Shown here piece by piece: positions 1 through 64,000 of a stretch of DNA of 64,000 nucleotides. The stretch lies in contig CAILVY010000238.1 in the NCBI GenBank assembly GCA_903837785.1, positions 40,116-104,115 on the forward strand, given 5' to 3'. The stretch is from Candidatus Hydrogenedentota bacterium. GTDB taxonomy: Bacteria > Hydrogenedentota > Hydrogenedentia > Hydrogenedentales > CAILVY01. Numbering within the stretch: position 1 is the first letter of the stretch; each line of letters begins with the position of its first letter. Under the pieces are notes generated by a model, which was not told the origin of the DNA, did not search any database, and was given only the letters and a program-made list of their open reading frames with translations. The position numbers and the translations under genes were made by a program.

Positions 1-308
1 GGGATGCAGGCGTCCTGTCCCCAGCCTCCCACGCGCACCGGAATCATGGCCCACTCGAGGCGCAGGAGCACGCCGTCAAGTCCGGACGGGATGGGCGCGA
101 CTGCTTTGCCGACCGCGCGCGAATGCGCCTCCGGAACCGTCGCGGTGCGCAAAGCGCCTTCGACCCAAGCCGCGCCGCCTTCGAGTTTCCAGAAGTCGCC
201 CGGCACGGCTCCCGCATCAAACGTCTGTTCCCAAACGCGGGTGACGGATTCCCCTTGATCCGCCGCCGCACCGGCCATGATCACGCCCAACACTACTGCC
301 ATCCACAT
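1..308 (-). CDS. Partial (3'-truncated by the window edge) secreted hypothetical protein immediately downstream of the radical SAM gene
   Basis: The ATG at 308..306 (minus strand) is preceded by a GGGAGGG ribosome-binding site with 8-nt spacing. The translation is MWMAVVLGVIMAGAAADQGESVTRVWEQTFDAGAVPGDFWKLEGG..., i.e. a signal peptide followed by a soluble domain. The frame stays open to position 1. It is not in the supplied ORF track because it has no in-window stop. Confidence 0.45.
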   Translation of the reverse strand, partial: MWMAVVLGVIMAGAAADQGESVTRVWEQTFDAGAVPGDFWKLEGGAAWVEGALRTATVPEAHSRAVGKAVAPIPSGLDGVLLRLEWAMIPVRVGGWGQDACI

Positions 309-352
309 CCCGTTTTCCCTCCCGGCAATGACTCGATTGCCCAATCGTCCGA

Positions 353-1780
353 CTACTCCATCCTTCTCAAGATATCCCAGTACGCGCCGCGCGCCCCGTC
401 CCGAATGGCGTTGGAGAGGGCCGAGTTTTCGTTGTAGTTGTAGTTGCCCTCAACCTGGCCGGGGTCTGCGTGCAGGAAGCGCGGATCGCCCGCCACGAGT
501 TCACTCACAACGCGATGTATCCCATTGCCAATCTTCGCGTCCACGTAGAAGATCGGGCGCAGTAGATGATCGTTGTTCGCGGTTGCGCCGTGAAGATGGG
601 GATTGGCCGCCAGCGGCCCCTGTGCCCAGACTTTGCGCGCCAGCGGCGTATTGGGGTACACGCGGACGCCACAGGACAGCCCGACGCGGTCCGGCGCGAT
701 GCGGCGCATCGTCTCAATGGCCAGCGCCAGCGATTCCCGGGTTTCGCCGGGCGCGCCGAGCAGCATGTCGAACATGACCGCCAGCCCCGCATCGCGGCAG
801 GCCTGTGCGGTGGTTTCGAGATCTTCAGGGCCATAGTTCCGGCCGAGCTGGCGAATCATCGCGGGAACCGTGTGATCAACGCCGAAATTGATGCCGGCAC
901 AGCCCGCGCGGGCCATGGCGCGGGCGAGTTCGAGGTCGAACGGCACCGGGTAGGCATAGGCGTACCACCGGATCCGTCCGCCCAGTCCTGCCGATTCAAT
1001 GGCCGCACAGACCGCATGCGCGTGATCCGGCGGCAGGTTGAATTCACTGTCGCAGAGGTGAAAAACGTCCACGCCCTGTTCCAGCAAGTCCTTGATCTCG
1101 TCGATGACTTGCTCGGGATGCCTCGGACGAACGCTGCCGCCCTTGGCGCAGGGTTCGACGCAATAGATGCAGCGGTTGGCGCAGCCGCGTTTCGTCTCTA
1201 TGCCGGCCTGCCCGCCTTCGGCGAAGTAGCGCGGATGATCCACGAATCGCCGGCGACGCGGCAGTGGAGCCGGATCGCAGAACGCGGCGCGATTGGCGTG
1301 CGCCTCGCCGGAGTCCGTCCAGAACACGACGCCCGGAATGTCGACGGCGCTCTCGCCGTCCACGATCGCATCCAGCAGATCGGGGAGCGCTTCTTCGCCG
1401 TCGCCGGCCACCCCGAAATCCGCGCCGGTGAATTGCATCACCGCTTCCGGAGCGATGGAGAAGCCCACGCCGCCCAGGATGAGCGGCGCATCCGTGCAGT
1501 CGGCGCAGTGCAAAACGATCTCGGAGGCCTTCTCCAGGATGAAATCCTGGCTCGCGAAATAGGCGTCATCCAGATTGCGGATCGAGATGGCCACCGCCAT
1601 CGGGTGCACGGCGCCCAGCGCCGAGTCCAGATCGGCGCGCCAGTCCTCGGAGAACGTGAGGTCGCAGACGACGGGCTCAAAGCCGCGACTCTGCAGGGCC
1701 GCCGCAACGTACTCAAGGCCGATGGGCGCGATCGGGGGCCGCATCCGGTTTGGATTCACCATCAGTACGGGCGGATTCAT
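353..1780 (-). CDS. B12-binding-domain radical SAM protein
   Basis: The 475-aa protein has an N-terminal cobalamin-binding-like region (MVNPNRMRPPIAPIGLEYVAAAL...) and a radical SAM CxxxCxxC motif (GCANRCIYC). A GAGGTG ribosome-binding site sits 7 nt upstream of the ATG. Confidence 0.85.
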   Translation of the reverse strand: MNPPVLMVNPNRMRPPIAPIGLEYVAAALQSRGFEPVVCDLTFSEDWRADLDSALGAVHPMAVAISIRNLDDAYFASQDFILEKASEIVLHCADCTDAPLILGGVGFSIAPEAVMQFTGADFGVAGDGEEALPDLLDAIVDGESAVDIPGVVFWTDSGEAHANRAAFCDPAPLPRRRRFVDHPRYFAEGGQAGIETKRGCANRCIYCVEPCAKGGSVRPRHPEQVIDEIKDLLEQGVDVFHLCDSEFNLPPDHAHAVCAAIESAGLGGRIRWYAYAYPVPFDLELARAMARAGCAGINFGVDHTVPAMIRQLGRNYGPEDLETTAQACRDAGLAVMFDMLLGAPGETRESLALAIETMRRIAPDRVGLSCGVRVYPNTPLARKVWAQGPLAANPHLHGATANNDHLLRPIFYVDAKIGNGIHRVVSELVAGDPRFLHADPGQVEGNYNYNENSALSNAIRDGARGAYWDILRRME

Positions 1781-2067
1781 GATGAAACACCTCAGGGCTA
1801 CACTATAGCATGATCCCGGAGATGCCGCTCAATAGACCCACTGTTCTTCATCCGGCTTCAGGCGTGGACAGACGGCGGCGCAGGGGCGTAGCGTCCGAAA
1901 GGGAGGCAGGACCCGGGGAATCGGCGGGTTGGCGACGGACGCTGCGGCGCGGCGTGGAGACCGAAACCCGAACCGAATGCTGTATAACGCAGTGGACAGA
2001 ACATCGCGTACGCCATCGCCTCGATTTGGCAGGGGCAGGCGGGCAAAGCAGCACTTCGGCGGAGCTT

Positions 2068-2361
2068 ATGCACGAAAAGGATCAGATACTGGAAACCATC
2101 CGGGACCTGAAAGCGGAACTCGAACGCCGATATGAGGTCAAGGCCATCGGCCTATTCGGTTTTGTGTTTCGGGGGGATCATGGGCCGGCGAGCGACGTGG
2201 ATGTGCTTGTGGAATTCCGGAAACCAATCGATTTCTTCACGTTTCTGGAACTCGAGGAGTTCCTGGCGGAGCGCCTGGGCGCCAAAGTCGATCTTGTGTC
2301 AAAGAAAGCGCTGAAACAAGACATTGGGCGTGCCATCCTGAGCGAAGTGGTGATGGCATGA
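2068..2361 (+). CDS. mntA: MntA-like minimal nucleotidyltransferase (type VII antitoxin)
   Basis: The protein MHEKDQILETIRDLKAELERRYEVKAIGLFGFVFRGDHGPASDVDVLVEF carries the GxxxxG...DxD nucleotidyltransferase signature. The longer ORF from 1810 is treated as a spurious N-terminal extension. The stop codon overlaps the downstream hepT ATG (ATGA). Confidence 0.8.
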   Translation: MHEKDQILETIRDLKAELERRYEVKAIGLFGFVFRGDHGPASDVDVLVEFRKPIDFFTFLELEEFLAERLGAKVDLVSKKALKQDIGRAILSEVVMA

Positions 2362-2715
2362 CACGGTCCTGGCGCGATTATGTCGCCGATATCTTGACCG
2401 CTCTCGATGACATCGCCGACTTCACCCGCGCGATGGATTATGCGGCGTTCGCATCTGTCTGATAGGAAGACCACGAACGCTGTGCTCCGAAGCCTCGACG
2501 TCATGGGGGAAGCCGCGAAGAACGTCCCCGATTCAATAAAAGACCGGCATCTGGACCTCCCCTGGAAGCGCATGGCGGGCATGCGTGACAAGCTCATCCA
2601 CGGATACTCCGATGTTGGTCTGGAAATTGTGTGGAGTGTACTCACTGACAGGCTGCCCGCGATCAGGCCTGGCATTGAGCAGATGCTTGCCGAATTGGAC
2701 CGGCAGGACGCGTGA
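2358..2715 (+). pseudogene. hepT: HepT-like (DUF86) toxin gene disrupted by a +1 frameshift
   Basis: The N-terminus MTRSWRDYVADILTALDDIADFTRAMDYAAFASV (frame of 2358) ends at a TGA at 2460-2462. The C-terminal HepT part ...DRKTTNAVLRSLDVMGEAAKNV...MRDKLIHGY... continues in the +1 frame (the frame of the ATG at 2407). That C-terminal part contains the Rx4HxY motif. Confidence 0.6.
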
Positions 2716-2823
2716 CTTCGAGCGATGTTTTGCGGGAGGACAGGAACCGCTGCATGCTCCTTTCCATTGAAGCACCGCAGTTTGCGCCGTCACGCACTGG
2801 CGTGACATTGTTGAGCGGGAGGT

Positions 2824-5508
2824 TTGTCAACCATGACTACGGCTATGATCTCAGCATGCTTGCTGCTGGCCTCGGCGACGCTGCCCGCGTGGGAATTCAA
2901 CAACGCCGACGAGCTTCACGTGTGGACGCCCAACGCCCATCTCGCCGAGGTGGCCGTGACGGACGGCGTGGTCCATGCCCGGGCAACGGATTGGGATCCG
3001 TTCTTTTCGTGCCGGCAGGTCGAGTTCACCGCGACGCCGTGGCAGTACCTGGTCGTGCGGATTAAGGCGAGTCAGCCGGGCAGCGGCGAGCTCTTCTGGA
3101 GCAAGGATCTCGAGGGGCAATATGGCGGCACCTCGCAAGAGAAGAGCACATCGTTCAACGTGAAGGGGGACGGCCAGTGGGAGGAGATCCCCATCTTCCC
3201 GTTTTGGCAGCGCGAGGGCCTCATTCGCCAGTTGCGTCTGGACCTCTATGACGACACCGCCTTCGACATCGACTGGATTCGCATCCTGGAATGGGGCGCG
3301 GGTGCCACGCCCTTGACGGATGGATACCGCTGGGAACTCGAAGGCGGAAAGCTGGATGCATGGCAAGTGCATCCGAACAGCTCCGATTACTTTGCTCCGC
3401 CGCTGGACTTGCCGCTCGAGGGGCGCGGCTGGGTTTCCATATGCCTCAGTGCCACGAAGGACGCCGAGGGTTGCGCGCTTTGGGCGGTGAAGGATCAGTG
3501 GCATGTCCAGTCCGAATCCTTCGCGATCCGCGGCGACGGTCGGAAACGCCATTACAACGTCGAAGTGGGCAGTTTTCCTTCCTGGGCCGAGCGCCTGTGC
3601 GCCTTCGGCCTGCGCCTGCCCCGCGAAGCGGGCATTCAGCTCGAGTCGGCCGCCATTGTCTTTGAGCCGGAAGGGCCGGGTGAACTCGCCGTGAACTACT
3701 TCGGCTTCGAGAACGGAGCGAACCGCGCCGGAAGGGCCTGCAGCGTCCTGGCGCAGTTCGAAAACCGGGGCGGCAGCCCGATCGACTTGATTGAGGCGCA
3801 ATTGCAGGTTCCGGACGGCCTGCAGGTGACGCGGGCGCCCGAAATGCCGGGCTTCACGGCGCTGGAATACGCGGATCTCGCCGAATTGCGGTGGGAAGTG
3901 ACCGCCGCCCGGCCCGGCACGTATGAAGCCTTCCTCGAACTGCCCGGTGGAATCGTCCCGGAGCCCCCCCGGACGGTCCTTCGATTTCTGCCGTCCGTGG
4001 AAGCGGCCCCGGCGGAGTATGTGCCCGCGCCGCGCCCGGTCCAGACGGACATCGACTTGTGCATGTACTACTTCCCCGGCTGGGCGACCGACGCTGCTTG
4101 GGACTGCATCCGGAGAGTTGCCCCGAATCGAAAACCGCTGCTCGGCTACTACGATGAGTCGCGTGTCGAGATCGTGGACTGGCAAATCAAGTGGGCGGTG
4201 GAAAACGGGGTGAAGTGCTATCTCGTGGACTGGTACTGGAACAAGGGCAACCAGCATCTCACGCACTGGTTCGAGGCCTATCGCAAGGCCCGCTATCGCG
4301 ATCAGCTCCAGGTGGCGATCATGTGGGCGAACCACAATCCACCCGGGTCGAACTCGCGCGAGGATTGGCGCACGGTCACGAAAGAGTGGATCGACCGCTA
4401 CTTCAACCTGCCCGCGTATTATCGCTTGAACGGGAAACCCGCGCTCTTCCTCTGGGACCCGAGCGCGCTGCGCAACGACCTGGGCGGTTCGGCGCAGGTG
4501 AAGGAGGCGCTGGCCGAGTCGCAGGCGATGGCGCAGGCGGCGGGCTATCCCGGCATCGAGTTCGTCGTGGTGAATGCGGACACGACATCCGGCCTCGTGA
4601 AGCAATTGGAAGAAGAGGGCTACGCCGGCGCCACGAACTATCACGAATGGGGGCGCGCGGTAGAAATGTCGCAAACTCCCAAGCGCGCCCGATATGAGGA
4701 TGTCGCGGCCACCGCGCCCGAGGCTTGGGCAAAACGCGACGCGATGTCGGGCTCGGTCATCTACTACCCGGATGTGGACACGGGCTGGGACTCGCGGCCC
4801 TGGCACGGGAGCAAGTCACTCGTGATCGAAGGACGTAGCGCGCCCCTGTTTGAGCGGTTGCTCGCGGAGGCCAAGCGCTTCAGCGAGGCGCACGACAAAC
4901 GGATGCTCGTATTCGGCCCGGCAAACGAATGGGGCGAGGGCAGCTATGTCGAACCATGCACGGAATACGATTTCGACATGATGGAGGCCATCCGGAAGGT
5001 TTTCGCAAAAGGCGATCCTTCAACCTGGCCCGTCAATATCGGCCCGTCGGACGTCGGGCTGGGCGGCTACGCCTTTCCGCCGTCGCCGCCGTTGGACTCC
5101 TGGGATTTCGAAAGGGATCCCGGCGGATGGAACGCGATGATGGGTGTATCGGCGTTGACTTGCGAAGCGGGTTGCCTGCGTTTCAAGACCACTTCGAACG
5201 ATCCGGCCATCAACGTGGCGCTGCCTAACGTCTACGCGAGAAAGCATCCGAAGGCGGTGCTTCGGATGAAGCTTGCGGGCGCGGCGCCGGGCGCGGCGGC
5301 ACAGCTCTTCTGGTCGGTCGGCGGCAGCAACACGAACGAAGCGGCCAGCATCAGCCTCCCGCTCCTGGCCGACGGCGAGTTTCACACGTACCTCCTGGAC
5401 CTTGCGTCGCGGCCGCGGTGGCGCGGGCGGATTGCCATGCTGCGCTTTGACCCGTGCAGCGCCGAGGGCGTCGAGGTGTTCATCGACTCGTTCAGCCTCG
5501 CGAAGTAA
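2824..5508 (+). CDS. Secreted multidomain protein with three repeated beta-sandwich domains flanking a TIM-barrel-like glycoside-hydrolase-like core
   Basis: The 894-aa protein has a signal peptide (MSTMTTAMISACLLLASATLPA). Related segments occur at the N-terminus (WEFNNADELHVWTPNAHLAEV...ELFWS), the middle (YRWELEGGKLDAWQVHPNSSDYF...) and the C-terminus (WDFERDPGGWNAMMGVSALTCEAGCLRF...QLFWS). The central region (VDWYWNKGNQH...MWANHNPPG...FGPANEWGEGSY) looks like a GH-like TIM barrel. A GGGAGG ribosome-binding site is upstream. Confidence 0.65.
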   Translation: MSTMTTAMISACLLLASATLPAWEFNNADELHVWTPNAHLAEVAVTDGVVHARATDWDPFFSCRQVEFTATPWQYLVVRIKASQPGSGELFWSKDLEGQYGGTSQEKSTSFNVKGDGQWEEIPIFPFWQREGLIRQLRLDLYDDTAFDIDWIRILEWGAGATPLTDGYRWELEGGKLDAWQVHPNSSDYFAPPLDLPLEGRGWVSICLSATKDAEGCALWAVKDQWHVQSESFAIRGDGRKRHYNVEVGSFPSWAERLCAFGLRLPREAGIQLESAAIVFEPEGPGELAVNYFGFENGANRAGRACSVLAQFENRGGSPIDLIEAQLQVPDGLQVTRAPEMPGFTALEYADLAELRWEVTAARPGTYEAFLELPGGIVPEPPRTVLRFLPSVEAAPAEYVPAPRPVQTDIDLCMYYFPGWATDAAWDCIRRVAPNRKPLLGYYDESRVEIVDWQIKWAVENGVKCYLVDWYWNKGNQHLTHWFEAYRKARYRDQLQVAIMWANHNPPGSNSREDWRTVTKEWIDRYFNLPAYYRLNGKPALFLWDPSALRNDLGGSAQVKEALAESQAMAQAAGYPGIEFVVVNADTTSGLVKQLEEEGYAGATNYHEWGRAVEMSQTPKRARYEDVAATAPEAWAKRDAMSGSVIYYPDVDTGWDSRPWHGSKSLVIEGRSAPLFERLLAEAKRFSEAHDKRMLVFGPANEWGEGSYVEPCTEYDFDMMEAIRKVFAKGDPSTWPVNIGPSDVGLGGYAFPPSPPLDSWDFERDPGGWNAMMGVSALTCEAGCLRFKTTSNDPAINVALPNVYARKHPKAVLRMKLAGAAPGAAAQLFWSVGGSNTNEAASISLPLLADGEFHTYLLDLASRPRWRGRIAMLRFDPCSAEGVEVFIDSFSLAK

Positions 5509-5626
5509 GCCTCACCGCGGGCGCTGGCCGGCGGGGTGGCACTGAATTTGGCTTCTGTCGTGAACGTTGCTATGCTGTGCGGCGCGTTCATTTGGCCGAA
5601 GCTTCAAACGGGATCGGGATATCTCC

Positions 5627-7252
5627 ATGTCACACTTCGGAACGCTCGACTGGTGCATACTTGCCGTCTATTTCATCGGGATAGCGTCCATCGGGCCGAT
5701 CTTTGCCCGGCGGAACAAATCCACGGAAGGCTATTTCCTGGGCAACCGCGAATTCCCGGCGTGGCTGCTGGGCCTGGCCATGTTCGCCACCTCCATCAGT
5801 TCGATCACGGTGGTGGCGTATCCCGCGGATGCGTACAAGACCGGCTACCTGCGCCTGCTGCCCGTGTTCATGCTGCCGCTGGGCATCTACATCGCCTCGA
5901 AAATCTTCCTGCCTTTCTTCCGGCGCGCCCAGTGCACGTCGACCTTTGAATATCTCGAGGGGCGCTTCGGCCCGGGCGTGCGCGTCTATGCGGCCATCGC
6001 CTTCCTGATCGGCCAGGTCATGCGCATCAGCACGATTCTCTATCTCGTTTCGCTGCTCTTCCAGCAGATGACCGGCGCCTCGCCGTTCGCCTGCATCTTC
6101 ATCGGCGGCGTGGTGATCGCGTTCTACACAGTCCTGGGCGGCATTCGCGCCATCGTCTGGGCGCAGTTCATCCAGTCCTTTCTGCTCTGGTTCGGCGCCA
6201 TCACCTGCATGGTTGTCTTGCTGCGCGGCATTGACGGCGGCTTCTCAACCGTGCTCTCGACCGCGTTTGCCGATGGCAAGTTCACCCTCGGCGATCCCAA
6301 CCCGGCCACGGGGGTCCTGGAGCGCGCGCCCTGGTTCTCCATTCAGGACAAAGCCATCCTGATGATGTTCGTTCTCGGGCTTCTGAACTGGTTAACCGAA
6401 TACAGCTGCAACCAGAACGTCATTCAGAAGTACGTGTCGGCGAAGAATCCGAGAGAAGCCACGAAGTCCATCTGGATCTGCTGCTTCTGCAGCGTGCCCA
6501 CCTGGACCTTCTTCATGTTCCTGGGCACCGCCCTGTATGTCTACTTCAAGCAGCACCCGGACCCGCAGGCGCTGGCCATCCTCACCGGCGCGGGAAATGC
6601 CAAAGCGGAATCCATCCTCCCCTACTTCTGCGTGCGGAACATTCCGACCGGGCTCGCGGGACTCGTGATCACCGGCGTCCTGTCCGCGGCCATGTCCGCC
6701 TCCTCTTCGAGCATCAGTTCGATCTCCGCGGTGAGCGTAACTGACATCTACCGGCGGCTCATCGTCAAGAACGGGAGTGACGCGCATTATGTGCTCGTGG
6801 CGCGCCTGATTTCCGCGGCCAGTTGCCTGCTCATGATGGGCGGCGCCTGCCTCTTCCTTTCCTTGAGCAAGCTCACGCTGCAGGACACCGGCGCAAAGCT
6901 GGCCGCCCTGATCGGCGGCGGCCTCTTCGGCATCTACATGCTCGGTTTCCTGACGAAGCGCGGCAACGGACGTTCCGTTGCCATCGGCATCGTTGCCACC
7001 GTTGCGTTCTCGGCCTACATGGCCGCGGCCCAGCTGGGGTGGATCTCGAAAGAACTGTATACCGGCCTCGGAGTCTCCGACGGTTGGGCCGCCTTCCTGA
7101 GCAAGCCGATGCACGTCTACTACGTGGGCCTGGCGGGTCACCTGCTCATCTTCTCCCTCGTCTACGTACTCGCCGTGCTGTTCGAGCGAAAGTCGCGCGA
7201 CCTCACAAATTACACGATCTGGACCACCCAGCCGCTGCCCAACGAGGAATAA
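5627..7252 (+). CDS. Sodium:solute symporter (SSS) family transporter
   Basis: The polytopic membrane protein MSHFGTLDWCILAVYFIGIASIG...YFLGNREFPAWLLGLAMFATSISSITVV... has the typical SSF N-terminus. The start was moved to the internal ATG at 5627. Confidence 0.8.
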   Translation: MSHFGTLDWCILAVYFIGIASIGPIFARRNKSTEGYFLGNREFPAWLLGLAMFATSISSITVVAYPADAYKTGYLRLLPVFMLPLGIYIASKIFLPFFRRAQCTSTFEYLEGRFGPGVRVYAAIAFLIGQVMRISTILYLVSLLFQQMTGASPFACIFIGGVVIAFYTVLGGIRAIVWAQFIQSFLLWFGAITCMVVLLRGIDGGFSTVLSTAFADGKFTLGDPNPATGVLERAPWFSIQDKAILMMFVLGLLNWLTEYSCNQNVIQKYVSAKNPREATKSIWICCFCSVPTWTFFMFLGTALYVYFKQHPDPQALAILTGAGNAKAESILPYFCVRNIPTGLAGLVITGVLSAAMSASSSSISSISAVSVTDIYRRLIVKNGSDAHYVLVARLISAASCLLMMGGACLFLSLSKLTLQDTGAKLAALIGGGLFGIYMLGFLTKRGNGRSVAIGIVATVAFSAYMAAAQLGWISKELYTGLGVSDGWAAFLSKPMHVYYVGLAGHLLIFSLVYVLAVLFERKSRDLTNYTIWTTQPLPNEE

Positions 7253-7386
7253 GCAAGGCGCCCTGCCCCTTGGCGCCGCCGGGTTGATTTCACGCCGAAG
7301 CGCATCCATACTTGTGTCGGCCAGTGATGCGGAAGTGGAGAGTCCATGCCGCTCATAAGGGGCGGCGCTTCGAGGGAGGACGGAGA

Positions 7387-8301
7387 ATGAGGCGCGGCGG
7401 ATTCACCCTGATTGAACTTCTGGTGGTCATCGCCATCATCGGGATACTGGCCGCCATCCTGCTGCCGGCGCTTTCCCGCGCGCGCGAGGCGGCGCGCCGC
7501 GCGAGTTGCCAAAACAACCTCAAGCAAATGGGTCTCGTCTTCAAGATGTATGCGAACGAGTCTCCCGGGCAGAAGTTCCCGCCGCTGCGGCGGCTGACCG
7601 GCTCGAATTGCCGGCCGCTCACACTCGCCCAGGCCGCCGTGCTCTGGACGCCGGACGGCCCCGCCATCTACCCCGAGTACGTCACGGATGTGAACATCTT
7701 CATGTGTCCCTCCGATGCCGACGGACGCATCGGGCCCGACAAGGAATTTCACTGCGGCGACGACCCGGCCCGGGAGTTCTGCCCCTGCAAATTCTACAAC
7801 ATCTCGTACAACTACTATGGCTGGGCCGTGAAACCGGAACATTATCTGCGCGCGCCGGTGGAAGTCACTCTCAACGATCCTCAATTTGACGTCTCTTCGC
7901 AGATGGACGCGGGCTTCAAGCAACAGCTCACAAACATGGTGATCGCCGTCCTCGCCACGCACGACATGAGCGCGTATGAAGACGATATGCCGTTCGATCA
8001 CGCCGATTTCGGGCCGAGTGCCATCTATCGCTTGCGCGAAGGCATCGAGCGGTTCTTCATCACGGACATCAACAATCCGGCCGCCACCGCCCGGGCCCAG
8101 AGTGACATCGCGATTCTGCACGACATGCTCGGCGCGACGCCGGTTGTGGACAGCTCCGTGGTGGCCAATCACATCCCCGGGGGAGGCAACGTGCTCTACC
8201 TGGATGGCCATGTTTCTTTTGTGCGCTATCCCGGCACGTGGCCCATCTGTGCCTCGTGGTCCATTATCATGTCCGACCCCATGGCGCTGCTCAGCTTCTG
8301 A
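7387..8301 (+). CDS. DUF1559-type protein with a prepilin-type N-terminal cleavage/methylation domain
   Basis: The N-terminus is [47 protein letters not shown] and the C-terminus is ...[24 protein letters not shown] ribosome-binding site lies upstream of the ATG at 7387. The stop overlaps the next gene's start (TGATG). Confidence 0.85.
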
Positions 8302-9500
8302 TGCGCGATTCATGGAAGCATAATCGTTGGCTTCAGGCGGCAGGCGCCGTGTGCCTGCTGGCGATCCTTGCTCTTCCGCTGTATATCGGACAGTCCTCGG
8401 AAACCGCGCCCATGCCGGCGGTCTCTCCGGAAGCGTGGGCGAGCCCGAATCTCCTCATCGACCGGAAGGACATCGATTCCATCAAGCAGGCCGTGGGGCG
8501 CAAGGATCCCGTGTTGACTGCCGCATGGCAGGACTTGTTCAAGACGGCGGACCCGATGTTGACGGACACGCCCGATCCGGTCGTGGGCGAGTTGAAGGTC
8601 CCCGGCTTTTATACGGCACAGCGCGAAACCCAGCAGCGCATCACGCGGCAGTTGCGGAAGGATGCGCGAACCGCCCATGCCCTCGCGCTGGCATTCGCCC
8701 TGTCCGGAAAGCCCGAATATGGGACGAAAGCGCGGGAATTCCTCTTTGCCTGGGTGCACTCCGTGACGAAGCCGGTGGATGCCGGTCCGTGGTGGCACAT
8801 CTACGATCTCGGGCATCGCGGCGACACGCCCCTCGTCGTTGCCTACAGCTTTCCGAGTTTCATCTACGCCTTTGATCTGTTGAAAGGCGAAGGCAGATTG
8901 AGTGAGGAAGACATTCAATCGTTTCGCGAATGGCTCCGCATCTTCGTGGCCTATCACCTCCGCGAAACCTGGTACAAGAACAACCACCACAACTGGCAGG
9001 TGCTCTTCCTCCTGTGTGCCGGGCATGCGCTCGAAGACCCGGCCCTTTTCGATCGCGCCGTGGCGTATTACCGGCACGGGCTTCGCACGCAGATTCGGGC
9101 GGATGGCGCGTTGCCCCGGGAACTGTGGCGCAAGGAGAAATCCGGAACGTATACGCTGATGGCTCTGGAGGCGATGGTTCAGGCCGTGCACATCGCGGAG
9201 CGTCACGGCTACGCCGGCATTCGCGACCTGCACTCCAGGAAAGGCGCCACGCTGGAAGATGCGTTGGACTTCTATATCCGGTATCTGGAGGATCCCGCGG
9301 CGTGGGCGAAGTTCACAAACGCCCGACAAGTAAACACGCCCGGGGAACCTTCGGATTGGGGATATATCTTTGAGCTTCCGTACCGCTGGTGGAAGAAAGA
9401 CCGCTATCTCGATTTCATGCTGAAGCGGCCCTACGGCTTTGGCGTGGAACGCTGCTACACGCTGGACTTCGCCACGCTCCTCTTTGCCCGGCCGCAATAG
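8301..9500 (+). CDS. Alginate-lyase-superfamily ((alpha/alpha) toroid polysaccharide lyase-like) protein
   Basis: There is a signal/TM segment ([28 protein letters not shown]). The NNHHNW motif matches the NNHxxW motif conserved in the alginate lyase / heparinase II/III superfamily, and Trp/Tyr-rich helical repeats follow. The gene is translationally coupled to the DUF1559 gene. Confidence 0.65.
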   Translation: MRDSWKHNRWLQAAGAVCLLAILALPLYIGQSSETAPMPAVSPEAWASPNLLIDRKDIDSIKQAVGRKDPVLTAAWQDLFKTADPMLTDTPDPVVGELKVPGFYTAQRETQQRITRQLRKDARTAHALALAFALSGKPEYGTKAREFLFAWVHSVTKPVDAGPWWHIYDLGHRGDTPLVVAYSFPSFIYAFDLLKGEGRLSEEDIQSFREWLRIFVAYHLRETWYKNNHHNWQVLFLLCAGHALEDPALFDRAVAYYRHGLRTQIRADGALPRELWRKEKSGTYTLMALEAMVQAVHIAERHGYAGIRDLHSRKGATLEDALDFYIRYLEDPAAWAKFTNARQVNTPGEPSDWGYIFELPYRWWKKDRYLDFMLKRPYGFGVERCYTLDFATLLFARPQ

Positions 9501-9515
9501 CCTGAAGGCATTCGC

Positions 9516-12500
9516 TCAGTTCCCGCCCAGCCGCATTGTCCATTCCGCAATGCGCTGCCGGTGCTGCCGGTACAGGCGTTCGTCCGTCGCGCTGTGCCAG
9601 ATGCGCCGGTCGCCCTGCTTCCGATAGTCGCGCGTTTCCACATACGCCAGGTCCGACAGTTCCATGATGTCGGTCTGCGCGATGCGCAATGCACGCTCCG
9701 CCTCGGCCATCGCCTCGGGATGCTTGCCCGTCTGCCGGCACCGGGCGATCGCTTCCTCGAGCAGGACCATCGCGCCCACGTCTTCGATGCCGTCGCGCAG
9801 CGCTTCCCAGCGTGCGCTCGGCACGGGCGGCACGCCCGGATAGACGAGGCCGTACTCGTCGTTGAAATCCTTGGCGCGCACCCAGGTGTCTTCCAGCGTG
9901 GTGCTGTGCGTCCACATGCCGATCCCGCTGAGCCCGAGGCGATGGGCGCGCCACGCGTTGGCGCGGTTGTAGCAGAGCGGCGACAGGCTCTTCACCTGGC
10001 TCACGCATTCATACGACCAGACCGGCTTTCCGCTCTGCAGGATGCGCTCGATGCGCGGATCCTTCGCGAGCAGCCCCGTCACGAGCCGCATGTTCGGGCA
10101 CCAGACATCAATCAGCGGCTCGATGCGCTGAAAGTCCTGCCAGCACAGTGACGGCACCGGGTCCGTGTAGATCCGAAGCTTGGGATCCGCCTCGCGGAAA
10201 AGCTCCGCGGCGTCCGTAAGCGCCGACAGGTTCTTGCCGAGATCGAGTCCGGGTTCGTCCACTGGGTAGAACGCGTAGTCCCCGTAATCCAGATTCTTCT
10301 CCGCGAGATGGTCGCGCAGGGCGCGGATATATGCAAGTTGCGCCGTGCGTTTCTCCGCATCGGAGGGCGGAGCCGCATGCGCGACTGCCGGGAGTCCCAC
10401 CTGCACCAGGATCTGTCCGCGGCCCCGGAGCAATTCGAGGTCCGCATCCAGCCTGCTCCAGTCGATGCTGAGATGCCCCTGGGCGTCCGCCTGGGCGGCC
10501 GGCACACTCGTGCGCGGATACACATTGACGCCGTGGCGGCCCATGTCATCGAGGGTCACGGCCGCACAGGATTCGGGAAACCACTTGTTGGGGACGTAAT
10601 CCCAAGTGCACAAGCGCAGCGGCGAAACTTCCGCAAGCGACAGGGGCAGCACCTCGATCTCGAAATCCAAATCGAGGCCGGCGACTTCGCGTTCCAGCGC
10701 CCGGACGTGAATCTTGCCGAGGTATTGTCCCGGTTTCGCGTCCTGCGCATCCACGCTGATCCACACTTTTGCGGCGTGTTGACCCGGAACGAGAAGCAGT
10801 TCCCCGCCGGCGAGCGCCGGCAGCGCATCGGCAACATATTCTCCGTTCAACGCCGGCACGGGCACCGCCTCACGCAGCGTGATTGCGCCGCCGAAGGGCA
10901 ATTTGTCCTCACGCGCCGGCCGGTCCATCGTGACGCGAAGGCGCCGCGCTTCCGGGAACGTGGAAGCCACCACGAAGGCGCCCTGATCCGCTTCGCCCTG
11001 ATACAGGCCTGTCACGCGCACCGACGGCTCGGCCGCGGCTTCCGGAATTATGACATCGGCGGCAAACGCGCCATGCGGGCACGCGGCCCAGGCGGTGATC
11101 TTATTCGGTGCGGGCACTTCCACGGCGGCGGCTTCGGGCGCCGGCCAGGATTCCTCGGCGAGCACGGTTCCGGACGCATCCTTAATCACCGCCCGCGCGG
11201 AGCGCGCATCGCTAGGCACGGGCAGTTCCCAGGCGGAGCGCGCCGTGAGGGCGCCCGTGATCACTCGTCTCGAACCGGGCCCTTCCGTGAACACATTGAC
11301 CGACAGCAAGCCGCCCTCCGGGTTGTTTATCAGGATGCGCGACACTTCGTTCACCCGCTCCGGAGCAAGCAGGGACACGGACACCTCTTTGGGCGTCCCC
11401 GCCGCGCCATAGGGCGAGACTGCCGGAGAAGGACTCAGCCGATATGCCAACAAGTACGAGGTGATGAGCACAATGCCCGGTTTCGGGCCGGCGATCACGA
11501 CTGGATTGGCGTTAAGCAGGCCGCTCAACAGCACATCGTCCGAAATCGTCCCGTCCTGCTTGAAAACATAGAGGTGGTGGGTGTAGCAGGGAACGAGAAT
11601 CTCGTCCTGGCCGTCGCCGTCCGCGTCGAAAAGCGCGGGACAGGCACGGGTCTTCCCGGGGAAGCGGTGCGTCCACAGCACGGTCCCCTCGAGGTTCAGC
11701 GCGTGAAGTGTGCCCCACAGACCGGTGCAGAGAATGACCCCTTGCTTTTCCGAATCCGCCGCGGGGCATATTGAAGCGATTTCCTCCCCCAGCGGGACCT
11801 TCCAGAGGATGCCGCCCCTCAGATCAAGCGCGGCCAGCGTGCCCTGTGCCGTGCCGCACAGTATCATCGCGTTCCCCGCCTTGTCCTTGTCTTCCACCGG
11901 CTCCGTGGACAATTCCTCCCCGAGATTCTGCGTCCACAACAGGTTTCCAAGGGGGTCCAAGGCGCAGAGCGAAGAACCCAGCGAGGCCAGGATGCAGGTG
12001 CCGCCGTCAGAAAGAACCAGTGAAAGCAAAGGCCCCTGACACGGACCCTTTTGTGGATTGACTTGCCAGACAGCTTTTCCGGACGCATCCAGACAGGTGA
12101 TCGCGCCGCTTTGATCGCCATAGCAGGCCAACACACCCGCCGCCGCACCCGTGCGGATCACCTTGGCCGGCAGGCCGCCGCCCCACGGCGTCTTCCCCGG
12201 CAATTGCGCTTCCCACGCCGGCTGGAACGCCCGGTCCAGCGCCGCAACCTTGCCTTCCACGCTGCAGAAGAGCCACTGCCGTGCCGCATCGTCGCCCAAC
12301 AAGCCCGGCGATGAGGTCCACTGGCCTTCGGGCAGGCGCGCCACGGCGCCATCCTGCCCCGAGCCCACCGGCGTGCCGTCTTCGCGCCAAACCATCACCT
12401 GCCCGAGACGGTTCACCGCAACAAGTTCGGGTTGGCCATCGCCGTCGCAATCGGCCCGCACGGGTGCGTTCTCGACCGGGTACTGGCCGGTCGGTTGAAC

Positions 12501-12569
12501 CCATTCGATCTTCATGGCCGAAGCCGAAAGGCAGCAGAGCAACGACATCACAACGAAACGCTTGATCAT
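9516..12569 (-). CDS. Secreted beta-propeller (FG-GAP/VCBS-like) protein with a C-terminal glycoside-hydrolase-like domain (possibly DUF4091/GH123-like)
   Basis: The signal peptide is MIKRFVVMSLLCCLSASA. The N-terminal half contains repeated DGDG/'LWT'/'VLWT' propeller-like blades. The C-terminal approximately 400 aa (DYVPNKWFPE...YECVSQV...NAWRAHRLGLSGIGMWTHS) resembles a TIM-barrel GH-like domain. Confidence 0.6.
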   Translation of the reverse strand: MIKRFVVMSLLCCLSASAMKIEWVQPTGQYPVENAPVRADCDGDGQPELVAVNRLGQVMVWREDGTPVGSGQDGAVARLPEGQWTSSPGLLGDDAARQWLFCSVEGKVAALDRAFQPAWEAQLPGKTPWGGGLPAKVIRTGAAAGVLACYGDQSGAITCLDASGKAVWQVNPQKGPCQGPLLSLVLSDGGTCILASLGSSLCALDPLGNLLWTQNLGEELSTEPVEDKDKAGNAMILCGTAQGTLAALDLRGGILWKVPLGEEIASICPAADSEKQGVILCTGLWGTLHALNLEGTVLWTHRFPGKTRACPALFDADGDGQDEILVPCYTHHLYVFKQDGTISDDVLLSGLLNANPVVIAGPKPGIVLITSYLLAYRLSPSPAVSPYGAAGTPKEVSVSLLAPERVNEVSRILINNPEGGLLSVNVFTEGPGSRRVITGALTARSAWELPVPSDARSARAVIKDASGTVLAEESWPAPEAAAVEVPAPNKITAWAACPHGAFAADVIIPEAAAEPSVRVTGLYQGEADQGAFVVASTFPEARRLRVTMDRPAREDKLPFGGAITLREAVPVPALNGEYVADALPALAGGELLLVPGQHAAKVWISVDAQDAKPGQYLGKIHVRALEREVAGLDLDFEIEVLPLSLAEVSPLRLCTWDYVPNKWFPESCAAVTLDDMGRHGVNVYPRTSVPAAQADAQGHLSIDWSRLDADLELLRGRGQILVQVGLPAVAHAAPPSDAEKRTAQLAYIRALRDHLAEKNLDYGDYAFYPVDEPGLDLGKNLSALTDAAELFREADPKLRIYTDPVPSLCWQDFQRIEPLIDVWCPNMRLVTGLLAKDPRIERILQSGKPVWSYECVSQVKSLSPLCYNRANAWRAHRLGLSGIGMWTHSTTLEDTWVRAKDFNDEYGLVYPGVPPVPSARWEALRDGIEDVGAMVLLEEAIARCRQTGKHPEAMAEAERALRIAQTDIMELSDLAYVETRDYRKQGDRRIWHSATDERLYRQHRQRIAEWTMRLGGN

Positions 12570-12748
12570 GGGATCACCTTTCTCCGGGCGGCGCGCCGAA
12601 CACATTCTAAGCCACGCCGTCCCGCGAGTACAGATTCAAATCAGGAACCCCATTTGACTGCTTGCCGGAAGCGCCCGGGCACGCCAGTTGCTTTTTGGGG
12701 GGAACGAACGATATCTTGGAACAACTTACTCTTAGGAGACTGGGAACC

Positions 12749-14578
12749 GTGAAGCTTCGAAACTGGGCCATCATGCTGTTGCCGGGCTTGCTCCTGGCGT
12801 CCCTCGCCGCGGCGGAAAACTATCTTTCGCCGCTGGTTTTGACCGCGGACCGCGAGGGCAAGACATTGTATGTCGCGGAGTCCGGCGCCAACCAGGTGGC
12901 CGTCTTCGACGTCGGCGGCACGGCGGTGGCCAAGGCCCTCCCCGTTCCCGGCACGCCCGGCGGCCTGGCGCTGTCGCCCGACGGCAAACTGTTGTATGTG
13001 ACGGAAGCCGCGCCGCAAGGCCGGGTCCACGCCCTGGATCTTGCCGCGGGAACCGTGGCCTTCTCCGTGCCGGTGGGACACACCCCCGGAGCGCCCGTGC
13101 TGAGCCCGGACGGCGCAACGCTCTTCGTGTGCAATCGTTTCAACAACAACGTCTCCGTGGTGGACATCGCGTCCAAGGCCGAAACCGCCCGGATTCCGGT
13201 TTCGCGCGAACCGGTCGCCGCGGCCGTTACGCCGGATGGCAAGAGCCTCTTTGTCGCCAATCTTCTTCCGGCCGGAACCTCCGACGGGGATTATTCCGCC
13301 GCGGTCGTGTCCGTCATTGACACGGCCTCACGACAAGTGGCCGTCGAAATCAAACTGCCCAACGGATGCTCGAGTCTCCGCGGACTCTGCATTTCCCCGG
13401 ACGGCGCCTTTGTCTACGTGACGCATCTGCTCTCCCGCTATCAATTGCCGACCACGCAACTGGAGCGCGGCTGGATGAACACGAACGCCATCAGCGTGGT
13501 CGACGCCGCACAGCGCACGCTGGTGAATACCGTGCTGCTGGATGACGTGGACCTCGGCGCGGCGAACCCCTGGGGTGTTGCGTGCAGCGGCGACGGCAAG
13601 TTCCTGTGCGTGGCGCAGGCGGGCACGCACGAAATCAGCGTGATCGATCGCGCGGGCCTGCAGGACAAACTGGCGAAAGTGGCCGCGGGCGAAAAAGTAT
13701 CGGAGGTCTCGCAGACCGCCGCCGACGTGCCGAATGACCTCGCCTTCCTTGTGGGACTGAAACGGCGCATCGCCCTGAAGGGCAACGGGCCGCGCGGACT
13801 GGCCGTGGTCGGCGCCACCGCCTATGCCGCGGAGTATTTCACGGACAGCCTGGGTGTAGTGAACATCGATCCGGCTTCCCGCGCGGAAGCGAAGTCCATT
13901 GCGCTGGGCCCGAAGACTGAAATGACTGCCGTCCGCAAGGGCGAGATGTTCTTCAATGATGCCGGGCTGTGCTTCCAGCACTGGCAATCCTGTGAAAGCT
14001 GCCATCCCGATGCCCGGGTGGACGGCCTGAATTGGGATCTCATGAACGACGGCATCGGCAATCCGAAGAATACCCGGAGCATGTTGATGACGCATCAAAC
14101 CCCTCCGGTGATGAGTCTGGGCGTGCGCGAGACCGCGGAGAAAGCCGTGCGCTCGGGCATCCGTTTCATCCAGTTCGCCGTGCGCCCCGAAGAGGACGCC
14201 GTCGCCATCGACGAATACCTGAAGTCCCTGAAGCCGGTGCCGAGTCCCTATCTCGTGGACGGCAAGCCCAGCGCGGCCGCCGAGCGCGGCGCGAAGCTCT
14301 TTGAACAGGCGGGTTGTGCGGCCTGTCATCCCGCCCCGTTGTACACTGACTTGCAGCAGTACAATCTGGGGCTGGGCAGAGACAGCGAAAAGGACAAGTC
14401 CTTTGACACGCCCACGCTCGTGGAAGTCTGGCGCACGGCCCCCTATCTGTACGATGGGCGCGCGGCGTCCATGCGCGACCTCTTCGCCAAGTTCAACACG
14501 GAAGGAAAGCACGGCAACACGGCCGGTCTCAGCGACGCCGAAATGAACGACCTGATCGAATACGTGCTGAGCCGCTAG
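12749..14578 (+). CDS. YVTN-type beta-propeller fused to a di-haem cytochrome c peroxidase-like domain
   Basis: A GTG start at 12749 is preceded by AGGAGA (alternative ATG starts at 12662 and 12773). A signal peptide is present. Repeated 'SPDGK/TL(Y/F)V(T/A)N' blades are visible. Two CxxCH haem-binding motifs are present (CESCHP and CAACHP). Confidence 0.75.
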   Translation: MKLRNWAIMLLPGLLLASLAAAENYLSPLVLTADREGKTLYVAESGANQVAVFDVGGTAVAKALPVPGTPGGLALSPDGKLLYVTEAAPQGRVHALDLAAGTVAFSVPVGHTPGAPVLSPDGATLFVCNRFNNNVSVVDIASKAETARIPVSREPVAAAVTPDGKSLFVANLLPAGTSDGDYSAAVVSVIDTASRQVAVEIKLPNGCSSLRGLCISPDGAFVYVTHLLSRYQLPTTQLERGWMNTNAISVVDAAQRTLVNTVLLDDVDLGAANPWGVACSGDGKFLCVAQAGTHEISVIDRAGLQDKLAKVAAGEKVSEVSQTAADVPNDLAFLVGLKRRIALKGNGPRGLAVVGATAYAAEYFTDSLGVVNIDPASRAEAKSIALGPKTEMTAVRKGEMFFNDAGLCFQHWQSCESCHPDARVDGLNWDLMNDGIGNPKNTRSMLMTHQTPPVMSLGVRETAEKAVRSGIRFIQFAVRPEEDAVAIDEYLKSLKPVPSPYLVDGKPSAAAERGAKLFEQAGCAACHPAPLYTDLQQYNLGLGRDSEKDKSFDTPTLVEVWRTAPYLYDGRAASMRDLFAKFNTEGKHGNTAGLSDAEMNDLIEYVLSR

Positions 14579-14667
14579 GTCCTTGCCGTAAAGTTGATTG
14601 GCGGAACGGGACTGTTTACTGTACGTAGGCTGTGATTTGGGGCGAGGCCGTCAACGGGGTGACGAAC

Positions 14668-15585
14668 GTGGCAACGATTCTGATCGTGGACGATGACCAG
14701 CAACTGGTGAATACCATCGTCGCCAAACTGTCTGCGGCAGGGCATGTCTGCCTTCGCTCCAACGATGGCGAAAAGGCCCTCGAAATCCTGAGCCGCGAAG
14801 CGATCGATTTGCTGATCCTGGACGTCATGATCCCCGGCATCTCCGGTTTCGAAGTCTGCCGCCGCATTCATACGAACACGGAGCTGTATGCCCTGCCCAT
14901 CCTGTTCATCTCCGCCATGAGCGGAGAGGAAGAAGTCGCGCACGGGCTGGCCCAGGGCGCAGACGATTATCTGCCCAAGCCGTTCAAGACCGACCTGCTG
15001 CTGAATCGCGTGAATGCCTTGCTCGCCACGAGCGCGCGCAACGCCCTCACGGATGAGTTGACCGGGCTGCCCGGCCCAAAACACGCCAAACTGGAAATCC
15101 AGCGCGCGGTCAACCTCAAGTTGCGCTTCGCCGTGATTTATGCCGAGCTCCTGCACATGGCCGAGTTCGCGCGGGCGTTGGGCAATGAGGCGCGGGCGAA
15201 AGCCATCCGGCATCTGGGCCGGGGCCTGCACATGTGCGGCCCCGAGTTCCCCTCCAAGATTTTCACCGTGGGCCACATGGGCGGCGGGCACTTTGTGTGC
15301 ATCATCGAGCCGCAGCTCGCGGAAGACTACTGCCGAACCGTCGGCAGGCTTTGGCGCAAGCACCGGCCCGCGCTGCAGGAATCGCTGGGGATCCCCGGCC
15401 AGGCCTCGGGAAATTTCCCCGCGGGCATCCCCGAGCCGGAACTGCTGTTTTGCATCGCCGTGCACGAGCCGTCGGATCGCGGCGCATCGCACGAAATCTT
15501 CGAAACGCTCACCCACCTCCGCCAGGGCGCGCTGGCCGCAAGCGGCGCGGGCATCTACACCGACCGGCGCCACGCTCCGCTTTGA
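14668..15585 (+). CDS. Response regulator with an N-terminal receiver domain and a degenerate (probably inactive) GGDEF domain
   Basis: The receiver domain reads ATILIVDDDQQLVNTIV...DLLILDVMIPGISGFEV...ADDYLPKPF. The GGDEF-like domain reads LTDELTGLPGP...HMGGGHFVCII, with GGDEF replaced by GGGHF and the DxD metal site lost. The start is uncertain, with GTG candidates at 14632, 14659 and 14668. Confidence 0.7.
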   Translation: MATILIVDDDQQLVNTIVAKLSAAGHVCLRSNDGEKALEILSREAIDLLILDVMIPGISGFEVCRRIHTNTELYALPILFISAMSGEEEVAHGLAQGADDYLPKPFKTDLLLNRVNALLATSARNALTDELTGLPGPKHAKLEIQRAVNLKLRFAVIYAELLHMAEFARALGNEARAKAIRHLGRGLHMCGPEFPSKIFTVGHMGGGHFVCIIEPQLAEDYCRTVGRLWRKHRPALQESLGIPGQASGNFPAGIPEPELLFCIAVHEPSDRGASHEIFETLTHLRQGALAASGAGIYTDRRHAPL

Positions 15586-15725
15586 TTTCCGCCCCCGGCA
15601 CGCCCTATCATATGGTTCCCATCCGGATACACTCCAGAAGCGGCCGCGGGAAACGTGAAAATGGATGGCGTGCCGGCCAGCCTGGATGAGCGCGGCGGAT
15701 TGCCGCATAACATCGGTAACTTAGT

Positions 15726-17027
15726 ATGCGCAGGAGCATTGTACACGAAGGGGCCAAGAACCTCAGTTACGAAATCCGCGAGATCGTCATCGTCGCGCGG
15801 CAGATTCGGGAACTCGGCCAGCAGATCACCTGGGAGAACATTGGCGACCCCATCGAGAAGGGCGAGGAGATCGCCCCGTGGATCCGCGAGATCCTCCACG
15901 AACTGCTCGATGAACAGGCCTCCTACGGCTACTGCGACACGGCAGGCGTGCCCGAAGTGCGCGAATTCCTCGCGCAAACCGTCAACCGCCGCGGCGGTTC
16001 CGTCCGCATCGCGCCCGACGACATCATCTTCTTCAACGGCATCGGCGACGCCGTGGCAAAGGTGTACGGCTTCCTCAAGCGGGAAGCGCGCGTGCTCGGG
16101 CCCTCGCCCGCCTACAGCACGCACTCCTCGGCCGAGGCCGCACACTCCGGCTACGGCCACGTGACGTATCAGCTCGATCCGTACAACGGCTGGCTGCCCG
16201 ACCTCTACGATCTGCGCAACAAGGTGAAGTACAACGACTCCATCGCGGGCATCCTCCTGCTCTCGCCGGACAACCCCACCGGCGCGGTCTATCCCCGGGG
16301 CATCCTTGAGGAAATGGTCAAGATCGCGAAGGACAACGGCCTCTTCATCATCTCGGACGAGATCTACACGCACATCGTGTACGAAGGATACCCGCATCTT
16401 CACATGAGCCAGTGGATCGACAATGTGCCGGGGCTCTCGATGCGCGGGATCAGCAAGGAATACCCCTGGCCCGGCGCACGCTGCGGCTGGATCGAGGTGT
16501 ACAACAAGGACAAGGACGACAACTTCGCCACGTACGTCAACAGCCTGCTGGCGGCCAAGCGCCTCGAAGTCTGCTCGACCACGTTGCCGCAAATGAGCAT
16601 CCCCCGCGTCCTGGGCGATGCCCGTTACCCCGATCACCTGCGCCGGCGCGCGGCCATGTTCAACAAGCGCGCCGACGAAGCCATGGCCGCGTTTCGCGGC
16701 TGCGATTCCGTCGTCGTGAACAAGCCGGGCGGCGCGTTCTATCTCACAGTGATGTTCAAAGACGGCATGCTGAACAACCGGCAGAGCCTGCCCATCGAGA
16801 ACCCGACCGTGCGCGCGCGCATCGAGGAACTCGTGAAGAACGTGACGCCGGACAAGCGCTTCGTCTATTACCTCATGGGCGCGTTCGGCATCGTCGTGGT
16901 TCCGCTGACGGGCTTCCAGTGCGATCATGCGGGTTTCCGCATGACCCTGCTCGAAACCAACGACGAGAAGCGCGCCTGGATTCTCAAGACCCTGCGCAAC
17001 GCCATCGACGCGTACGTGAGCAGTTGA
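15726..17027 (+). CDS. PLP-dependent aminotransferase, class I/II (alanine aminotransferase-like)
   Basis: The 433-aa protein has a PLP-lysine region (SMRGISKEYPWPGARCGW) and typical fold-I motifs (NPTGAVY, FIISDEIY). Confidence 0.85.
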   Translation: MRRSIVHEGAKNLSYEIREIVIVARQIRELGQQITWENIGDPIEKGEEIAPWIREILHELLDEQASYGYCDTAGVPEVREFLAQTVNRRGGSVRIAPDDIIFFNGIGDAVAKVYGFLKREARVLGPSPAYSTHSSAEAAHSGYGHVTYQLDPYNGWLPDLYDLRNKVKYNDSIAGILLLSPDNPTGAVYPRGILEEMVKIAKDNGLFIISDEIYTHIVYEGYPHLHMSQWIDNVPGLSMRGISKEYPWPGARCGWIEVYNKDKDDNFATYVNSLLAAKRLEVCSTTLPQMSIPRVLGDARYPDHLRRRAAMFNKRADEAMAAFRGCDSVVVNKPGGAFYLTVMFKDGMLNNRQSLPIENPTVRARIEELVKNVTPDKRFVYYLMGAFGIVVVPLTGFQCDHAGFRMTLLETNDEKRAWILKTLRNAIDAYVSS

Positions 17028-17045
17028 TCGCCCGGGCAGAATGGA

Positions 17046-18017
17046 TCAGCCGGCCTTCCCCGGCTTGTCCTGCAGCGCCGGGATAAAATCGTCCACGTCA
17101 AACACGAAGCCGTAGGCCAGCGCCACGCGCCACAACGCCTGTTCCTTCTCCAGCTCGTGTTTTGCGCTCTCCTTGCTCTCCACGGCCGTCGTCGCCTGGC
17201 GCAGCGCGGAGCACATCACCCCGTACTGCTGCATGTCCGCCATGCCTCCCGGCGACAACAACAGGCACCAGTTGATCGCAAAGCCGCAGTACACGAGGTG
17301 ATTGATGCCGTGGTGCCGACACAGCGCGAAAAGCTGCCGGCCGTTCTCCGCGACGCCTTCTTCCCCCAACGGCCGCGCCTGCGGCGCGAAATCCAGCCGC
17401 GCGAAACCGCGCTCCACATCGGCCGCGTTGTGCGTGCCGACAAACACGTTCGCGTTCCGAAACGCGTCGAGCTGTTTGCGTTGTTCATCCCGGGGAACCT
17501 GGCCGGGCGGCGGCAGCGGCGGGCCGGCGAGTTCCAGCGCCCGCTTGTACCCCGGCAGCTCCTGATAGTAGTTCCCGCTGCCCACAACGTGGAACAGCGT
17601 CAGCCCCGAGGCGCGCACCGCCGACAGGAGCGGGGGAAACACCTGCTCGAGAATCGCATTCGCGCGGGCGATATACGGAACGCAGCGCCACCACCCCGGG
17701 AACTGTTCGCGTGTCCCCGCATCCCAAGCGTGCATCACGACGATCGCCGTGTGCGTCTTCGGAAAATCGAGCTCGGCCTTCTTCCATCCGCCAAAATGCT
17801 CCTCCGGCACGGGCAGATCGAAGTCTGCATCGAAATGCTGATAGAACCACGCGGGAATCCGCAGGAGCGGACCCCCCGCGGCCGCCTCAGGCACCGCCGG
17901 CGCGGCCGCCGTGCCGGACACGCCCAACATGGGCGCCGCAAGGCCGCCTCCCAAGGCCACGCTTACCCGCGTCAGCATGGACCGCCGCGTCATATTTCCG
18001 CGCTTGCCGTTTGTCAT
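17046..18017 (-). CDS. Tat-signal protein, isochorismatase-family-like cysteine hydrolase (tentative)
   Basis: A twin-arginine-like leader is present (MTNGKRGNMTRRSMLTRVSVALGGGLAAP). The segment LVYCGFAINWCLLLS resembles the isochorismatase-family catalytic Cys region. The start was set at the internal ATG at 18017. Confidence 0.45.
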   Translation of the reverse strand: MTNGKRGNMTRRSMLTRVSVALGGGLAAPMLGVSGTAAAPAVPEAAAGGPLLRIPAWFYQHFDADFDLPVPEEHFGGWKKAELDFPKTHTAIVVMHAWDAGTREQFPGWWRCVPYIARANAILEQVFPPLLSAVRASGLTLFHVVGSGNYYQELPGYKRALELAGPPLPPPGQVPRDEQRKQLDAFRNANVFVGTHNAADVERGFARLDFAPQARPLGEEGVAENGRQLFALCRHHGINHLVYCGFAINWCLLLSPGGMADMQQYGVMCSALRQATTAVESKESAKHELEKEQALWRVALAYGFVFDVDDFIPALQDKPGKAG

Positions 18018-18249
18018 GATCGAGCCCTTTCGCGCTGGCTCCCGATACGATAGCCGTTCCCGGACGGCCCCGCAAACGGATAGTCGAGGCGGGATGCAGT
18101 CCCCTCGGCGCGGAGCGAAGGCCCGGCACCCCGGGCGACGCGTGCCAAGCACGAGCCGGAGATATTCATGCAGGCTGCCGTGTGTTGCCCGTTCCGTTCT
18201 CTCCGACAAGAAACGTCATGCCGGAAGTATGGCAGGCAGCGGCCCGAAC

Positions 18250-19848
18250 TCAAGGATGGATCGTCTTGATGAACACTGGTGTGGCCGACAGGGGAATCTC
18301 GACAACGCCGTTATTCGCGGGGATCTTGACCACGTCCGTGTCGTCCTGGCCGGGTTGGGTGATGAGCTTCTCGACGCCCACTTCCGGCGCGTCCGTCTCG
18401 AGCGTGATTGTCGTTTCGGGCACGGCGTCGCCGGGCAGCACGAGCTGCGCGGGATAGTACCACGCGATCCAGAAGTCCGGCAGGCCCAGGCCCTCCGTGT
18501 GACGGACGCGATAGAGCCGCACGTCCGCGTTCGCGATGGGAACGCGCTCGACGACGTTATACGAATCGAGTTCGTAGGCGACTTGCCGCAGCGCGTAGAA
18601 GAGGGGCCGGCGCCCTTTGACAATGTGTTCCTGTGTGAAGAAGTTGAGCCTGGTTTCAACCATGCCGGCCCAGGCCGCATTGCCCGCGCCCGCGCGGAAC
18701 AGCGGCGTGTTGAGCGGAAACAGGTCTTCGATAAAGCTCGTGTTCAGGAACTCGATGCCCTGTTCGGCGGCCACAATCGTCATCCGCGCCATGTCTTCCG
18801 CAACGAAGCCGCGAACCCAGTCCAGCGTGTCCGGGTCCCCGTTAACAAGAAGCGTGAAGTAGTCCGCGAGGCGGCAGCGGTCCGCTTCGGTTGCGGGGGC
18901 AAGCAAGATGCCGAGCGAAGCGGGATCCCCCTGGCAGGTCGTGGCCGCGCCCCAGCCCACGAACGGCGATGGCGACGTGTCGGACACAATCAACGGCTTG
19001 TCGTAGCCGCGGCTGTCCATCTCGAAACGGAGCCAGCGAATCGTGGCCTCCAGTTCCTGCGCGCCCGCCAGGCAATGGAAATTGAGCGCGTCGAACAATT
19101 CGGGCCGGTCGAGGATCGCGCGGATCTCCGCGAGCGAATGATACAGGATGCGCGGGTCCACCGCGGCGAACGCGGCCTCGTATTCGTCCGGGCCGGGATT
19201 GCTGTCAAATGCGGTCGTCGTTAGGAACGGGACCTGGAGCACCACGACATCGGGATACGCCGCGTGCGCGGCCTGATACGCCGCTTCGAGCATGCCGAGG
19301 TAGTCCTGCACGGGCTCGGGTTCATACGTCGAGAATTCGACGCCGATTTCGTAGTAGCGGATGGGATACTTCAGTCCGGGCAGGTCAGCGGTGCCGTCGC
19401 CATCGTAGCGCTCGATGACCGCACCGACCCACGCCGCGTAGTCGTCCATGAACTCGGGTTTCGGCGCGAAATTCGTGTCGGGCAGCGCTGCATTCGGCGC
19501 AATTGACGCCCAGTCACTTTCCGACTTCAGTCCGATCATGCACTCGGCGAAGCCCGCTCCCTGATACTCCTTCACGAGCCGATCGAGCATCTTGAAATCG
19601 ATCGAGGCAGCGGCCGAGGACTGCATTTTCCCCCAGCCGATGAGATCAGGCAGGAACTTCACGCCCGGCAGACGCGTTTGCGCAAGTCCCTCCGCCGAGC
19701 CCGGCAGGGCATATTCCATGCCGATGACGAGCGGCGTCTTCGCCGGCGTCACCGGCGCCGGAGGCGGGCAGCCCACCATCAACGCCAGCACCGCAAGTCC
19801 AATCAAGGCACCTCCGCGTCGCAGGCAACAGCTCCCCATGCGCTCCAT
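18250..19848 (-). CDS. Lipoprotein, glycoside-hydrolase-like (TIM-barrel) protein
   Basis: A signal peptide with a lipobox-like LMVGC is present. GGAGG is positioned to drive Met4 (19848). The protein contains YYEIGVEFSTYEP and aromatic-rich GH-like segments. Confidence 0.5.
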   Translation of the reverse strand: MERMGSCCLRRGGALIGLAVLALMVGCPPPAPVTPAKTPLVIGMEYALPGSAEGLAQTRLPGVKFLPDLIGWGKMQSSAAASIDFKMLDRLVKEYQGAGFAECMIGLKSESDWASIAPNAALPDTNFAPKPEFMDDYAAWVGAVIERYDGDGTADLPGLKYPIRYYEIGVEFSTYEPEPVQDYLGMLEAAYQAAHAAYPDVVVLQVPFLTTTAFDSNPGPDEYEAAFAAVDPRILYHSLAEIRAILDRPELFDALNFHCLAGAQELEATIRWLRFEMDSRGYDKPLIVSDTSPSPFVGWGAATTCQGDPASLGILLAPATEADRCRLADYFTLLVNGDPDTLDWVRGFVAEDMARMTIVAAEQGIEFLNTSFIEDLFPLNTPLFRAGAGNAAWAGMVETRLNFFTQEHIVKGRRPLFYALRQVAYELDSYNVVERVPIANADVRLYRVRHTEGLGLPDFWIAWYYPAQLVLPGDAVPETTITLETDAPEVGVEKLITQPGQDDTDVVKIPANNGVVEIPLSATPVFIKTIHP

Positions 19849-19989
19849 GGCATCCATCCTCCATTGTGCTCACGCGCCTGATGCGGCTCACGAAAGGAAC
19901 CGGCTCAAGCCACCCAGACACTCACGTTACAGGCCATGCGCAACGCCGTTACGCGCCCGTTCTCCCGCCTCAAACGTGAATTAGCTCGT

Positions 19990-22320
19990 CTACTTCGTCT
20001 TCTTGAGAATGACGCGTTCAACAGAGATCGCATTCGCGGCATCGGGTTTCCCATGCGGGAACGCAGGGCCCTCGAACTTGATGCGCGCCCAGATTTCGAA
20101 GGCCTGTTCAGGCTGATTGGGGTCGACGGCGCTGTCGAGATCGACCTGGATGATCCAGCTCCAGAAGAAGTAGAGATAATAGGACGGACCGATGGGAAAC
20201 GCGCCCAGCTTGTGCCAGTGGTACCCCGGGCCGGGCACGTCTTCGGTCCGGATGAGGCCGCTGCCGGCGCCACGCTTGTTCATGACGTCGTAGAGCCCCC
20301 ACGGCATGGGCAACGCATACTTCCGGAGATCTTCGCCGGAGAGTTCGAGCCGGTTTGTCAGGCCGGTTTCGGCCTCCGCATCGGGCACGCGCTTGGCCTG
20401 ATCTGCCCAGTTGCGCGAGACATCCGCCGTGAAGTCGAAAACGGATCCCGGCGGCTGGCCGCGGAATTGTTCGGGGAGCGGCACATGCGCGGGACGCGCC
20501 AGCAGGGGTTTCAGTTCCGCGTCCATTTCGGCCCGGGCCGCATCGCGCTCTCCGGTCGGGATGCGGAATTCTATCTGCGTCTGCCACGTGTCGCGGCAAC
20601 GCGCGGCAACCGCGTCGCGGTTCAACGGAAACGCTTCCGCATCCTGCCCGTTGCGCGTCCACTCCGAGAGTAGTTCGCGGAAGAGCACGAGCGTCGCACG
20701 ATCCAGGGGGAGCCGCGCGAAACGCATCCGGCGCAGCAGCACCGCGTCCTCTTGTACGACACGTTCAGCGCCGTCGAACAGTTCCTGGGATGCGCGGATG
20801 AACGCAAGATCGAGATAATGATACTGGCGCGGCGACGCGCCCATGCTGAGATAACCCGGCTTCGCGGCCGAGGCCTTCTCGAGCGCTTCAAGATAGATGC
20901 GGATCGCTTCCCCCGCCACCCCGTAGAACCCGTCCGTGAACGTGCGCACGAGCCCGTCACAGTCCTGATACGGGTCTTCGAGCATCTTCATCATCATCCA
21001 GACCTTGAAATCGCGCATATCCGCCAGGATGGGATACTCGTGCTCCGTGAAGACCCCCTCCACGTTGTGCTCTGCGTAGAACTGATAATTCACGGGATAC
21101 GTTTGAACCGTCGGCAGCGGCAGGCCGTAGAACGGCGCGTACGTGACGGCGTAGTTCCAGATGCGGAGGTTCTTCGTGATCCCCGCCCAACTCAGGAGAT
21201 GATCCCGGAACTTCCCGTTCTCCGGATCCGTGATCGGCCGCGTGAAGTTGCTGCCTGTGTCACAAAGCCGCAGGATCAGGTTGTCGCGCGGACGCAGGGA
21301 CTTGGGCGGCTTCTGCGTCATCATGTACGCGAGCGAATCGATGTAGACGCCGGGAAACTCGTCCTTGATGCCGTCGGCGAGATAATTCAGGAAGTCCAGG
21401 AGCGGCCCGGATTCCGATTCCTCGGCGACGGCCATTGCCTGGCAGTGTTCGCACTGGCACATGCCGCCCCAGTCGTTTTGCGACACGTCAAACACGAGGG
21501 GCGCGGGCTGGCCGTTCTTCTCGGCTTCCGCGCGCGCCTGGACGATAAAGGCCTTGAGTTTCTCCAGAAACGCGGCCCGCAATTCGGCGTTGCTCAGGCA
21601 GAGCTGTTTCTGATCCGCATCGCGCTTGCCGTCGATGAGCGAGAACCACTCCGGGTGCGTCTTGAAGTACGGCTCCGGCGGGAAGTACATGTAGAACGTG
21701 TGAACGTGATACGGCGGGCCATAGCCCATTTCCCCGCCGTATTCGGGCGCAATGCCCGAGTCTCCGTCGCGGTTGAGCCGGTTGTGCGCAGCGAAACGTC
21801 CCCTGTCCCCGCCATACAGCATATAAATGTCGCGATAACGGAAGACCGGCTTCCCGCGCCGATCCAGCCCCGATAGCGTCAGCGTCGTCTTGTCCGGCAC
21901 GCTCTCCTCAAAGGGATTCCACCAGTGGATGCCCACCTCGTCTTCCAGGAAATGATACACGGCATAGAGCGTGCCGCGCGGGCGTCCGCCGGCCAGCACG
22001 AGATGCGCCCCGGAAGAACGGATGACCCATTCCTCCGGGCCGAGCGCCGCGAATTCCAATCCGAGTGTGCGCGCAAACGCTGTGGCGCCCACGTAGATGT
22101 GTGGCGCGGCGGCATCCGCGCCGGATTCGGAAATCACCGGAAACCTCTGGCCGGTTGCCTGCCCGAGATACGCCGCCAGCTCTTTCGCGGCCGTCTGTTC
22201 GGGAAGTGTGGGAGCATCCCCCACCACAATCGAAACGGAAGACTGCACGGGGTCCGCGCCGGAGGGCGCAACGCCCGCCCCGGCGGCCAAGAGTCCCGCC
22301 ACAAAAAACCATCGAAACAT
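19990..22320 (-). CDS. Secreted DUF4838-like (GH20-related) glycoside-hydrolase-family protein
   Basis: The 776-aa protein has a signal peptide (MFRWFFVAGLLAAGAGVAPSGA). The architecture and motifs (HWWNPFEE..., DWGGMCQCEHCQ cysteine cluster, WNYAVTYAPFYGLP) are typical of DUF4838 proteins. Confidence 0.55.
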   Translation of the reverse strand: MFRWFFVAGLLAAGAGVAPSGADPVQSSVSIVVGDAPTLPEQTAAKELAAYLGQATGQRFPVISESGADAAAPHIYVGATAFARTLGLEFAALGPEEWVIRSSGAHLVLAGGRPRGTLYAVYHFLEDEVGIHWWNPFEESVPDKTTLTLSGLDRRGKPVFRYRDIYMLYGGDRGRFAAHNRLNRDGDSGIAPEYGGEMGYGPPYHVHTFYMYFPPEPYFKTHPEWFSLIDGKRDADQKQLCLSNAELRAAFLEKLKAFIVQARAEAEKNGQPAPLVFDVSQNDWGGMCQCEHCQAMAVAEESESGPLLDFLNYLADGIKDEFPGVYIDSLAYMMTQKPPKSLRPRDNLILRLCDTGSNFTRPITDPENGKFRDHLLSWAGITKNLRIWNYAVTYAPFYGLPLPTVQTYPVNYQFYAEHNVEGVFTEHEYPILADMRDFKVWMMMKMLEDPYQDCDGLVRTFTDGFYGVAGEAIRIYLEALEKASAAKPGYLSMGASPRQYHYLDLAFIRASQELFDGAERVVQEDAVLLRRMRFARLPLDRATLVLFRELLSEWTRNGQDAEAFPLNRDAVAARCRDTWQTQIEFRIPTGERDAARAEMDAELKPLLARPAHVPLPEQFRGQPPGSVFDFTADVSRNWADQAKRVPDAEAETGLTNRLELSGEDLRKYALPMPWGLYDVMNKRGAGSGLIRTEDVPGPGYHWHKLGAFPIGPSYYLYFFWSWIIQVDLDSAVDPNQPEQAFEIWARIKFEGPAFPHGKPDAANAISVERVILKKTK

Positions 22321-22411
22321 GTGACCGCCCTCCCGCTCGTTCCGTTTGTCTTGGGCACAGTTCGCAACGTTGTGGACAGTATGCCCCCTCAGACGGCGCA
22401 GGAGTCAATGA

Positions 22412-23086
22412 TCACTTCCCGAAAACTTCGACCTCGACGTAGTTGTTCATTGGGTTGGCGCTGTTGCCATTGGAGTAGCAGCGGACAAAACGGGCCTTGA
22501 CGCCGTCTACTTTCATCAAGCGGCCCCGGTTATTCTCGATATACTCCTTGTCCTTGCCCACGCCAAGGCCGGAGGAGTTGTCATAGTCGTTGTTATAGAT
22601 TGTGGTCACGCCCGTCTTGAAATCGGCATCGCTGGCAAGTTGCACCACGAGGTCGAAGTAGACGCGCTTCTCCTTGTGGGCATGCCATATCAAGACGGCC
22701 TGAATGGCGCGCTCCTCTTGCAGGTCAACCTGCACCCACTGCACGCCTGAATCCAGTTCAACGAGGCTGTTGTTCTCGAAGCGCTTGTCGCCGTCCGTGA
22801 CTTGTTTCCATCCGCCCAGCACCGGTTCCTTGGCGCTCGCGGCGACGGGCTTGCCTTTGGACAGGAGCGCGGTGCCCTGGGGCACCAGGAGCGGCGGACG
22901 TTCCTTGTACTCCTCGGGTTCAAGATTGGGACTCCAGTGTTCGCAGGGCGTGCCCTGGTTGGAGGCTTCGGGAAGTTCAATCTTCAGCGGCTCCAGCGTG
23001 TTGGCCTCCGCCGCATGAACGGATGCCGGAAGAGCCAGAAGAAGAGTCAGCGCAACCATCGCGGCGATCGACATTTTCGTGTTCAT
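22412..23086 (-). CDS. Secreted discoidin (F5/8 type C)-domain protein, paralog 1
   Basis: GAGGAGA sits 7-8 nt before the ATG at 23086. The signal peptide is MNTKMSIAAMVALTLLLALPASVHA. The F5/8-C-like core reads WVQVDL...IQAVLIWH. It is about 75% identical to the downstream paralog. Confidence 0.65.
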   Translation of the reverse strand: MNTKMSIAAMVALTLLLALPASVHAAEANTLEPLKIELPEASNQGTPCEHWSPNLEPEEYKERPPLLVPQGTALLSKGKPVAASAKEPVLGGWKQVTDGDKRFENNSLVELDSGVQWVQVDLQEERAIQAVLIWHAHKEKRVYFDLVVQLASDADFKTGVTTIYNNDYDNSSGLGVGKDKEYIENNRGRLMKVDGVKARFVRCYSNGNSANPMNNYVEVEVFGK

Positions 23087-23187
23087 TCGCGGTCTCCTCG
23101 TGTTTGTGCCTGCGGCGATCTTCTGCACATCTCCCAAGCCAACAGACGCGGCGCGGAGCCGCTTTATTCAACAGGGCCGGCCGTTTC

Positions 23188-23226
23188 ATTCCTGCCGACA
23201 AAAACAGCGCGCCCCCGGACCGGAGC
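23188..23226 (-). terminator. Rho-independent terminator downstream of discoidin paralog 2
   Basis: The stem GCGCCCCCGG / CCGGGGGCGC (10-bp perfect stem, 8-nt loop) is followed on the minus strand by GCTGTTTTTGTC. Confidence 0.5.
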
Positions 23227-23257
23227 CCGGGGGCGCAACGATGAATCAGTGAAAGGC

Positions 23258-23938
23258 TTATTTGCCGAAGACTTCGACTTCGACGTAGTTGCTCATTTCG
23301 TTGGCGGTGTTGCCGTTCGTGTAGCAGCGGACGTAGCGGGCTTTCACGCCGTCAACCTTGACCAGGCGGCCTTTGTTGTTCTCGATGTATTCCTTGTCCT
23401 TGCCCACGCCGAGGCCGGCCGAATTGTCCGCGTCATTGTTGTAAACCGTGGTGACGCCGGTCTTGAATTCGGGATCGTTGGCCAGCTGGACCACGACATC
23501 GAAATACACGCGTTTGCCCTCGTGGAAGTGCCACAGCAGGATGGCGTAGATGGCGTTTTCCTGGCCGAGGTCAACCTGGACCCACTGCACGCCCGAACCC
23601 AGTTCGACCAGGCTCGACTTCGCGTAATCCTTGTCGCCGTCGGTGATTTGCTTGAGTTCGCCCACGGAGGGGTTCTTCGCGCTGCTGGTGACCGCTTTGC
23701 CCTTGGACAGGAGCGCGGTGCCCTTCGGAACCATCATCGGCGGACGGTCTTTGTAGTCTTCGGGCTCCAGGTTCGGACTCCAGTAGTCCAACGGCGTGCC
23801 GCCGAAGAACGGCTCCGGCAATTCAATCTTCAGCGCTTCCGTATCGCCCGCAGGGGCATCCGCCGCCAGGGCGGGCTTCGCGGCGAAGAACGCCAACGCC
23901 AGGGTGAGCATCACAAACATCCACAACTTCGCTCTCAT
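23258..23938 (-). CDS. Secreted discoidin (F5/8 type C)-domain protein, paralog 2
   Basis: AGAGGAGA sits 7 nt before the ATG. The signal peptide is MRAKLWMFVMLTLALAFFAAKPALA. The protein is collinear with paralog 1 over its full length. Confidence 0.65.
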   Translation of the reverse strand: MRAKLWMFVMLTLALAFFAAKPALAADAPAGDTEALKIELPEPFFGGTPLDYWSPNLEPEDYKDRPPMMVPKGTALLSKGKAVTSSAKNPSVGELKQITDGDKDYAKSSLVELGSGVQWVQVDLGQENAIYAILLWHFHEGKRVYFDVVVQLANDPEFKTGVTTVYNNDADNSAGLGVGKDKEYIENNKGRLVKVDGVKARYVRCYTNGNTANEMSNYVEVEVFGK

Positions 23939-24241
23939 TCACGGTCTCCTCTTGTTAGCTTGCAGGCTTGCGGCCCGCGCAATTCCATCTACCCCAGACG
24001 CAACTTGGAGAGGTTTATTCAATCCTCGCGCCAGAACAGGGGGGTATTCTAGCAAATTCCGGGGGCCGTTGCACGTCGATTCAGACCTGGTGCACCGAAT
24101 CCCGGTTTCATGGGTGCCTGGCCTCGGGCGGTGCGGCCGGGGCTCACTCCCGGGGTCACGACACAGGACACCCCGCAACTCCTTGTGGAAGAACAACCTA
24201 TCCTGCGAAGCATCCCGGCGTCTCAACGTGTTGCGATGCGC

Positions 24242-25003
24242 TCAGCGCTTCTTGATGGCCAGTCCGCTCTTGGCAGGCGCTTTCGGGGCGGGTCGGCCGG
24301 GGTTGTAGTCCCGCGGCCGTCTCGGCCCCTCGGAATCGGGCGGGTTCGTCAGGTACGTGGCGGGGTCATCGAAAGCGATGCCCACCGGCTGTATCGGAAG
24401 ATACCGCCCCGCGAACCCCGGATACTTGACGAAGGCCACCGAGCAGTCCAGGAAGAGCACGTTTGACCCGCCCGGAATGTGGTTGAAGGTGTTGACGTTC
24501 GCCGCATAGCCCGTAAGGTCCCACATCAGCGGCTGCGGCGGCGTCCCCCGCTCGGGCGGCGGCAACACGATGGGAGTGGTGGTGTAAGCACCGAGGTAGT
24601 CATAGCTGCAGCGCAGGCTGGCCTGCGACTCGACACTCGTATTGAGCGGAAGGGGCAGCCGTTCCCTGTCGTCACTGAAGAAGTTGCCCGGGTTTGTATT
24701 GGCATCGGAGGGACAGATGTACGTTCGGATGTCGCTCAGGTAATTCCGGTGGAGGCCAAGCAGGCAGTCGGCATTGTTCTTGCCGCCGCTCCAGGGCAAT
24801 TGCCCCGTGTTCTCCTCCGCATACATCACCAGCGCCATGCCCAACTGATTCAGGTTGGAGGCACAGCTGCCGCGACGTGCCGCTTCCCGCGCCCGCGCGA
24901 GCGCGGGGAGCAAGATGGCCGCGAGGATGCCGATGATCGCAATGACCACCAGCAACTCAATCAGGATGAAGGCGTTCCTGCGGAATTTCCCGGAGTGGTT
25001 CAT
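24242..25003 (-). CDS. DUF1559-type protein with a prepilin-like N-terminus (second copy in window)
   Basis: The N-terminus is [53 protein letters not shown] and the C-terminus is ...[18 protein letters not shown]. It is the last gene of the T2SS-like operon. Confidence 0.8.
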
Positions 25004-25050
25004 GACGGGGACTCCTGGATGAACGTTGCGCCGAATGGGAGGAGCGTGTC

Positions 25051-25503
25051 TCATGATGCCCGCCGCTCCACGTGCCACCGGTACTGGGTGACGGTCCCAT
25101 CCGGCCCGAAGCTTAGGTCCGCCTGAAGCACGCACCGCGCCCAGAGGTGGTTCTCCGTCCCCCGCTCGCCGGTGGCGCGCAGCACATAGTCCCCGGGACC
25201 CGCGCCGCGCGTTACCTCGACGGCAAAGCGGCCGCCGTCCAGCCAGGTGTCTTTTTCACCCGTGTATGGACGCTTCGCACGCAACTCCGCGATCGCCTTG
25301 TCCAGGCCCGCTTCCGCGAGGCATTGCGCCACCGCGTCGTTTTCGGTCCGCTGGCCCTGTTTCAGCGTGACGTGCAGGTAGCTCCACACCGCGCCCGCGC
25401 CGATGCCCATCACGGCAACCAGCATAATCGCCATGATGAGTGCCGCGCCGCGCCGGCGGACTTCCGACCGTGCAGTGGAAATCTGCGGTGTGCTGTGCTT
25501 CAT
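25051..25503 (-). CDS. Pseudopilin-like small membrane-anchored protein (non-canonical: no Glu+5)
   Basis: [39 protein letters not shown]... has a basic leader followed by one hydrophobic helix. GGAGA is 7 nt upstream. Its ATG overlaps the upstream stop (ATGA). Confidence 0.45.
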
Positions 25504-26039
25504 GGTTGTTCTCCAATCCCGCGCGGCGCGGCGACAAAACGGCGGGCGGTCTGGCACTCCTGCCGGCCCTGAGCCATCACATCAAGCTGCACAAACCCGG
25601 GGCCACTCATGTCGAAACGAATCGAGTCCACCGGAACGCGGTACGTCACGAAGCGGCTGGAATCGAGTTTCCCGTCCTTTTCCACAAGGTCCATTCGGCT
25701 GAGGTGTTGCGGATCCCGCAACGCGCCAAACACGATGTAGTGCGGGCACCCGTCCTGCGGTTCCGCGCGAAGCACCAACTGCGCTTCGCCGCTCCGGTAC
25801 GTGCCCAGTTCCGGCACGACCGCGCTCGCGCTCCGCACAGCCTGGGTGAAATCTCTCTGGAGGTTCGTCACATCCATCATGCGATCCATGGCCTGTGTGC
25901 CGAGCGTTGAAAGCCGCAGTCCGCTGACGAAGAGCTTGCCGCAGAGGCTGACGAGGACGAACATAACGGCCACGTACATCAACATCTCCAGCAGACTGTA
26001 TCCCGCGCGAGGCGGCCTTGTTCCGGCCATGGTGCTCAC
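25500..26039 (-). CDS. Prepilin-type (minor pseudopilin-like) protein
   Basis: The N-terminus RAGYSLLEMLMYVAVMFVLVSL fits the prepilin peptidase motif G|(F/Y)(S/T)L(L/I)E. ATGA overlaps are present with both neighbours. Confidence 0.55.
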   Translation of the reverse strand: MSTMAGTRPPRAGYSLLEMLMYVAVMFVLVSLCGKLFVSGLRLSTLGTQAMDRMMDVTNLQRDFTQAVRSASAVVPELGTYRSGEAQLVLRAEPQDGCPHYIVFGALRDPQHLSRMDLVEKDGKLDSSRFVTYRVPVDSIRFDMSGPGFVQLDVMAQGRQECQTARRFVAAPRGIGEQP

Positions 26040-26464
26040 CTCTTCTTCGCAATCAGCGTGTTCAACTGCTTCTCAACGACCCGCCCGTGCTCGCCCACCC
26101 ACCGCAACGCCACCCGCACCGACTTCAAGTCCGGGACGCCCGGATACTCCATGATTTCGACCGTCCCGGAGGCGCGCACCAGGCGGTCCATTTCCGGCGT
26201 TTGGCTCCGGAAGGGGCTCTTCCCCGCGGCCAGCGACTCAAACGGGCTTCCGCGGAGCGTCTCGATCTCATTGATGAGCACACGGCCGGCAATGCTGTAT
26301 TCATTGGCGACTTTCGCGCCGGTCAACGCGAGCGTATACATCTGCAGCGCCCCGAAAACCCCAACCGTGATGATGAAGATGGCGCAGGTCAGTTCCACGA
26401 GCGCCGCACCGCGCGTGCTGCGCCGATTCCGGCGCTGTAACGGGTTACCGCATTCCATGATCAC
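26036..26464 (-). CDS. Pseudopilin-like protein (GspH/I-like; non-canonical N-terminus)
   Basis: The N-terminus is RRNRRSTRGAALVELTCAIFIITVGVFGAL (basic leader plus hydrophobic helix). A GTG/ATG start overlaps the gspF-2 stop (GTGA). Confidence 0.5.
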   Translation of the reverse strand: MIMECGNPLQRRNRRSTRGAALVELTCAIFIITVGVFGALQMYTLALTGAKVANEYSIAGRVLINEIETLRGSPFESLAAGKSPFRSQTPEMDRLVRASGTVEIMEYPGVPDLKSVRVALRWVGEHGRVVEKQLNTLIAKKR

Positions 26465-28023
26465 AGGCTTCCCATGATTACGTTGTAGATCGAGGTCAGC
26501 GTCAAGAAAACGGCCAATTCCACGCTGAGCGTGATGCCGCCCAGCAAAAGCACCCCGAGCGGCATGAGCGCATCCGAGATAATGCGGACCCGCTTCTCCG
26601 CCTGCCGCCCGTAGAACTCCGCCAGCCGGCCGAAGGCGTCCGGCAGCATTCCCGAACGTTCGCCCAGCAACACGAGGCCGCAGAACGAGGCCGGGGCCAG
26701 GGCCCGACGCCCTTTCTCGGCGTTCCAGGCGTCCCCCAGGCTCTCGCCCTGCAGGATCCGTTGGCGCACGCGGCGCACCGACCGCTCGTACAGGGGGTTC
26801 AGTTCCGAGTTCGCGGCGCTCTCGAGCGCCCGCTCCAGCGGCACGCCGGCCCGCAGCAGTTTCTCGAGGATCAAGGACACGACGGCTAGATTCCGGTGAA
26901 CCACCACGCTGCGCAGGCCGGGGATGAGCAAGAGCACGGCGGCCATCGAACGTGTCGAGAAGGTCCTGCGGCGCAGCCGCGTGATGAGAAACGCCGCAAT
27001 CATGAACAGCACAACCACGGCAAGCAATTGCACCACGAAGAGAATCCAGGCGGCGGTGCGCTCGTCCCCGTTCAGGGTGGAGGACAAGCGTCGCCTGTCG
27101 CCGAAGATCGCATACACGAGGCCCGTCATCACCCTCGCCGGGCCCGGCAATTGCCCCCCGAAGTCCTGTACGATATCGATAAAGACGGGCAGCACCCTTA
27201 TGGAGAGAAACGTCAGAATCGTCATCTGTGCCGCAAAGACGAATCCGAGGTAGAGCAGGTTGGAGACCACCCCCTTGCCTATCGTCAGCGCGTGCAGCGT
27301 ATCGTCGCCCAGCTGGTCCAGGCAGTCGCCCATCCGCCCCGACTCTTCGCCCGCCTTCACCAGGTCGACGGAGAAGCGCGGGAAGAAACGCCGTTGGCGC
27401 GCCATGGCCTCGGAGAGTGGAAGTCCCGCCGAAAGATCATCGCGCAGCGTGAGAAAGACCGCTTCGAGCCGCCCGCTGCGGCGCAGGAAGAACACGCCCG
27501 GCACCGCCGCGACCGCGCCGACGGCGCAGAAATACACCAGCGTGGGCAGGTCGACGTCGCCAAACAAGTCGAACTGGGTGATGCCGACGTAAACGCCCAC
27601 CAGGATGATGGAGAGCATGACGCCATACGCTTCCGCGAGGGCGAAGATGTTGCGCGCGCTCAGTCCGCCGCGCTGCCGTCGCTCCTCGCGGCCGCAGGCT
27701 TCCAGGCCCGGTACCAGCGGCGCGTTGGTCTTCACAATGGCGCCTATCTGATCCACGACGGTGAGCAGGTCCCGGCGCCAGTGTCCGACCGCAAGATAGA
27801 TGGGGCCCTTCCAGCGGGCACTTCGCGAACGATAGTAACGGCCCGGCGTGTAGTTGGAAGCGTCGAAGCGCGCGACTTTCTTGCGCCGGAGCGGGCGGTG
27901 CCAGGAACCCGGCGAGAAGATTCGCGTGAACCAGAGATCGCCCCACTCGCGCACGGGTGCTTCGCTGCGCTTGCGGCCCAGAAGCCGTCCCAGGTCTGAG
28001 AAAAGCAGATCGCGTAGTTTCAT
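26461..28023 (-). CDS. GspF/PilC-family inner-membrane platform protein, paralog 2, with an approximately 110-aa basic N-terminal extension
   Basis: The 520-aa protein starts MKLRDLLFSDLGRLLGRK... and ends ...LMPLGVLLLGGITLSVELAVFLTLTSIYNVIMGSL, which is the GspF signature. The track ORF 26461..28797 is a spurious extension into gspF-1. The true ATG at 28023 overlaps the gspF-1 stop (ATGA). Confidence 0.75.
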   Translation of the reverse strand: MKLRDLLFSDLGRLLGRKRSEAPVREWGDLWFTRIFSPGSWHRPLRRKKVARFDASNYTPGRYYRSRSARWKGPIYLAVGHWRRDLLTVVDQIGAIVKTNAPLVPGLEACGREERRQRGGLSARNIFALAEAYGVMLSIILVGVYVGITQFDLFGDVDLPTLVYFCAVGAVAAVPGVFFLRRSGRLEAVFLTLRDDLSAGLPLSEAMARQRRFFPRFSVDLVKAGEESGRMGDCLDQLGDDTLHALTIGKGVVSNLLYLGFVFAAQMTILTFLSIRVLPVFIDIVQDFGGQLPGPARVMTGLVYAIFGDRRRLSSTLNGDERTAAWILFVVQLLAVVVLFMIAAFLITRLRRRTFSTRSMAAVLLLIPGLRSVVVHRNLAVVSLILEKLLRAGVPLERALESAANSELNPLYERSVRRVRQRILQGESLGDAWNAEKGRRALAPASFCGLVLLGERSGMLPDAFGRLAEFYGRQAEKRVRIISDALMPLGVLLLGGITLSVELAVFLTLTSIYNVIMGSL

Positions 28024-29240
28024 GAGCCGGAGATCACATCGCCCAACGTGAAGATGGGCAGGTAGAGGGAAACCAGCAGACTGACAATGATGCCGCCCAG
28101 CAGCAGCACCATGATGGGCGCGGCCATCGTTCCGACCAGTTTGTCCCGCGTCGCGATTTCCCGATCGTAGGTGTTTGCCAGGTTTTCGAGGGCGTCCTCG
28201 GCGCGGCCGCGCTCCTCGCCCGTGGAGAGGAGCCAGCAGAAGTTGTGGCCGAAGAACCCCGTGCCCGAGAGCGAGTCCGCGATGCGTTCGCCGCCCGCCA
28301 CCTGAAGGCTCGCCTCCTCGACCGCCTGCTGCAGCAGCGGGCTGTCCGAACTGGCCGCGGCCAGCTCCAGGCTCTCGATGATCGGCACGCGGGAAGCCAG
28401 GAGCATGCCGAGGGTCCGGCTGAAGCGCGCCATGGCCATCAGATAGTGCATATGCCCCAGCACCGGCATGTGCATGCGCAGCCAGTCCAGCCAGGCGCTG
28501 CCGCTCTGGGTCCGCGCCAGGTAGGCCCGGAGCAGCCGTGCGGCAATGTAGCCCGCGGCAATCCCCACGACCACCGCCTGCCAGCGATGAACCATGAAAT
28601 CCCCCATGTCCACCCAGAACTGCGTCGGCCAGGGCAGTTGTCCGCCGAAGTCGTGGAAGATGTCCGCGAAGACGGGCACGACCTTGACCAGCAGGAAGCC
28701 CATGACGCAGGAGCCGATGAGCAGCACCATCACCGGATAGGCCATCGCCAATTGAAGGGTGTGTTTCACGCCAATCATGCGGGTCGTGTAATTGCACAGG
28801 AGCTGCAGCACGCCCGCGAGGTTGCTCGTCTTCTCGCCGGCCCGGATCACGCTCGGGAACAGCTTGGGGAAGCTCGCATGCTGCCGGGTGATGGCGTCTT
28901 CCAGCGAGACACCCTGTTCCAGATCCTTGTGCAATTGATCGAGCACCGGTTTCAGGCGGGAGCTGCGCAGATCCGCGGCCAGGGCTTTCACCGCCGGCGC
29001 CAGCGGCAATTCACTCCGCGCCACGGAAACCAGCTGGTCCGTGAGCACATTCAGTTCGTCCCAGGAAAGCCGTTTCGAAACGCGGAGCAGGCCGCGTTCC
29101 CGATGCAGTTCCTCGACCGTGTTTACGGTCAACCCACGTTCCTGAAGGACCTTCGTCACGCGGTGGGCCGAAGACTCCTCGATGGTGCCTTCCACGGGCT
29201 TCCCCTCGACGTCCAACGCCCGGTACTTGTAGAGTGCCAT
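28020..29240 (-). CDS. gspF: GspF/PilC-family type II secretion / type IV pilus platform protein, paralog 1
   Basis: The 406-aa protein starts MALYKYRALDVEGKPVEGTIEESS... and has two GspF repeats. It ends ...MVLLLGGIIVSLLVSLYLPIFTLGDVISGS. Confidence 0.85.
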   Translation of the reverse strand: MALYKYRALDVEGKPVEGTIEESSAHRVTKVLQERGLTVNTVEELHRERGLLRVSKRLSWDELNVLTDQLVSVARSELPLAPAVKALAADLRSSRLKPVLDQLHKDLEQGVSLEDAITRQHASFPKLFPSVIRAGEKTSNLAGVLQLLCNYTTRMIGVKHTLQLAMAYPVMVLLIGSCVMGFLLVKVVPVFADIFHDFGGQLPWPTQFWVDMGDFMVHRWQAVVVGIAAGYIAARLLRAYLARTQSGSAWLDWLRMHMPVLGHMHYLMAMARFSRTLGMLLASRVPIIESLELAAASSDSPLLQQAVEEASLQVAGGERIADSLSGTGFFGHNFCWLLSTGEERGRAEDALENLANTYDREIATRDKLVGTMAAPIMVLLLGGIIVSLLVSLYLPIFTLGDVISGS

Positions 29241-29332
29241 GGAACCGTCCTCGCTGTTGCGCTATGACTTCCAACCCCGTATATGGCACGGATTCCGGAA
29301 AGCGATCAGAACGCACGGGCGAAGGGGCGCGG

Positions 29333-30046
29333 TCACCCGCGCGGCATGCGCCGGTGCTCGAGCAGAATGCGTTCGGCATGGGGCACCGAGCGCAGGAAAA
29401 ACGACGCGGTCAATACCCGGCGGGTGTCCGGATCGAGGTCGCCCGCCGTGCCCAGGCGGCGAATGCGATCCTGGCGTATGTGATACAGGCACAGCGCCGC
29501 GGCGACGGAGATATTGAAGCTTTTCGCGAAGCCCGGCATCGGAACGATCACGCGATCGTCCGCCAGTTCGAGCAGCTCCGCGCTCACGCCGCACTTCTCA
29601 TTGCCGAAGAAGATCGCCGCGGGCGTGTCGAATGCCACCTCGTCAATGGGCCGCGCATGCTCGAGGTGGGTGGCCAGAATCCGGCAGCCGGCGCCGCGCA
29701 GGGCGCGCACGCAACTCGGGGTGTCCGGCCACAACGCGAGGTCGAGCCATTTCTCCGCGCCCTGCGTCACCCGTTTCGCCTCCTTGAAACGCGCCGACGT
29801 GTCCACGATGTGCACGCTCTGAAAGCCCAGCGCCTCGGCGCTCCGCAGCACCGCGCTCACATTCCCCCGATCGTACAAGCCCTCCATCACCGGCACCACC
29901 GAATAGGTGCGCTCCGCAATCACGCCCAGGAGCCGCGCACGCCGCTCATCCGTAAGCAACGGATCCAGCGTGGCGATTACCTCCTCCGCGGAAAAAGCCT
30001 CCTCCTCGACAAGAAACGGTTCCCGGTGCGGACATAGCAGATTCAT
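29333..30046 (-). CDS. SpoU/TrmH-family RNA 2'-O-methyltransferase
   Basis: SPOUT motifs are present: ...VPVMEGLYDRGNVSAVLRSAEALGF...AIFFGNEKCGVS...DRVIVPMPGFAKSFNISVAAAL. Confidence 0.8.
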   Translation of the reverse strand: MNLLCPHREPFLVEEEAFSAEEVIATLDPLLTDERRARLLGVIAERTYSVVPVMEGLYDRGNVSAVLRSAEALGFQSVHIVDTSARFKEAKRVTQGAEKWLDLALWPDTPSCVRALRGAGCRILATHLEHARPIDEVAFDTPAAIFFGNEKCGVSAELLELADDRVIVPMPGFAKSFNISVAAALCLYHIRQDRIRRLGTAGDLDPDTRRVLTASFFLRSVPHAERILLEHRRMPRG

Positions 30047-30053
30047 AGGGCGC

Positions 30054-31043
30054 TCATGGCCGGAAGGCCTCCACGAGGCCGTTCATCCGCTCGTCCGGCT
30101 GAAGCAGGCGCACCCGCGTGAATCCCGCCGCCGCCAGGGTCTCCTCCATCTCCGCCAGCGTATAGCAATTGCCCCGGGGCGTCGCGACCAGCATGTTCAC
30201 CGCGAAAATCGCCGCGCCCGGCGGCTGCGTGCGATCGGCACTCAGCACGTGATCCCGAATCAGCAGGCGCCCCCCCGGTTCCAGGCTCCGGAACACCTTT
30301 TGATAGAGCGCGACATTCTGTTCGGGACTGTTCTGATGAATGATGGCCGAGAGCAGCGCAAGGTCATGGCCTCCCGGCAATTCGTCTTTGTAGAAATCGC
30401 CCGGCGCCAGGGTTACGCGATCCAGCAGGCCTTCTGCACCCAGGCGCTTTCGCGCCATTTCGATCACGTCGGGCTGATCGAAGATCGTCGCGCGCATCCC
30501 GGGACTCGACTCCAGGAATGCTTGGGCATACGTGCCCGAGGCGCCGCCCACGTCCAGCAACGCCTTCGCGTTGCCCGCGCCGCACGCATCCGCGAAGGCT
30601 TTCGCCGCGCGCCGTCCAATAACATGCATCGCGCCGATAAACGCCTCCAATTGCCCCTCCTCCTCGAAAGCGGCCGGCTTGCCCTCGGCCGTTCCCTTGC
30701 GCACAACCTCGGTCAAGGCCGACCAGCGCCCCCACAACCCCGCCGTGTGCAGGACCATCGGCAGGACACTGTCCGGCGAATTCGGGGATAGCAGTGCGGC
30801 CACGCCTTGGGGACATTGATAGGCTTCGCCCGTCTTGTCCAGGAGCCGGAGCGCAGTCAACGCATCCAGAAGGATCGTCAGCCCACGTACCGAGGCGCCC
30901 GTGCGCTCCGCCAGGGCGGAAACGGTCATCGGCCCGGAAGCCAGCATGCCGAATACATTCAACTCCGCTCCCGTCAACAAGATACGGCATTCCATGAAAC
31001 CCCGGGACATGCCCAGCACGGTATCTGCGGTGATTGCGCCCAT
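30054..31043 (-). CDS. Class I SAM-dependent O-methyltransferase (COMT-like with N-terminal dimerisation/winged-helix domain)
   Basis: The SAM-binding motif LLDVGGASGTYAQAF and the C-terminal region ...LLIRDHVLSADRTQP... are visible. Confidence 0.8.
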   Translation of the reverse strand: MGAITADTVLGMSRGFMECRILLTGAELNVFGMLASGPMTVSALAERTGASVRGLTILLDALTALRLLDKTGEAYQCPQGVAALLSPNSPDSVLPMVLHTAGLWGRWSALTEVVRKGTAEGKPAAFEEEGQLEAFIGAMHVIGRRAAKAFADACGAGNAKALLDVGGASGTYAQAFLESSPGMRATIFDQPDVIEMARKRLGAEGLLDRVTLAPGDFYKDELPGGHDLALLSAIIHQNSPEQNVALYQKVFRSLEPGGRLLIRDHVLSADRTQPPGAAIFAVNMLVATPRGNCYTLAEMEETLAAAGFTRVRLLQPDERMNGLVEAFRP

Positions 31044-31381
31044 ATGCCAACTCCTTTTCTTGCTGGAAACCGTCCCGATTCTACACGCAAAGCCCTGCCC
31101 AGTAGAAGTCCCGTGTGTGCCCCTGGCGGGCGTTCCGGGCCGGAAGGCCGGCCACGGCCCCGCAAAACCGTTCTGACGCGAATAATCCGGACAAGCCCGT
31201 GGTTTAAAGAGATAAAAAGTTGTATGAATACCGGGTCTGCGGAGATAATAAGGTTTCGGGATGACTGGCGAATGCGCGGGCGGTGGATTTTGTTTAGCAG
31301 GCAGGGTGAAAGTGCAGGGAGTGAAGTCGGCGGGTGTCCTTCGGTGTGCGAGACGCGTAACATGAAGAGGAGGCTTGGGCT

Positions 31382-31873
31382 ATGGCGGAAACAGACACGC
31401 AGACATCGGTTGCCGGAAAACACCTCACTTTCCATCTGGGCGAGGAACTCTATGGCATCGAGATCCTCAAGGTGCAGGAAATCATCGGCATGATGAACGT
31501 CACGCGCGTACCGCGCACGCCGGATTTTGTGCGGGGTGTCATCAATTTGCGCGGCAAAGTCATTCCTGTGGTTGATCTGCGGCTCAAGTTCGGCATGGAA
31601 ACGGTTCTCGACACCGAACGCACCTGCATCATCGTGGTCCAAGTCGCGGGCGCCGAGTCCCGAGTGACCATGGGAGTCATTGTGGATGAGGTCTCCGAAG
31701 TGCTGGAGATTCAGTCCGGCCAAATCGAGCCCGCGCCTTCTTTTGGCGCGACCATCGACACGACGTTCATCCGGGCCATGGGCAAGGTTGGCCAGAAGGT
31801 TGTCATTTTGCTCGACGTCGATCGGGTGTTGTCCACCAGGGAACTGTCGGCCATTGAACAGGCCTCCGTGTAG
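31382..31873 (+). CDS. cheW: Chemotaxis coupling protein CheW
   Basis: The 163-aa protein is ...HLTFHLGEELYGIEILKVQEIIGMMNVTRVP...GVINLRGKVIPVVDLR... Confidence 0.9.
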   Translation: MAETDTQTSVAGKHLTFHLGEELYGIEILKVQEIIGMMNVTRVPRTPDFVRGVINLRGKVIPVVDLRLKFGMETVLDTERTCIIVVQVAGAESRVTMGVIVDEVSEVLEIQSGQIEPAPSFGATIDTTFIRAMGKVGQKVVILLDVDRVLSTRELSAIEQASV

Positions 31874-32106
31874 AGGCGAACGTTAGCACGACATGATTAG
31901 GCGGAAGGGTGTGCGGCAAGTGTGCCCTTCCTCAAAGGTGAGTGAGCATTAGGAGAGCAGGAGGGGCGTCCTCGCTCTGGTTCATCTCTTCGTGACTTCC
32001 ACGGCGAGATGAAGGCACCCATATCCCTCGGTCGAGGCGTCCCCAGTGAATCGGCATCAACGGGCGCATCCAGTGCGTCCGGCGGCGCCGCGTAGGAGGG
32101 CATGCC

Positions 32107-34179
32107 ATGTTGAAACGTTTTGGTCTGGCCGGGAAGATTGGCGCTGGATTCTGCGTGTTGATCCTGATCTCCGTGATCGGAGGCGCATTCTGTGTGTACA
32201 ACATGCTTCAGGTGCGAAGAGATGCGTGGGAGACGGCCAATGAAAACGTTCCCGAGGTGACGCTCGTGAACGAAATCGAGCGCCACGCGCTCTTGACGAT
32301 GTATGCCATGCGCGGCTACGGCTTTTCTGAAGACAAAACCTTTTACGAAGAGGGCCAGCAAGAACTCGGCCACACGAGGGAACTCCTTAAGTCGGCGCAG
32401 GAGCTGGGTTCCCGTTCGGAGAACCTGGCGGGGCTCAGGAAGGCCGCAGACGAAGCTCAAGACAGTGTGACGGGCTATGCGGCCATTGCCGACGAGATGG
32501 CGAAGGAAGTCACCCAAATCCAGGACTGCCGGACCCGCCTCAATGAAGCGGCCAAGCTTCTCATCCAGAGCTGCGCGGAATATGAGCAGAATGAAGCGCA
32601 GAAACTGCGATCCGAGATCCTGCGGATGGGAGAGGCCGGCGAACGGGCCTCCTCAGGCGCGAACACCCTTCCGTCCGCCGCCGGCACAGCGCCACCCCAA
32701 GGCGCACCGGTTACGCCGGAAAAAGTGTTGCAGCGGTTCGACAAGATCGAGACGGCCTCGGCGATCGTCAATTTGGCGAATCAGGCCCGTCTGGAGGTGT
32801 GGACCGCCCAAGCCATTCATCAGCCCAACGGCCTGGAACAAGCTATAGAAGCCTTGGAAGGCATTAACACGCAGTTCGAAGGGCTCCGGGCGAAGAGCAC
32901 CCAGCAAATCAACCTGGATCAAATCGACAACGCGCGCAAGGCGGCGGCCGACTACAAGGCGCTCATCCAGGAGCTTCTGAAGAGTTGGCGCGCGCTCGAA
33001 CAGGTGAACGAGAGCTTTGACCAGAAGGGCCATGCCGTGCTGGCGGCGGCCGAGAAGAAGGCCACGGAAAGCATGACCGATGCCAGGAACATGGCCAACG
33101 CCACCGTGAAATCGCTGAATACCGCCTCAGCCGCCACAGGCGCCGGATTGGCCGCCGCGCTGATCCTGGGACTGTTGCTCTCCATCCTCATCACGCGCAG
33201 CGTCACCCGGCCAATCAACAAGGTGATCCGCAAGCTCACCGAAGGCTCGGAGCAGGTCTTCGATGCGGCCAGCCAGGTCGCCCAAACGAGTCAATCCACC
33301 GCCGAGGGCGCCAGCAAGCAGGCGTCCAGCCTCGAAGAAACCTCGGCCTCCCTCGAAGAAATGGCGTCCATGACCCGGCAGAACGCGGAAAACGCCGGCA
33401 TGGCCAATACGACCGCGGACCAGGCCAGAGAAGCCGCGGACCGCGGAATCACCTCCATGCAGCGGATGAATGACGCCATCCGGAAGATCAAGGAATCCTC
33501 GGATCAGACGGCCAAGATACTGAAGACCATCGACGAAATCGCCTTCCAAACCAATCTCCTGGCGCTGAACGCCGCGGTGGAAGCGGCGCGTGCCGGCGAG
33601 GCCGGCAAGGGCTTTGCCGTCGTGGCGGAAGAAGTGCGCAGCCTCGCCCGCCGCAGCGCTGAAGCCGCGAAAGACACCGCCTCCCTGATCGAAGGCGCGC
33701 AACGGAACTCGGAACAGGGCGTGGCGGCTTCGCTGGAGGTCACCGAAATCCTGGAACACATCGCGGACAAAGCGCGGAAAGTGACCCAACTTGTCAGCGA
33801 AGTGTCCGCGGCCACCAAAGAACAGGCCCAAGGCATCGCTCATGTCAACACGGCGGTCTCCCAAATGGACAAGGTCATACAATCCAATGCGGCCGGTTCC
33901 GAGGAAGCGGCCTCGGCAGGAGAGGAACTCTCCGCCCAGGCCGAAGAACTGAATAAGATGGTCGCGGAATTGGTGGTCGCCGTGAGCGGCGAAAAGAGAG
34001 CACGCAACGACTACGAATCGGACGGAACGGTCAGGAAGCGCACCGCACTCCCGGTGCCGGAGCGAAAGGCAGGCAGGGCCGCATTGCCGGCGTCAGATCT
34101 CTTCGTGCCCGCCAGCCAAAAGCCCCCCCTCCCCCAAGCTGTCATCCCCCTTGACGACATGGGGCTTGAGGATTCCTAG
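32107..34179 (+). CDS. Methyl-accepting chemotaxis protein (4HB sensor, HAMP, MA domain)
   Basis: An N-terminal TM segment and a C-terminal TM/HAMP region are present. The signalling-domain core reads [50 protein letters not shown]. The C-terminal tail reads [12 protein letters not shown]. Confidence 0.9.
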
Positions 34180-34546
34180 CAGCGCACGCCGCCCGTCCTC
34201 TTACGGGGACTCCCGGCAGGCCGACGATCGCGTGGGAGTTTATCGCAGTATCCATAGTACACTTCCGCTGTAGGGACACGGCAATTCCCTTGAACTTGCG
34301 TGATTTGCGGTATATGCACAATTGTGGCATGATCCACCACGTTCGGTCCGAGGTGTGCAGACCCGGCAGAACGCACAGGGTTACGTACGATACATTGCGC
34401 GTACAATGCGGCGCAAGGCCGTCGGCTCCCGAAGGATATGCGGATTGTGAGTGCGCGCGTGCCACCGCGGACAACGCGGTCCGTTCTAGCTCGGTCAGCG
34501 GCGATAACGGAGTGATGCACAACAGCATCACGTGAGGAATGTCACC

Positions 34547-36328
34547 ATGGGCATCAATGTCAAAATGGTCCTGATGACCGGCGTCAGCATCCTGCTGCTG
34601 ATCAGCGTCAGCATCCTGGGCGTGTTTGAACTGCGCGTCCTGCGCAGCGACTTGGACCAGGTGGTGCGCCGCGAATTCGTGCCGCTGATCGATCAGCAGA
34701 TGATCCCGCTGCTCAAGGAAGATGTGCTGGCTCTGGTCAACGGCGATTTCCCGAAGGTGGCCGAGCTCAACACCGGCTGGATCCTGATGCTGGAAGCGGA
34801 CCGCGACGTCTATCAGGCACTCGTCGCGGAGAAGGAGGCGCTCGAATCCGCCTCGCCGGAGATGCTGGCCAAGGCCGACAAGGACAACACGGACAACATC
34901 GGCCAGGCCGAAGAGCGCATGAAAAAGGCCTCGGCCACTTTCATTGCCGAAGAAGCCAAGGCCATGTATCAACAGTTCGTGCAGCGTTTCGAAACCTGGA
35001 AGCAGCAGTCGCGCGGGGTGATTCAGGCCGCCGCCACGCCGGGCAGCGGCGTCCACTCGACGGACACGGGGGGCGAAACGAGCAGCTTCCAGATAATGCG
35101 CGGCCTGATCGACACGCTGCAGGCGGAACAGGAGAAGGCCATCACGAAGATCCAGGAGGGGGTCCGGGCCAGAAACGGGCGGGTCAACGAACGCGCCCAA
35201 GCCATCGAGCAGAAGAAGGGGGAGGTGCTCGTGCTCGCCACGGCCAGCGAAACGGCCTCCGCGCGCGGACAGGCGCTCTTCCTGTTCGGGGGCATCCTGT
35301 TCAGTGCGTTCGGTATCGCCTTCGGCACGTGGATCGCCCGCTCGATCACCCGGCCCCTGCACCGCATCATCGCGGGACTGGCTTCCGGGGCCGATCAGGT
35401 GACGGGCGCCGCGGGCCAGGTCGCCCAGTCGAGCCAGGCCATGGCCGACGGCGCCAGCCATCAGGCATCGAGCCTGGAGGAGACCTCTGCCTCCCTGGAG
35501 GAGATGGCTTCCATGACCCGGCAGAACGCCGAAAACGCGCAGACAGCAAACGTTATGGCCAACGAGGCGCGCGACGCCGCGGACAAGGGTCTGGCCGCCA
35601 TGCAGCGCATGAATGAAGCCATCGCCCGAATCAAGTCCTCCTCGGATCAGACGGCCAAGATCCTCAAGACCATCGACGAAATTGCGTTTCAGACAAACCT
35701 CCTCGCGTTGAACGCCGCGGTCGAGGCGGCCCGGGCCGGAGAGGCCGGAAAAGGCTTCGCCGTCGTTGCGGAGGAAGTCCGCAATCTCGCCCAACGCAGC
35801 GCCGAAGCGGCCCGAAACACCGCCGCGCTGATTGAAGGCGCGCAGAAGAACTCGGATCAGGGCGTCGCCGCCTCGGCCGAAGTGGGCGGAATTCTGGAAC
35901 AGATTGCGGCCAAGGCCCAGAAAGTGACCCAACTTGTGGGCGAGGTTTCGTCCGCGACGAACGAGCAGGCCCAAGGCATTGGGCAAGTCAACACAGCCGT
36001 CTCCCAAATGGATCAGGTGACCCAGGCCAACGCCGCCAGTTCCGAGGAAGCCGCGTCCGCCGGAGAGCAACTCTCCGCCCAGGCCGCCGCCCTCAATGCG
36101 ATGGTCGCCGAACTGGTTGGCATTGTCGCGGGCGCGCATGCCCGCCGTCAGGACACGGCGCATCACGGCGCGGCCCCGAAGACCCCGAAGTCCCGACCCT
36201 CGGCTCTGCCGGAACGGCGCACACGGAAGATCCCTTTGCCCGCCTCGCCCGGCCAGACCGCCCACAAGAAGCTGCGGGCGCCCGAAGATGTCATCCCGCT
36301 CGATGACAAGGACCTCGAGGACTTCTAG
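34547..36328 (+). CDS. Methyl-accepting chemotaxis protein, paralog 2
   Basis: The ATG at 34547 follows a GTGAGGAA ribosome-binding site (the track start at 34532 is GTG). The signalling core is identical to the first MCP ([50 protein letters not shown]). The tail reads [12 protein letters not shown]. Confidence 0.9.
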
Positions 36329-36376
36329 ACAGGTCTCGAACGACGTAGCTCCAAGGACGAGGGCGCATTCGCTTCG

Positions 36377-37528
36377 CTAGCGATGACGTTCGCGGATGGC
36401 CCATGTGGCGGCGACGATCAGCAGCGGGCACAGCGCATTCAAGCCAAGACCCCATCGGAGATTCGATGTGTCCGCGACGGCGCCGATCACCCAAGGCATC
36501 ACAAAACACCCGAGATTCCCCGACGCGGCCAGCGCCGCGAACATGATGGCGCCGCCCCGGGGGAAGAGGTCGGCCGTCACGGCGAGTGTGGTCGGCCACA
36601 GGCAACTCCCCGTGAAGCCCACGAGCATGCACGAGGCCAACGCCGCCGCGGGCCACGGCAGGAGGCATCCCCCGGCGTACATGGCGAGAGTGAGTGCCCC
36701 GCACGCCGCCATCAGCAGCCTCGGCCGCACCCAGTGCCCGGCGCTCCCGGCCAGAATCCGCCCGAGGGCCATGCCCACGGAGAATCCCGCCAGGGCCAAT
36801 CCGCCCGTGGCCTTTCCGAAGCCGAGGCCGCGTTCGGCATACGCGGGGAGCCATTGCGCCATGCCCATCTCCGTCGCGCCGGTCAGGAAGATGCAGAGCA
36901 GTGCCGCGAGGAAGGCGGGCCGGCGCAGCAACGCGGCGAAATGGCCCGGCTCCGCGCTCTCATGCGCCAGCGCGGGCACGTCCATGCGCCAGAACCCCCA
37001 GCACACGGCCACGGGAAATGCGGCCAGCGCCAGCGCCGCCACGCGCCACGAAACGCCCAGGCGGAAGGGGAGCGTTCCAACCAGCACAGTGGCGACCGCC
37101 CCCGTGCAATAGAATGAATGGAGCCAATTGAGCGCCGAGGTGCGCTGTTCCGGGCGCAGCGCGCTCACGATCGGGCTCAGAACCATATCCAGCACGCCTG
37201 CCCCGAATCCCATCAGGGCGGCGGCGCCCAGGATCATGGCATAGTTCCGTGCGCTTCCCAGCAGGGCGAGTCCCGCCGCAACGAGCGCCAGCCCCAGCAT
37301 GGCGAATGGCTTCATGCCGAAGCGGTCCGCCAGCGGGCCGCTGCACACGACACCCGCCACGAAACCTGCAAATGTCACCGCGGCGATGCGCCCCAACTGT
37401 TCCTCGGACAAGCCGAAGACCGCGCTGAACGTCGTGAAATACACGGGGGTCAGGCTCGAGGCCATCGCGACGCAGATCATGCCGCCGTAGCAGAGCCACA
37501 ACGCGCGAATTACCGGGATTCTTGTCAT
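36377..37528 (-). CDS. MFS transporter
   Basis: A 12-TM-like hydropathy pattern is present. The start was set at the internal ATG (MTRIPVIRALWLCY...); the alternative ATG is at 37588. Confidence 0.75.
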   Translation of the reverse strand: MTRIPVIRALWLCYGGMICVAMASSLTPVYFTTFSAVFGLSEEQLGRIAAVTFAGFVAGVVCSGPLADRFGMKPFAMLGLALVAAGLALLGSARNYAMILGAAALMGFGAGVLDMVLSPIVSALRPEQRTSALNWLHSFYCTGAVATVLVGTLPFRLGVSWRVAALALAAFPVAVCWGFWRMDVPALAHESAEPGHFAALLRRPAFLAALLCIFLTGATEMGMAQWLPAYAERGLGFGKATGGLALAGFSVGMALGRILAGSAGHWVRPRLLMAACGALTLAMYAGGCLLPWPAAALASCMLVGFTGSCLWPTTLAVTADLFPRGGAIMFAALAASGNLGCFVMPWVIGAVADTSNLRWGLGLNALCPLLIVAATWAIRERHR

Positions 37529-37624
37529 GGATACGCCTTCACATGCTCGAAACGGCGTGAGTATTCCGTCTGCATCCCGCAATGTCAAACCCGGGATGCG
37601 TGGGCAGCCGGCGGCCGCGCCGGG

Positions 37625-38764
37625 TCAGGGTTGGCTCAAGGCGCGGCGAAGGAACGGCTCGATCGCGTCGGCCATGCGGTAAAAACCCAAATCCGTGGCG
37701 TGGGTGCCATCGACCGTCGCGTCGTTGTCAGGGCCGAAGAGGTCGGTGCAGGGGACGTAGTAGAGATGCCGTACACCCACGGCCTGGAGGCGCTCGAAGG
37801 ATTCCCGCAGGGCCTTGTTCTTCTTTTCGTAGGATTCCCGCGCTTCGGCGAGGAACCAGCCCTTCTGATAGGGGACGTTCTCGACGAGCACGATGGGGGT
37901 ATCCGCGTGGGCCGCGCGCAGGGCGCGAACCAGCGGCTCGGTGCGCTCGGTGATCAGCGCGGGATCCATGTTGGGGGCGCAATCGATGACGAACGCGGCC
38001 ATGTCGAGCTTCGCAACCAGGGCCGCAAGCGGCGGGTCCATGCGGCCATTCCCGGAAAAGCCCAGATTGATCGTGGAGCAGTTCAGGCGGCGTCCGAGGA
38101 TCGCGGGATAGGCCATGCCCGGGCGCGAGGCACACCCGCCCTGGACGATCGACGTGCCCCACACAAGCACGGGCTTGCCGGGAAACGCGGCACGCTGAAT
38201 CGTGGCGCCGGGGGCGAGGCCGATCTCGAGTTTCTCCGTGCCGTTGTACAGCGGCAGATACAACAGGTATTCATGCGGGCCGGCGGGGATGTCCGCGGCC
38301 AGGACCGCTTCGTTGTCCTTGGCCTTCTCCGGACGTCCCATGCCAATCCAGCCCCAACGGCCCTGATCCTTCACGTAGAGGTCGACGCCGCTGACGCCGG
38401 TGGCGGGCATGTGCGGCATGCCGAGCCGATCCGAAGTGAGTGACCAGCGCGCAAGAATTTTTGGGGAATCCGTGACGAAGTGCGCGCAGAGCCCCGCGGA
38501 GTGATGCGACAGGCCCCAGACATGTTCCGTGACCTGCCCTTCGGCTTCCGGCGGCAGCCGGTCATACGGCGCGTTCAGTGTGCTCCAGCCCTGTCCTTCA
38601 AGGCCGATGTCCGTGGCGCGGTACCACGCGACTGTGCCATCGGCATTCAGGGCGCCTTGGGCGGCGACCGGCCGAAGCGCGGGGGCCGGAGCGGTTTGCG
38701 TGGCGCAGCCGCCGGCAATCACGAGGAGGAGCAGGAGCGACGAAAACGCAAGCGATGATCTCAT
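37625..38764 (-). CDS. SGNH/GDSL-family hydrolase lipoprotein (putative carbohydrate esterase)
   Basis: The signal peptide has a lipobox (LLLVIAGGC). A GDSL-like block VLVWGTSIVQGGCASRPGMAY and the distal catalytic region ...DATVDGTHATDLGFYRMA are present. Confidence 0.7.
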   Translation of the reverse strand: MRSSLAFSSLLLLLVIAGGCATQTAPAPALRPVAAQGALNADGTVAWYRATDIGLEGQGWSTLNAPYDRLPPEAEGQVTEHVWGLSHHSAGLCAHFVTDSPKILARWSLTSDRLGMPHMPATGVSGVDLYVKDQGRWGWIGMGRPEKAKDNEAVLAADIPAGPHEYLLYLPLYNGTEKLEIGLAPGATIQRAAFPGKPVLVWGTSIVQGGCASRPGMAYPAILGRRLNCSTINLGFSGNGRMDPPLAALVAKLDMAAFVIDCAPNMDPALITERTEPLVRALRAAHADTPIVLVENVPYQKGWFLAEARESYEKKNKALRESFERLQAVGVRHLYYVPCTDLFGPDNDATVDGTHATDLGFYRMADAIEPFLRRALSQP

Positions 38765-38782
38765 GGGGCGGTGGCCTTTCCT

Positions 38783-39451
38783 TCAACCTGATGCGAATCC
38801 AAAAATGTCGATATGCCGGTTGGTAATCTGTTCGACGCGCAGGGAGGCGAGGCCCGCCTCGCCGAGTTGTTCGCGGACTTCCTCGATCGTGTAGGCCGAG
38901 AGGAAAGACCGATAGAACTCCTCCTGCAGCAGCGGGCTGGCATCGCCCGCATGTTTCTCGACGAGCGCCCGCGCCGCGGCCTCGCTCTCCGGGCGAAACA
39001 AGTCACGGAAGAAGATCAGCGTGCCCGGCCGCGCGAGGCGCCGAATCTCGCGCCAAAACTGCACGGCGCCGGTGATGTGATGGAGGATGCTGTTCGAGCA
39101 GAGGATATCGAAACGCGCATCCGGAAAGGGGCAGCACTTGGCGTCCGTGATCACCCAGGAGGCATGGGGCGCATCGCCGGTGCGCGCCTGGGCGCGCCGC
39201 GCGAAGGCGAGCATGGCGCGCGAGAAGTCGAGGCCGGTGATGCGCCAGCCCGGCCGGGACCGCGCTATGCGCAGCGTGATGTCGCCCGGCCCGCAGCCGA
39301 AATCGAGCACCTGCGCCTCGGCGGTGCTTCCGGCAAGTTCGAGCAGGCGTTCGGCGAAGGCCTGATTCACCGCGCTGAAATCGGTTTCGGCGTAGGCCCG
39401 TGCCTCCTCGGCATCGTCCATGTACTCCGGCTCCGCGAAACGGTCCATCAT
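38783..39451 (-). CDS. Class I SAM-dependent methyltransferase
   Basis: Motif I reads VLDFGCGPGDITLRIA. The real start is MMDRFAEPEYMDD... at 39451/39448 (ATGA overlap with the GHMP kinase stop). The upstream part of track ORF 38783..40027 is a spurious extension. Confidence 0.75.
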   Translation of the reverse strand: MMDRFAEPEYMDDAEEARAYAETDFSAVNQAFAERLLELAGSTAEAQVLDFGCGPGDITLRIARSRPGWRITGLDFSRAMLAFARRAQARTGDAPHASWVITDAKCCPFPDARFDILCSNSILHHITGAVQFWREIRRLARPGTLIFFRDLFRPESEAAARALVEKHAGDASPLLQEEFYRSFLSAYTIEEVREQLGEAGLASLRVEQITNRHIDIFGFASG

Positions 39452-40503
39452 TCCGTGGACTCCCAGCGCCGGAGCCCGACACGGGAGAGGTACGTGGAAA
39501 TCACCCGAAACGACGGATTGAGCGATGGCAAGGCCTGGATGAACGCCCGCTTCCGCGCGTTGTCCGGCCCGCACAAAATGCTCAACGAGCCGCCCTCGCC
39601 GCCCGCCCCGTTCACTTTCCACCCGATGCAGCCGCATTCGCGCGCGAGCCCGATGACGGCCGCGGCCGCATCGGAAACGAGGGCGGGATGCAGCCCCTGC
39701 TGCGCTTCGGTGTTCGCGATCATGGCCCGTCCTAGGGCGTTGAAGTCTCCGTGATATACCGCATCCTTGCCTTGGCGCGCGGCCTGGCGAAGCGGTTCGA
39801 GCGCAGAGCGGTCGGACGCATTGGATTCGAGACGGCGGATAACCTGGCCGTGGACCTCGCTCGAAGAGTGCGTCCGGCCGAGGTAGACGAGAACCATGCG
39901 GCGTTCGAGTTCCCACCAGATCGAGTTGGAGACGGTTATCTGCGAAACCGACGCGCGCGGGTACTGGAACATCTCGATATAGCAGATGCCGCCGTATGCC
40001 GAGCACAATTGATCCTGAATGCCGCATTGCAGGCCGAGCTTCTCTGTTTCGACCCGGTGCGCCAGCGTCGCCACCTCGTGCGGCGTCATGCTGCCGCCCT
40101 TGAGCATGTCGAGCGCCCCCAGCAGCGCTACGCTCACCGCCGCCGAAGTTCCGGTCGAACAGCCTGCCGGCGCATTCGAGAACAAGTTGATTTCGAACGA
40201 GAGGTCCGGGGGAATGTCCATAATGTCGATGGACGCCTCGAGCAACGGGTGCTTGTCGTATTCGATGGGTCCGGGATCGAGCACGTAGCGGTCGCCGAAA
40301 TTCTCCGCATGAATGATGATCTTGCGTTCATCGCCCGGGGGCGTGTCGTGGACATCAATCTGCACCTCGGCATAGGGATATACGCCGATGTTGAAGACCG
40401 CGCCGGTCTCCGCAAACCACGTATCGGTCCACCCGCCCAAGTCACAGATACGAATGGGCGCCATGGCGTTAATGACGCGCTTCTGACAGTTCATCCTGGT
40501 CAT
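39448..40503 (-). CDS. GHMP-family sugar kinase (HddA/fucokinase-like)
   Basis: The GHMP ATP-binding motif is PAGCSTGTSAAVSVALLGAL. The N-terminus APIRICDLGGWTDTW is HddA-like. GGAGGAG lies 5 nt upstream of the ATG at 40503 (alternatives at 40527 and 40464). Confidence 0.75.
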   Translation of the reverse strand: MTRMNCQKRVINAMAPIRICDLGGWTDTWFAETGAVFNIGVYPYAEVQIDVHDTPPGDERKIIIHAENFGDRYVLDPGPIEYDKHPLLEASIDIMDIPPDLSFEINLFSNAPAGCSTGTSAAVSVALLGALDMLKGGSMTPHEVATLAHRVETEKLGLQCGIQDQLCSAYGGICYIEMFQYPRASVSQITVSNSIWWELERRMVLVYLGRTHSSSEVHGQVIRRLESNASDRSALEPLRQAARQGKDAVYHGDFNALGRAMIANTEAQQGLHPALVSDAAAAVIGLARECGCIGWKVNGAGGEGGSLSILCGPDNARKRAFIQALPSLNPSFRVISTYLSRVGLRRWESTE

Positions 40504-40566
40504 ACATGCTCCTCCTGCCGTTGGCATACCACAGGCATTGCGGGATGTGCAAAAAAGTCCGCGCGA

Positions 40567-41709
40567 TTACGTCCGCACCGTGCCGGCGTGCAGCGAACGC
40601 GCCACGGAGAGCAGGGACTGCGCGGTGTGTTCCCACGTGAAGCGCGCGGCCTGGACGGGACCGCGCTGGCTCAGGCGAAGGCGCATATCCTCGTCTGTAA
40701 TCAGCCGCTCGAGCGCGTCCGCCATGGCGGGGACATCGTAGGGATCGGTCATAAGTGCCGCATCGTCCGCGACTTCGGGGAGCGACGAGCAGTTCGAGGT
40801 CAGGACGGCGGTGCCGCAGGCCATCGCTTCGAGCACCGGCAGCCCGAAGCCTTCCCACAGGGAAACGAGAGCGAGGAGGTCGGCCGCGCTGATCAGCGCG
40901 GGCAGGTCCGCATCGGGCACGAAGCCGAGAAAGCGAATGTGCGCGCGGGCGGTCGAGGCTTCCGCGGCGGCGTAGATGGGGCCCTGCAGCCAGCCTTCGT
41001 CGCCTGCCATCAACAGATGATGCGGCAGGTCCGGACGGCGCGCCCGCAGTCGGGCAAATGCCTCGATCAGCCGAACAAGATTCTTACGCGGCTGCAGACG
41101 CCCCACGTACAACACGAAGTGTTCGGGAAGCCCATGCCGCTGCCGCAGCTCACGGATGGCCGCCTCGTCCGCACGCCGAAAACGGGAAGAGCAGCCGAGA
41201 TGCGCCACCGTGACGCGGGAGGCCGGAACGCCGAGGAACTGCGCCAGATCCCGCTGCGTGGCAAAACTGTCGGCCACGAGATGCGCCGCGTTTCGCGCCA
41301 CGTGCCGCGCCTGCCATCGCGCAATCTGCCGCTGGCGAAACGTGAAGTATGCCCCGAAGTCGAAGAAGGCCAGGTCGTGAACCGCGGCAATCGCGGGGCA
41401 CGGGCAACAGACCGGCAATTGCGTCACCGGCGAGAAGAACACATCGGGCGGATGCCTGCGCAGTTCGCGGCCGAGGATGCGTTGCGTCCAGAACCTGCCC
41501 GGGGGCAGGACGCGCAGTTCCGCCTGTTCCGCGGACAGGGGAAACGTCGCCCGCGGCGGCGCATCCAGATAGATCCGCAGGGAAGCGCCGTCCAGCTGCG
41601 CGGGCAGCGCCTGCAACAATTCGGCGCAGAAGTGTCCCACACCCGCGCGTTTCTCCGCGTTCGCGAGGCGGCCATCGATTCCGAGCATCATGATGCGGAA
41701 TCCTTGCAC
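40567..41709 (-). CDS. Glycosyltransferase family 4
   Basis: The GT-B C-terminal motif SLWEGFGLPVLEAMACGTAVLTSNCSSLPEV is present. Confidence 0.85.
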   Translation of the reverse strand: MQGFRIMMLGIDGRLANAEKRAGVGHFCAELLQALPAQLDGASLRIYLDAPPRATFPLSAEQAELRVLPPGRFWTQRILGRELRRHPPDVFFSPVTQLPVCCPCPAIAAVHDLAFFDFGAYFTFRQRQIARWQARHVARNAAHLVADSFATQRDLAQFLGVPASRVTVAHLGCSSRFRRADEAAIRELRQRHGLPEHFVLYVGRLQPRKNLVRLIEAFARLRARRPDLPHHLLMAGDEGWLQGPIYAAAEASTARAHIRFLGFVPDADLPALISAADLLALVSLWEGFGLPVLEAMACGTAVLTSNCSSLPEVADDAALMTDPYDVPAMADALERLITDEDMRLRLSQRGPVQAARFTWEHTAQSLLSVARSLHAGTVRT

Positions 41710-41737
41710 CGGTGATTGGTCTGCAGGCAGCGGTGGT

Positions 41738-43189
41738 TCATGATCTCCTCGCGGGCAACAGCGCCCGGATTAGTCCCCGGACATCATGCACAGTCACCAC
41801 CCGCAGGGCAAGGCACCCGCAAACGAAGAGGCCCACGGCCGCGATTCGCCATGGAATGCCGCCTTGTCCCGCCCAAAGCAGCAGCCCGGCCGCGAGCATG
41901 ATTCCGTGCGGCTTCAGGAGATGGCGCGTCTGGACGCCCAGGCCGCGGCGCCGGACGCACGCGGTTTGTGCCGCGCAACTGAATGCCGCGGCGCAGAGCG
42001 CGGCCAAGCCCGCGCCCGTAATGCCCAGGAGCGGCAGCAGGACGAGATTGGCCGCGATGCTGAAGGCGGCTGTGGCAACGTTGATGGCCGTCACGAGGCC
42101 GGGTTTCCCCAGCGCGATCAGCGTCTGTCCCATGAGCCCGGCCTGCACCGCGACCGCGATGGCCGCCATGAGCAGTCCCAGCACGGAAGTGGCGGCCAGA
42201 TAGTCCCGGTTGAAGAGCAGGATCAGCAGCGGCTCCTGCACGAGAATCGTCATCAAAGCCGTGAGATATCCGAAGAAGGCCAGGATGGAGGAGGTGTGCG
42301 TGAGAAAACGCGCCGCCTCGCCTCGCTCGTTCCGGGCAATCATCTCCGAGATGGTGGGAAGGAACGGCACGGCAAGCGCCCCGAGAAAACGCGACACGAG
42401 CACCGGCAGCCGCTTCGCCATTTCGTACAGCGCGACCGCGGCCGGCGACTGCAGCACTAGCAGCAGGAACATCGTGTCGAAGCGCTGGAACACGAAAGTC
42501 AACAGGCTGTTCACGTAGAGCGGCATGCTGAAACGGACGCATTCCCGGGCCAGGGCGAAATCCGGATGCCAGCGCGCGCCCCGCGGCAGCGCGGCCAGCA
42601 ACCACGCCACCGCCACCGCGTAGGCGGCCGTCGTCGTGATCGACAGCGCGGCCACGCCCCCCTTCAGGACCCAGATGAAGAGGAATACGAACAGCACTTG
42701 TGCGGCGGACGACGTGACGATGCCCATGGCGCGCGGGCCATAGCGGTTGAAGCCCGCGAGCGCCGCCATGGACGTGTCGCGAACGATGCCCACGCCGAAC
42801 AGGGGCGGCAGGAACAGGAGCCAGGGATAGACGCCCTGCCACGAGGCAGGGCCGACGCGGAATTGCCACAGCACGGCCGGCACGGCCCAGCAGACGATCG
42901 CGAGGAGAATGAGCAGGAGATGCTGAAAGGACAGGCAGGCCCCGGAGATCGCGGCACGCCGGTCCTCCGGCGCGGCCCCGATGAGTTTGGGCAGCGAAAC
43001 CGCCAGGCCGAGGTTTCCGGCAATGTTGATGAAATCCGCCCAGAGCAGGAGGAGGGTGAAGATCGCCACGCCCGCCTGATCGAGGACATTCGTGAACATC
43101 TTGCCCACGGCCAGCATGGCGAGCGTGGAGACGAAGATGCTCGCGCCCGAGAGCACGCCGCCACGGACCACCGATCTGCCGCGGCTCAT
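41738..43189 (-). CDS. Wzx-like polysaccharide flippase (MOP superfamily)
   Basis: The 483-aa protein is a polytopic membrane protein of about 12-14 TM segments, typical of O-unit flippases. Confidence 0.75.
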   Translation of the reverse strand: MSRGRSVVRGGVLSGASIFVSTLAMLAVGKMFTNVLDQAGVAIFTLLLLWADFINIAGNLGLAVSLPKLIGAAPEDRRAAISGACLSFQHLLLILLAIVCWAVPAVLWQFRVGPASWQGVYPWLLFLPPLFGVGIVRDTSMAALAGFNRYGPRAMGIVTSSAAQVLFVFLFIWVLKGGVAALSITTTAAYAVAVAWLLAALPRGARWHPDFALARECVRFSMPLYVNSLLTFVFQRFDTMFLLLVLQSPAAVALYEMAKRLPVLVSRFLGALAVPFLPTISEMIARNERGEAARFLTHTSSILAFFGYLTALMTILVQEPLLILLFNRDYLAATSVLGLLMAAIAVAVQAGLMGQTLIALGKPGLVTAINVATAAFSIAANLVLLPLLGITGAGLAALCAAAFSCAAQTACVRRRGLGVQTRHLLKPHGIMLAAGLLLWAGQGGIPWRIAAVGLFVCGCLALRVVTVHDVRGLIRALLPARRS

Positions 43190-43213
43190 GATGCGCCCCC
43201 GTTGCCGGACCGC

Positions 43214-44425
43214 TCAGGCTTCTTTGTCGAGCAGGGCGGCATAGCGGCGCAGTGCAATCATGCCAAAGAAGTACACGGGCGCGGCGATGGCCGCGATGAC
43301 TACCGCAACAAGAATCATCAGCGAACGCTGCGGGCCGCTCTTCTCCTCGGGCGGCACCGCGCGCGACACGATCTTGAACTCGCGCATGGGGTCTTCGGCA
43401 ACCGTGCGCACCGCCTGCAGGCTCAGATTCAGCTCCTCGACCGTCTTCTTCTGCCCGTCGATTTTGAGACGCAACTTCTCCTGATCGCCGTTGACACGTG
43501 CCACATCCGCGCGCAAGGACGTCAGCGCGGTTTGCAGCCGGACGGATTCTTCCTCCATGGCCTGGCGCTGCGCGCGCAGGCCCGCGAGTTCGCTGATGGC
43601 GCCCGCGCGCCGCGCAGCCAGTTCGCCAGCATCGGTCTTCTCCGGCGTGGCCAGCAATTTGTCCATCTCGCCGGTTTCGCCTTCCAGGCGCGCGATGTCG
43701 ATCGCGAGATCGCTCTTGCGGCTTTCGTTCGAAGTGAAGGAAGACTCCATCTCCGCGAGACGCTGCTTCATGCCCTCCGGATTGTATTGCCCCTCGATAG
43801 TTTCGAGTTGCTGCTGCAGGGCCTCATACTGTCCCCAGGCCTCGTCGTAGCGTTTCTGCATGAACTCGACCGCGCCCTCGCTTGCGGTCTTGCGGATGCG
43901 CTCGGCCATCTCGATGCCCATTTCCGCCCACGCATTCGCCACGCCGGCCGCCACTTTCGGGTCCTTCGCCGTCACTACGAGTTCCACGACCCGCTGATAC
44001 TCCACCCTGTCCGAGGTCTGGAGCTGAATACGGGATCTGACCTCGATTGAACGCGCCACGCGCTCGAGAGTCATGCCGCCGGCCGCCACGCCCGCCTGCT
44101 GATACTGTTCCTGGAACACGTTCCGCAGCCGGGCCGTCATGTCCTCCGACGTCAGAATCGCCTTGTAGTCCGGCATCGGCAGCGCTTCGAGCATCTTCAC
44201 TTTGAGGAAATTGACGCGGCGGGTCGGCTCGTTCACCAGCGTGAGGTTGCCGAGGATCTTGTCCTCCTGTTCGATCGGCATGGGCGCGAGTATGAGCAGT
44301 GTCCGCGCCTGATACGTGCTCTCCAGATTCCGGGTGTACCACGTGGCCGCGCCCCCGGCCGCCGTGGCGGCCAGCACGATGTACACGGCCAGACGAAGGA
44401 ACATGCGCGAGTGTTTTTCCGCCAT
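43214..44425 (-). CDS. Wzz/PCP-family polysaccharide co-polymerase (chain-length determinant-like)
   Basis: An N-terminal TM segment, a long coiled-coil periplasmic region and a C-terminal TM segment (LMILVAVVIAAIAAPVYFFGMIAL) are present. AAAGGG is 6 nt before the ATG. Confidence 0.7.
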   Translation of the reverse strand: MAEKHSRMFLRLAVYIVLAATAAGGAATWYTRNLESTYQARTLLILAPMPIEQEDKILGNLTLVNEPTRRVNFLKVKMLEALPMPDYKAILTSEDMTARLRNVFQEQYQQAGVAAGGMTLERVARSIEVRSRIQLQTSDRVEYQRVVELVVTAKDPKVAAGVANAWAEMGIEMAERIRKTASEGAVEFMQKRYDEAWGQYEALQQQLETIEGQYNPEGMKQRLAEMESSFTSNESRKSDLAIDIARLEGETGEMDKLLATPEKTDAGELAARRAGAISELAGLRAQRQAMEEESVRLQTALTSLRADVARVNGDQEKLRLKIDGQKKTVEELNLSLQAVRTVAEDPMREFKIVSRAVPPEEKSGPQRSLMILVAVVIAAIAAPVYFFGMIALRRYAALLDKEA

Positions 44426-44486
44426 AGGAATCCCTTTCCTGGATGCGCCGCCAGTATAGCAACGGCGATAGAAAAACCCAAGCGCT

Positions 44487-44516
44487 GTGACAATGCCGCC
44501 GCCATGCCGCTATAAT
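44487..44516 (+). promoter_or_regulatory. Sigma-70-like promoter for wecB in the divergent wzz/wecB intergenic region
   Basis: -35 GTGACA (44487-92), -10 TATAAT (44511-16), 18-nt spacer (17 nt if the -35 is read as TGACAA). The wecB ATG is 23 nt downstream of the -10. Confidence 0.45.
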
Positions 44517-44538
44517 CACACGGAGACGGGAGTGGTGT

Positions 44539-45648
44539 ATGAAAATCCTGATTGTTATGGGCACCCGTCCCGAGGCCATCAAGATGGCTCCGGTGGCGCT
44601 CGCCCTCATGGAATGTCCCGCGGTGTTCGAGGTCGAGGTGTGCCTCACGGCGCAGCACCGGGAACTCCTCGATCAGGTAATCCGCGTGTTCAGCCTGCCG
44701 GTCCACTATGATCTGGATCTCATGGCCCCCAACCAGACGATCTACGACGTGACGGCCCGGGTCGTGTCGGGGCTGCGCGGCGTGCTTGAACGATCCGCCC
44801 CGGACGTGGTCCTGGTGCATGGCGACACTACGACTTCGTTTGCGGCGGCATTGGCCGCCTACTACGCCCACATCCCGGTCGGGCATGTCGAGGCGGGCTT
44901 GCGCACTTACGACAAGTATCAGCCGTTCCCGGAGGAGATGAACCGGCGCCTCTGCGACGCGATTTGCGATTATCACTACGCCCCGACACCCCAGGCCCGC
45001 GAGAACCTCCTGCGCGAGAACATCGCCGAAGCAGGGATTGTCGTAACGGGCAACACGGTCATTGACGCGCTGCTGCATGCCACGGCGCGGCCGCATGCCT
45101 TTGAAGATTCGCTCCTGACACAGGCAGGGCAAGAGCGCCGGCTGCTGCTTGTCACGGCGCACCGCCGCGAAAGTTTCGGCGAGCCTTTCCTCGCAATGTG
45201 CGGCGCCATTCGCGATTTGGCCGCCGCAAACCCGGATCTCGAGGTGATCTACCCCGTGCACCCCAACCCCAATGTCCGCCGAGCCACTGATGAGGTGCTG
45301 CGCGGTTGCGATCGTGTCCATCTGATAGAGCCCCTCGATTACCTGCCCTTCGTCCATCTCCTCAAGCGGGCGCACATCGTGTTGACGGACTCGGGCGGTA
45401 TTCAGGAGGAGGCGCCTTCGTTGGGCAAGCCGGTGCTCGTGATGCGCGAAGTCACGGAACGGCCCGAAGCCATCGCCGCGGGCACCGCACAACTGGTGGG
45501 CACCCGCCGCGAGGGCATCGTGAACGCAGTGCAACGCCTGCTCGACGACAGGCAGGCCTACGCGGCCATGGCGAACGCCGTGAATCCCTACGGCGACGGG
45601 CTGGCCTCCAAACGAATCGCCGCGCATCTCGCGGCCCTGAACGCCTGA
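44539..45648 (+). CDS. wecB: UDP-N-acetylglucosamine 2-epimerase (non-hydrolysing)
   Basis: MKILIVMGTRPEAIKMAPV...VHGDTTTSFAAALAAYYAHIPVGHVEAGLRT... is canonical WecB. Confidence 0.9.
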   Translation: MKILIVMGTRPEAIKMAPVALALMECPAVFEVEVCLTAQHRELLDQVIRVFSLPVHYDLDLMAPNQTIYDVTARVVSGLRGVLERSAPDVVLVHGDTTTSFAAALAAYYAHIPVGHVEAGLRTYDKYQPFPEEMNRRLCDAICDYHYAPTPQARENLLRENIAEAGIVVTGNTVIDALLHATARPHAFEDSLLTQAGQERRLLLVTAHRRESFGEPFLAMCGAIRDLAAANPDLEVIYPVHPNPNVRRATDEVLRGCDRVHLIEPLDYLPFVHLLKRAHIVLTDSGGIQEEAPSLGKPVLVMREVTERPEAIAAGTAQLVGTRREGIVNAVQRLLDDRQAYAAMANAVNPYGDGLASKRIAAHLAALNA

Positions 45649-45861
45649 CCCGGAAGTGCCGCGGCACCCGCTAACCCGCGACTTCTGCCAATGCCCGGAC
45701 AATCCGGGGTGCTCCGTTCCCGCGGCGTTCCGTTGAAGTTCCCGCGGCCTGCCGCTATACTGAGCGGCAGTGGGCTTGAATCACGTCCGAGAAGCGGTCA
45801 AGGGGACGGAGGGCGTGGTTTGCAGTTGGAATATGAGAATCCGAAAAGGTGCGTGAATTCC

Positions 45862-47649
45862 ATGTTTGGCTTTGCCTCTTCTATACATGACCTCTCCGAG
45901 ATGGCATGCACGGGGAAGCTGGAGCCGGCGTACGGGCGGGATCTCGAGGTGGCCGAGGTGCTCCGCATGCTCTCCCGGGTCTACTCGAAAAGCGTTCTCG
46001 TCGTAGGGCCGAAAGGCGCCGGAAAAACGCGCTTCGTGCGGGGGGTCGTGCTCGAGGAGCGGGAGCGTGTGGAGAAGCTGGGCGTATCGGGACTGCAATT
46101 CCTCGAGCTGACAGCGACCGTGATGCGATCCCGGACGGTGCGAATTCGCGATGCCGTGCTCGCCCTCATTCGATCGTTCAAGTCCAATGCACAGCAGATT
46201 CTCGTGGCGGATGATGCATTCCCGCTGCTCGATCCCCGGGAAGACCCCTTCAGCCCGGCCGGTTTGCTGAGCGCGGCCATCAAACAGGGCGACGTGTGGT
46301 GCGTCGCCACGATGACAACGGAGGAATACGAGAGCTTTGCCGGGCTGGATCCCGCGGGTATCCGAACGTTCCGGGTCGTGCAGTTGCGGCCGTTTCCGGA
46401 AGAACGGACCCTGGAAGAGCTGAAGCGATTGGTCCCGCAACTCGAACGGGACTACCGGGTGAAGATCAACGAGGCAACGCTGCGCCGGGCCGTCCGCCTT
46501 ACCCAGGAGTACCTGCCGGACGAGGCGCTGCCGGGAAAGGCCATCACGGTGCTGACGCAGGCCTGCGCCTTGTGCCGGCAGCGGTTGGACACACACGAAA
46601 ACGTGGACGTGCGACTCCTCGATTCGCCGATGCAGTTCCTGGGCAACAGTGTCAGTTCCTACGAACTCAAATGCGTCGTGGCCAAGCGGGCGTCGGTGGA
46701 CGTGTTCGGGGCGGAGCTCGATCGCTGGAAAACGACGCGGACAAGCCACATGAAGACGACGGTCTTCGGCCAGGACGCCGCCATCGAGCATATGATCTCC
46801 GTCATGGCGAACATCCGCGATGAATATCAGCGGGCGGCATGCCCGGCGGGGGTCCTCCTCTTCGGCGGCCCGCCCGGTTCCGGCAAGGTGCACGCCGCAA
46901 AGGCACTGACCTACACCCTCATGCAGTCGTACAACGAGTACATGGAATTCAGCCTGGGGGAAGGCCCCGATCCCAGGGTGATCGCCCGCTTGCTGAAAAC
47001 GATTTGCGACAAGGATCTCACCCCCGAAATCAGCGGCCCGGAGGATGCGGAACGCCCCGCGGCCTTGCGCGTCGTCGTCATCAAGGGAATCGAACGCGCG
47101 CATCCCAACGTGCTGGGGCCGTTGTTGCGGATCGTCACCCACGATTGTTCCAGTGAGTTGATGTGTGCCACACCGCCGACCCACAAGTGCCTGTTTATTT
47201 TCACACTCAATGTGGATCCCCGCCGCACCGACATGCGAAATCCCGGATGGCTGAGAGACTTGCTGAATTCGCTCGTGCGCCGGGAGATCGTCGACCGCTT
47301 CAATGCCATCGTTCCCTTTGGCGCGTTGGACGCCCCGTCACAGGCCGCCATCGTCATGCAGGCCATGAACGAGGTGCGCAACGAAACAGCGTTGCGGGGC
47401 ATCCAGGTCGTGATGGAGAACGAGGTGGTGCGCCTCGTGACGGAACGCGGCTACACGAGCGAAGGCGGCGCATCGGACCTGCTGATGACCTTTCAGCGGC
47501 TCGTGGTCGAGCCGCTCTACTGCATCATCAAGGCGGACATCCTGCCGCAGGGCAGCGCTATCGACATCTTCGTCCGCGACGGCCGGGTCGTCGTGTGCCG
47601 CAGAGACGCCTGGAAATCGCGGCGTCCCCAAGGCGCGGTCCAGCACTGA
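45862..47649 (+). CDS. ClpA/ClpB-like double-AAA+ protein lacking N and M domains, with degenerate catalytic motifs (putative pseudo-ATPase)
   Basis: D1 aligns with ClpB D1 (GRDLEVAEVLRMLSRVYSKSVLVVGPKGAGKT; LPGKAITVLTQA), but its Walker B reads ILVADD (DE to DD). D2 has Walker A GPPGSGKV (T/S to V) and Walker B VVVIKGIERAHPNV (DE to KG). The track ORF starts at 45691; the start was placed at the ATG at 45862, which is consistent with ClpB D1 spacing. Confidence 0.65.
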   Translation: MFGFASSIHDLSEMACTGKLEPAYGRDLEVAEVLRMLSRVYSKSVLVVGPKGAGKTRFVRGVVLEERERVEKLGVSGLQFLELTATVMRSRTVRIRDAVLALIRSFKSNAQQILVADDAFPLLDPREDPFSPAGLLSAAIKQGDVWCVATMTTEEYESFAGLDPAGIRTFRVVQLRPFPEERTLEELKRLVPQLERDYRVKINEATLRRAVRLTQEYLPDEALPGKAITVLTQACALCRQRLDTHENVDVRLLDSPMQFLGNSVSSYELKCVVAKRASVDVFGAELDRWKTTRTSHMKTTVFGQDAAIEHMISVMANIRDEYQRAACPAGVLLFGGPPGSGKVHAAKALTYTLMQSYNEYMEFSLGEGPDPRVIARLLKTICDKDLTPEISGPEDAERPAALRVVVIKGIERAHPNVLGPLLRIVTHDCSSELMCATPPTHKCLFIFTLNVDPRRTDMRNPGWLRDLLNSLVRREIVDRFNAIVPFGALDAPSQAAIVMQAMNEVRNETALRGIQVVMENEVVRLVTERGYTSEGGASDLLMTFQRLVVEPLYCIIKADILPQGSAIDIFVRDGRVVVCRRDAWKSRRPQGAVQH

Positions 47650-47722
47650 CGTGCGCTCTGCCGAACGCAAAGCGGCTTTCCTGTGTCTTGTCGGTCTACC
47701 GCCGTTCTGTTAGACTTTCCGC

Positions 47723-50700
47723 ATGAGCGAGAATAGAGCGATGCACGCGAAAGGCCGGCGCTGGAAGCGCTGGGCGGTGATTCTGGCGATTCTTTTGGGG
47801 ATGGGAATCGTCGCATGGCAGGGGCTGAAGCAGTATCTGCACGTGGAGCGCTACTCCCCTTTGATTTCCGCCAAAATCACGGAACTCACCGGTCTCCCCG
47901 CGTCGATTGGATCGCTCGATTTGGCATTGTTCCCCACGCTCCAATTGACGGCGCGGGACGTCGTGGCCGGCGAGGGGGATTTCCGGCTGGAGGCGGCTCG
48001 CGTCGGCATTCACGCGGGCCTGCTGGGCCTGCTCCAACGAGATCTCGCGATTACTGTCCAGGCGCCGGAAGTGACGCTGTATCTCCCCGCGGACGACGCC
48101 GGGCTCGCGAAGCGCGTTGCCGAGATGGCGGAACACATCCAGAGCGCGCAATCTTCGACCCCTCCGCAAACCCGCCCTTCGGACGGGGGCGGCCTCCGCG
48201 TGGCGGGCGTCGCGGTGAACGTGCGGCAGGTGGCCGTGGACGCTCTGGCCGTGAATCGCGGCGACGTGCTATTCGCGGAAGGCCGTGTCGAGGCGCGGGA
48301 CATTCTGTCGCCGAAGATCAGCCTGGACGTCAACGCCCGTCTCCCGAAGCTCTCCAAAGACATGGAGTTGTCCGCGGCGGCGGCCCTGTTGCTGGCGCCG
48401 GGTGAATCGCCCCGCCTGGAGGGCACGGCCTCGTTGCGGCAGGCGGATCTGGAAGACCTCTTGCAGGACGAGCGCATTCCACACATGCGGCTCAGCCTGG
48501 ACGCGAAGCTATCGGGAACCTTGCCCGAAGAAGTCCGAGGTGAACTGAGCGGTGCATTCGAGACGGAAGTGTCCGATGCGTTTGCGGGAAAAATCGGGGG
48601 CAGCGCGGAATGGAAAGCGGGGCAATTCACCCTGAGCAACGCGGAAATCGCTTCGCCCAGCCTGAAAGTGAACGCGGAAGCCTCGTGGAATCCGGGCGGA
48701 GCCGCATCCCTCAAAGTGAACTCCGCGAAGGCGGAGGGCGAAGGACTGCGGGTCTTGCTGGCGATGGCGCCCATCGCGGGAATCCGGCTGGAACCCGTGG
48801 ACCACGCGGCGTTTAACCTGTCCGGCCTCGAAGTGCGGCCGGTGCCCGGCGCGGCGTTGGGCGTGGCTTCGGGCGAACTCGCCTTCCAGGGACTTGATGT
48901 GGTTGCGGCGGTCAGCCGAAGCAAGCTGTTGAGTAATGTCACGGGCAAGATCAACGTTGAGAACAACGCGCTGCAACTGCACGAACTCGGCGTGGAAGGG
49001 ATGCGCATTTCCGGCGCGGTCAAACCGGACCTGGGCACCGGCGCGGTGCATGTGGACCTGCGCGCCGAGGCGGATTTGTCCGCGCCGCAAGTGACGGCGT
49101 GGTTTCCGGGAAACCTCGTGTCGGAAACCGGCGGCCGCCTGACCCTGACACGGCTGGCCGGCACGATCACGCCCGGGAAGGACATTCCGCCGGACCTGGA
49201 GTTGGCATGTGTGCTTCAAGAGGGGCGTCTCGCCTTGGCCGCACCCGGATATCAGGATCGCCTCTCCGGAGTCACCGCCGACTTCGCGCTGAAAGACAAC
49301 TCGATCGACGGAGCGCTGAGCGCGAATTCCGAACGGCTCGGGGCCCTCCGGTTCGAGGGCGGGTACGCGCCGCTCGAGTGGTTGCTCCGCGGCGTCGTGC
49401 ACATGGACGTGGCGCGTGCGGCACAATCGTTTCTTCAGACGGGTCCGGCGCAGGACTATGGCTTGCCGCTGGCCAAGACCCTGGGTGAATCCAAATTCGA
49501 TGTCACACTGCGCCTGCCCGGGCCGAAAGACCGCGCAATCAGCATCGAGGCGGCCCGGCAGGGTGTCCCGGCGCTGGAAGGAAAGCTGGTGATTGCCCCC
49601 GGGGCCGACGCGCCGTTGCGGCGTTTGGCGGTCTCCGCGGACATGCCGCTGGACTTGTTCGCGGCCATGCTGCCCGGCGCTGTCCGGACGGAAGGGAATG
49701 CGAAACTCTCCTTCCGCATGGGCGCAGAGGAAACGGGACTGCATCTTGAAGCGGACCTCGCAGGGGCGAGGCTCCGGGTGGGTGATTACGTGGAGAAGAA
49801 GCCGGGGGACGCCATGGGGGTGGCCGTCAAGTACCGGCAGGCGCCGGACTATGCGCTGGAGTCGGCGACGGTGACCCTGCTCGGAGAAAGCGCCGAGCTG
49901 CAGTTGGCCGGAGCGGTGCCGGGCATCCCTGCCTTGAACGTGAATCTCGCCGGGCTGTCGCCGTTGCTGGCGAAGGGGGGCTCGCTGTCCGGCCGGGTGA
50001 CGGGCGCCGTGGACTTGTCGCCGTTCAAGGCGAAGCTGCAGCTCGACGGCGCCGGCATTGCGCCGGCACCCGAAGTGGCGATCAATTCAGTAACCGGCCA
50101 GGTCGCCTATGAGGCCGGCGCGTTGCGTTGCGAAAGCCTCCGGGTCCTGGGCGCGGACAGCGACTGCACGGCCGATGCGACATTGCAGAACCAGGTCCTT
50201 GACGCGAGGGTGACGGGACAGAAGCTGAATCTCAATGCGGTGACGGCGCTGTATGACGCGTTCACCGCGCCGCCGGAGGGGACGGCGTCTTCGGCTGCAG
50301 CCCCGGCACTGCCGCCCGGCGCCCCCGCGCAGCGCATCACGGGGCGGGTCTCCGTTCAACTGGAGTCGCTGTTGTATCGCCGGGCGCGAGCGGAAGCGCT
50401 TCGTGCGGATGCCGCACTGACGCCGCAAGGCATCGACATCCATAATCTTGCGCTTCGCCAGGGCGCCGGCTCGGCACAAGGCGCGGTGCATTTGGCCTAT
50501 GGCACGCCCAATGTGCTGGAAACCAGTTTGAAGCTCAGCGGGCTGGACCTGGAGTTCATCGACGGCCTGGCGTTCGCGGAATCGCGCGGCATGCGCGGCG
50601 CCGTCACGGGACCCGTGAATCTCCGCGTGCCCCTGGCCAGCGGAGACACCCTGTACCGGGGGCTCAACGGAACCGTGGATGCGAGGGCGGAAAACGGCAC

Positions 50701-51169
50701 TTATGGCCGGGTGCGGTATGCCACTGAGCTGTTGACGGTATTGAAGGGCCTGGAGATCGTCCGGCTCAAGATGCCGCGGCTCAGGGATGAAGGCCTGACT
50801 TTCAAGACTTCCACACTCAAGCTTCGGATCACGGACGGACGGATAGCCGTGGAGGAATTCTCCGTGGAGGATCCGGCCTACGCCATGGCGGGCGGCGGCA
50901 CGATCGATCTCCCGGCCGACGCCATGGATGTGATGATCGGATTCAATCCGCTCGAATCGGTAACCGGTCTGGTGAAAGTAGTCCCGGGTGTGGGACAGGC
51001 TCTGGACCTGCTTAAGGATGGCACCGGCCTGCGAATTCGCGCCTCCGGCTCGCCATTCAGCCCCACGGTGCGGCCCGAGGCGGGCCTGCTGCCAGTGGGG
51101 ACGGAGCCCTCAAAAGGGCTGCGCGGAGTGGAAAACGTCGTAAAAGAGCTAATCAAGCCCCTGCGATAG
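47723..51169 (+). CDS. AsmA-family (TamB-like) large envelope protein
   Basis: The 1148-aa protein has an N-terminal signal-anchor (RWKRWAVILAILLGMGIVAW) followed by an AsmA-like N-terminal region (YSPLISAKITELTGLPASIGSLDLALFPTLQLTARDV). The rest is a long beta-rich Ala/Gly/Leu repetitive body. Confidence 0.6.
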   Translation: MSENRAMHAKGRRWKRWAVILAILLGMGIVAWQGLKQYLHVERYSPLISAKITELTGLPASIGSLDLALFPTLQLTARDVVAGEGDFRLEAARVGIHAGLLGLLQRDLAITVQAPEVTLYLPADDAGLAKRVAEMAEHIQSAQSSTPPQTRPSDGGGLRVAGVAVNVRQVAVDALAVNRGDVLFAEGRVEARDILSPKISLDVNARLPKLSKDMELSAAAALLLAPGESPRLEGTASLRQADLEDLLQDERIPHMRLSLDAKLSGTLPEEVRGELSGAFETEVSDAFAGKIGGSAEWKAGQFTLSNAEIASPSLKVNAEASWNPGGAASLKVNSAKAEGEGLRVLLAMAPIAGIRLEPVDHAAFNLSGLEVRPVPGAALGVASGELAFQGLDVVAAVSRSKLLSNVTGKINVENNALQLHELGVEGMRISGAVKPDLGTGAVHVDLRAEADLSAPQVTAWFPGNLVSETGGRLTLTRLAGTITPGKDIPPDLELACVLQEGRLALAAPGYQDRLSGVTADFALKDNSIDGALSANSERLGALRFEGGYAPLEWLLRGVVHMDVARAAQSFLQTGPAQDYGLPLAKTLGESKFDVTLRLPGPKDRAISIEAARQGVPALEGKLVIAPGADAPLRRLAVSADMPLDLFAAMLPGAVRTEGNAKLSFRMGAEETGLHLEADLAGARLRVGDYVEKKPGDAMGVAVKYRQAPDYALESATVTLLGESAELQLAGAVPGIPALNVNLAGLSPLLAKGGSLSGRVTGAVDLSPFKAKLQLDGAGIAPAPEVAINSVTGQVAYEAGALRCESLRVLGADSDCTADATLQNQVLDARVTGQKLNLNAVTALYDAFTAPPEGTASSAAAPALPPGAPAQRITGRVSVQLESLLYRRARAEALRADAALTPQGIDIHNLALRQGAGSAQGAVHLAYGTPNVLETSLKLSGLDLEFIDGLAFAESRGMRGAVTGPVNLRVPLASGDTLYRGLNGTVDARAENGTYGRVRYATELLTVLKGLEIVRLKMPRLRDEGLTFKTSTLKLRITDGRIAVEEFSVEDPAYAMAGGGTIDLPADAMDVMIGFNPLESVTGLVKVVPGVGQALDLLKDGTGLRIRASGSPFSPTVRPEAGLLPVGTEPSKGLRGVENVVKELIKPLR

Positions 51170-51415
51170 CCCATAAGCCTACCGCCCGGTGACTTCGGGC
51201 AGTATCGCCCTACCAAAATGTAGGACTTCGGCCTTTCTCCAGGGCAGGTCGAGAACGTCCTCCGCGTCAAGACACACCTCTTTGTAGATTTCATCCATCC
51301 CTGCCTCCATCGGCACAGGACTTCGCAAGTCCAGTACACAAAGGAATTTGTGCCGGTTTCCCACTGTTGGATTGGAAGGAAGAGGGGAAAGCCGAAGTCC
51401 CTCTGGGGACGGTTT

Positions 51416-51430
51416 TGGCACGAAGGTTGC
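51416..51430 (+). promoter_or_regulatory. Sigma-54 (-24/-12) promoter upstream of amtB-glnK-glnA
   Basis: TGGCACGaaggTTGCT matches the consensus TGGCACG-N4-TTGCW. It lies about 167 nt upstream of the amtB start. Confidence 0.55.
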
Positions 51431-51596
51431 TTAAACCTACCTGACCACCAGGTCCCTCCGGGCACTATGGCAATGCTCCGGGGCAGGCCTGGCAGTCTGT
51501 CGGATCCGGCGGGCGTTGGGTTTGGACTCTGTGACTCCTGTAATGGCAGTCGGTTTGTCAGGAGGGTCTACCCTCGAACCCCTGGAGGAGAATGCT

Positions 51597-52940
51597 GTGA
51601 AGACGTATCTCTATTCGCGAAGAATTGCCGCGGCGGGCAAAGCCGCGTTGGCCATGGCGTGTCTCGCGCTGCCCGCAGCGGCGCAGACGCCCGCCCCTGC
51701 ATTGAACACCGGTGACACGGCGTGGATGCTCACCTCCACCGCGCTGGTCTTGTTCATGACGATTCCGGGACTGGCCCTGTTCTACGGAGGCCTGGTCCGC
51801 TCCAAGAACGTGCTGTCGGTGCTGATGCAATGCTTCGGGATCACGGCGATGGTGACGGTTCTCTGGGGCCTGTATGCGTACACTTTCTCGTTCGCCACGG
51901 ACAACATGGCGGCGAACGTGAAGAACCTCAACACGTTCATCGGCGGCCTGAGCGGCCTCTTCCTCGCGCACTGCAAGGCGGACACGCTCCACGGCACGAT
52001 TCCCGAGAGCGTCTTCATCTGCTTCCAGCTGACCTTCGCGATCATAACGCCCGCGCTGATTTGCGGCGCGTATGCCGATCGCATGAAGTTCTCCGCCATG
52101 ATGCTCTTCACGGCGCTGTGGCTGACGCTCGTGTACGCGCCGATCTGCCACATGGCGTGGTCCGGTCCCGGCGCCCTGTACTTTGACTGGGGCGTGCTCG
52201 ATTACGCGGGCGGCACCGTCGTGCACATCAACGCGGGCATTGCCGCGCTGGTTTCGTGCCTCGTGCTCGGCAAGCGCCGGGGTTATCCCGACACGCCGAT
52301 GCCTCCGCACAACCTCACGATGACCGTGACCGGCGCGTGCATGCTGTGGGTGGGCTGGTTCGGATTCAACGCGGGCAGCGCGGTCGCGGCCAACGGCGAC
52401 GCGGGCATGGCGATGCTGGTGACGCAGTTGGCGACCGCGATGGCGGCCATGACCTGGATGGCGATTGAGTGGGTCAAGCACGGCAAGCCGAGCGCCCTGG
52501 GCACCGTGACCGGCGCGGTGGCGGGCCTGGTGGCGATCACCCCGGCCTCCGGTTCCTGCGGGCCGATGGGCGCGTTTGTCATCGGATTCGCGGCGAGCGC
52601 GGTCTGCTTCGTGGCGGCCACCTCGGTGAAACGCTTCTTCGGCTATGACGACTCGCTGGACGCCTTCGGCGTGCACGGCGTCGGCGGAACCGTGGGCGCG
52701 CTCTTGACGGGCATTTTCGCGGCGCCGGCCCTGGGCGGCCACGTGGCCACGTATCCCGGCATGGGCACCCAGATGATCTATCAGACGCTGGCGGTCGTGA
52801 TTACGCTCGTGTGGAGCGGAGTGCTTTCCTACATCATCCTCAAGGTCCTCGACGCGGTCATCGGACTGCGCGTGAATGCGGAAGAGGAAACCGAAGGGCT
52901 GGACAGCACGCTGCACGGCGAGACAGGCTACATCCTATGA
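51597..52940 (+). CDS. amtB: Ammonium transporter (Amt family)
   Basis: A GTG start follows a GGAGGAG ribosome-binding site at 6 nt. A signal peptide is present. Amt signatures include ...DFAGGTVVHINAGIAALV... and ...FGVHGVGGTVGALLTGIFA... Confidence 0.9.
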   Translation: MKTYLYSRRIAAAGKAALAMACLALPAAAQTPAPALNTGDTAWMLTSTALVLFMTIPGLALFYGGLVRSKNVLSVLMQCFGITAMVTVLWGLYAYTFSFATDNMAANVKNLNTFIGGLSGLFLAHCKADTLHGTIPESVFICFQLTFAIITPALICGAYADRMKFSAMMLFTALWLTLVYAPICHMAWSGPGALYFDWGVLDYAGGTVVHINAGIAALVSCLVLGKRRGYPDTPMPPHNLTMTVTGACMLWVGWFGFNAGSAVAANGDAGMAMLVTQLATAMAAMTWMAIEWVKHGKPSALGTVTGAVAGLVAITPASGSCGPMGAFVIGFAASAVCFVAATSVKRFFGYDDSLDAFGVHGVGGTVGALLTGIFAAPALGGHVATYPGMGTQMIYQTLAVVITLVWSGVLSYIILKVLDAVIGLRVNAEEETEGLDSTLHGETGYIL

Positions 52941-52956
52941 GGGCGGCGGCTTCTAG

Positions 52957-53358
<402 letters not shown>

Positions 53359-53433
53359 GAACGGCCCCGAAGTCTATATCGAGAGCGTCAAAAGCATGGG
53401 CATTGGCGCCCGGCAACCGAAAGGGAAAAGCAG

Positions 53434-54858
<1,425 letters not shown>

Positions 54859-54879
54859 GCCGACAACGCCAAATCAATC

Positions 54880-54918
54880 GGGGCGCCCGGAACTCTCCGG
54901 GCGCCCCGCAGTCTTTTT
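54880..54918 (+). terminator. Rho-independent terminator after glnA
   Basis: The stem GGGGCGCCCGG / CCGGGCGCCCC with loop aactct is followed by GCAGTCTTTTT. Confidence 0.6.
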
Positions 54919-54978
54919 CGGGCTTCAAAAATCCTACCGATTGGTCGGATTCGTCCTCTCGGTCCGATCAGAAGGCCA

Positions 54979-57714
54979 TCATTCGCCCTTGAATATCTTC
55001 GCGACCGCCGCGTCGTCCAGGGCCTCGCGAACAAACCGCACGTCGGCGATGCTGCCCTGGAACCCTTCGAGTTCGCCGTAGTTCGGGTTGCACCCGATGC
55101 CGAGGTTCTTCGGGCCGGACTGGAGGCACGGCGCGATCGCCGTGCCGGGCCCGCGCTTGCCGTTCACGTAGAGCACGATCTCGTTGAAGCGTTTTACGAC
55201 CGCGACGTGGGTCCACACGCCGTTCTCGACCGGCCCGCCCGAGAGGCGCGCGCCGCCGGAGGCCTGTTCGATGCTGACCACAAGCTCCTTGTCCTGCACA
55301 GACACGCGCAACGGATCGTTCATCGGCGCGCACCACGCCGAGATGACGTGGTGCCATTTCTTGCCGTCCGCCGTGAGATCTTTCGGGCAGAACCACGCAC
55401 TGAACGTGTAGGTCCGCAACGGAAAACGGGGCGCGTCATAAACCAGCTTCGTGGTTTGGCCGTCGAAAGCTACCGCGCCGTCGGTTTTCCCCGTGCGTCC
55501 CGCGGCCAGGCTGCCGCCCGCTTCTGAAAGCAGCGTTCCCTCCTCGGGGCGTGTCGTGCCCGCGAACGACGCGCGCAACACCGTGCCGCGGACGCTGGTT
55601 TGCGCCGCGGGATCGAGCACAAAGGAGAGCGGTCCGTTCATGGCGGCGATCCGCCGGCCGTCGCGCACGGCTTCCACCCGCCAATACAGCGTCTGGCCCG
55701 CGGGCAGTTCTTTGCCCTCATCGAGTTGCTCTTCAGACAGGCCCTCGCGATGGAGGACGATCTTCGTGAACTCGGCATCCTCCGCGACTTCGAGGTCATA
55801 CGTGGCGCCGGGCTCGCCTTCGGACCAGAGGAAGAAGACGTCTTCGACCGGCAGGCGCGCCCCGTTTTCCGGCTGCACAAGCTGAAACGGTGCCGGGGGG
55901 GCATTGCGGACCGGCAGCCACGATCGGTAATACGTACCGTGGGCGCCGGCCGTCGCGAAATCGGTCAGGAAGACCTCGCGTCCGTCCACGGCCCGGGCCT
56001 TGAAGAGGACGATGGGCTGGAACCGCGCATCGCACAACGCCGGGGTGAGTTCGAGTGTTTTCAGGTCCAGTTCCGGGAGATCGGCCGGGTCGATCGCATT
56101 ATGTTTCTGGTCAAACGCCAGCAACAGCGGCCCTTTGAACAGCGAGGTGTTGAATTGCACGTGATGGTCCCCGCGCAGGGCGCGCACGCGCATGTCGAGC
56201 GTCAGCTCAATGACGTCCCCCGCCTTCCAGGCACGTTCCACACGGAGGTAGCTTCCCGGCTGGGCGCCCGCCAGCGCTTCGCCATTCACGGCGGCCTTCG
56301 TCGCCTCGCTCCACGCCGGAATCCGCAGAAACAGCGGCGTGGCGCTCGTGGCGCCCGGCGTGACCTCGATGCGGATTGTGCCGTCGGCGGGATAGGCGGT
56401 GGTCTGTGCGAAGCGCCAGATCGCGCCGTCCGCGAGCTTTGCCTCGAAACTCCCCGGGCCGTAGTAGTTGAGGTAAAGGCCCTTCGCATCGCCAAGCACG
56501 GCCCAGTCGCTGATGAAGCCGAGGCCGCGCGGGCCGTTCACGGAGCAGCAATTCAGTTCAGGCGTGCCGGGCTTCGCCTGAAAGACAATGTGATGCGCGG
56601 AAGCCAGGCGCTTGCCGTTCATCGGCGTGTCATAGGTGCACCAGCGTCCGCTCGGATGCTCGTAGCCCAGCACCGCGTTCCAGGTCGCGCATTCCAGTGC
56701 GTCCGCCACGCGGCTGTCGGAGGAGAGGCGCAAGGCTTCCACGCTCAGCGCCATCCAGGCAACCGTGCAGCACGTCTCGATCGAGCCGGACTGGAACGGG
56801 TTGCCGACCGCCTGTTCGTTCGTCGAGAAGCTGCCGGAGTTGTGCACGTCCGTCGCGTTGATGCTGCGCCACCAGTGCAGGAGCGCGCGCTTGTAGCTAT
56901 CGTCTCCCGAAATCCGGTACAGCTCGCTCAGGCCGAGCATCGGGTGCAGGCTCTCCCAGCGCGGTTTCGGCGTCCGGTAGTACTCGATGCCTTCCATTGC
57001 CTGGCGGTAGTAATCCCCGGCGGGCGGCTTCTCCCAATCCTTCTCGATCTCCTTCATCAGGCGGAGATAGGGTTCCCTGCCGGTCTCGCGGTACAGGAGG
57101 CCGAGCGCATGGATCACCGCCATGTTCATCTCGTGCGAGCCCGCGTCATGCACGCGCTTGCCCGTGTCAAGGAAAGTCGCGCACATCAGATCCGCGGCGC
57201 GCAACGCAGCGTCGAGGGAGGCGCGGTCCCCCGTGTCGCGGTACCACAAGTACAGCGCGAGCATGCAGTGATAATGCCCCCAGAGATCCCAGCGGTCCAT
57301 GAGGTGCTTGTCCGGGAACGGCCCGAAGTAGCCGTCGGGCGCCTGTGTCGAGATGAACTCCGGAATGACCTGCTTGAGCAACGCCTCCAGTTCCGGGCTG
57401 TCCGTCATGCGATGGATCAGCACGCAGGAGGTCAGGTATTTCCCGATGAACTCGCCCGCCCACGGCATCGGCTCTTCGTAGGGCGGCTTCTTGTCACGCA
57501 GCCGCATCATCTCGATGATGCCGGGATTCGCGTCCGGCGTCGTCAGCAGCCAGTTGCGGACGATCGCGTCCAGGCGCTTGCCCGTCTCGCCTTCGAGGCG
57601 GATGCGCAAGGAGGGTTGAGAAAGTTCCGCGGTCCCTTTCGCGGCAACACCCTCCTGGGCCGCCCCGAATTGCAGCACCGGCGCCAGGCACATCAGTAGC
57701 CATCCTGCGGACAT
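54979..57714 (-). CDS. GH127-family (beta-L-arabinofuranosidase-like, DUF1680) protein with a C-terminal LamG/concanavalin-like domain
   Basis: A signal peptide is present. A GH127-like (alpha/alpha)6 region contains Cys-rich catalytic-site-like motifs (SIETCCTVAW, ELNCCSVNGPRG). The C-terminal approximately 200 aa is LamG-like. Confidence 0.7.
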   Translation of the reverse strand: MSAGWLLMCLAPVLQFGAAQEGVAAKGTAELSQPSLRIRLEGETGKRLDAIVRNWLLTTPDANPGIIEMMRLRDKKPPYEEPMPWAGEFIGKYLTSCVLIHRMTDSPELEALLKQVIPEFISTQAPDGYFGPFPDKHLMDRWDLWGHYHCMLALYLWYRDTGDRASLDAALRAADLMCATFLDTGKRVHDAGSHEMNMAVIHALGLLYRETGREPYLRLMKEIEKDWEKPPAGDYYRQAMEGIEYYRTPKPRWESLHPMLGLSELYRISGDDSYKRALLHWWRSINATDVHNSGSFSTNEQAVGNPFQSGSIETCCTVAWMALSVEALRLSSDSRVADALECATWNAVLGYEHPSGRWCTYDTPMNGKRLASAHHIVFQAKPGTPELNCCSVNGPRGLGFISDWAVLGDAKGLYLNYYGPGSFEAKLADGAIWRFAQTTAYPADGTIRIEVTPGATSATPLFLRIPAWSEATKAAVNGEALAGAQPGSYLRVERAWKAGDVIELTLDMRVRALRGDHHVQFNTSLFKGPLLLAFDQKHNAIDPADLPELDLKTLELTPALCDARFQPIVLFKARAVDGREVFLTDFATAGAHGTYYRSWLPVRNAPPAPFQLVQPENGARLPVEDVFFLWSEGEPGATYDLEVAEDAEFTKIVLHREGLSEEQLDEGKELPAGQTLYWRVEAVRDGRRIAAMNGPLSFVLDPAAQTSVRGTVLRASFAGTTRPEEGTLLSEAGGSLAAGRTGKTDGAVAFDGQTTKLVYDAPRFPLRTYTFSAWFCPKDLTADGKKWHHVISAWCAPMNDPLRVSVQDKELVVSIEQASGGARLSGGPVENGVWTHVAVVKRFNEIVLYVNGKRGPGTAIAPCLQSGPKNLGIGCNPNYGELEGFQGSIADVRFVREALDDAAVAKIFKGE

Positions 57715-57780
57715 TGTCGTAACCTCCTGTTTTGAATCACGCCAAGGGTCAGAATCACTTGCCGGGCAACGTGCCTGAAC

Positions 57781-58842
57781 TCAACCCACCGCCTGCCGAA
57801 TCGCCTTTAACTGTGCGGCGAAGTCCGCCTGGATCAGTCCGTTGAAGCCGATGGGCGCGTCCCAGGTCACGACGCCCCCGCGGCTGTTGATGTAGCGGGT
57901 ATACGCGATGGGCAGTTCGTCCGCGAAACGCTTCGGGGGCCCCGCCCACCACTCGCCGAGAAAGCTCAGGATGTGGAGCTGAGCCTTGTGGCCGTTGCGC
58001 TCGACCCAGCGGCCCAGCGGGGCCGTGTGATCATGCACGGGGAATTGGGTCGAAATCTCGCCCGCGGTGAAATCCTCGAATTCGCTGTGGCAGACGACGG
58101 GCACCTTAACGCCCGGGTTGAACCCGACGAGGCTTTCCGGGTTGCCCGCCTTGAGCGCGCCGGCAAAGCTTCCGAAATTCGGGGCCTCGGCTGCGCGGTA
58201 CATGTCGTCCGCGAAGTAGCAGCCGTCGATCCACCAGCCGTGTACATGCTTGCCCCAGCGCATCGACCACTCGCGGATGACGGCTTCCCAATTGCGTTGG
58301 AATTCAACCAGGCGCCGCTCGGCCGGGGTGCCCCAGTCGCCGCCGTTGCGCCACTTCAACTGTTGCATGGCCGTGGGATCGCGGTCGGGCGCGCCGCTGG
58401 GAAGATAAACCATCATGCGGATCTTGTGCGGGGCGAGCGCGGCCGCCAAATCAGCGATGAGGTCGCGCTTCGAGCACTTGCTCGGCCGGATGCCCACGAT
58501 GCGGTCGTACGTCTCGTTGGGCGCGCAGTAGTGCCCGGAGTTCTGGCCGATCGTGAGGAAGAAATACGGCGTGCCGATCTCCGCCAACTGCTTCGCAAGG
58601 CCTTCCACGTCGAAGGCGTCCACCTGCCGGTTCCAGTCTTCGACGGAGGTCGCTTCGCCCGTGAGGTAATGGCAGAAGACGCCGGTCTTCGCATCCTTGA
58701 ACCACGTCGTATCGGCGGGTTGGGGCCTGGCTTCCGCATTGGCCGCGGAGGCCGCGTTGGCGGCCGTCACGGCCAGTGCGGCGCCGGCAGCGGCACAGCC
58801 GAGGAAATCGCGCCGGGACAGGTTGAGTTCTTTCGAATCCAT
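57781..58842 (-). CDS. Tat-signal secreted glycoside-hydrolase-like protein (GH29 alpha-L-fucosidase-like; tentative)
   Basis: A twin-arginine leader is present (SRRDFLGCAAAGAALAV). TIM-barrel-like segments include FFLTIGQNSGHYC and WWIDGCYF. Confidence 0.45.
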   Translation of the reverse strand: MDSKELNLSRRDFLGCAAAGAALAVTAANAASAANAEARPQPADTTWFKDAKTGVFCHYLTGEATSVEDWNRQVDAFDVEGLAKQLAEIGTPYFFLTIGQNSGHYCAPNETYDRIVGIRPSKCSKRDLIADLAAALAPHKIRMMVYLPSGAPDRDPTAMQQLKWRNGGDWGTPAERRLVEFQRNWEAVIREWSMRWGKHVHGWWIDGCYFADDMYRAAEAPNFGSFAGALKAGNPESLVGFNPGVKVPVVCHSEFEDFTAGEISTQFPVHDHTAPLGRWVERNGHKAQLHILSFLGEWWAGPPKRFADELPIAYTRYINSRGGVVTWDAPIGFNGLIQADFAAQLKAIRQAVG

Positions 58843-59030
58843 GCTTCAGTCTCCCTCCGGTTTTGGCTGCGGTCTCATGCGGGAGCGGTGAAGAGAACGG
58901 CAATGACGGCATCAACGCCGGACCCGCGCGCCTTCCGGGGCATCATAGCATGAGGGCAGATGCGGGAGAACTCCTTGCGTTGCGCAGGCGAACCGGTTAG
59001 TGTGTGACGAGAATTGCGGGAGACTGGGCC

Positions 59031-60461
59031 ATGATGCTTTCAGTGCTGGGCGAGAACGAAGTTTGGCGGCTGCACGAGGCGTCGCTTATGATCCTGCGCG
59101 ACGTGGGCGTGCATCTCCCGCACGAGGATGCCCTGGCCTTGTTCGAGGATGCCGGCGCACGCGTGGATCACGCGCGGCAACACGTGTTCATTCCGGAAAC
59201 GCTCGTGACTTGGGCCCTGCAGGTCTGCGGCAAGCAATTCACGCTCTACGGCCGGGACCGGAGCAAGACCGCCGTGTTTGGCGCGGGACAACGCAACTAC
59301 AACTCGGTGGCGGGCGAGGCATTCTGGGTGGATGATCAGGCGAATCGGCGCTATGCCTCGCTGGAAGACGTCGCCACGGCCGCGCGTCTCGTGGATGCCC
59401 TGCCAAACATCAACATTGCGGGCGCCATGAGCGATCCGCACGAAATGCCGCCGGAATACCGCTGTGTCTTTGTGGCCGCGGAACTGCTGAAGAACACCAC
59501 AAAGCCGATCATGTTCTGGTTCCACGATCGCGCCTCGGCCAAATTCGTCCTGGAGCTGTTCGAGATCGTGGCGGGCAGCCGGGAGCAGGCGGCCGCCTTC
59601 CCCGTCGCCTATCCGTTCCTGGAGCCCATCAGCCCGCTCCGCTTTCCGCGCCACGGCGTGGACCTGCTCTTCGAGACGTGCAAGGTGCCGCTGCCCGTAC
59701 CGATCGGCCCGATGGCCCAAGTCGGTGCGACGGCCCCCGGCACCCTTGCGGGCACGCTCGCCCAGGAGAATGCGGAGATCCTGGCGGGCATCTGCCTCGT
59801 GCAGTTAATCCATGCCGGCACGCCGGTTTGCTACGGCGGCATCCCGCACGCCTTTGACATGCGCACTACCCAGATGATCTTCGCGGGGCCCGAACAGGCC
59901 CTGATGGCCGTGGCCATGACGCAGCTCGGCAAAACCTACGGACTGCCGGTTTACATCAACGTGGGGCTGACCGACAGCAAGGTGCCGGATGGACAAGCGG
60001 GCATCGAGGCGGGCATCACGCTCGCCATGGGGGCGATGGCGGGCGCGGACGTCTTCGGGCATCTCGGCATCTGCGGCATGGACCAGGGCAGTTCGCTCGC
60101 CATGCTCATGCTTCAGCATGAACTCATCGGCTATGTGGAGCGGCTCGCGCGCGGCATCGCCGTAAACGAGGATACCCTCGGACTGGACACCATCCGGGCG
60201 GTCGGGCCGGGCGGCAACTTCCTCGCGGAAACCCATACCGCCCTGCATTTCCGGAATGAACTCTGGTTCCCGGCGCTCCTCGACCGGCATTACTTCGAGA
60301 CCTGGGCCGAACTCGGCCGCCCGGACATCCTTCAGCGCGGCATCGCCGCCAAGAACGAGATCCTCGCCGCGCATCAGCCCGCCCCGCTGCCCGATGACGT
60401 GAACAAGGCCGTGGAACGTCTGCTGACGGATGCCAGGAAGCATCTGGGAAAGATTTCTTGA
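59031..60461 (+). CDS. MttB-superfamily methyltransferase (non-pyrrolysine trimethylamine/glycine-betaine methyltransferase homolog)
   Basis: The N-terminus (LSVLGENEVWRLHEASLMILRDVGV) and TIM-barrel core are typical of COG5598 proteins. I found no in-frame amber codon. Confidence 0.75.
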   Translation: MMLSVLGENEVWRLHEASLMILRDVGVHLPHEDALALFEDAGARVDHARQHVFIPETLVTWALQVCGKQFTLYGRDRSKTAVFGAGQRNYNSVAGEAFWVDDQANRRYASLEDVATAARLVDALPNINIAGAMSDPHEMPPEYRCVFVAAELLKNTTKPIMFWFHDRASAKFVLELFEIVAGSREQAAAFPVAYPFLEPISPLRFPRHGVDLLFETCKVPLPVPIGPMAQVGATAPGTLAGTLAQENAEILAGICLVQLIHAGTPVCYGGIPHAFDMRTTQMIFAGPEQALMAVAMTQLGKTYGLPVYINVGLTDSKVPDGQAGIEAGITLAMGAMAGADVFGHLGICGMDQGSSLAMLMLQHELIGYVERLARGIAVNEDTLGLDTIRAVGPGGNFLAETHTALHFRNELWFPALLDRHYFETWAELGRPDILQRGIAAKNEILAAHQPAPLPDDVNKAVERLLTDARKHLGKIS

Positions 60462-60494
60462 ACGACGTGCTCCCCGCACCCCTTTCAAGGCATG

Positions 60495-61838
60495 CTAGAT
60501 GAATTCCGGAAGCAACGCCTTCTGCAATTCCAGCATCTCGTCAATGCACTCGATGGCGCGCCGGTACGAGTTGCAGGTGGGGTCGAGCAGGAAGGCTTGA
60601 ATGAGTTTCTCCTTGGACCGCTCGGCGAAGGCTTCCACGAGCAACTGATGGATGCTGCCCTGGAGCCTTAGCATGGCGGCGATCGCTTCCGGCAACGCCG
60701 GCATGGCCACCGCGTGGAGACCGGCCGCATCCGCCACCGCGGGGACTTCCACAACCATCTCGGCGGGGAGATTCGGGATCGCGCCGCGATTGGGCACGTT
60801 TACGGCTTCGAGTTCGCGCCGCACCCCGCAGGCGATGCCTTCCATGATGGGCACGGCCAGTTCGCCCGAAGGCGTCAGGGGGGCGTCCTCGAAACGGGCG
60901 GGTGCGGGCGGCGGCTTCCGCCAGGGCCGCGTGGTCTGGTTCCCGGAAAGTGAATACACGAATTCCGGAATGTCCAGCGTCTCCCAGGGATGTCCGTCCG
61001 CGGGATCGTAGAAATACTGGGTCTGCCCGCAATAGAACTCGTCGGCCCAGCGGAGATACTCGCCGTAGTGGTTTGGCGCGGGCGAGGGCCAGAGGCCGAA
61101 GCGCCGGAACAGGACCCGCGCCAAGGCGTATTCGTGCCACTCGTACATCCAGTCGCCCTGTTTCTCGAGCTCGCGCAACCGCGGATAGAGGTCCTCGCCG
61201 CTTTGCCGGTCGCGGACGTGCGTGAACCAGGTGAAGTGGTTGATGCCGCAGGCCGCCGCATCCAGTTCCCCGGCCGGCTTGCCGAGCAGCGCCGAAAGCT
61301 GATGCAACCCCATGAACACGCCATGGCACAGCCCGGCATTCCGGATCGAGGTCAGGCGCGACACGGCCTCGCACAGCTTGTGCTCGGGATTCGTGAAGTT
61401 GAGCATGTGGGCATCGGGACACAGCCGTTCCATGCTCCGCGCGATGTGCAGCATCGGCGTCATGTTGCGCAGCGCATGGAAGAGCCCGCCGGGCCCGCCG
61501 TTCTCGCCGAAGACCTGCTGAAACCCGTGCTTGCGCGGCACGTGGTAGTCCTGGGTCCAGTAGAGAAAGCGGTCGACCTCGATGGCGGTCACGACAAACT
61601 GCGCGCCCCGAAGCGCGGCCTCGAGGTCGGTCGTCGCACTGATTGCCGCTTTCCGCTTCAGGAGCTCCGCCGTCTTCCCGGCGTACGCCGTGATCTCGGG
61701 CAGGTGTTCCTCCATCGTATCCATCAGCACAAGTTCGACGCCGGCATCCGCCAGCGGCTCGCTCAACAGGACGTCTCGCACCGAACTGGGGCCGAAGGAC
61801 CGGCTGCCCGCACCCGCCAGGACGATCTTGATGCTCAT
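60495..61838 (-). CDS. Glycoside hydrolase family 4 (NAD+/Mn2+-dependent glycosidase)
   Basis: The N-terminal Rossmann motif is MSIKIVLAGAGSRSF. The GH4 GLCHG Cys motif (IRNAGLCHGVFMG) is present. AAGGAG lies upstream of the ATG at 61838. Confidence 0.8.
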   Translation of the reverse strand: MSIKIVLAGAGSRSFGPSSVRDVLLSEPLADAGVELVLMDTMEEHLPEITAYAGKTAELLKRKAAISATTDLEAALRGAQFVVTAIEVDRFLYWTQDYHVPRKHGFQQVFGENGGPGGLFHALRNMTPMLHIARSMERLCPDAHMLNFTNPEHKLCEAVSRLTSIRNAGLCHGVFMGLHQLSALLGKPAGELDAAACGINHFTWFTHVRDRQSGEDLYPRLRELEKQGDWMYEWHEYALARVLFRRFGLWPSPAPNHYGEYLRWADEFYCGQTQYFYDPADGHPWETLDIPEFVYSLSGNQTTRPWRKPPPAPARFEDAPLTPSGELAVPIMEGIACGVRRELEAVNVPNRGAIPNLPAEMVVEVPAVADAAGLHAVAMPALPEAIAAMLRLQGSIHQLLVEAFAERSKEKLIQAFLLDPTCNSYRRAIECIDEMLELQKALLPEFI

Positions 61839-62014
61839 TGCGCTCGCTCCTTGATTCGTGAAGGGCGCCATTGTGCCATTCCGGATGGCGCGGGCGCATC
61901 CCTTTATTCGGCGGTGGGCCAGCTTTGACAGGCCCCCCCGCGTGTGCTAGAGTATGGGCGCTTCTAACGAGAGCTATGGGCCAGGTTCCCAAACCACAGG
62001 AGGGAGACGCGAAA

Positions 62015-62338
62015 ATGGCTGATGTAGCGGGATTCTTCAATGCGGTCACCGAGAAGGTGGACAAGAGCAAGATTGGCGGAATGACTGCCGTGTATCAGTT
62101 CGAGATCACCGGAGACGGCGGCGGCGACTGGAACGTCAGTATTGCGGGCGGCGACGTGGCCGTGGCGCAGGGCAAGGCCGAAAAGCCGAGCATCACGCTG
62201 ACGATGGACGCGAACAATTTCATGGACCTGATCGCGGGCAAGTTGAACGGCCAGACGGCCTTCTTGACCGGCAAACTGAAGATCAAGGGCGACATGACCC
62301 TGGCCATGAAGCTCCAGAGCGTTTTCGCGCTGGGTTGA
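62015..62338 (+). CDS. SCP2 sterol-carrier-like domain protein
   Basis: The 107-aa protein ...FEITGDGGGDWNVSIAGGDVAV...AFLTGKLKIKGDMTLAMKLQ has the SCP2 signature. AGGAGGGAG is 8 nt upstream. Confidence 0.75.
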   Translation: MADVAGFFNAVTEKVDKSKIGGMTAVYQFEITGDGGGDWNVSIAGGDVAVAQGKAEKPSITLTMDANNFMDLIAGKLNGQTAFLTGKLKIKGDMTLAMKLQSVFALG

Positions 62339-62394
62339 TCGTGAACCCCGGGAGGGACGTCTGGGGAGGCGTCCCTCCGTTTTCATTTCCGGGC

Positions 62395-63189
62395 ATGCGC
62401 TCGCTGGCCCGGATGCTACTGCCGCTCTTGGGTGTCGTGTTGTGGGGATGCAGCGGCGGTCCGGGCCGGGTCGAGTCCGTCCGCTCACTGGACCTTCATG
62501 CGCGCGATGGGGTGAAGCTTGCCGCGACCCTGTATCTCCCGGATAAGCCCCATCCGCCCGGCGTGATTCTCGTTCACCGCGAAGGGCTCAATCGCCATTC
62601 CTGGGATGGGTTGGCCGAGCGTTTGCGCTCCGCGGGGTATCTGGCGTTGAGCTTCGACCTGCGCGGCCACGGCAACAGCCGGGGACAAGCGGAACAGCGC
62701 CTGGATTACCGGCGCTTCTCGGCCGAGGATTGGGACCGGGTGCTGTCGGACCTCGACGTGCTTCGGGAAACCCTGATTAAGGAAGGGGCCAGTCCGGAGA
62801 ATCTGGCAATCGTGGGGGAGGGCCGAGGCGCGGAATGGGCGGCGCGCTACGCGGCGCGCGACCTGTCGATGCAAGCCGTGGCGCTGATTTCCCCCGACCC
62901 CGGCGAATCCCTGCGCCAAGCCGCCCGGCAACTCCGCGGCAGGCCCCTGCTGCTCCTGGCGGCCGAAGGGGATACGGCCTCCGCCACGGCGGTCTCCGCC
63001 CTGAAAGCGGAATCGCAGAGCTTCTGCGAATTGCACATGTATCCGGGCGCCGCGCATGGCACAGATCTCTTTGCCGCATCACAGAATGCGTTGAATCAGG
63101 TGGTCGTGTGGCTCGACCCGATTATTGGCCCGCGGGCCTCAGAACAGGCTCATGGCCGCGATGGCGAGCATCGCCAGCCCGCACAGTAA
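62395..63189 (+). CDS. Alpha/beta-hydrolase-fold lipoprotein (dienelactone hydrolase/peptidase S9-like)
   Basis: The signal peptide has an LWGC lipobox. HGNS and GEGRGAEWA are nucleophile-elbow-like segments. The start is uncertain (62335 versus 62395). Confidence 0.6.
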   Translation: MRSLARMLLPLLGVVLWGCSGGPGRVESVRSLDLHARDGVKLAATLYLPDKPHPPGVILVHREGLNRHSWDGLAERLRSAGYLALSFDLRGHGNSRGQAEQRLDYRRFSAEDWDRVLSDLDVLRETLIKEGASPENLAIVGEGRGAEWAARYAARDLSMQAVALISPDPGESLRQAARQLRGRPLLLLAAEGDTASATAVSALKAESQSFCELHMYPGAAHGTDLFAASQNALNQVVVWLDPIIGPRASEQAHGRDGEHRQPAQ

Positions 63190-63654
63190 CTTCGCCAGCA
63201 GCCCCCCCACTTTCCCAATCGCCGCCCCCAGCCCCGTCCACAAGGCCGCGTGCAAGGCCTTGTCCTGTTGGAGGTACTCGTAGAGCGTGGCGGCGGCAAA
63301 GGCCCCCACACACGCCCCGATCAGCGTGCCGACAATCGGGAACCACGGCGTCCCCACCACGGCCCCCACGAGGCAGCCAATCAATGCGGCAATCATGGAT
63401 CCCTTGCTCCCGCCGAATCGCCGCGCACCCACGCCCGCCACCACCACCTCGAGCACTTCCCCCAGCACCGCAAGCGCGGTCATGAAAACCAGGGTCCAGG
63501 GGCCGAAGTAGTCAAAACCCGAGGCCGCCCACACAATGGCCGTGGCCCCCAGGATGATCCAATTGCCGAAGAGCCCGACCACGTCGAGCAGGAGGCCGGC
63601 GACGATGGCCAGCCCGAACAGGGTCCAGCCCAGCGCTGCCAAGGCGCCGCTCAC
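63139..63654 (-). CDS. DUF456-like small integral membrane protein
   Basis: The 171-aa protein has four hydrophobic segments rich in Gly/Ala (GNWIILGATAIVWAASGFDYFGPW...). Confidence 0.55.
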   Translation of the reverse strand: MSGALAALGWTLFGLAIVAGLLLDVVGLFGNWIILGATAIVWAASGFDYFGPWTLVFMTALAVLGEVLEVVVAGVGARRFGGSKGSMIAALIGCLVGAVVGTPWFPIVGTLIGACVGAFAAATLYEYLQQDKALHAALWTGLGAAIGKVGGLLAKLLCGLAMLAIAAMSLF

Positions 63655-64000
63655 GGCGAACGCTCCCCGGCGGCGGGCGCCCCGGGATGTTTGATGTCAA
63701 CGATGCGGCCTTTGAACGCGTCGATCACCTTCGCCACGAGCGGGTCCTGCATCGCTTCCCGGGCGTCCTCCTGACTAACCGTCGTCATGAAGGCCGGAAT
63801 GCCCTGCGGGGTATTCGCGGCGGCAGGCGCGGTTTCCGGAATCAATTCGGTGCGGAAGCGGCGCACGTTCGCGGTGATTTGCGCGAGTGCCTCTTCGAGC
63901 GTGCCGCGGTTCTCCGGCTTCTCGACGATGTTCCGGGCCTGGGCGGCGCCGGACGGAAAGCGCAGTACGAGGGCATCGCCCTCGATGGCGGCGGGTTCCG
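63651..64000 (-). CDS. Partial CDS (5' end beyond window), hypothetical; the C-terminal motif PLVAKVIDAFKGRIVDI is reminiscent of DnaX tau/gamma C-termini (very tentative)
   Basis: Translating the minus strand shows an open frame from the window edge through the listed 71-aa ORF, with no in-frame stop. The true start is therefore outside the window. Confidence 0.35.
   Translation of the reverse strand, partial: EPAAIEGDALVLRFPSGAAQARNIVEKPENRGTLEEALAQITANVRRFRTELIPETAPAAANTPQGIPAFMTTVSQEDAREAMQDPLVAKVIDAFKGRIVDIKHPGAPAAGERSP

Follow-up and report, generated by a model that had tools for sequence, protein, structure and literature searches.

A DUF1559 prepilin-like gene overlapping a predicted polysaccharide lyase gene in a Hydrogenedentota-like bacterium

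Introduction

What do DUF1559 proteins do, and can the enzyme encoded immediately downstream of one of them help to answer this? In the 64-kb stretch of DNA analysed here (the window), a gene of this family runs directly into a gene for a predicted polysaccharide lyase. The family has 68 copies in Planctopirus limnophila, two of which are essential, and 91 in Tuwongella immobilis (PMC10632474, PMC8567305), and it has no assigned function in Planctomycetota (PMC10632474). In T. immobilis, genes with N_methyl and SBP_bac_10 domains are reported to have, as frequent neighbours, genes whose proteins bear a type-I or type-II signal peptide, and membrane fractions contain the products of the N_methyl and SBP_bac_10 genes (PMC8567305). 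Our search of the literature on H-X9-DG proteins, PF07596 and the pilins of Hydrogenedentes found nothing on function, and no conserved, translationally coupled partnership between DUF1559 and a named enzyme family was found either. Few uncharacterised paralog families of Planctomycetota rival DUF1559 in size, and it is clearly abundant in Hydrogenedentota-like bacteria too. A coupled partner with a predictable, assayable activity is a concrete experimental entry point to the family. The features of the locus are collected in Table 1. The initial annotation had pointed to the abundance of DUF1559 proteins in PVC genomes; this genome is Hydrogenedentota-like, and NCBI places Hydrogenedentota in the FCB group, not in PVC.

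Table 1. Features of the window, with nucleotide positions, strand and basis of assignment (a slash marks the predicted prepilin cleavage position).
Feature	Position	Strand	Basis or remark
Secreted multidomain protein, central WbsX/GH99-like TIM-barrel	2833..5508	+	Pfam Glyco_tran_WbsX, E 8e-23
Na+/solute symporter (SSF family)	5627..7252	+	PF00474, E 2e-32; TIGR00813, E 4e-53
Shine-Dalgarno-like GAGGGAGGA	7372..7380	+	read from sequence; 6 nt 5' of DUF1559 start codon
DUF1559 / H-X9-DG prepilin-type gene	7387..8301	+	ATG 7387, TGA 8299-8301, 304 aa
TGATG overlap, DUF1559 TGA and lyase ATG	8299..8303	+	ATG 8301 in frame with ORF to 9500
PL5/PL38-like (alpha/alpha)-toroid polysaccharide lyase, predicted, envelope-targeted	8301..9500	+	399 aa; PF05426
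FG-GAP/PQQ-type beta-propeller fused to GH123-like catalytic domain	9516..12605	-	Pfam PQQ_2, GH123_cat
DUF4838/GH67N-like protein	19990-22320	-	downstream of second DUF1559
Secreted F5/8-type-C (CBM32-like) proteins, two paralogs	23258-23938, 22412-23137	-	downstream of second DUF1559
Second DUF1559 gene	24242..25003	-	253 aa, N-terminus ...RNA/FILIELLVV; Pfam N_methyl and SBP_bac_10
T2SS/T4P-like gene block	25051..29240	-	GspF-like and prepilin-like genes
Small prepilin-like ORFs, three	26036-26464, 25500-26039, 25051-25557	-	G/xxxxE N-termini in translations
GspF/PilC-like proteins, two	28020-29240, ~26461-27720	-	T2SSF and GspF matches, E 5e-80 and 4e-34

Results and Discussion

The DUF1559 gene encodes a prepilin-like protein

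The product of the gene at 7387 begins MRRGG/FTLIELLVV, a class III signal with G5 and F6 flanking the cleavage position and E10 at +5. It thus combines a basic leader, glycine at -1, a hydrophobic residue at +1, glutamate at +5 and a hydrophobic helix, the features by which a prepilin is recognized. The signal leads into a predicted long N-terminal helix followed by a globular domain. Four profiles bear out the initial call of a pilin-like DUF1559 gene: Pfam N_methyl (PF07963; 33.4 bits, cut-off 21.2), NCBIfam TIGR02532 (31.9 bits, cut-off 16.3), Pfam SBP_bac_10/DUF1559 (PF07596; 44.7 bits, gathering cut-off 23.3) and NCBIfam TIGR04294, the H-X9-DG C-terminal domain (23.7 bits, cut-off 19, residues 264-280). 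The PF07596 match is confined to residues 31-68, corresponding to profile positions 2-37 of 268, and the C-terminal motif is actually H262-X10-D273-G274-H275, that is, an H-X10-DG spacing. Residues G5, F6 and E10, together with H262, D273, G274 and H275, are invariant across 36 homologues.

The GspG equivalog TIGR01710 matched only residues 5-56, at 35.3 bits (cut-off 88.85), and Pfam found no T2SSG C-terminal domain (PF08334) in the protein. It may act like a pseudopilin, yet it is no GspG orthologue. The predicted model suggests a pilin-type helix-plus-sheet architecture, and no PDB structure matched its approximately 190 extra residues. Reading the protein as a solute-binding protein, after the Pfam name SBP_bac_10, was dropped because the binding-protein fold was absent from both structure searches. 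Neither Pfam nor NCBIfam detected a carbohydrate-binding domain or motif in it.

The downstream gene encodes a member of a rare lyase subfamily

The downstream product had been assigned to the alginate-lyase superfamily on the strength of an NNHHNW motif (residues 227-232), and HMM searching upheld this. The protein passes Pfam Alginate_lyase (PF05426) with an E-value of 4.7e-33 and 115.3 bits (cut-off 22.2), and its N-H...R...Y set is intact. The predicted catalytic residues are N228, H229, R277 and Y284, which align with H243 and Y298 of BoPL38; N228, R277 and Y284 are invariant in 68 lyase relatives, and H229 is conserved in 60 of them. When the lyase-family profile was compared with solved structures, the matches were 3nfv (2e-24), BoPL38 (2e-16) and PL5 (1e-11). 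The AF2 model is an all-helical repeat with a pLDDT of 92.8, and Foldseek matched it with a probability of 1.00 and TM scores of 0.6-0.7 to 3nnb, BoPL38, A1-III and AlgL (approximately 0.68 for the first three).

Identity between the lyase and the solved PL5 and PL38 enzymes is low throughout (16-22%), and the lyase is roughly equidistant from the two families. Among NCBIfam equivalogs, the best 'polysaccharide lyase' model reached 59.8 bits (cut-off 366), and the AlgL models scored lower still. By these sequence comparisons, the protein is a member of a small separate subfamily within the Alginate_lyase superfamily. The subfamily is rare, with approximately 11 full-length 50%-identity clusters at E < 1e-100 among 1.84 billion representatives. 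An N-terminal hydrophobic segment forms a signal or anchor. Orthologous lyases of related loci (L numbers throughout) L017, L035, L034, L007, L021, L033 and L036 carry a lipobox-like cysteine; the lyases of the window (AAGAVC) and L013 carry AAG[AS]VC within the hydrophobic stretch and have no canonical lipobox.

The stop/start junction suggests translational coupling

The TGATG overlap noted in the initial annotation is real, and an identical overlap (ATGTGATG) is found at the DUF1559-lyase junction of L017 and L035, two divergent metagenome contigs. Public gene calls for the lyase differ, one starting at GTG 8349 (383 aa, P0001), which leaves a 47-nt gap, and another at ATG 8301 (399 aa, P0184). 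The latter is favoured on sequence grounds, because the 1-nt overlap recurs in L017 and L035, because the first 17 residues resemble the L013 orthologue, and because only in the longer form does a charged n-region precede the hydrophobic segment.

A 1- or 4-nt overlap is by itself unremarkable, and at least four other co-directional junctions within the window overlap by 4 nt. The telling features are the conservation of the junction and a lyase gene that lacks a Shine-Dalgarno (SD) sequence of its own. No SD was found within the 35 nt preceding the window lyase, and none precedes the coupled lyases in three of three cases (window, L017, L035). Among uncoupled lyases, an SD-like motif precedes two (L013 and L036), and a purine-rich stretch precedes two more (L011 and L012). 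A GGAGG-type SD precedes every DUF1559 gene examined (window, L017, L035, L034 and L007). At all three overlaps, then, a strong SD stands before DUF1559 and none before the lyase, which makes translational coupling from DUF1559 to lyase likely. The overlap, the distal gene without an independent SD and the conserved junction together mark the pair as a probable bicistron. The initial annotation had gone on from coupling to equimolar expression. The coupling is plausible, given an overlap conserved in three genomes and the missing SD, but an overlap does not show equimolarity, and the coupled products are not necessarily made in equal amounts.

The junction has been kept across considerable divergence. 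Proteins of the three overlap-bearing organisms are just 65-71% identical, and the flanks of the pair differ, with the SSF gene upstream in the window, DUF4432 and an IF-2B-family gene in L017, and a chromate transporter in L035.

The pair lies in a polysaccharide-utilisation cluster that exists without DUF1559

Upstream of the pair, the window holds a GH-like gene and the symporter gene, which are co-directional with it as initially described, with gaps of 118 nt (GH-like/SSF) and 134 nt (SSF/DUF1559). The described GH-like start should probably be moved: the ORF is open from TTG 2824, and ATG 2833, the public call (891 aa), is the more likely start. The encoded WbsX/GH99-like protein has a weak Pfam GH99 match, and its nearest solved structures are GH99 endo-alpha-mannosidases, at an E-value of only 1e-5. 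Convergent with the lyase is the propeller-GH123-like gene, whose product matches the beta-N-acetylgalactosaminidase PDB 8k2f (E 1e-6) and which belongs to the conserved cluster, being syntenic and 66% identical in L013. A scan for promoters and terminators returned sites no more frequently than in shuffled sequence, the SSF-DUF1559 spacer folds no better than its shuffles (z = -1.05), and Rfam had no match anywhere in the 64-kb window. A weak hairpin lies 3' of the SSF stop codon (7269-7283). Elsewhere in the window, at 38.8-45.6 kb, is an EPS-type cluster with genes for a GT4 protein, a methyltransferase, a GNVR-like protein and a UDP-GlcNAc 2-epimerase.

In the closest syntenic relative, L013/L014, the GH-like/symporter/lyase cluster is present and DUF1559 is absent (identities of L013 to the window: lyase 76%, GH-like 74%, SSF 80%). 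In L013, 73 nt separate the SSF gene from the lyase gene, which is preceded by an SD-like motif of its own. A DUF1559 gene in cis is therefore dispensable for the lyase. Within the DNA examined, DUF1559 is also absent from ten other loci whose lyases are at least 55% identical, and from eight loci that are more distantly related. The converse holds as well: of the eight closest DUF1559 homologues whose context is visible, five are not adjacent to a lyase. In the clade of the window protein, the gene facing DUF1559 in L018, L030 and L031 encodes a DegT aminotransferase, the one following it in L037 encodes a cytoplasmic SDR, and the neighbours in L019 are different again. These observations (L013, the ten lyase loci and the five homologues) are evidence against an obligate link. 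Nor is DUF1559 an integral part of the transporter/CAZyme operon in which the initial annotation had placed it, as L013 has the operon without DUF1559 and, in other genomes, unrelated genes flank the pair. Parsimony alone favours loss of DUF1559 in the L013 lineage over gain in the window, because the overlap also exists in L017 and L035. Alignments of the window with L013 were ambiguous as to a deletion or insertion scar, and no convincing direct repeats flank DUF1559. Whatever its history, the L013 lineage is a natural 'knock-out', useful for comparison in studying the role of DUF1559.

DUF1559 genes recur beside this lyase subfamily

In two further loci, a lyase of the same subfamily has another DUF1559 paralog (44-49% identical) no more than 1.2 kb away: the order is DUF1559, CE4 deacetylase, lyase in L034 and lyase, AraC, DUF1559 in L007. 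In L036, a partial ORF upstream of the lyase was considered as a GspG-like C-terminal domain and rejected, as Pfam, NCBIfam and a PDB sequence search were unsupportive. The lyase-derived loci contain five DUF1559 genes, and for four of these the distance to the lyase is no more than 1.3 kb. Compared with random placement this gives p = 0.0037 (0.017 when the window and L017 are treated as a single event). On this evidence, DUF1559 genes occur near the rare lyase subfamily more often than random placement predicts.

Could such neighbourhoods arise with no specific functional link? A promiscuously scattered DUF1559 copy might have landed before an ancestral lyase and been kept by operon inertia, the lyase coming to rely on upstream translation; DUF1559 would then have been lost harmlessly in L013, and the pilin would be a generic subunit of a pseudopilus or pilus. 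We regard this as somewhat unlikely, although it remains the strongest competitor. The otherwise identical L013/L014 cluster, the absence of DUF1559 from most lyase loci, the closest DUF1559 homologues adjoining DegT, SDR or unknown genes, and the common 4-nt overlaps of the window are all as it would predict, and the enrichment becomes merely marginal when events rather than loci are counted. It accounts less well for three arrangements, involving three DUF1559 lineages, beside one rare lyase subfamily, for an overlapped pair that has stayed together though its flanks changed completely, and for a placement test at p = 0.004-0.017. If there is indeed no link, the pilin gene is a passenger in an otherwise ordinary polysaccharide-utilisation cluster. 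We read the DUF1559-lyase pair, which two other uncultured bacteria share, as a small conserved module, one that could help to assign a function to DUF1559 even though the nearest relative lacks the gene.

A second DUF1559 gene ends a T2SS-like operon

To find DUF1559 genes, all ORFs of the window were screened with a custom HMM; a regular expression for the prepilin motif misses the second copy, which reads AFILIE where the first reads GFTLIE. The second protein matches the custom HMM with an E-value of 2e-43, and its N-terminus matches the GspG model. Its gene is the last of a T2SS-like pseudopilin operon (Table 1), in which weak matches to GspK-like (4e-7) and PilV-like (1e-3) proteins were also found. 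The 64-kb window showed no gene for a prepilin peptidase or an ATPase. The position of this second copy, at the end of a T2SS-like operon and before carbohydrate-binding proteins, supports a pseudopilin role.

A possible role in lyase export, and its alternatives

Our best explanation, which we hold tentatively and with somewhat less than even confidence, is a conserved DUF1559-lyase module of Hydrogenedentota-like bacteria in which a pseudopilin helps a T2SS/T4P-like machine to export or position the lyase. Here the module lies within the polysaccharide-utilisation cluster formed with the GH99/WbsX-like enzyme, the Na+/solute symporter and the convergent propeller-GH123-like enzyme. The DUF1559 prepilin, a GspG-like pseudopilin or pilin subunit, would be cleaved by a prepilin peptidase between G5 and F6. 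The PL5/PL38-like polyuronate lyase, membrane-anchored and in most orthologues a predicted lipoprotein, would most probably be translated by ribosomes terminating on the pilin ORF, because it has no ribosome-binding site of its own; through the coupled junction, pilin and lyase would therefore share an mRNA and be made at a single place on the membrane. The T2SS/T4P-like machine, encoded 16 kb away alongside the second DUF1559 copy, would then use the pseudopilin to export or position the lyase at the surface, much as Klebsiella does with its lipoprotein pullulanase PulA. There the lyase may act on an acidic polysaccharide, cleaving it by beta-elimination into products that the symporter would import. 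The sequences themselves show the gene identities, the catalytic residues, the conserved overlap, the missing SD and the recurring pair. We infer a part for DUF1559 in export or display of the lyase or in substrate capture, and likewise the processing and assembly of the pilin, any contact, physical or functional, between pilin and lyase, and the identity of the substrate. We know of no cargo-specific pseudopilin in classical T2SS, which counts against the mechanism. The lack of a canonical lipobox in the window lyase would also weigh against a PulA-like mechanism, and the lipobox-like cysteine of most orthologues would weigh for one.

A fishing model has been proposed for planctomycete fibres, and on this basis the DUF1559 protein may capture substrate, its globular domain, borne on a retractable fibre or short pseudopilus, binding the acidic polysaccharide and passing it to the envelope-bound lyase, with the symporter taking up oligomers or monomers. 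The pilin-like architecture with its approximately 190 residues that match no PDB structure could accommodate such a function. So could the position of the gene between those for transporter and lyase, and the presence of other DUF1559 paralogs beside a CE4 deacetylase and lyase and beside CBM32-like proteins. We nevertheless consider capture unlikely, given that no carbohydrate-binding domain or motif was detected in the protein, that it matched no periplasmic-binding-protein fold despite the SBP_bac_10 name, and that L013 manages without it. To our knowledge, SSF transporters also use no binding proteins. Least probable is that the lyase, which shares its fold and catalytic set with AlgL, is a housekeeping enzyme that rids the periplasm of acidic exopolysaccharide made by the cell itself, with DUF1559 in the envelope machinery for polymer export: the EPS-type cluster of the window, which could speak for this, is 30 kb away and unlinked to the pair in L017, L035 or L013, the symporter and glycosidase-like neighbours form a catabolic context, and the NCBIfam AlgL equivalogs fall far under their cut-offs.

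A real link between DUF1559 and the lyase would have a bearing on how these polysaccharide degraders position enzymes within their envelope or outside it. A broader version, in which DUF1559 paralogs are cargo- or substrate-specific pseudopilin adaptors, each copy paired, here through translational coupling, with one secreted or lipoprotein enzyme, is a doubtful proposition to which we give little credence. Were it true, the DUF1559 expansions of Planctomycetota, Hydrogenedentota and relatives would be a modular code naming the enzyme for T2SS/T4P-like export or display, and the first assayable partner activity would be that of the DUF1559-lyase bicistron.

Comparison with known systems

Like the DUF1559 proteins of Planctomycetota, the window protein has a prepilin motif, the region right after it and a C-terminal H-X9-DG-type motif, and like the T. 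immobilis genes it is flanked by a gene for a signal-peptide-bearing protein (PMC8567305). It differs from them in its Hydrogenedentota-like host, in a diverged central domain that leaves only profile positions 2-37 of 268 matched, and in the H-X10-DG spacing.

The Pul secreton of Klebsiella offers a second comparison. The first 52 DUF1559 residues match the GspG model, as in GspG/PulG, and the model suggests a similar helix-plus-sheet architecture; the partner, like the surface lipoprotein pullulanase PulA, is a polysaccharide-degrading enzyme predicted to go to the envelope, with a lipobox-like cysteine in most orthologues; and GspF- and GspK-like genes lie with a second DUF1559 in the same window. 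Unlike GspG, the DUF1559 protein misses the equivalog cut-off, lacks the T2SSG C-terminal domain and is approximately 170 residues longer, and unlike PulA, the window lyase has no canonical lipobox. The Pul pseudopilin is not known to be encoded beside its cargo, coupled to it or specific for it.

In the 'bindosome' of Sulfolobus, sugar-binding proteins with class III prepilin-like signals are assembled by a pilus-like system. The prepilin-type signal and the sugar-uptake context beside a transporter recall the DUF1559 locus, and we take this as a lead only; the window differs in having no binding-protein fold, a symporter instead of an ABC system and a bacterial host.

The lyase itself is set apart from PL5 (A1-III, AlgL, Smlt1473, PanPL), PL38 (BoPL38) and BACOVA_01668 (3nfv/3nnb) by its low identity to the solved members (16-22%) and its small separate subfamily. 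With all of them it shares the predicted (alpha/alpha)-toroid, at TM scores of approximately 0.6-0.7, and the N-H...R...Y set, and the spacing from histidine to tyrosine is 55 residues both in the window lyase (H229/Y284) and in BoPL38 (H243/Y298).

Gene pair and its products

Our analysis has shown that the DUF1559 gene overlaps the start of a co-directional lyase gene, as the initial annotation had claimed; coordinates, translations and family matches all agree on this. Four consecutive genes, for the WbsX/GH99-like protein, the symporter, the DUF1559 protein and the lyase, share one strand, and the DUF1559 stop codon (TGA, 8299-8301) and the lyase start codon (ATG, 8301-8303) have one base in common. 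Public gene calls differ on the lyase start (GTG 8349, 383 aa, or ATG 8301). The ATG is favoured because the junction is conserved in other loci, because the first 17 residues are similar to those of the orthologue in L013, the nearest related locus, and because a charged n-region is found only in the long form.

Features of the window (strand as + or -)
Feature	Position	Strand	Remark
B12-binding radical SAM protein	353-1780	-	position kept in L013/L014
HepT/MntA toxin-antitoxin pair (MntA-like nucleotidyltransferase antitoxin, HepT-like RNase toxin)	1810-2715	+	directly upstream of CAZyme block
Secreted multidomain protein, WbsX/GH99-like domain	2833-5508	+	ORF open from TTG 2824
Na+/solute symporter (SSF)	5627-7252	+	
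Prepilin-type DUF1559 protein, 304 aa	7387-8301	+	N_methyl, DUF1559 Pfam and H-X9-DG model matches
PF05426 (Alginate_lyase) protein, 399 aa	8301-9500	+	
Beta-propeller-GH123-like gene	9516-12605	-	convergent with lyase
YVTN-type beta-propeller fused to MauG/di-haem cytochrome c peroxidase-like domain	12662-14578	+	
Two ORFs, 387 and 535 aa	17046-19857	-	good coding statistics; between aminotransferase and DUF4838 genes
T2SS/T4P-like set and following secreted genes	19990-29240	-	
Second DUF1559 gene	24242-25003	-	last of T2SS/T4P-like set
CheW and two methyl-accepting chemotaxis proteins (MCPs)	31382-36328	+	
Exopolysaccharide or O-antigen-type cluster	38783-45648	- and +	-: SAM methyltransferase, GT4 glycosyltransferase, 483-aa protein without family, GNVR-like chain-length protein; +: UDP-GlcNAc 2-epimerase
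Ammonium transporter, P-II, glutamine synthetase	51516-54858	+	
Carbohydrate-active genes: GH127-like with Laminin_G_3 domain, TAT-signal fucosidase-like, GH4	54979-61871	-	MttB-family methyltransferase (+) among them

The DUF1559 protein is pilin-like and is not a GspG orthologue; the GspG equivalog matched over the N-terminal 52 residues only and below cut-off. Its N-terminus reads MRRGG/FTLIELLVV, the Pfam match covers the first 37 profile positions, and its AF2 model (pLDDT 88) consists of a 50-residue N-terminal helix and a globular domain. About 190 residues had no counterpart among solved structures, and structure comparison found no binding-protein fold, the Pfam name SBP_bac_10 notwithstanding. 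The protein belongs to the same family as that expanded in Planctomycetota; P. limnophila has 68 copies, two of them essential (PMC10632474). The PVC framing of the initial annotation was wrong for this window, however, since every named best match of both proteins is a Candidatus Hydrogenedentes/Hydrogenedentota MAG and NCBI places Hydrogenedentota in the FCB group. At least 8000 proteins match at E < 1e-20 (48-100% identical to the query among the 120 matches listed), so DUF1559 is clearly a large family in Hydrogenedentota too.

The alginate-lyase-superfamily identity of the partner was likewise borne out. Its AF2 model (pLDDT 92.8) is an (alpha/alpha) toroid that superposes on BACOVA_01668, BoPL38 and PL5 enzymes (TM 0.6-0.7, 16-22% identity). 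A profile of 21 family members matches BACOVA_01668 (3nfv) at 2e-24 and BoPL38 at 2e-16, against about 1e-11 for the PL5 enzymes AlgL, A1-III, Smlt1473 and PanPL. All 68 relatives compared have N228, R277 and Y284, and 60 of them also have H229; H229 and Y284 align with the catalytic H243 and Y298 of BoPL38, with a spacing of 55 residues in both. We predict that the protein very probably acts on polyuronates as a beta-eliminating lyase of the PL5/PL38 type. An AlgL orthologue was ruled out, as the NCBIfam cut-offs were missed by a wide margin. Most lyase orthologues have a lipobox-like Cys and are thus probably lipoproteins; those of the window and L013 look, from their sequences, like signal-anchor or type-I proteins instead.

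Conservation of the pair

Related loci were gathered by two routes: from the lyase, with scans of genomes and metagenomes and look-ups of exact proteins, and from the DUF1559 protein. In L017 and L035, contigs from different samples, the DUF1559 gene is followed directly by the lyase with the identical one-base overlap (ATGTGATG). Compared with the window, the DUF1559 protein is 68-71% identical in L017 (lyase 65%) and 69% identical in L035. The flanking genes, DUF4432 and an IF-2B-family gene in L017 and a chromate transporter in L035, are unrelated to those of the window, so the pair behaves as a self-contained two-gene module. All three coupled lyases lack a Shine-Dalgarno (SD) motif, while uncoupled ones have an SD-like motif (L013, L036) or a purine-rich stretch (L011, L012), and a strong GGAGG precedes every DUF1559 gene examined. 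Translation of the lyase by termination-reinitiation would be expected to leave this pattern.

The association extends to other DUF1559 lineages, 44-49% identical to the window's, with a lyase of the same subfamily close by: L034 has DUF1559, a CE4 deacetylase and the lyase, all co-directional, and L007 has the lyase, a divergent AraC regulator and DUF1559. All ORFs in about 200 kb of Hydrogenedentota-like sequence from the lyase-derived loci were screened with an HMM, which found five DUF1559 genes, four of them within 1.3 kb of a lyase (random placement, p = 0.0037; 0.017 with the window and L017 as one event). The lyase subfamily is rare, with about 11 full-length 50%-identity clusters at E < 1e-100 among 1.84 billion representatives, beyond which matches drop sharply to the general superfamily.

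The DUF1559-lyase association is real but facultative. In L013/L014, the nearest relative, the window's cluster recurs (GH-like 74%, SSF 80%, lyase 76%, propeller-GH123 66% and propeller-cytochrome 77% identical), together with B12-radical SAM, response regulator and aminotransferase genes, but without DUF1559; in L013 the lyase lies 73 nt after SSF with its own SD-like GAGGA. DUF1559 was likewise missing from the flanking DNA covered at 10 further loci from the lyase's own clade and at eight that are more distantly related. Since L017 and L035 have exactly the overlap seen in the window, parsimony favors a loss in the L013 lineage over a gain in the window. Comparison of L013 9929-10001 with window 7253-8303 shows the DUF1559 ORF cleanly missing, with no scar proving loss in this junction region. 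TGATGC occurs at the lyase start in both and again in the SSF-DUF1559 spacer of the window (7325-7330), which may reflect microhomology-mediated deletion. The HepT/MntA pair is not in the syntenic L013 locus, where GH123 and radical SAM genes lie upstream.

In a neighbor-joining tree, the three lyase-coupled DUF1559 proteins share a clade with copies sited elsewhere. Close homologues (69-72% identical) in L018 (10001-12352), L030 (390-2472) and L031 (3982-6388) are convergent with a DegT/DnrJ/EryC1 aminotransferase; the L031 copy has two serine recombinase/resolvase genes immediately upstream. In L007 (2769-4513) and L037 (552-2313), representing two different DUF1559 lineages, a cytoplasmic adh_short dehydrogenase (SDR) follows after about 30 nt. 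As this partner lacks a signal peptide, not all DUF1559 partners are secreted. The L019 copy has other neighbors.

Other genes of the window

In the T2SS/T4P-like set, 16 kb from the pair, two genes are GspF/PilC-like and three small ORFs are prepilin-like, one of these with weak similarity to GspK and another to PilV; genes for a GspE ATPase, a secretin or a prepilin peptidase were not found nearby. One of the window's DUF1559 genes is thus physically part of a pseudopilin operon. It is followed after 303 nt by two paralogous secreted F5/8-type-C (CBM32-like) proteins and a DUF4838/GH67N-like protein, so both DUF1559 genes immediately precede genes for secreted proteins that bind or act on carbohydrates. 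This siting agrees with a published account of the planctomycete Tuwongella immobilis (PMC8567305), in which N_methyl+SBP_bac_10 genes are reported to have, in many cases, neighbors that encode type-I or type-II signal peptides, with their products detected in membrane fractions.

The propeller-MauG fusion matches hydrazine-synthase beta/gamma models (E 1e-50), far under their cut-offs (172 vs 1250 bits), and is kept beside the propeller-GH123 gene in L013 (77% identical). The ORFs at 17046-19857 had no significant family in Pfam or NCBIfam. The long + strand ORFs at 38813-44050 look like shadows of genes on the - strand (GC1 > GC3); the second MCP gene (34532-36328) probably casts another, the - strand ORF 34142-36265.

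Interpretation

We tentatively propose a module in which translation of an envelope lyase is coupled to that of a pseudopilin-type protein. The T2SS/T4P-like machine would process and assemble the pilin, which may, in contact with the lyase, help to export or position that enzyme; the lyase would cleave an acidic polysaccharide, and the symporter could import the products. Observation covers the identities of the genes, the catalytic residues, the conserved overlap, the absent SD and the recurring pair; processing, assembly, contact and substrate are inferred. That DUF1559 is a passenger gene without a specific link to the lyase is only somewhat less likely; this reading draws mainly on L013 and on the varied contexts of close paralogs. 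A substrate-capture pilin is less likely still, and an AlgL-like lyase acting on the cell's own exopolysaccharide is highly improbable.

Both families were already known, as was the tendency of DUF1559 genes to adjoin signal-peptide genes. What appears new is the conserved bicistron, probably coupled in translation, and the repeated occurrence of different DUF1559 lineages near a single rare lyase subfamily, in a phylum that does not belong to PVC. The pair will not greatly surprise a specialist; it does open a long-uncharacterized family to concrete assays, with a natural comparator lacking DUF1559. For pilin-assisted export or positioning of the lyase, the Pul secreton and its lipoprotein pullulanase provide the analogy.

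Follow-up and report, generated by a model that had tools for sequence, protein, structure and literature searches.

A set of six genes on the minus strand of a contig from a Hydrogenedentota bacterium is a real, conserved operon, and it probably represents one module, inner-membrane platform plus filament, of a so far uncharacterised variant of the type IV filament, a pseudopilus resembling those of T2SS and Com systems, for which the ATPase and the prepilin peptidase would be supplied in trans. This agrees with the view taken in the initial annotation of a T2SS/T4P-like, translationally coupled operon ending in a DUF1559 prepilin gene. A PVC lineage was considered for the host and rejected in favour of Hydrogenedentota. 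The window (the whole 64-kb stretch of DNA analysed) also holds a YhdP-family gene, and the host appears to be diderm. An ORF check of the window recovered the six minus-strand ORFs at the positions first annotated. The features are as follows.

28020..29240, minus strand: gspF-1 (F1 orthogroup), 406 aa, a platform protein of canonical length with T2SSF_N and two T2SSF domains
26461..28023, minus strand: gspF-2 (F2 orthogroup), long form, 520 aa, two T2SSF domains without T2SSF_N
27769..28023, minus strand: basic N-terminal extension of GspF-2, about residues 1-85
27460..27684, minus strand: GspF-2 insertion of about 75 aa (residues 114-188), within the first cytoplasmic domain
26036..26464, minus strand: p1, GspI/PilV-like small prepilin-like protein, 142 aa
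25500..26039, minus strand: p2, GspJ-fold minor pseudopilin (modelled), 179 aa, signal peptide AG↓YSLLE (arrow between -1 and +1)
25051..25503, minus strand: p3, GspK/PilX-like minor pilin, 150 aa
24242..25054, or 24242..25003 by an alternative start, minus strand: cassette-specific DUF1559 (SBP_bac_10) prepilin, PF07596 and N_methyl

In gene order, the first four junctions read ATGA (the gspF-2 start overlapping the gspF-1 stop), GTGA, GTGA and ATGA, which bears out the 4-nt overlaps first described from gspF-1 through the third pilin-like gene. The p3/DUF1559 junction is also an ATGA, so that all five junctions overlap. The 4-nt overlaps between F1 and F2, p2 and p3, and p3 and the DUF1559 gene are kept across loci, the last of them in L001, L003, L005, L007 and L009. 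Alternative ATG starts are possible for p1 and p2, 2-3 codons downstream, and the alternative start of the DUF1559 gene at 25003 has an AGGAG 8 nt upstream. The SpoU methyltransferase gene annotated upstream of the operon was found with Pfam; an O-methyltransferase gene is another neighbour.

The same six-gene cassette, devoid of an ATPase gene, was found at 11 distinct loci whose flanks are unrelated (the window, L001, L003, L005, L007, L015-L018, L104 and L105), in lineages that include the MAGs holding CAYYRW010000019.1, JAKQOG010000202.1 and CAIZGN010000471.1. Fuller relatives carry two or three GspF paralogs, a GspE of about 425 aa and, after these, the I-J-K and DUF1559 genes, and in some of them an ECF sigma/anti-sigma pair stands ahead of the cassette. 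The GspE of these relatives aligns to residues 112-497 of EpsE, and it is therefore without N1, the domain that binds GspL. A Planctomycetaceae MAG (L012) holds a distantly related cassette. The operon is not a one-off but an ATPase-less derivative of this widespread cassette of 7-10 genes, which regularly includes two or three GspF paralogs. That the ATPase-bearing form is the more widespread one, and that no replacement ATPase was found nearby, could mean that the six genes are non-functional leftovers after loss of the ATPase gene. Such decay, already disfavoured, is hardly credible: all ORFs are intact in the 11 loci, which span 36-69% F2 identity, and selection on all six is purifying, with dN/dS of 0.09-0.33, which matches the range seen for the SpoU and O-methyltransferase genes next to them. 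Moreover, translational coupling is kept and the lineage-specific additions to GspF-2 are conserved.

Both F genes encode GspF/PilC-family platform proteins of the type IV filament superfamily. They match Pfam T2SSF (PF00482, cutoff 25.2 bits) in two stretches each, gspF-1 at 9.5e-47 (158.5 bits) and gspF-2 at 5.3e-30 (104.4 bits). GspF-1 retrieves PilC (3jc8) from the PDB at 6.8e-49; its orthologues carry PF28597 (T2SSF_N), a domain that F1 keeps. Against the NCBIfam GspF model TIGR02120, the two proteins reach 269.6 and 117.6 bits, respectively, both under the cutoff of 424. In motif columns, GspF-1 keeps the Tyr-Pro pair of TMS1 and has Ala for Glu in the Glu-Pro pair of TMS3; GspF-2 shows Tyr-Leu in TMS1 and is without the TMS3 Glu. 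This Glu has been reported as conserved in GspF/PilC (PMC10790770), and its absence from both paralogs counts against our preferred explanation. F1 and F2 share only 29% identity, belong to separate orthogroups, each conserved, and differ in their motifs; F2 is thus not a recent duplicate. In a tree, the F paralogs fall into the stable orthogroups F1, F2 and Fx, which suggests, by homology and gene order, a hetero-oligomeric platform. Tandem full-length platform paralogs are atypical among described systems, as was first remarked: platform pairs have been reported only for Tad and archaeal systems, where they were born by gene fission (Denise et al., 2019, PMC6668835). Current models show GspF as a trimer under a hexameric ATPase (PMC10790770; bioRxiv 10.64898/2026.05.07.723501).

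The Arg/Lys-rich N-terminal extension initially ascribed to GspF-2 is real, with 21 K/R against 7 D/E over the first 85 residues. It holds the conserved motifs Y-x-P-G-x-Y-Y-R and W-x-G-P-x-Y, and the dN/dS of the tail is 0.08 (window versus L001) and 0.20 (L003 versus L005). In an AF2 model of GspF-2 (mean pLDDT 81.6) the first 55 residues or so have low confidence and are therefore probably disordered. The insertion of about 75 aa, which had been overlooked, contains two hydrophobic helices (hydropathy segments 126-144 and 157-175; AF2 helices 123-149 and 159-198, pLDDT 81-87) and is predicted to form an extra membrane hairpin; its dN/dS is 0.21-0.27. It is an alignment gap in F2 of L008 and L009, with which BLAST segments agree, and is missing from the F2 of cassettes that have an ATPase gene. 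Thus, long F2, with the longer basic tail and the hairpin, is found in 11 loci, all without E, and short F2 in eight loci, all with E. This co-occurrence is perfect, and it may reflect one event in one clade. It might also be read as the mark of a machine without a dedicated GspE, in which the GspF-2 hairpin and tail and GspF-1 would drive pilin extraction and assembly by ion flow through the platform, all the more since PulF has been proposed as an ion-conducting channel (PMC10790770). However, a single evolutionary event may lie behind the co-occurrence, and the channel Glu is missing in both paralogs. To our knowledge, no type IV filament system works without an assembly ATPase, and ATPase independence is in our view very improbable.

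Downstream of the platform genes, the operon encodes what is probably a standard set of the I-J-K type with a G-like subunit after it, and the label of non-canonical pseudopilins given to these proteins did not hold up. Class III signal peptides with Glu at +5 are found in p1, p2 and the DUF1559 protein. The initial annotation had regarded only the middle pilin-like protein as canonical. For p1 this was a miscount, since in RG↓AALVE (motif at 26410), with Gly at -1, Glu falls at +5; both residues (G19 and E24) are shared by all of 13 orthologues, the majority with G↓F[ST]LIE. The claim stands for p3, whose N-terminus, RG↓AALIM, has the Gly at -1 and no Glu at +5. A missing Glu5 is a hallmark of GspK/PilX-type minor pilins and hence not an anomaly. 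By position, size and N-terminus p1 is GspI/PilV-like: it matches NCBIfam PilV at 1.1e-3 and, with hhalign, a neighbouring N_methyl protein of L017 with a probability of 92%. The N_methyl score of p2 is 14.7, under the threshold of 21.2, and its modelled structure is that of a GspJ-fold minor pseudopilin. p3 is GspK/PilX-like, since its N-terminus matches NCBIfam GspK (2.4e-7), hhalign aligns it with a T2SSK-domain protein over 64 columns (probability 93%) and an orthologue in Planctomycetaceae carries Pfam PilX_N. It has a conserved AE-x-G-x-x-K-A-x-A-x-L helix, and its globular part is far smaller than that of GspK. The I-like and K-like calls draw on N-terminal sequence only, and the J-fold of p2 is modelled.

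The last gene product belongs to the DUF1559 family (PF07596 49.8 bits versus 23.3; N_methyl 27 versus 21.2) and scores just under the cutoff of the H-X9-DG model TIGR04294 (15.3 versus 19). Its signal peptide begins NA↓, with Ala at -1. The N-terminus matches NCBIfam GspG (1.5e-8), and a profile search against the PDB retrieved geopilin (8.6e-13) and GspG (5wda, 5.5e-8). This N-terminal helix, like those of major pilins and GspG, makes the protein the putative major subunit. Orthologues are 48-61% identical in Hydrogenedentota cassettes and 33% identical in the Planctomycetaceae MAG. The window has a second DUF1559 gene, flanked by a Na+/solute symporter gene on one side and an alginate-lyase-family gene on the other. 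Together with the Pfam name SBP_bac_10 and the lack of a secretin, its location can be taken to mean that DUF1559 proteins are membrane-anchored periplasmic binding proteins, served by a cassette that would do no more than insert, process or arrange them, for instance to capture polysaccharides. We consider this quite unlikely, because a platform with a modelled J-fold protein and pilins that are I-like and K-like by their N-terminal sequences is a filament-initiation signature and because in its N-terminus the DUF1559 protein matches major pilins that polymerise.

Searches of the coding-like ORFs of at least 250 aa in the window revealed no T2SSE, Secretin or Peptidase_A24 domain, and tblastn of the 64 kb with two cassette GspE and with Shewanella/Pseudaeromonas PilB and PilD gave no match; within the window there was thus neither a GspE/PilB-family assembly ATPase nor, with PilD as query, a prepilin peptidase. 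A GspD secretin was absent from these ORFs and from the gene tables of related loci. Homologues of GspC/L/M or PilM/N/O were not seen, and neither the window ORFs nor the related loci have GspC/L/M Pfam families. The other ATPase-less loci had no ATPase, peptidase or secretin gene within 10 kb on each side, less where contigs end. The reported lack of gspE, gspD and pilD nearby therefore holds over 64 kb, and these genes are directly adjacent neither here nor in the ten like loci (eight with flanking DNA). In one relative, L094, a Peptidase_A24 gene precedes the first GspF gene of the cassette by about 6 kb. Since no ATPase or peptidase was found in the window or in the flanks of like loci, their supply in trans is an assumption, against which it counts that the cassette ATPase subfamily lies inside a cassette in all eight distinct loci where it was seen, with no orphan among them.

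T4aP and Com systems are commonly multi-locus (PMC6668835), and L017 has a second pseudopilin/J/K/F cluster beside its cassette. In Planctopirus limnophila, Plim_0082-0086 reads E, three hypothetical genes and DUF1559 with no adjacent F (annotation order only), suggesting that other splits exist. It may thus be asked whether the operon is part of an ordinary split T2SS, with gspD, gspE, gspC/L/M and gspO elsewhere and the second GspF a trivial duplicate. This is unlikely, as no cassette of the family, ATPase-bearing or not, has secretin or GspC/L/M-like genes, with flanks of up to 10 kb, the cassette ATPase is without N1, the divergence of F1 and F2 argues against a recent duplication, and the NCBIfam scores for GspF, GspG, GspJ and GspK are all far under the equivalog cutoffs.

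Within the preferred reading, a platform and filament module served in trans, co-translated GspF-1 and GspF-2 would form a hetero-oligomeric platform or rotor. p1, p2 and p3 would make up a tip initiation complex, consistent with the initiation of type IV filaments by I-J-K complexes (PMC12918778). After processing by a PilD-type peptidase, and with a GspE/PilB-type ATPase, both presumably encoded elsewhere, this complex would prime the G-like DUF1559 pilin to polymerise into a short filament, probably in the periplasm; other DUF1559 paralogues of the genome could possibly be polymerised on the same tip. We infer the I-J-K-G order from homology and gene order. The ancestor would have been a cassette with two or three GspF, an N1-less GspE, I-J-K and DUF1559, joined in some relatives by the ECF sigma/anti-sigma pair. 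In the six-gene lineage the ATPase gene would have left and GspF-2 gained its basic tail and membrane hairpin, additions that may, speculatively, tether or adapt the platform to a shared trans-encoded ATPase. A broader proposal, which we hold as possible and rather doubtful, joins two claims: that the cassettes represent a distinct, undescribed class of filament machine assembling DUF1559 proteins on a hetero-oligomeric F1/F2/Fx platform (a heterotrimer, or 2:1 if there are two), and that in the six-gene lineage the GspF-2 hairpin and tail compensate for the departed ATPase gene, either through GspL-like recruitment of a shared ATPase or through an altered energising of the platform.

Few of the paralogous families in Planctomycetota and relatives that still lack an explanation are as large as the DUF1559/SBP_bac_10 prepilins, which number from tens to about 100 per genome: 68 paralogues were counted in P. 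limnophila (PMC10632474) and 91 in Tuwongella, where the proteins are expressed and found in detergent-soluble (Triton X-100 and SDS) fractions (PMC8567305). No assembly machine is named for them in the literature that we found on DUF1559/PF07596. The fuller cassette may be that machine: by tying one DUF1559 orthologue to I-J-K and a dedicated platform it provides a candidate and makes the function of the family testable. Moreover, there is continuing debate over how GspF/PilC works and how many copies assemble, with dimers, trimers and tetramers all proposed. A machine built on two or three different platform paralogs, translated together, would not be symmetric and would give a handle on structures and protomer roles. 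The departure of the ATPase gene and the gain of the GspF-2 hairpin and tail amount to an evolutionary experiment on the coupling of platform and motor.

Among the closest known systems, the T2SS (Gsp/Eps/Xcp/Pul) offers counterpart parts, namely the GspF platform, the major pseudopilin GspG and the minor pseudopilins GspH-I-J-K. In contrast to the T2SS and its single platform protein, the cassettes have two or three divergent paralogs and are without secretin, GspC/L/M and GspH; their ATPase is N1-less or, as here, absent from the locus. A DUF1559 protein of about 250 aa serves as their putative major subunit, p3 is half as large as GspK, no TMS3 Glu is present here and every NCBIfam equivalog score is under its cutoff. 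The Com pseudopilus of monoderms (comGA-GG) is similar in being a minimal single operon with an ATPase, a platform, one major and several minor pilins, without secretin or alignment complex and with a short ATPase. However, the host here appears diderm, there are two or three platform genes, and the platform comes first and the major pilin last; Com equivalog models score under cutoff in NCBIfam (ComGB 98.2 bits versus 240, ComGC 25.3 versus 75, and also ComGE). Tad systems have two adjacent homologous platform genes thought to act together, and a trimer of TadB-TadC heterodimers has been proposed (PMC10790770). TadB and TadC arose by fission and have one T2SSF domain each (PMC6668835), whereas each paralog here is full length (406-520 aa) with two T2SSF stretches, so that the stoichiometric logic differs. 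In P. limnophila, a related environmental lineage, the essential locus Plim_0401-0410 is likewise an operon of type IV filament character, with hypothetical genes specific to the lineage after it. Its annotation lists E, PilT-like, E, one 'type II secretion system protein' and six hypotheticals, with neither tandem F nor DUF1559, and it is therefore a different system; the non-essential Plim_0082-0086 is closer to the cassette, by annotation only. Finally, the DUF1559/SBP_bac_10 (H-X9-DG) proteins of Planctomycetota share PF07596, N_methyl and a C-terminal NVLFLDxSV motif with the cassette copy, which stands apart from that family at large as a short, conserved orthogroup of its own, physically linked to I-J-K and platform genes.

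The operon on the minus strand at 24242-29240 is real and is more than a chance arrangement. It consists of six consecutive open reading frames, the two large ones matching Pfam T2SSF, in agreement with the T2SS/T4P-like operon proposed in the initial annotation. In that overall reading, the operon type, the two platform paralogs and the missing motor stand, whereas the description of the pseudopilins and the phylum must be revised. The genes are listed below in gene order (p1, p2 and p3 are the GspI-, GspJ- and GspK-like pilins).

28020-29240, minus strand: gspF-1, 406 aa; two T2SSF domains (Pfam, 9.5e-47)
26461-28023, minus strand: gspF-2, 520 aa from the ATG overlapping the gspF-1 stop; two T2SSF domains (5.3e-30)
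26036-26464, minus strand: p1, 142 aa
25500-26039, minus strand: p2, 179 aa; Pfam N_methyl match below threshold
25051-25503, minus strand: p3, 150 aa
24242-25054, or 24242-25003 from an internal ATG preceded by AGGAG, minus strand: DUF1559 gene; N_methyl and PF07596 (DUF1559/SBP_bac_10) above the Pfam threshold

The five junctions read ATGA, GTGA, GTGA, ATGA and ATGA. The proposed translational coupling through 4-nt overlaps is borne out, and the ATGA at the p3/DUF1559 junction, which had not been counted, makes a fifth such overlap. In p1 and p2, an alternative ATG start lies two or three codons past the overlapping GTG; under either start, neighbouring genes are a few bases apart at most. 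A promoter and terminator scan gave no signal above shuffled expectation. The SpoU methyltransferase gene reported upstream was found again by Pfam on the operon strand, together with an O-methyltransferase gene. Just upstream of these two genes, on the opposite strand, a CheW gene is followed by two methyl-accepting chemotaxis protein genes (31382-36328, plus strand); no link between this group and the operon was found. The operon is followed directly, on its own strand, by genes for two paralogous proteins (22412-23938, minus strand), each of about 230 aa and with F5/8 type C (discoidin/NedA-like) domains. This pair is not kept beside related gene sets elsewhere; in two related loci, L003 and L005, two cohesin-domain genes occupy the place.

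The absence of a nearby ATPase, secretin or prepilin peptidase is upheld across the 64-kb window. Open reading frames of at least 250 aa, with the coding frame picked by GC3, were each scanned against Pfam, and none contained a T2SSE, Secretin, Peptidase_A24 or GspC/L/M-type domain. On the same 64 kb, tblastn with two GspE sequences from related loci and with Shewanella/Pseudaeromonas PilB and PilD gave no match; the matching PilC query recovered both gspF genes. The absence of motor, peptidase and secretin covers about 24 kb to one side of the operon and about 35 kb to the other.

The same gene set, hereafter the cassette, recurs in relatives. Its six-gene form, devoid of the GspE-type ATPase gene (E), is present in 11 distinct loci (the window, L001, L003, L005, L007, L015, L016, L017, L018, L104 and L105), collected from contig look-ups and two collection scans. 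MAGs with the six-gene form include those holding the contigs CAYYRW010000019.1 (assembly GCA_964474205.1), JAKQOG010000202.1, JAKQEQ010000086.1, CAIZGN010000471.1 and CAZBNU010000015.1. Across these loci, GspF-2 (F2) is 36% to 69% identical to that of the window, the flanking genes differ and are unrelated between loci, and no ATPase gene occurs in the flanks within up to 10 kb. In a contig scan by one peptide pattern, most of the 80 loci were Shewanella/Aeromonadaceae pilBCD loci (L022-L092), without minor pseudopilin genes, and were set aside as irrelevant. Full-length GspF-2 homologues are few and the named ones all come from Candidatus Hydrogenedentes/Hydrogenedentota, so that the PVC lineage put forward initially is the wrong phylum. 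Cassette contigs L014, L015 and L018 bear the title 'uncultured Nitrospirales bacterium'; their cassettes share 48-66% identity with those of named Hydrogenedentota, where the nearest relatives of their proteins are found, and the titles probably reflect a taxonomy label problem in the records. The dN/dS values of the six genes, approximate since dS is near 1, are 0.12-0.33 between the window and L001 and 0.09-0.25 between L003 and L005; those of the neighbouring SpoU and O-methyltransferase genes are 0.13 and 0.16. Such low values across the cassette indicate that it is maintained by selection.

Fuller forms of the cassette carry the ATPase. In more distant Hydrogenedentota, the order is F1-F2-E-p1-p2-p3-DUF1559 (L008, L009/L010, L019, L020, L102, L106; F1 being the GspF-1 orthogroup) or, with three platform genes, F-F-F-E-p1-p2-p3-DUF1559 (L093-L096 and L097-L099). 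In a Planctomycetaceae MAG (L012), the cassette comprises three F genes, p1-p3 and DUF1559, and an E fragment lies upstream, past an ECF sigma gene. In all of the eight distinct loci where the cassette-type ATPase was seen, it lies inside the cassette, whether the locus was reached from an ATPase (P0159, P0115, P0048, L020) or via F2 (the four others). In a search for an unlinked ATPase, the named Hydrogenedentota GspE proteins had accession prefixes different from that of the ATPase-less MAG holding P0005 (HPO14132.1). An ECF sigma/anti-sigma pair precedes several ATPase-containing or three-GspF cassettes and is missing upstream of the six-gene form. The ECF sigma genes found right before the cassette, with their anti-sigma partners, are the following.

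L009, 3144-4273: ECF sigma gene and zf-HC2 anti-sigma gene
L093, 404-1544: ECF sigma gene and zf-HC2 anti-sigma gene
L102, 6253-7392: ECF sigma gene and zf-HC2 anti-sigma gene
L012, 513-1548: ECF sigma gene; the counterpart of the zf-HC2 gene carried by the other three loci is a 149-aa gene without Pfam match

The cassette ATPase, of about 425 aa, is highly conserved (thousands of matches) and has Vibrio EpsE as its best match (5e-96). The alignment spans EpsE residues 112-497 only, so that the GspL-binding N1 domain is missing, which is consistent with the absence of GspL/M from every cassette. Some homologues (P0090, P0095) are called as proteins of 580-600 aa with both N_methyl (PF07963) and T2SSE; these may be genuine fusions between E and the pilin gene after it, or the product of merged gene calls. 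In L017 (CAIZGN010000471.1), another cluster, at 8638-12199, comes immediately after the cassette and encodes an N_methyl protein, T2SSJ, T2SSK(+HHH) and a 453-aa T2SSF protein, with no ATPase up to the contig end. This cluster shows that type IV filament genes are scattered in these genomes.

The loss of E goes together with a change in F2, whose length is about 476-540 aa in every cassette without E, against about 386-395 aa in every cassette with E. In the trees of F1 and of F2 alike, the ATPase-less loci group as a single clade; one evolutionary event may therefore account for this association, which cannot be read as a statistical correlation. The long F2 has two additions. The first is a longer basic N-tail (21 K/R vs 7 D/E in the first 85 residues of the window protein) with conserved Y-x-P-G-x-Y-Y-R and W-x-G-P-x-Y motifs; its first ~55 residues have low AF2 confidence. 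The second, of about 75 residues, is inserted into the first cytoplasmic domain and comprises two hydrophobic helices (at 126-144 and 157-175 by hydropathy, and at 123-149 and 159-198 in the AF2 model, pLDDT 81-87). Five membrane helices are therefore predicted, instead of three otherwise. With dN/dS of 0.08-0.27, the two additions evolve under purifying selection. The window holds a derived, ATPase-less form of the cassette family, with a remodelled GspF-2.

The pilin-like genes were initially described as non-canonical, p1 and p3 being said to lack Glu+5. For p1 (RGAALVELT) this does not hold: with Gly at -1, the sequence runs A+1, A+2, L+3, V+4, E+5. Gly-1 and Glu+5 are invariant in 13 orthologues, most of which read G|F[ST]LIE. 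The claim is correct for p3, which has Gly-1 and no Glu5; this combination is what sets GspK/PilX-type tip pilins apart. The first 70 residues of p3 give a match to the NCBIfam GspK model (2.4e-7) and, in profile comparison, one to the T2SSK-domain protein of L017 (93% probability); a Planctomycetaceae orthologue carries Pfam PilX_N. With its 150 aa, p3 has a globular part much smaller than that of GspK. The N-terminal helix of the DUF1559 protein matches polymerising major subunits in PDB profiles (geopilin, 8.6e-13; PilA; GspG 5wda, 5.5e-8), and the protein matches NCBIfam GspG (1.5e-8); Ala replaces Gly at -1, as in one orthologue. Profiles of p1-p3 match PDB entries in the pilin N-terminal helix only. 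A concatenated p1/p2/p3 profile returned no homologues from a word-indexed protein set. The p2 family is modest but real, with 202 clusters (50% identity) at E <= 0.001 among 1.84 billion representatives. The operon thus has the order F1-F2-I-J-K-G, p1 and p3 being assigned by sequence; the set is a normal one of I-J-K-G type.

Taking as established the gene identities, the I-J-K-G order, the conservation and selection of the cassette, and motor genes that are locally absent but present in relatives, a mechanism can be proposed. F1 and F2 would make up the platform. By analogy with GspI-J-K and the PilI-J-K 'licensing complex' (PMC12918778, where beta-strand complementation of the K-like subunit is described), p1-p2-p3 would form an initiation complex templating polymerisation of the DUF1559 pilin. 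A PilD-type peptidase and an assembly ATPase would act in trans. Because no cassette contains a secretin, the filament probably does not leave the periplasm and would be an endopilus. More speculatively, the F2 additions might tether a shared ATPase, and other DUF1559 paralogues of the genome might use the same machine. A second DUF1559 prepilin gene of the window, whose canonical motif G|FTLIELLVV is encoded at 7399, occupies 7312-8301 (plus strand). It is flanked by a gene for a Na+/solute symporter (5567-7252) on one side and by one of the alginate-lyase family (8238-9500) on the other; the whole region is 5567-9500, plus strand. This setting hints at a connection between scattered DUF1559 pilins and loci for the uptake or degradation of polysaccharides.

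The conserved cassette family of which the operon is a member, and for which no name was found in the literature searched, links DUF1559 pilins to a dedicated platform that is probably heteromeric. In Planctopirus limnophila, Plim_0082-0086 encode in a row T2SS protein E (Plim_0082), three hypotheticals and a DUF1559 protein, all non-essential in Tn-seq (PMC10632474, supplementary file 3); by annotation order only, this resembles a cassette divided differently, with the E-I-J-K-G half on its own. The essential Plim_0401-0410 genes, annotated as E, PilT-like, E, one T2SS protein and six hypotheticals, were rejected as a relative, since this architecture marks a different system.

The window's F1 and F2 share 29% identity. 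A neighbour-joining tree divides the platform proteins from every cassette type into three orthogroups, F1, F2 and Fx, the last restricted to the Hydrogenedentota versions with three platform genes; only the F genes of L012, also three, branch outside them. F1 keeps the T2SSF_N domain and a Tyr-Pro pair in the first transmembrane segment (TMS1), whereas in F2 this domain is missing and the TMS1 pair is Tyr-Leu. Neither paralog has the Glu of the TMS3 Glu-Pro pair, which is reported to be conserved in GspF/PilC homologues and is placed at the channel constriction (PMC10790770). Current models have a GspF homotrimer under a hexameric ATPase (PMC10790770; bioRxiv 10.64898/2026.05.07.723501). As the F paralogs are conserved, always adjacent, translationally coupled and non-identical, they are most simply read as subunits of one hetero-oligomeric platform, perhaps with a 1:1:1 stoichiometry where there are three paralogs and 2:1 where there are two. 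The initial view that tandem GspF paralogs are atypical agrees with the main comparative study, in which the only platform pairs noted, TadB/TadC and their archaeal equivalents, are half-length fission products (PMC6668835).

Follow-up and report, generated by a model that had tools for sequence, protein, structure and literature searches.

The two genes described here lie in the same orientation within a window of 64,000 nucleotides, which is the whole stretch of DNA that was analyzed (Table 1). An earlier note, made from the sequence, had placed the 1148-aa gene B co-directionally 73 nt behind gene A and the pair downstream of a surface-polysaccharide cluster, and both statements hold. The genes identified upstream of gene A encode GT4, GHMP kinase, methyltransferase, SGNH esterase and UDP-GlcNAc 2-epimerase proteins, and the cluster also contains a weak, sub-threshold match to GNVR (Wzz-type). 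A sigma-70-like match is consistent with a putative promoter belonging to gene A itself, downstream of the epimerase gene; the region contains two such matches where 0.7 would be expected. The gap between gene A and gene B shows no significant RNA structure (fold z-score 0.32). From the arrangement of the sequence, co-transcription of the two genes is possible, as they are co-directional and the short gap has no terminator-like structure. No Rfam family, tRNA or meaningful repeat was found in the region. DUF1559/N-methyl proteins and a large number of glycoside hydrolases suggest that the host is a PVC-like or Hydrogenedentota-like bacterium.

Table 1. Features of the gene A/gene B locus; positions are those of the window.
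Feature	Positions	Strand	Residues	Remarks
Sigma-70-like promoter match TTGAAG-17-TATACT	45733..45761	+		~100 nt upstream of gene A start; consensus match only
Gene A	45862..47649	+	595 aa	ClpA-derived double-AAA+ protein, no N-domain; member of the "LPGKA" pseudo-ATPase clade
D1 Walker A GPKGAGKT	46006..46029	+	49-56	Intact; read directly; Lys in 31/34 family members
D1 Walker B ILVADDAF	46198..46221	+	113-120	Catalytic Glu replaced by Asp; read directly
LPGKA signature	46528..46542	+	223-227	Gly for the invariant Asp of canonical LPDKA
D2 Walker A GPPGSGKV	46867..46890	+	336-343	Lys kept, Mg-binding Thr replaced by Val
D2 Walker B VVVIKGIERAHP	47071..47106	+	404-415	Asp-Glu replaced by Lys-Gly (VIKG)
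Intergenic gap gene A/gene B	47650..47722	+		73 nt; no terminator-like hairpin, no promoter-like match
Gene B	47723..51169	+	1148 aa	AsmA/YhdP-like bridge-like lipid-transfer protein
Gene B N-terminal membrane anchor	47771..47830	+	~17-36	Hydropathy; model helix 14-36; single hydrophobic segment

The open reading frame that encloses gene A runs from 45691 to 47649 (+). The ATG at 45862 is backed as the start by the Clp-like alignment, by database entry P0001 (595 aa) and by the closest homologue, which begins MFGFAASIQDLSE; the upstream extension to 45691 was dropped because the homologues start at the MFGF methionine. The first residues of gene A are equivalent to residue ~172 of ClpA. The NCBIfam ClpA model (TIGR02639) matches residues 8-568 in one stretch, from model position 172 to 731, and the ClpB models match in two stretches on either side of the M-domain, as is also seen with PDB sequences. 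This indicates that gene A has neither an N-domain nor an M-domain. The Clp_N repeats (PF02861), which are present in all canonical hits, give no match in gene A. Two Pfam families score above their cut-offs, AAA_lid_9 (42.8 bits) and ClpB_D2-small (24.3 bits), and the scores against the NCBIfam equivalog models are all far below theirs (ClpA, 153.4 bits vs. 993; ClpB, 137.2 vs. 1232; TssH, 118.2 vs. 885). The AlphaFold model (pLDDT 82) retrieves ClpC, ClpB and ClpA protomers as its best Foldseek matches in the PDB (E 1e-34 to 1e-30, probability 1.0). The earlier description of gene A as a Clp-like double AAA+ protein without N-domain and M-domain is thus borne out by the Clp-type Pfam and NCBIfam matches and by the predicted fold. 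Hydropathy reveals no hydrophobic segment in the protein. A reading of gene A as a component of anti-phage defence was rejected after comparison with the PADLOC defence-system models, which gave no significant match and local P-loop matches only (best DolB, 26 bits over 60 residues).

The sequence motifs quoted in the earlier note, ILVADD as the D1 Walker B, GSGKV as the D2 Walker A and a D2 Walker B without Asp-Glu, are exact on direct reading; the Asp-Asp pair of the D1 motif is encoded by GAT GAT at 46210-46215. The segments that align with the pore-1 loops, MRSRTVRIRD in D1 and LKTICDKDLT in D2, carry no Tyr or Phe at the pore-loop position, and the ClpP-docking loop, NPGWLRD, is ~8-10 residues shorter than the corresponding AIGFGRD... 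of ClpA. With ClpA of the E. coli type (PDB 1KSF, 6W1Z, 7UIV) gene A shares the tandem AAA+ modules without an M-domain, collinearity over ClpA residues 175-720, the protomer fold with the AAA_lid_9 and ClpB_D2-small domains, and both GxxGxGK P-loops. However, it is only ~25% identical to ClpA and reaches 153 bits against an equivalog cut-off of 993; without an N-domain it has no docking site for ClpS or substrates; and it has lost the Walker-B Glu in both rings, the KYR and GYVG pore loops and the sensor-2 Arg, has a shorter PGWLRD loop for the IGF/IGL ClpP-docking loop, and reads LPGKA for LPDKA.

Gene A has relatives that share these changes. Searching 1.84 billion representatives with a profile recovered about 40-45 proteins of 575-650 aa without an N-domain, whose scores exceed those of the canonical Clp proteins or are interspersed with them. 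The clade is rare and comprises at least ~40 clusters at 50% identity. When 34 aligned short clade members are compared with 37 canonical Clp proteins, the catalytic Glu is found in all 37 canonical proteins, but in the clade in one member for D1 and in none for D2. The signature that gives the clade its label is equally clear-cut, with Gly (LPGKA) in 34/34 short members and Asp (LPDKA) in 37/37 canonical proteins. The P-loop Lys is kept in D1 by 31 and in D2 by 33 of the 34, the Thr of the D2 Walker A by seven and the Asp of the D2 Walker B by ten. The pore-loop aromatics of D1 and D2 are absent throughout the clade, the ClpP-docking loop is lost and sensor-2 is mostly lost. A rough neighbour-joining tree separates the clade from the canonical Clp proteins. 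The earlier prediction that both modules bind nucleotide without hydrolyzing it is reasonable as far as the family is concerned, because both P-loops with their lysines are its best-conserved parts; for D1 of gene A, however, weak or slow hydrolysis is possible, since K55, T56, D117, D118, the sensor-1 T152 and R168, one arginine finger, are present.

A scan of GTDB representative genomes yielded one true member, in a metagenome-assembled genome labelled "uncultured Nitrospiraceae". The further loci retained from that scan are 21-33% identical to gene A and seem to be canonical Clp genes. A metagenome scan with ten clade members produced only ClpA/ClpB-like loci, and no new clade loci, among the matches listed. 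A word-prefiltered homologue search with the family profile returned only the four closest clade members and canonical ClpA; the word-based pre-filter falls short of the remaining members. A stand-alone bacterial Hsp100 derivative with both rings dead and P-loops kept is absent from the curated family libraries and the literature searched, and the gene A clade is a real and apparently undescribed family of ClpA-derived non-motor proteins that keep their nucleotide-binding loops.

Gene B was described earlier as an AsmA-family protein with an N-terminal membrane anchor, and this assignment is supported. Its own match to Pfam YhdP (PF13116; E 7.7e-11, 41.1 bits) lies just under the 46-bit cut-off and its match to Pfam AsmA (PF05170) reaches 12.3 bits against a cut-off of 29.8, but homologues with 47% identity pass (P0122, YhdP 48.9 and AsmA 33.5 bits; P0123, YhdP 63.3 bits). 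The word-based search for relatives of gene B returned only three homologues. In the predicted structure the transmembrane helix has ~16 cytoplasmic residues ahead of it and an unbroken beta-repeat behind it (residues 45-545, pLDDT ~70-80). Foldseek places LPD-3/BLTP1 at the top of the PDB matches (E 9e-9) and also finds Vps13, Atg2 and TamAB; with pLDDT 51 overall and a poor model past residue 545, the fold match is only moderately reliable. Gene B thus resembles YhdP, TamB and AsmA in its N-terminal anchor, its long beta-rich periplasmic body, its YhdP/AsmA-type C-terminal region and these structural matches, and differs from them in its strong divergence, visible in the sub-threshold YhdP score, and in that no TamA-like or YdbH-partner-like gene is found beside it.

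One could assume that gene A is a decaying paralogue, or that errors in sequencing or assembly produced its altered motifs, given that the catalytic motifs are degenerate and that all curated Clp models score far under cut-off. This explanation is effectively refuted: the 595-codon frame is unbroken, its GC3 of 0.79 is of the coding type seen in the neighbouring genes, the identical protein is present on five contigs, the fold prediction is confident, and the same substitutions recur in dozens of homologues. The earlier note had named intact motifs in homologues as the sign of a sequencing artefact; the homologues are without intact motifs, and both Walker-B glutamates are lost clade-wide. Full-length reading frames persist in the clade at 23-53% identity, which suggests purifying selection rather than decay. 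An alternative is that gene A is a slow but working ATPase, in which weak hydrolysis in D1 would power the remodelling or chaperoning of one particular client and D2 would form a nucleotide-bound assembly ring, much as the NSF D2 and PEX1/PEX6 D1 rings serve only nucleotide-bound assembly. The D1 module of gene A is compatible with this idea: it has GKT in Walker A, the Walker-B Asp, an acidic side chain where the Glu would stand, the sensor-1 Thr and one of the arginine fingers, and in 14/34 clade members Asp takes the place of the D1 Glu. However, 19/34 carry Gly, Asn, Ser or Pro there, so that the property conserved in the clade is not hydrolysis; the pore-loop aromatics are missing from both modules, and the arginine fingers are mostly gone (D1, 10/34 and 3/34; D2, 8/34). 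We therefore regard a slow ATPase as unlikely.

A different question is whether gene A is a dedicated cytoplasmic partner of gene B, as the earlier note had proposed. The two genes would then form an operon through which the nucleotide state influences how the envelope bridge is assembled or works. The orientation of the genes and the gap between them would be in keeping with such a pair, and a 53% identical homologue of gene A (L001) likewise has a giant protein, of 1212 aa, encoded ~70 nt downstream. The latter is GH42-like and unrelated to gene B (BLASTP E 0.03), and we dismissed it as an orthologue of gene B. The remaining neighbourhoods also speak against the pair, and the earlier note had itself named a lack of conserved synteny as weakening it. 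An AsmA-like neighbour is found at none of the five further informative gene A-family loci and a Clp-like neighbour at neither of the two informative gene B-family loci, a small sample in which all loci have at most 53% identity; the 39% and 33% identical relatives of gene A, and more distant ones, are flanked by sulfatase, aminotransferase or opposite-strand genes. These counts leave out locus L009, a gene B relative whose sequence ends 336 nt upstream and is uninformative, and four contigs of ~3 kb or less, which have no neighbourhood context. In addition, the ~16 residues that gene B exposes to the cytoplasm give an AAA+ protein located there little to grip, gene A, without pore-loop tyrosines, would be unable to pull on such a tail, and no paper linking AsmA-like proteins to Clp was found in the literature search. 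A dedicated pair is thus quite improbable, and the adjacency looks lineage-specific and incidental, not part of a conserved system. Since few loci were sampled, all with at most 53% identity, it is possible that the two genes did become coupled in this lineage, and only recently.

In our view, the locus probably contains two functionally independent neighbours, a nucleotide-binding, non-motor derivative of Clp and an ordinary AsmA/YhdP-like lipid-transfer protein, whose adjacency is particular to the lineage. Gene A would be soluble and cytoplasmic and belong to a rare clade that descends from ClpA-type Hsp100 proteins and keeps both P-loops under selection. The loss of the N-domain, the Walker-B Glu, the pore Tyr and the ClpP loop, with the P-loops kept, points to a binder and not a threader: most likely, gene A binds nucleotide without threading polypeptides or feeding ClpP. 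It might act as a nucleotide-gated scaffold or regulator instead of a motor, and one may speculate that its partner is an active Hsp100 or another client. Gene B would be anchored in the inner membrane and span the periplasm as a beta-groove protein, presumably carrying phospholipid to the outer membrane as in its family. The two genes may be co-transcribed without forming a conserved system.

Catalytically dead AAA+ modules are well-known scaffolds inside eukaryotic and organellar machines, and inactive scaffolds or regulators include NSF D2, PEX1/PEX6 D1, the clamp-loader delta/delta' subunits and the chloroplast FtsHi pseudo-proteases. The last of these are described in PMC8197885. The pattern in gene A is the same, in that the AAA+ fold is kept and the hydrolysis residues are lost, with the nucleotide-binding loop retained, as it is in several of the inactive rings. 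In those systems, however, the dead module adjoins an active ring or paralogue in a known complex, whereas gene A is a stand-alone bacterial protein with both rings degenerate and no partner conserved in its neighbourhood. A tentative extension, to which we give a modest chance, is that the LPGKA clade comprises unrecognised bacterial Hsp100 pseudoenzymes, stand-alone double-ring proteins that hold ATP in both modules and never hydrolyze or thread. They would sense nucleotide and thereby regulate or cap other machines; canonical Clp hexamers, for instance, might be blocked by them or take them up as subunits. In this lineage one was perhaps also recruited into an operon with an AsmA-like lipid bridge.

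The interest of the locus lies in the pseudo-ATPase clade and not in the pairing of gene A with gene B. An AsmA-like partner, had support for it existed, would have been relevant to outer-membrane lipid transport, but it is unsupported here. If the clade proteins regulate proteostasis machines or sense nucleotide, they would represent a new functional class in a heavily studied family. For genome annotation, the labels that clade proteins now carry, "ClpA", "ClpC" or "AAA family ATPase", are misleading. A minor point of annotation also concerns gene B: the exact 1148-aa product is absent from the protein collection, which makes it possible that gene callers may use the second ATG at 47741 (Met7) as the start, making the gap to gene A 91 nt.

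The protein encoded by gene A, the Clp-like double-AAA+ gene, aligns over residues 8-568 with positions 172-731 of the NCBIfam ClpA model in one unbroken stretch, and the ClpB, ClpV and ClpK/G models match it in pieces. Its scores against the curated NCBIfam Clp models are all far under the cut-offs; judged by sequence, it lies outside every curated Clp equivalog. Pfam AAA_lid_9 and ClpB_D2-small match above threshold, the PDB sequence matches are ClpB, ClpC, Hsp104 and ClpA, and in Foldseek the AlphaFold model (51 sequences; pLDDT 82, pTM 0.70) finds protomers of ClpC, ClpB and ClpA as its best PDB matches (E 1e-34 to 1e-30, probability 1.0). These results agree with the earlier note in describing a Clp-like protein with two AAA+ modules (D1 and D2) and neither N-domain nor M-domain. 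No hydrophobic segment was found in the protein, which is therefore cytoplasmic. The ORF is open from 45691; we assigned the start to 45862 because the database entry for this protein (P0001), the closest homologue (with the same MFGF methionine) and the Clp alignment all begin there.

Aligned with canonical ClpA, gene A retains an intact D1 Walker A (GPKGAGKT; GxxGxGKT in ClpA). The D1 Walker B reads VADD instead of IDE, and in D2 GPPGSGKV replaces GPTGVGKT in Walker A and VIKGIERAHP replaces LDEIEKAHP in Walker B, confirming the degenerate motifs reported earlier. Further elements are missing: the D1 pore loop (YRGDFE in ClpA) has no counterpart, the D2 pore loop (GYVG) is absent, sensor-2 is GAS instead of GAR, and the ClpP-docking loop is shorter, with PGWLRD in place of IGF. 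Slow hydrolysis could be kept in D1.

Intact motifs in homologues would have pointed to a sequencing artefact. In a word-based search the only close relatives are three proteins of 53, 39 and 33% identity, and canonical ClpA comes next at about 25%. When 1.84 billion representatives are searched with a profile, about 40-45 clusters (at 50% identity) emerge; their proteins lack the N-domain, are 575-650 aa long and score from 1045 bits down to the canonical Clp range. We compared 34 full-length members of this short family with 37 canonical proteins. All 37 canonical proteins carry each of the residues counted, together with Asp in LPDKA, a position that is Gly (LPGKA) in all 34 short proteins. 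In the short family the Walker-B Glu survives in one D1 and in no D2; the D2 Walker-B Asp is found in 10 of the 34, the D2 Walker-A Thr in seven, the D1 arginine fingers in 10 and three, the D2 arginine finger in eight and the sensor-2 Arg in seven. However, 31 retain the P-loop Lys of D1 and 33 that of D2, and no variation occurs at the P-loop glycines. It follows that selection has preserved the nucleotide pockets together with the fold, whereas the capacities for hydrolysis, for sensing between subunits, for gripping substrate and for docking ClpP were discarded. The motif loss in gene A is a trait of the family and not an artefact.

The LPGKA signature and a rough neighbor-joining tree suggest a single origin of the short family. 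One subclade carries an N-terminal zinc-ribbon-like extension (CPxC...CRxCG) of about 60 residues, seen as CPxCR...CRxCG in the database proteins P0129, P0131, P0132, P0134, P0135 and P0141; one subclade member bears the annotation 'AAA family ATPase [Candidatus Hydrogenedentota]'. In the longer proteins P0155, P0169, P0159 and P0178 (744-785 aa) the alignment begins at about residue 150-180, so an N-terminal region like that of canonical Clp is present. Their Walker B is partly degenerate (IDD, VDN, LEN, FDA) and they have no LPGKA signature. Catalysis may have been lost more than once among Clp paralogues.

The gene A protein would bind nucleotide without, or nearly without, turnover, would be incapable of translocating substrates, and might serve as a nucleotide-dependent scaffold or regulator. 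In its mode of working it would be least like the motor ClpA and nearer to inactive AAA+ modules with assembly or regulatory roles, such as NSF D2, PEX1/6 D1, clamp-loader delta/delta' and FtsHi. PADLOC defence models gave no real match to gene A, and a literature search found nothing on such a pseudo-ATPase Clp family.

Although divergent, gene B belongs to the known AsmA/YhdP-like family, and the earlier assignment, including the N-terminal anchor, stands. It matches Pfam YhdP at E 7.7e-11 (41 bits, slightly below the 46-bit cut-off), AsmA weakly at the N-terminus, and the Leptospira-type GspN model below threshold (36.6 bits; cut-off 50). Two of its three homologues (47-51% identity) score above the cut-off for YhdP, AsmA or both. 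Although the AlphaFold model has low overall quality (pLDDT 51), it shows a transmembrane helix at residues 14-36 followed by a long beta-repeat at pLDDT of about 70-80 up to residue 545; its best PDB matches in Foldseek are bridge-like lipid-transfer proteins, LPD-3/BLTP1 (E 9e-9), then Vps13, Atg2 and TamAB. Only about 16 residues face the cytoplasm. Presumably the protein transfers phospholipids to the outer membrane like other AsmA-like proteins. The 1148-aa product is absent from a 15-billion-protein collection that contains its neighbors' products; gene B is probably called from another start in databases, e.g., Met7 at 47741, which would make the gap 91 nt.

Coordinates of the genes discussed (in the window unless a locus is named)
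Feature	Position	Strand	Remarks
Gene A	45862-47649	+	595 aa
Gene B	47723-51169	+	1148 aa; starts 73 nt 3' of gene A
amtB / P-II (glnK-type) / glnA cluster	51516-54858	+	directly 3' of gene B
Three sizeable ORFs	41738-43189, 17046-18209, 18250-19857	-	483, 387, 535 aa; GC3 coding-type
Two tandem GspF-type genes; two DUF1559/N-methyl proteins	26461-29240, 7312-8301, 24242-25135	-, +, -	coordinates given jointly
Chemotaxis cluster, MttB-family gene, B12-binding radical-SAM gene	31382-36328, 59004-60461, 353-1780	+, +, -	coordinates given jointly
1212-aa protein, locus of the 53% relative (L001)	11861-15499	+	70 nt downstream of the gene A relative
amtB/P-II pair, locus of the 39% relative (L003)	7463-9221	-	directly upstream of the gene A relative, divergent

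The earlier note had also proposed that genes A and B form a dedicated pair. They are indeed co-directional, with a coding-type GC3 pattern like that of neighboring genes, and neither a terminator-like hairpin nor a promoter match lies in the 73-nt gap, which folds no better than shuffles. Co-transcription in the window is possible and, if real, a local arrangement. Among gene A relatives, the 39% one is followed by a sulfatase and the 33% one by an aminotransferase, P0130 has opposite-strand genes on both sides, and P0132 has a Ser/Thr kinase in divergent orientation on one side and a convergent alginate-export porin on the other. The protein downstream of the 53% relative matches GH42 and GH42M domains and was ruled out as a gene B relative (BLASTP E 0.03). 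The layout there, a Clp-like gene and then a giant protein, equals that of the window, with an unrelated partner. One gene B relative has a sulfatase upstream and another small ORFs; the third contig is cut too near the gene to give a context. From these five gene A and two gene B contexts, the Clp-like/AsmA-like adjacency is therefore seen in the window only, and gene A has no conserved neighbor. A literature search found nothing on an AsmA-Clp link. Thus the Clp derivative with degenerate catalysis is upheld, but its pairing with gene B as a system is not, and the interest lies in the pseudo-ATPase clade. The presence of amtB and P-II genes near the Clp-like gene in both the window and L003 may reflect residual synteny with gene B inserted, or may be a weak hint of a link to nitrogen regulation.

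The polysaccharide-type cluster noted earlier is present upstream of gene A, with an SGNH esterase, a methyltransferase, a GHMP kinase, a GT4 glycosyltransferase, an unassigned 483-aa ORF and a GNVR-like protein (Wzz-type; a weak, sub-threshold match) on the - strand, then a UDP-GlcNAc 2-epimerase on the + strand. The three ORFs in the table match no Pfam family at the thresholds applied; 41738-43189 sits within this cluster. The window also holds T2SS/T4P platform (GspF-type) and prepilin-like (DUF1559/N-methyl) genes, a small chemotaxis cluster of a CheW and two MCP genes, a trimethylamine methyltransferase-like (MttB-family) gene and a B12-binding radical-SAM gene.
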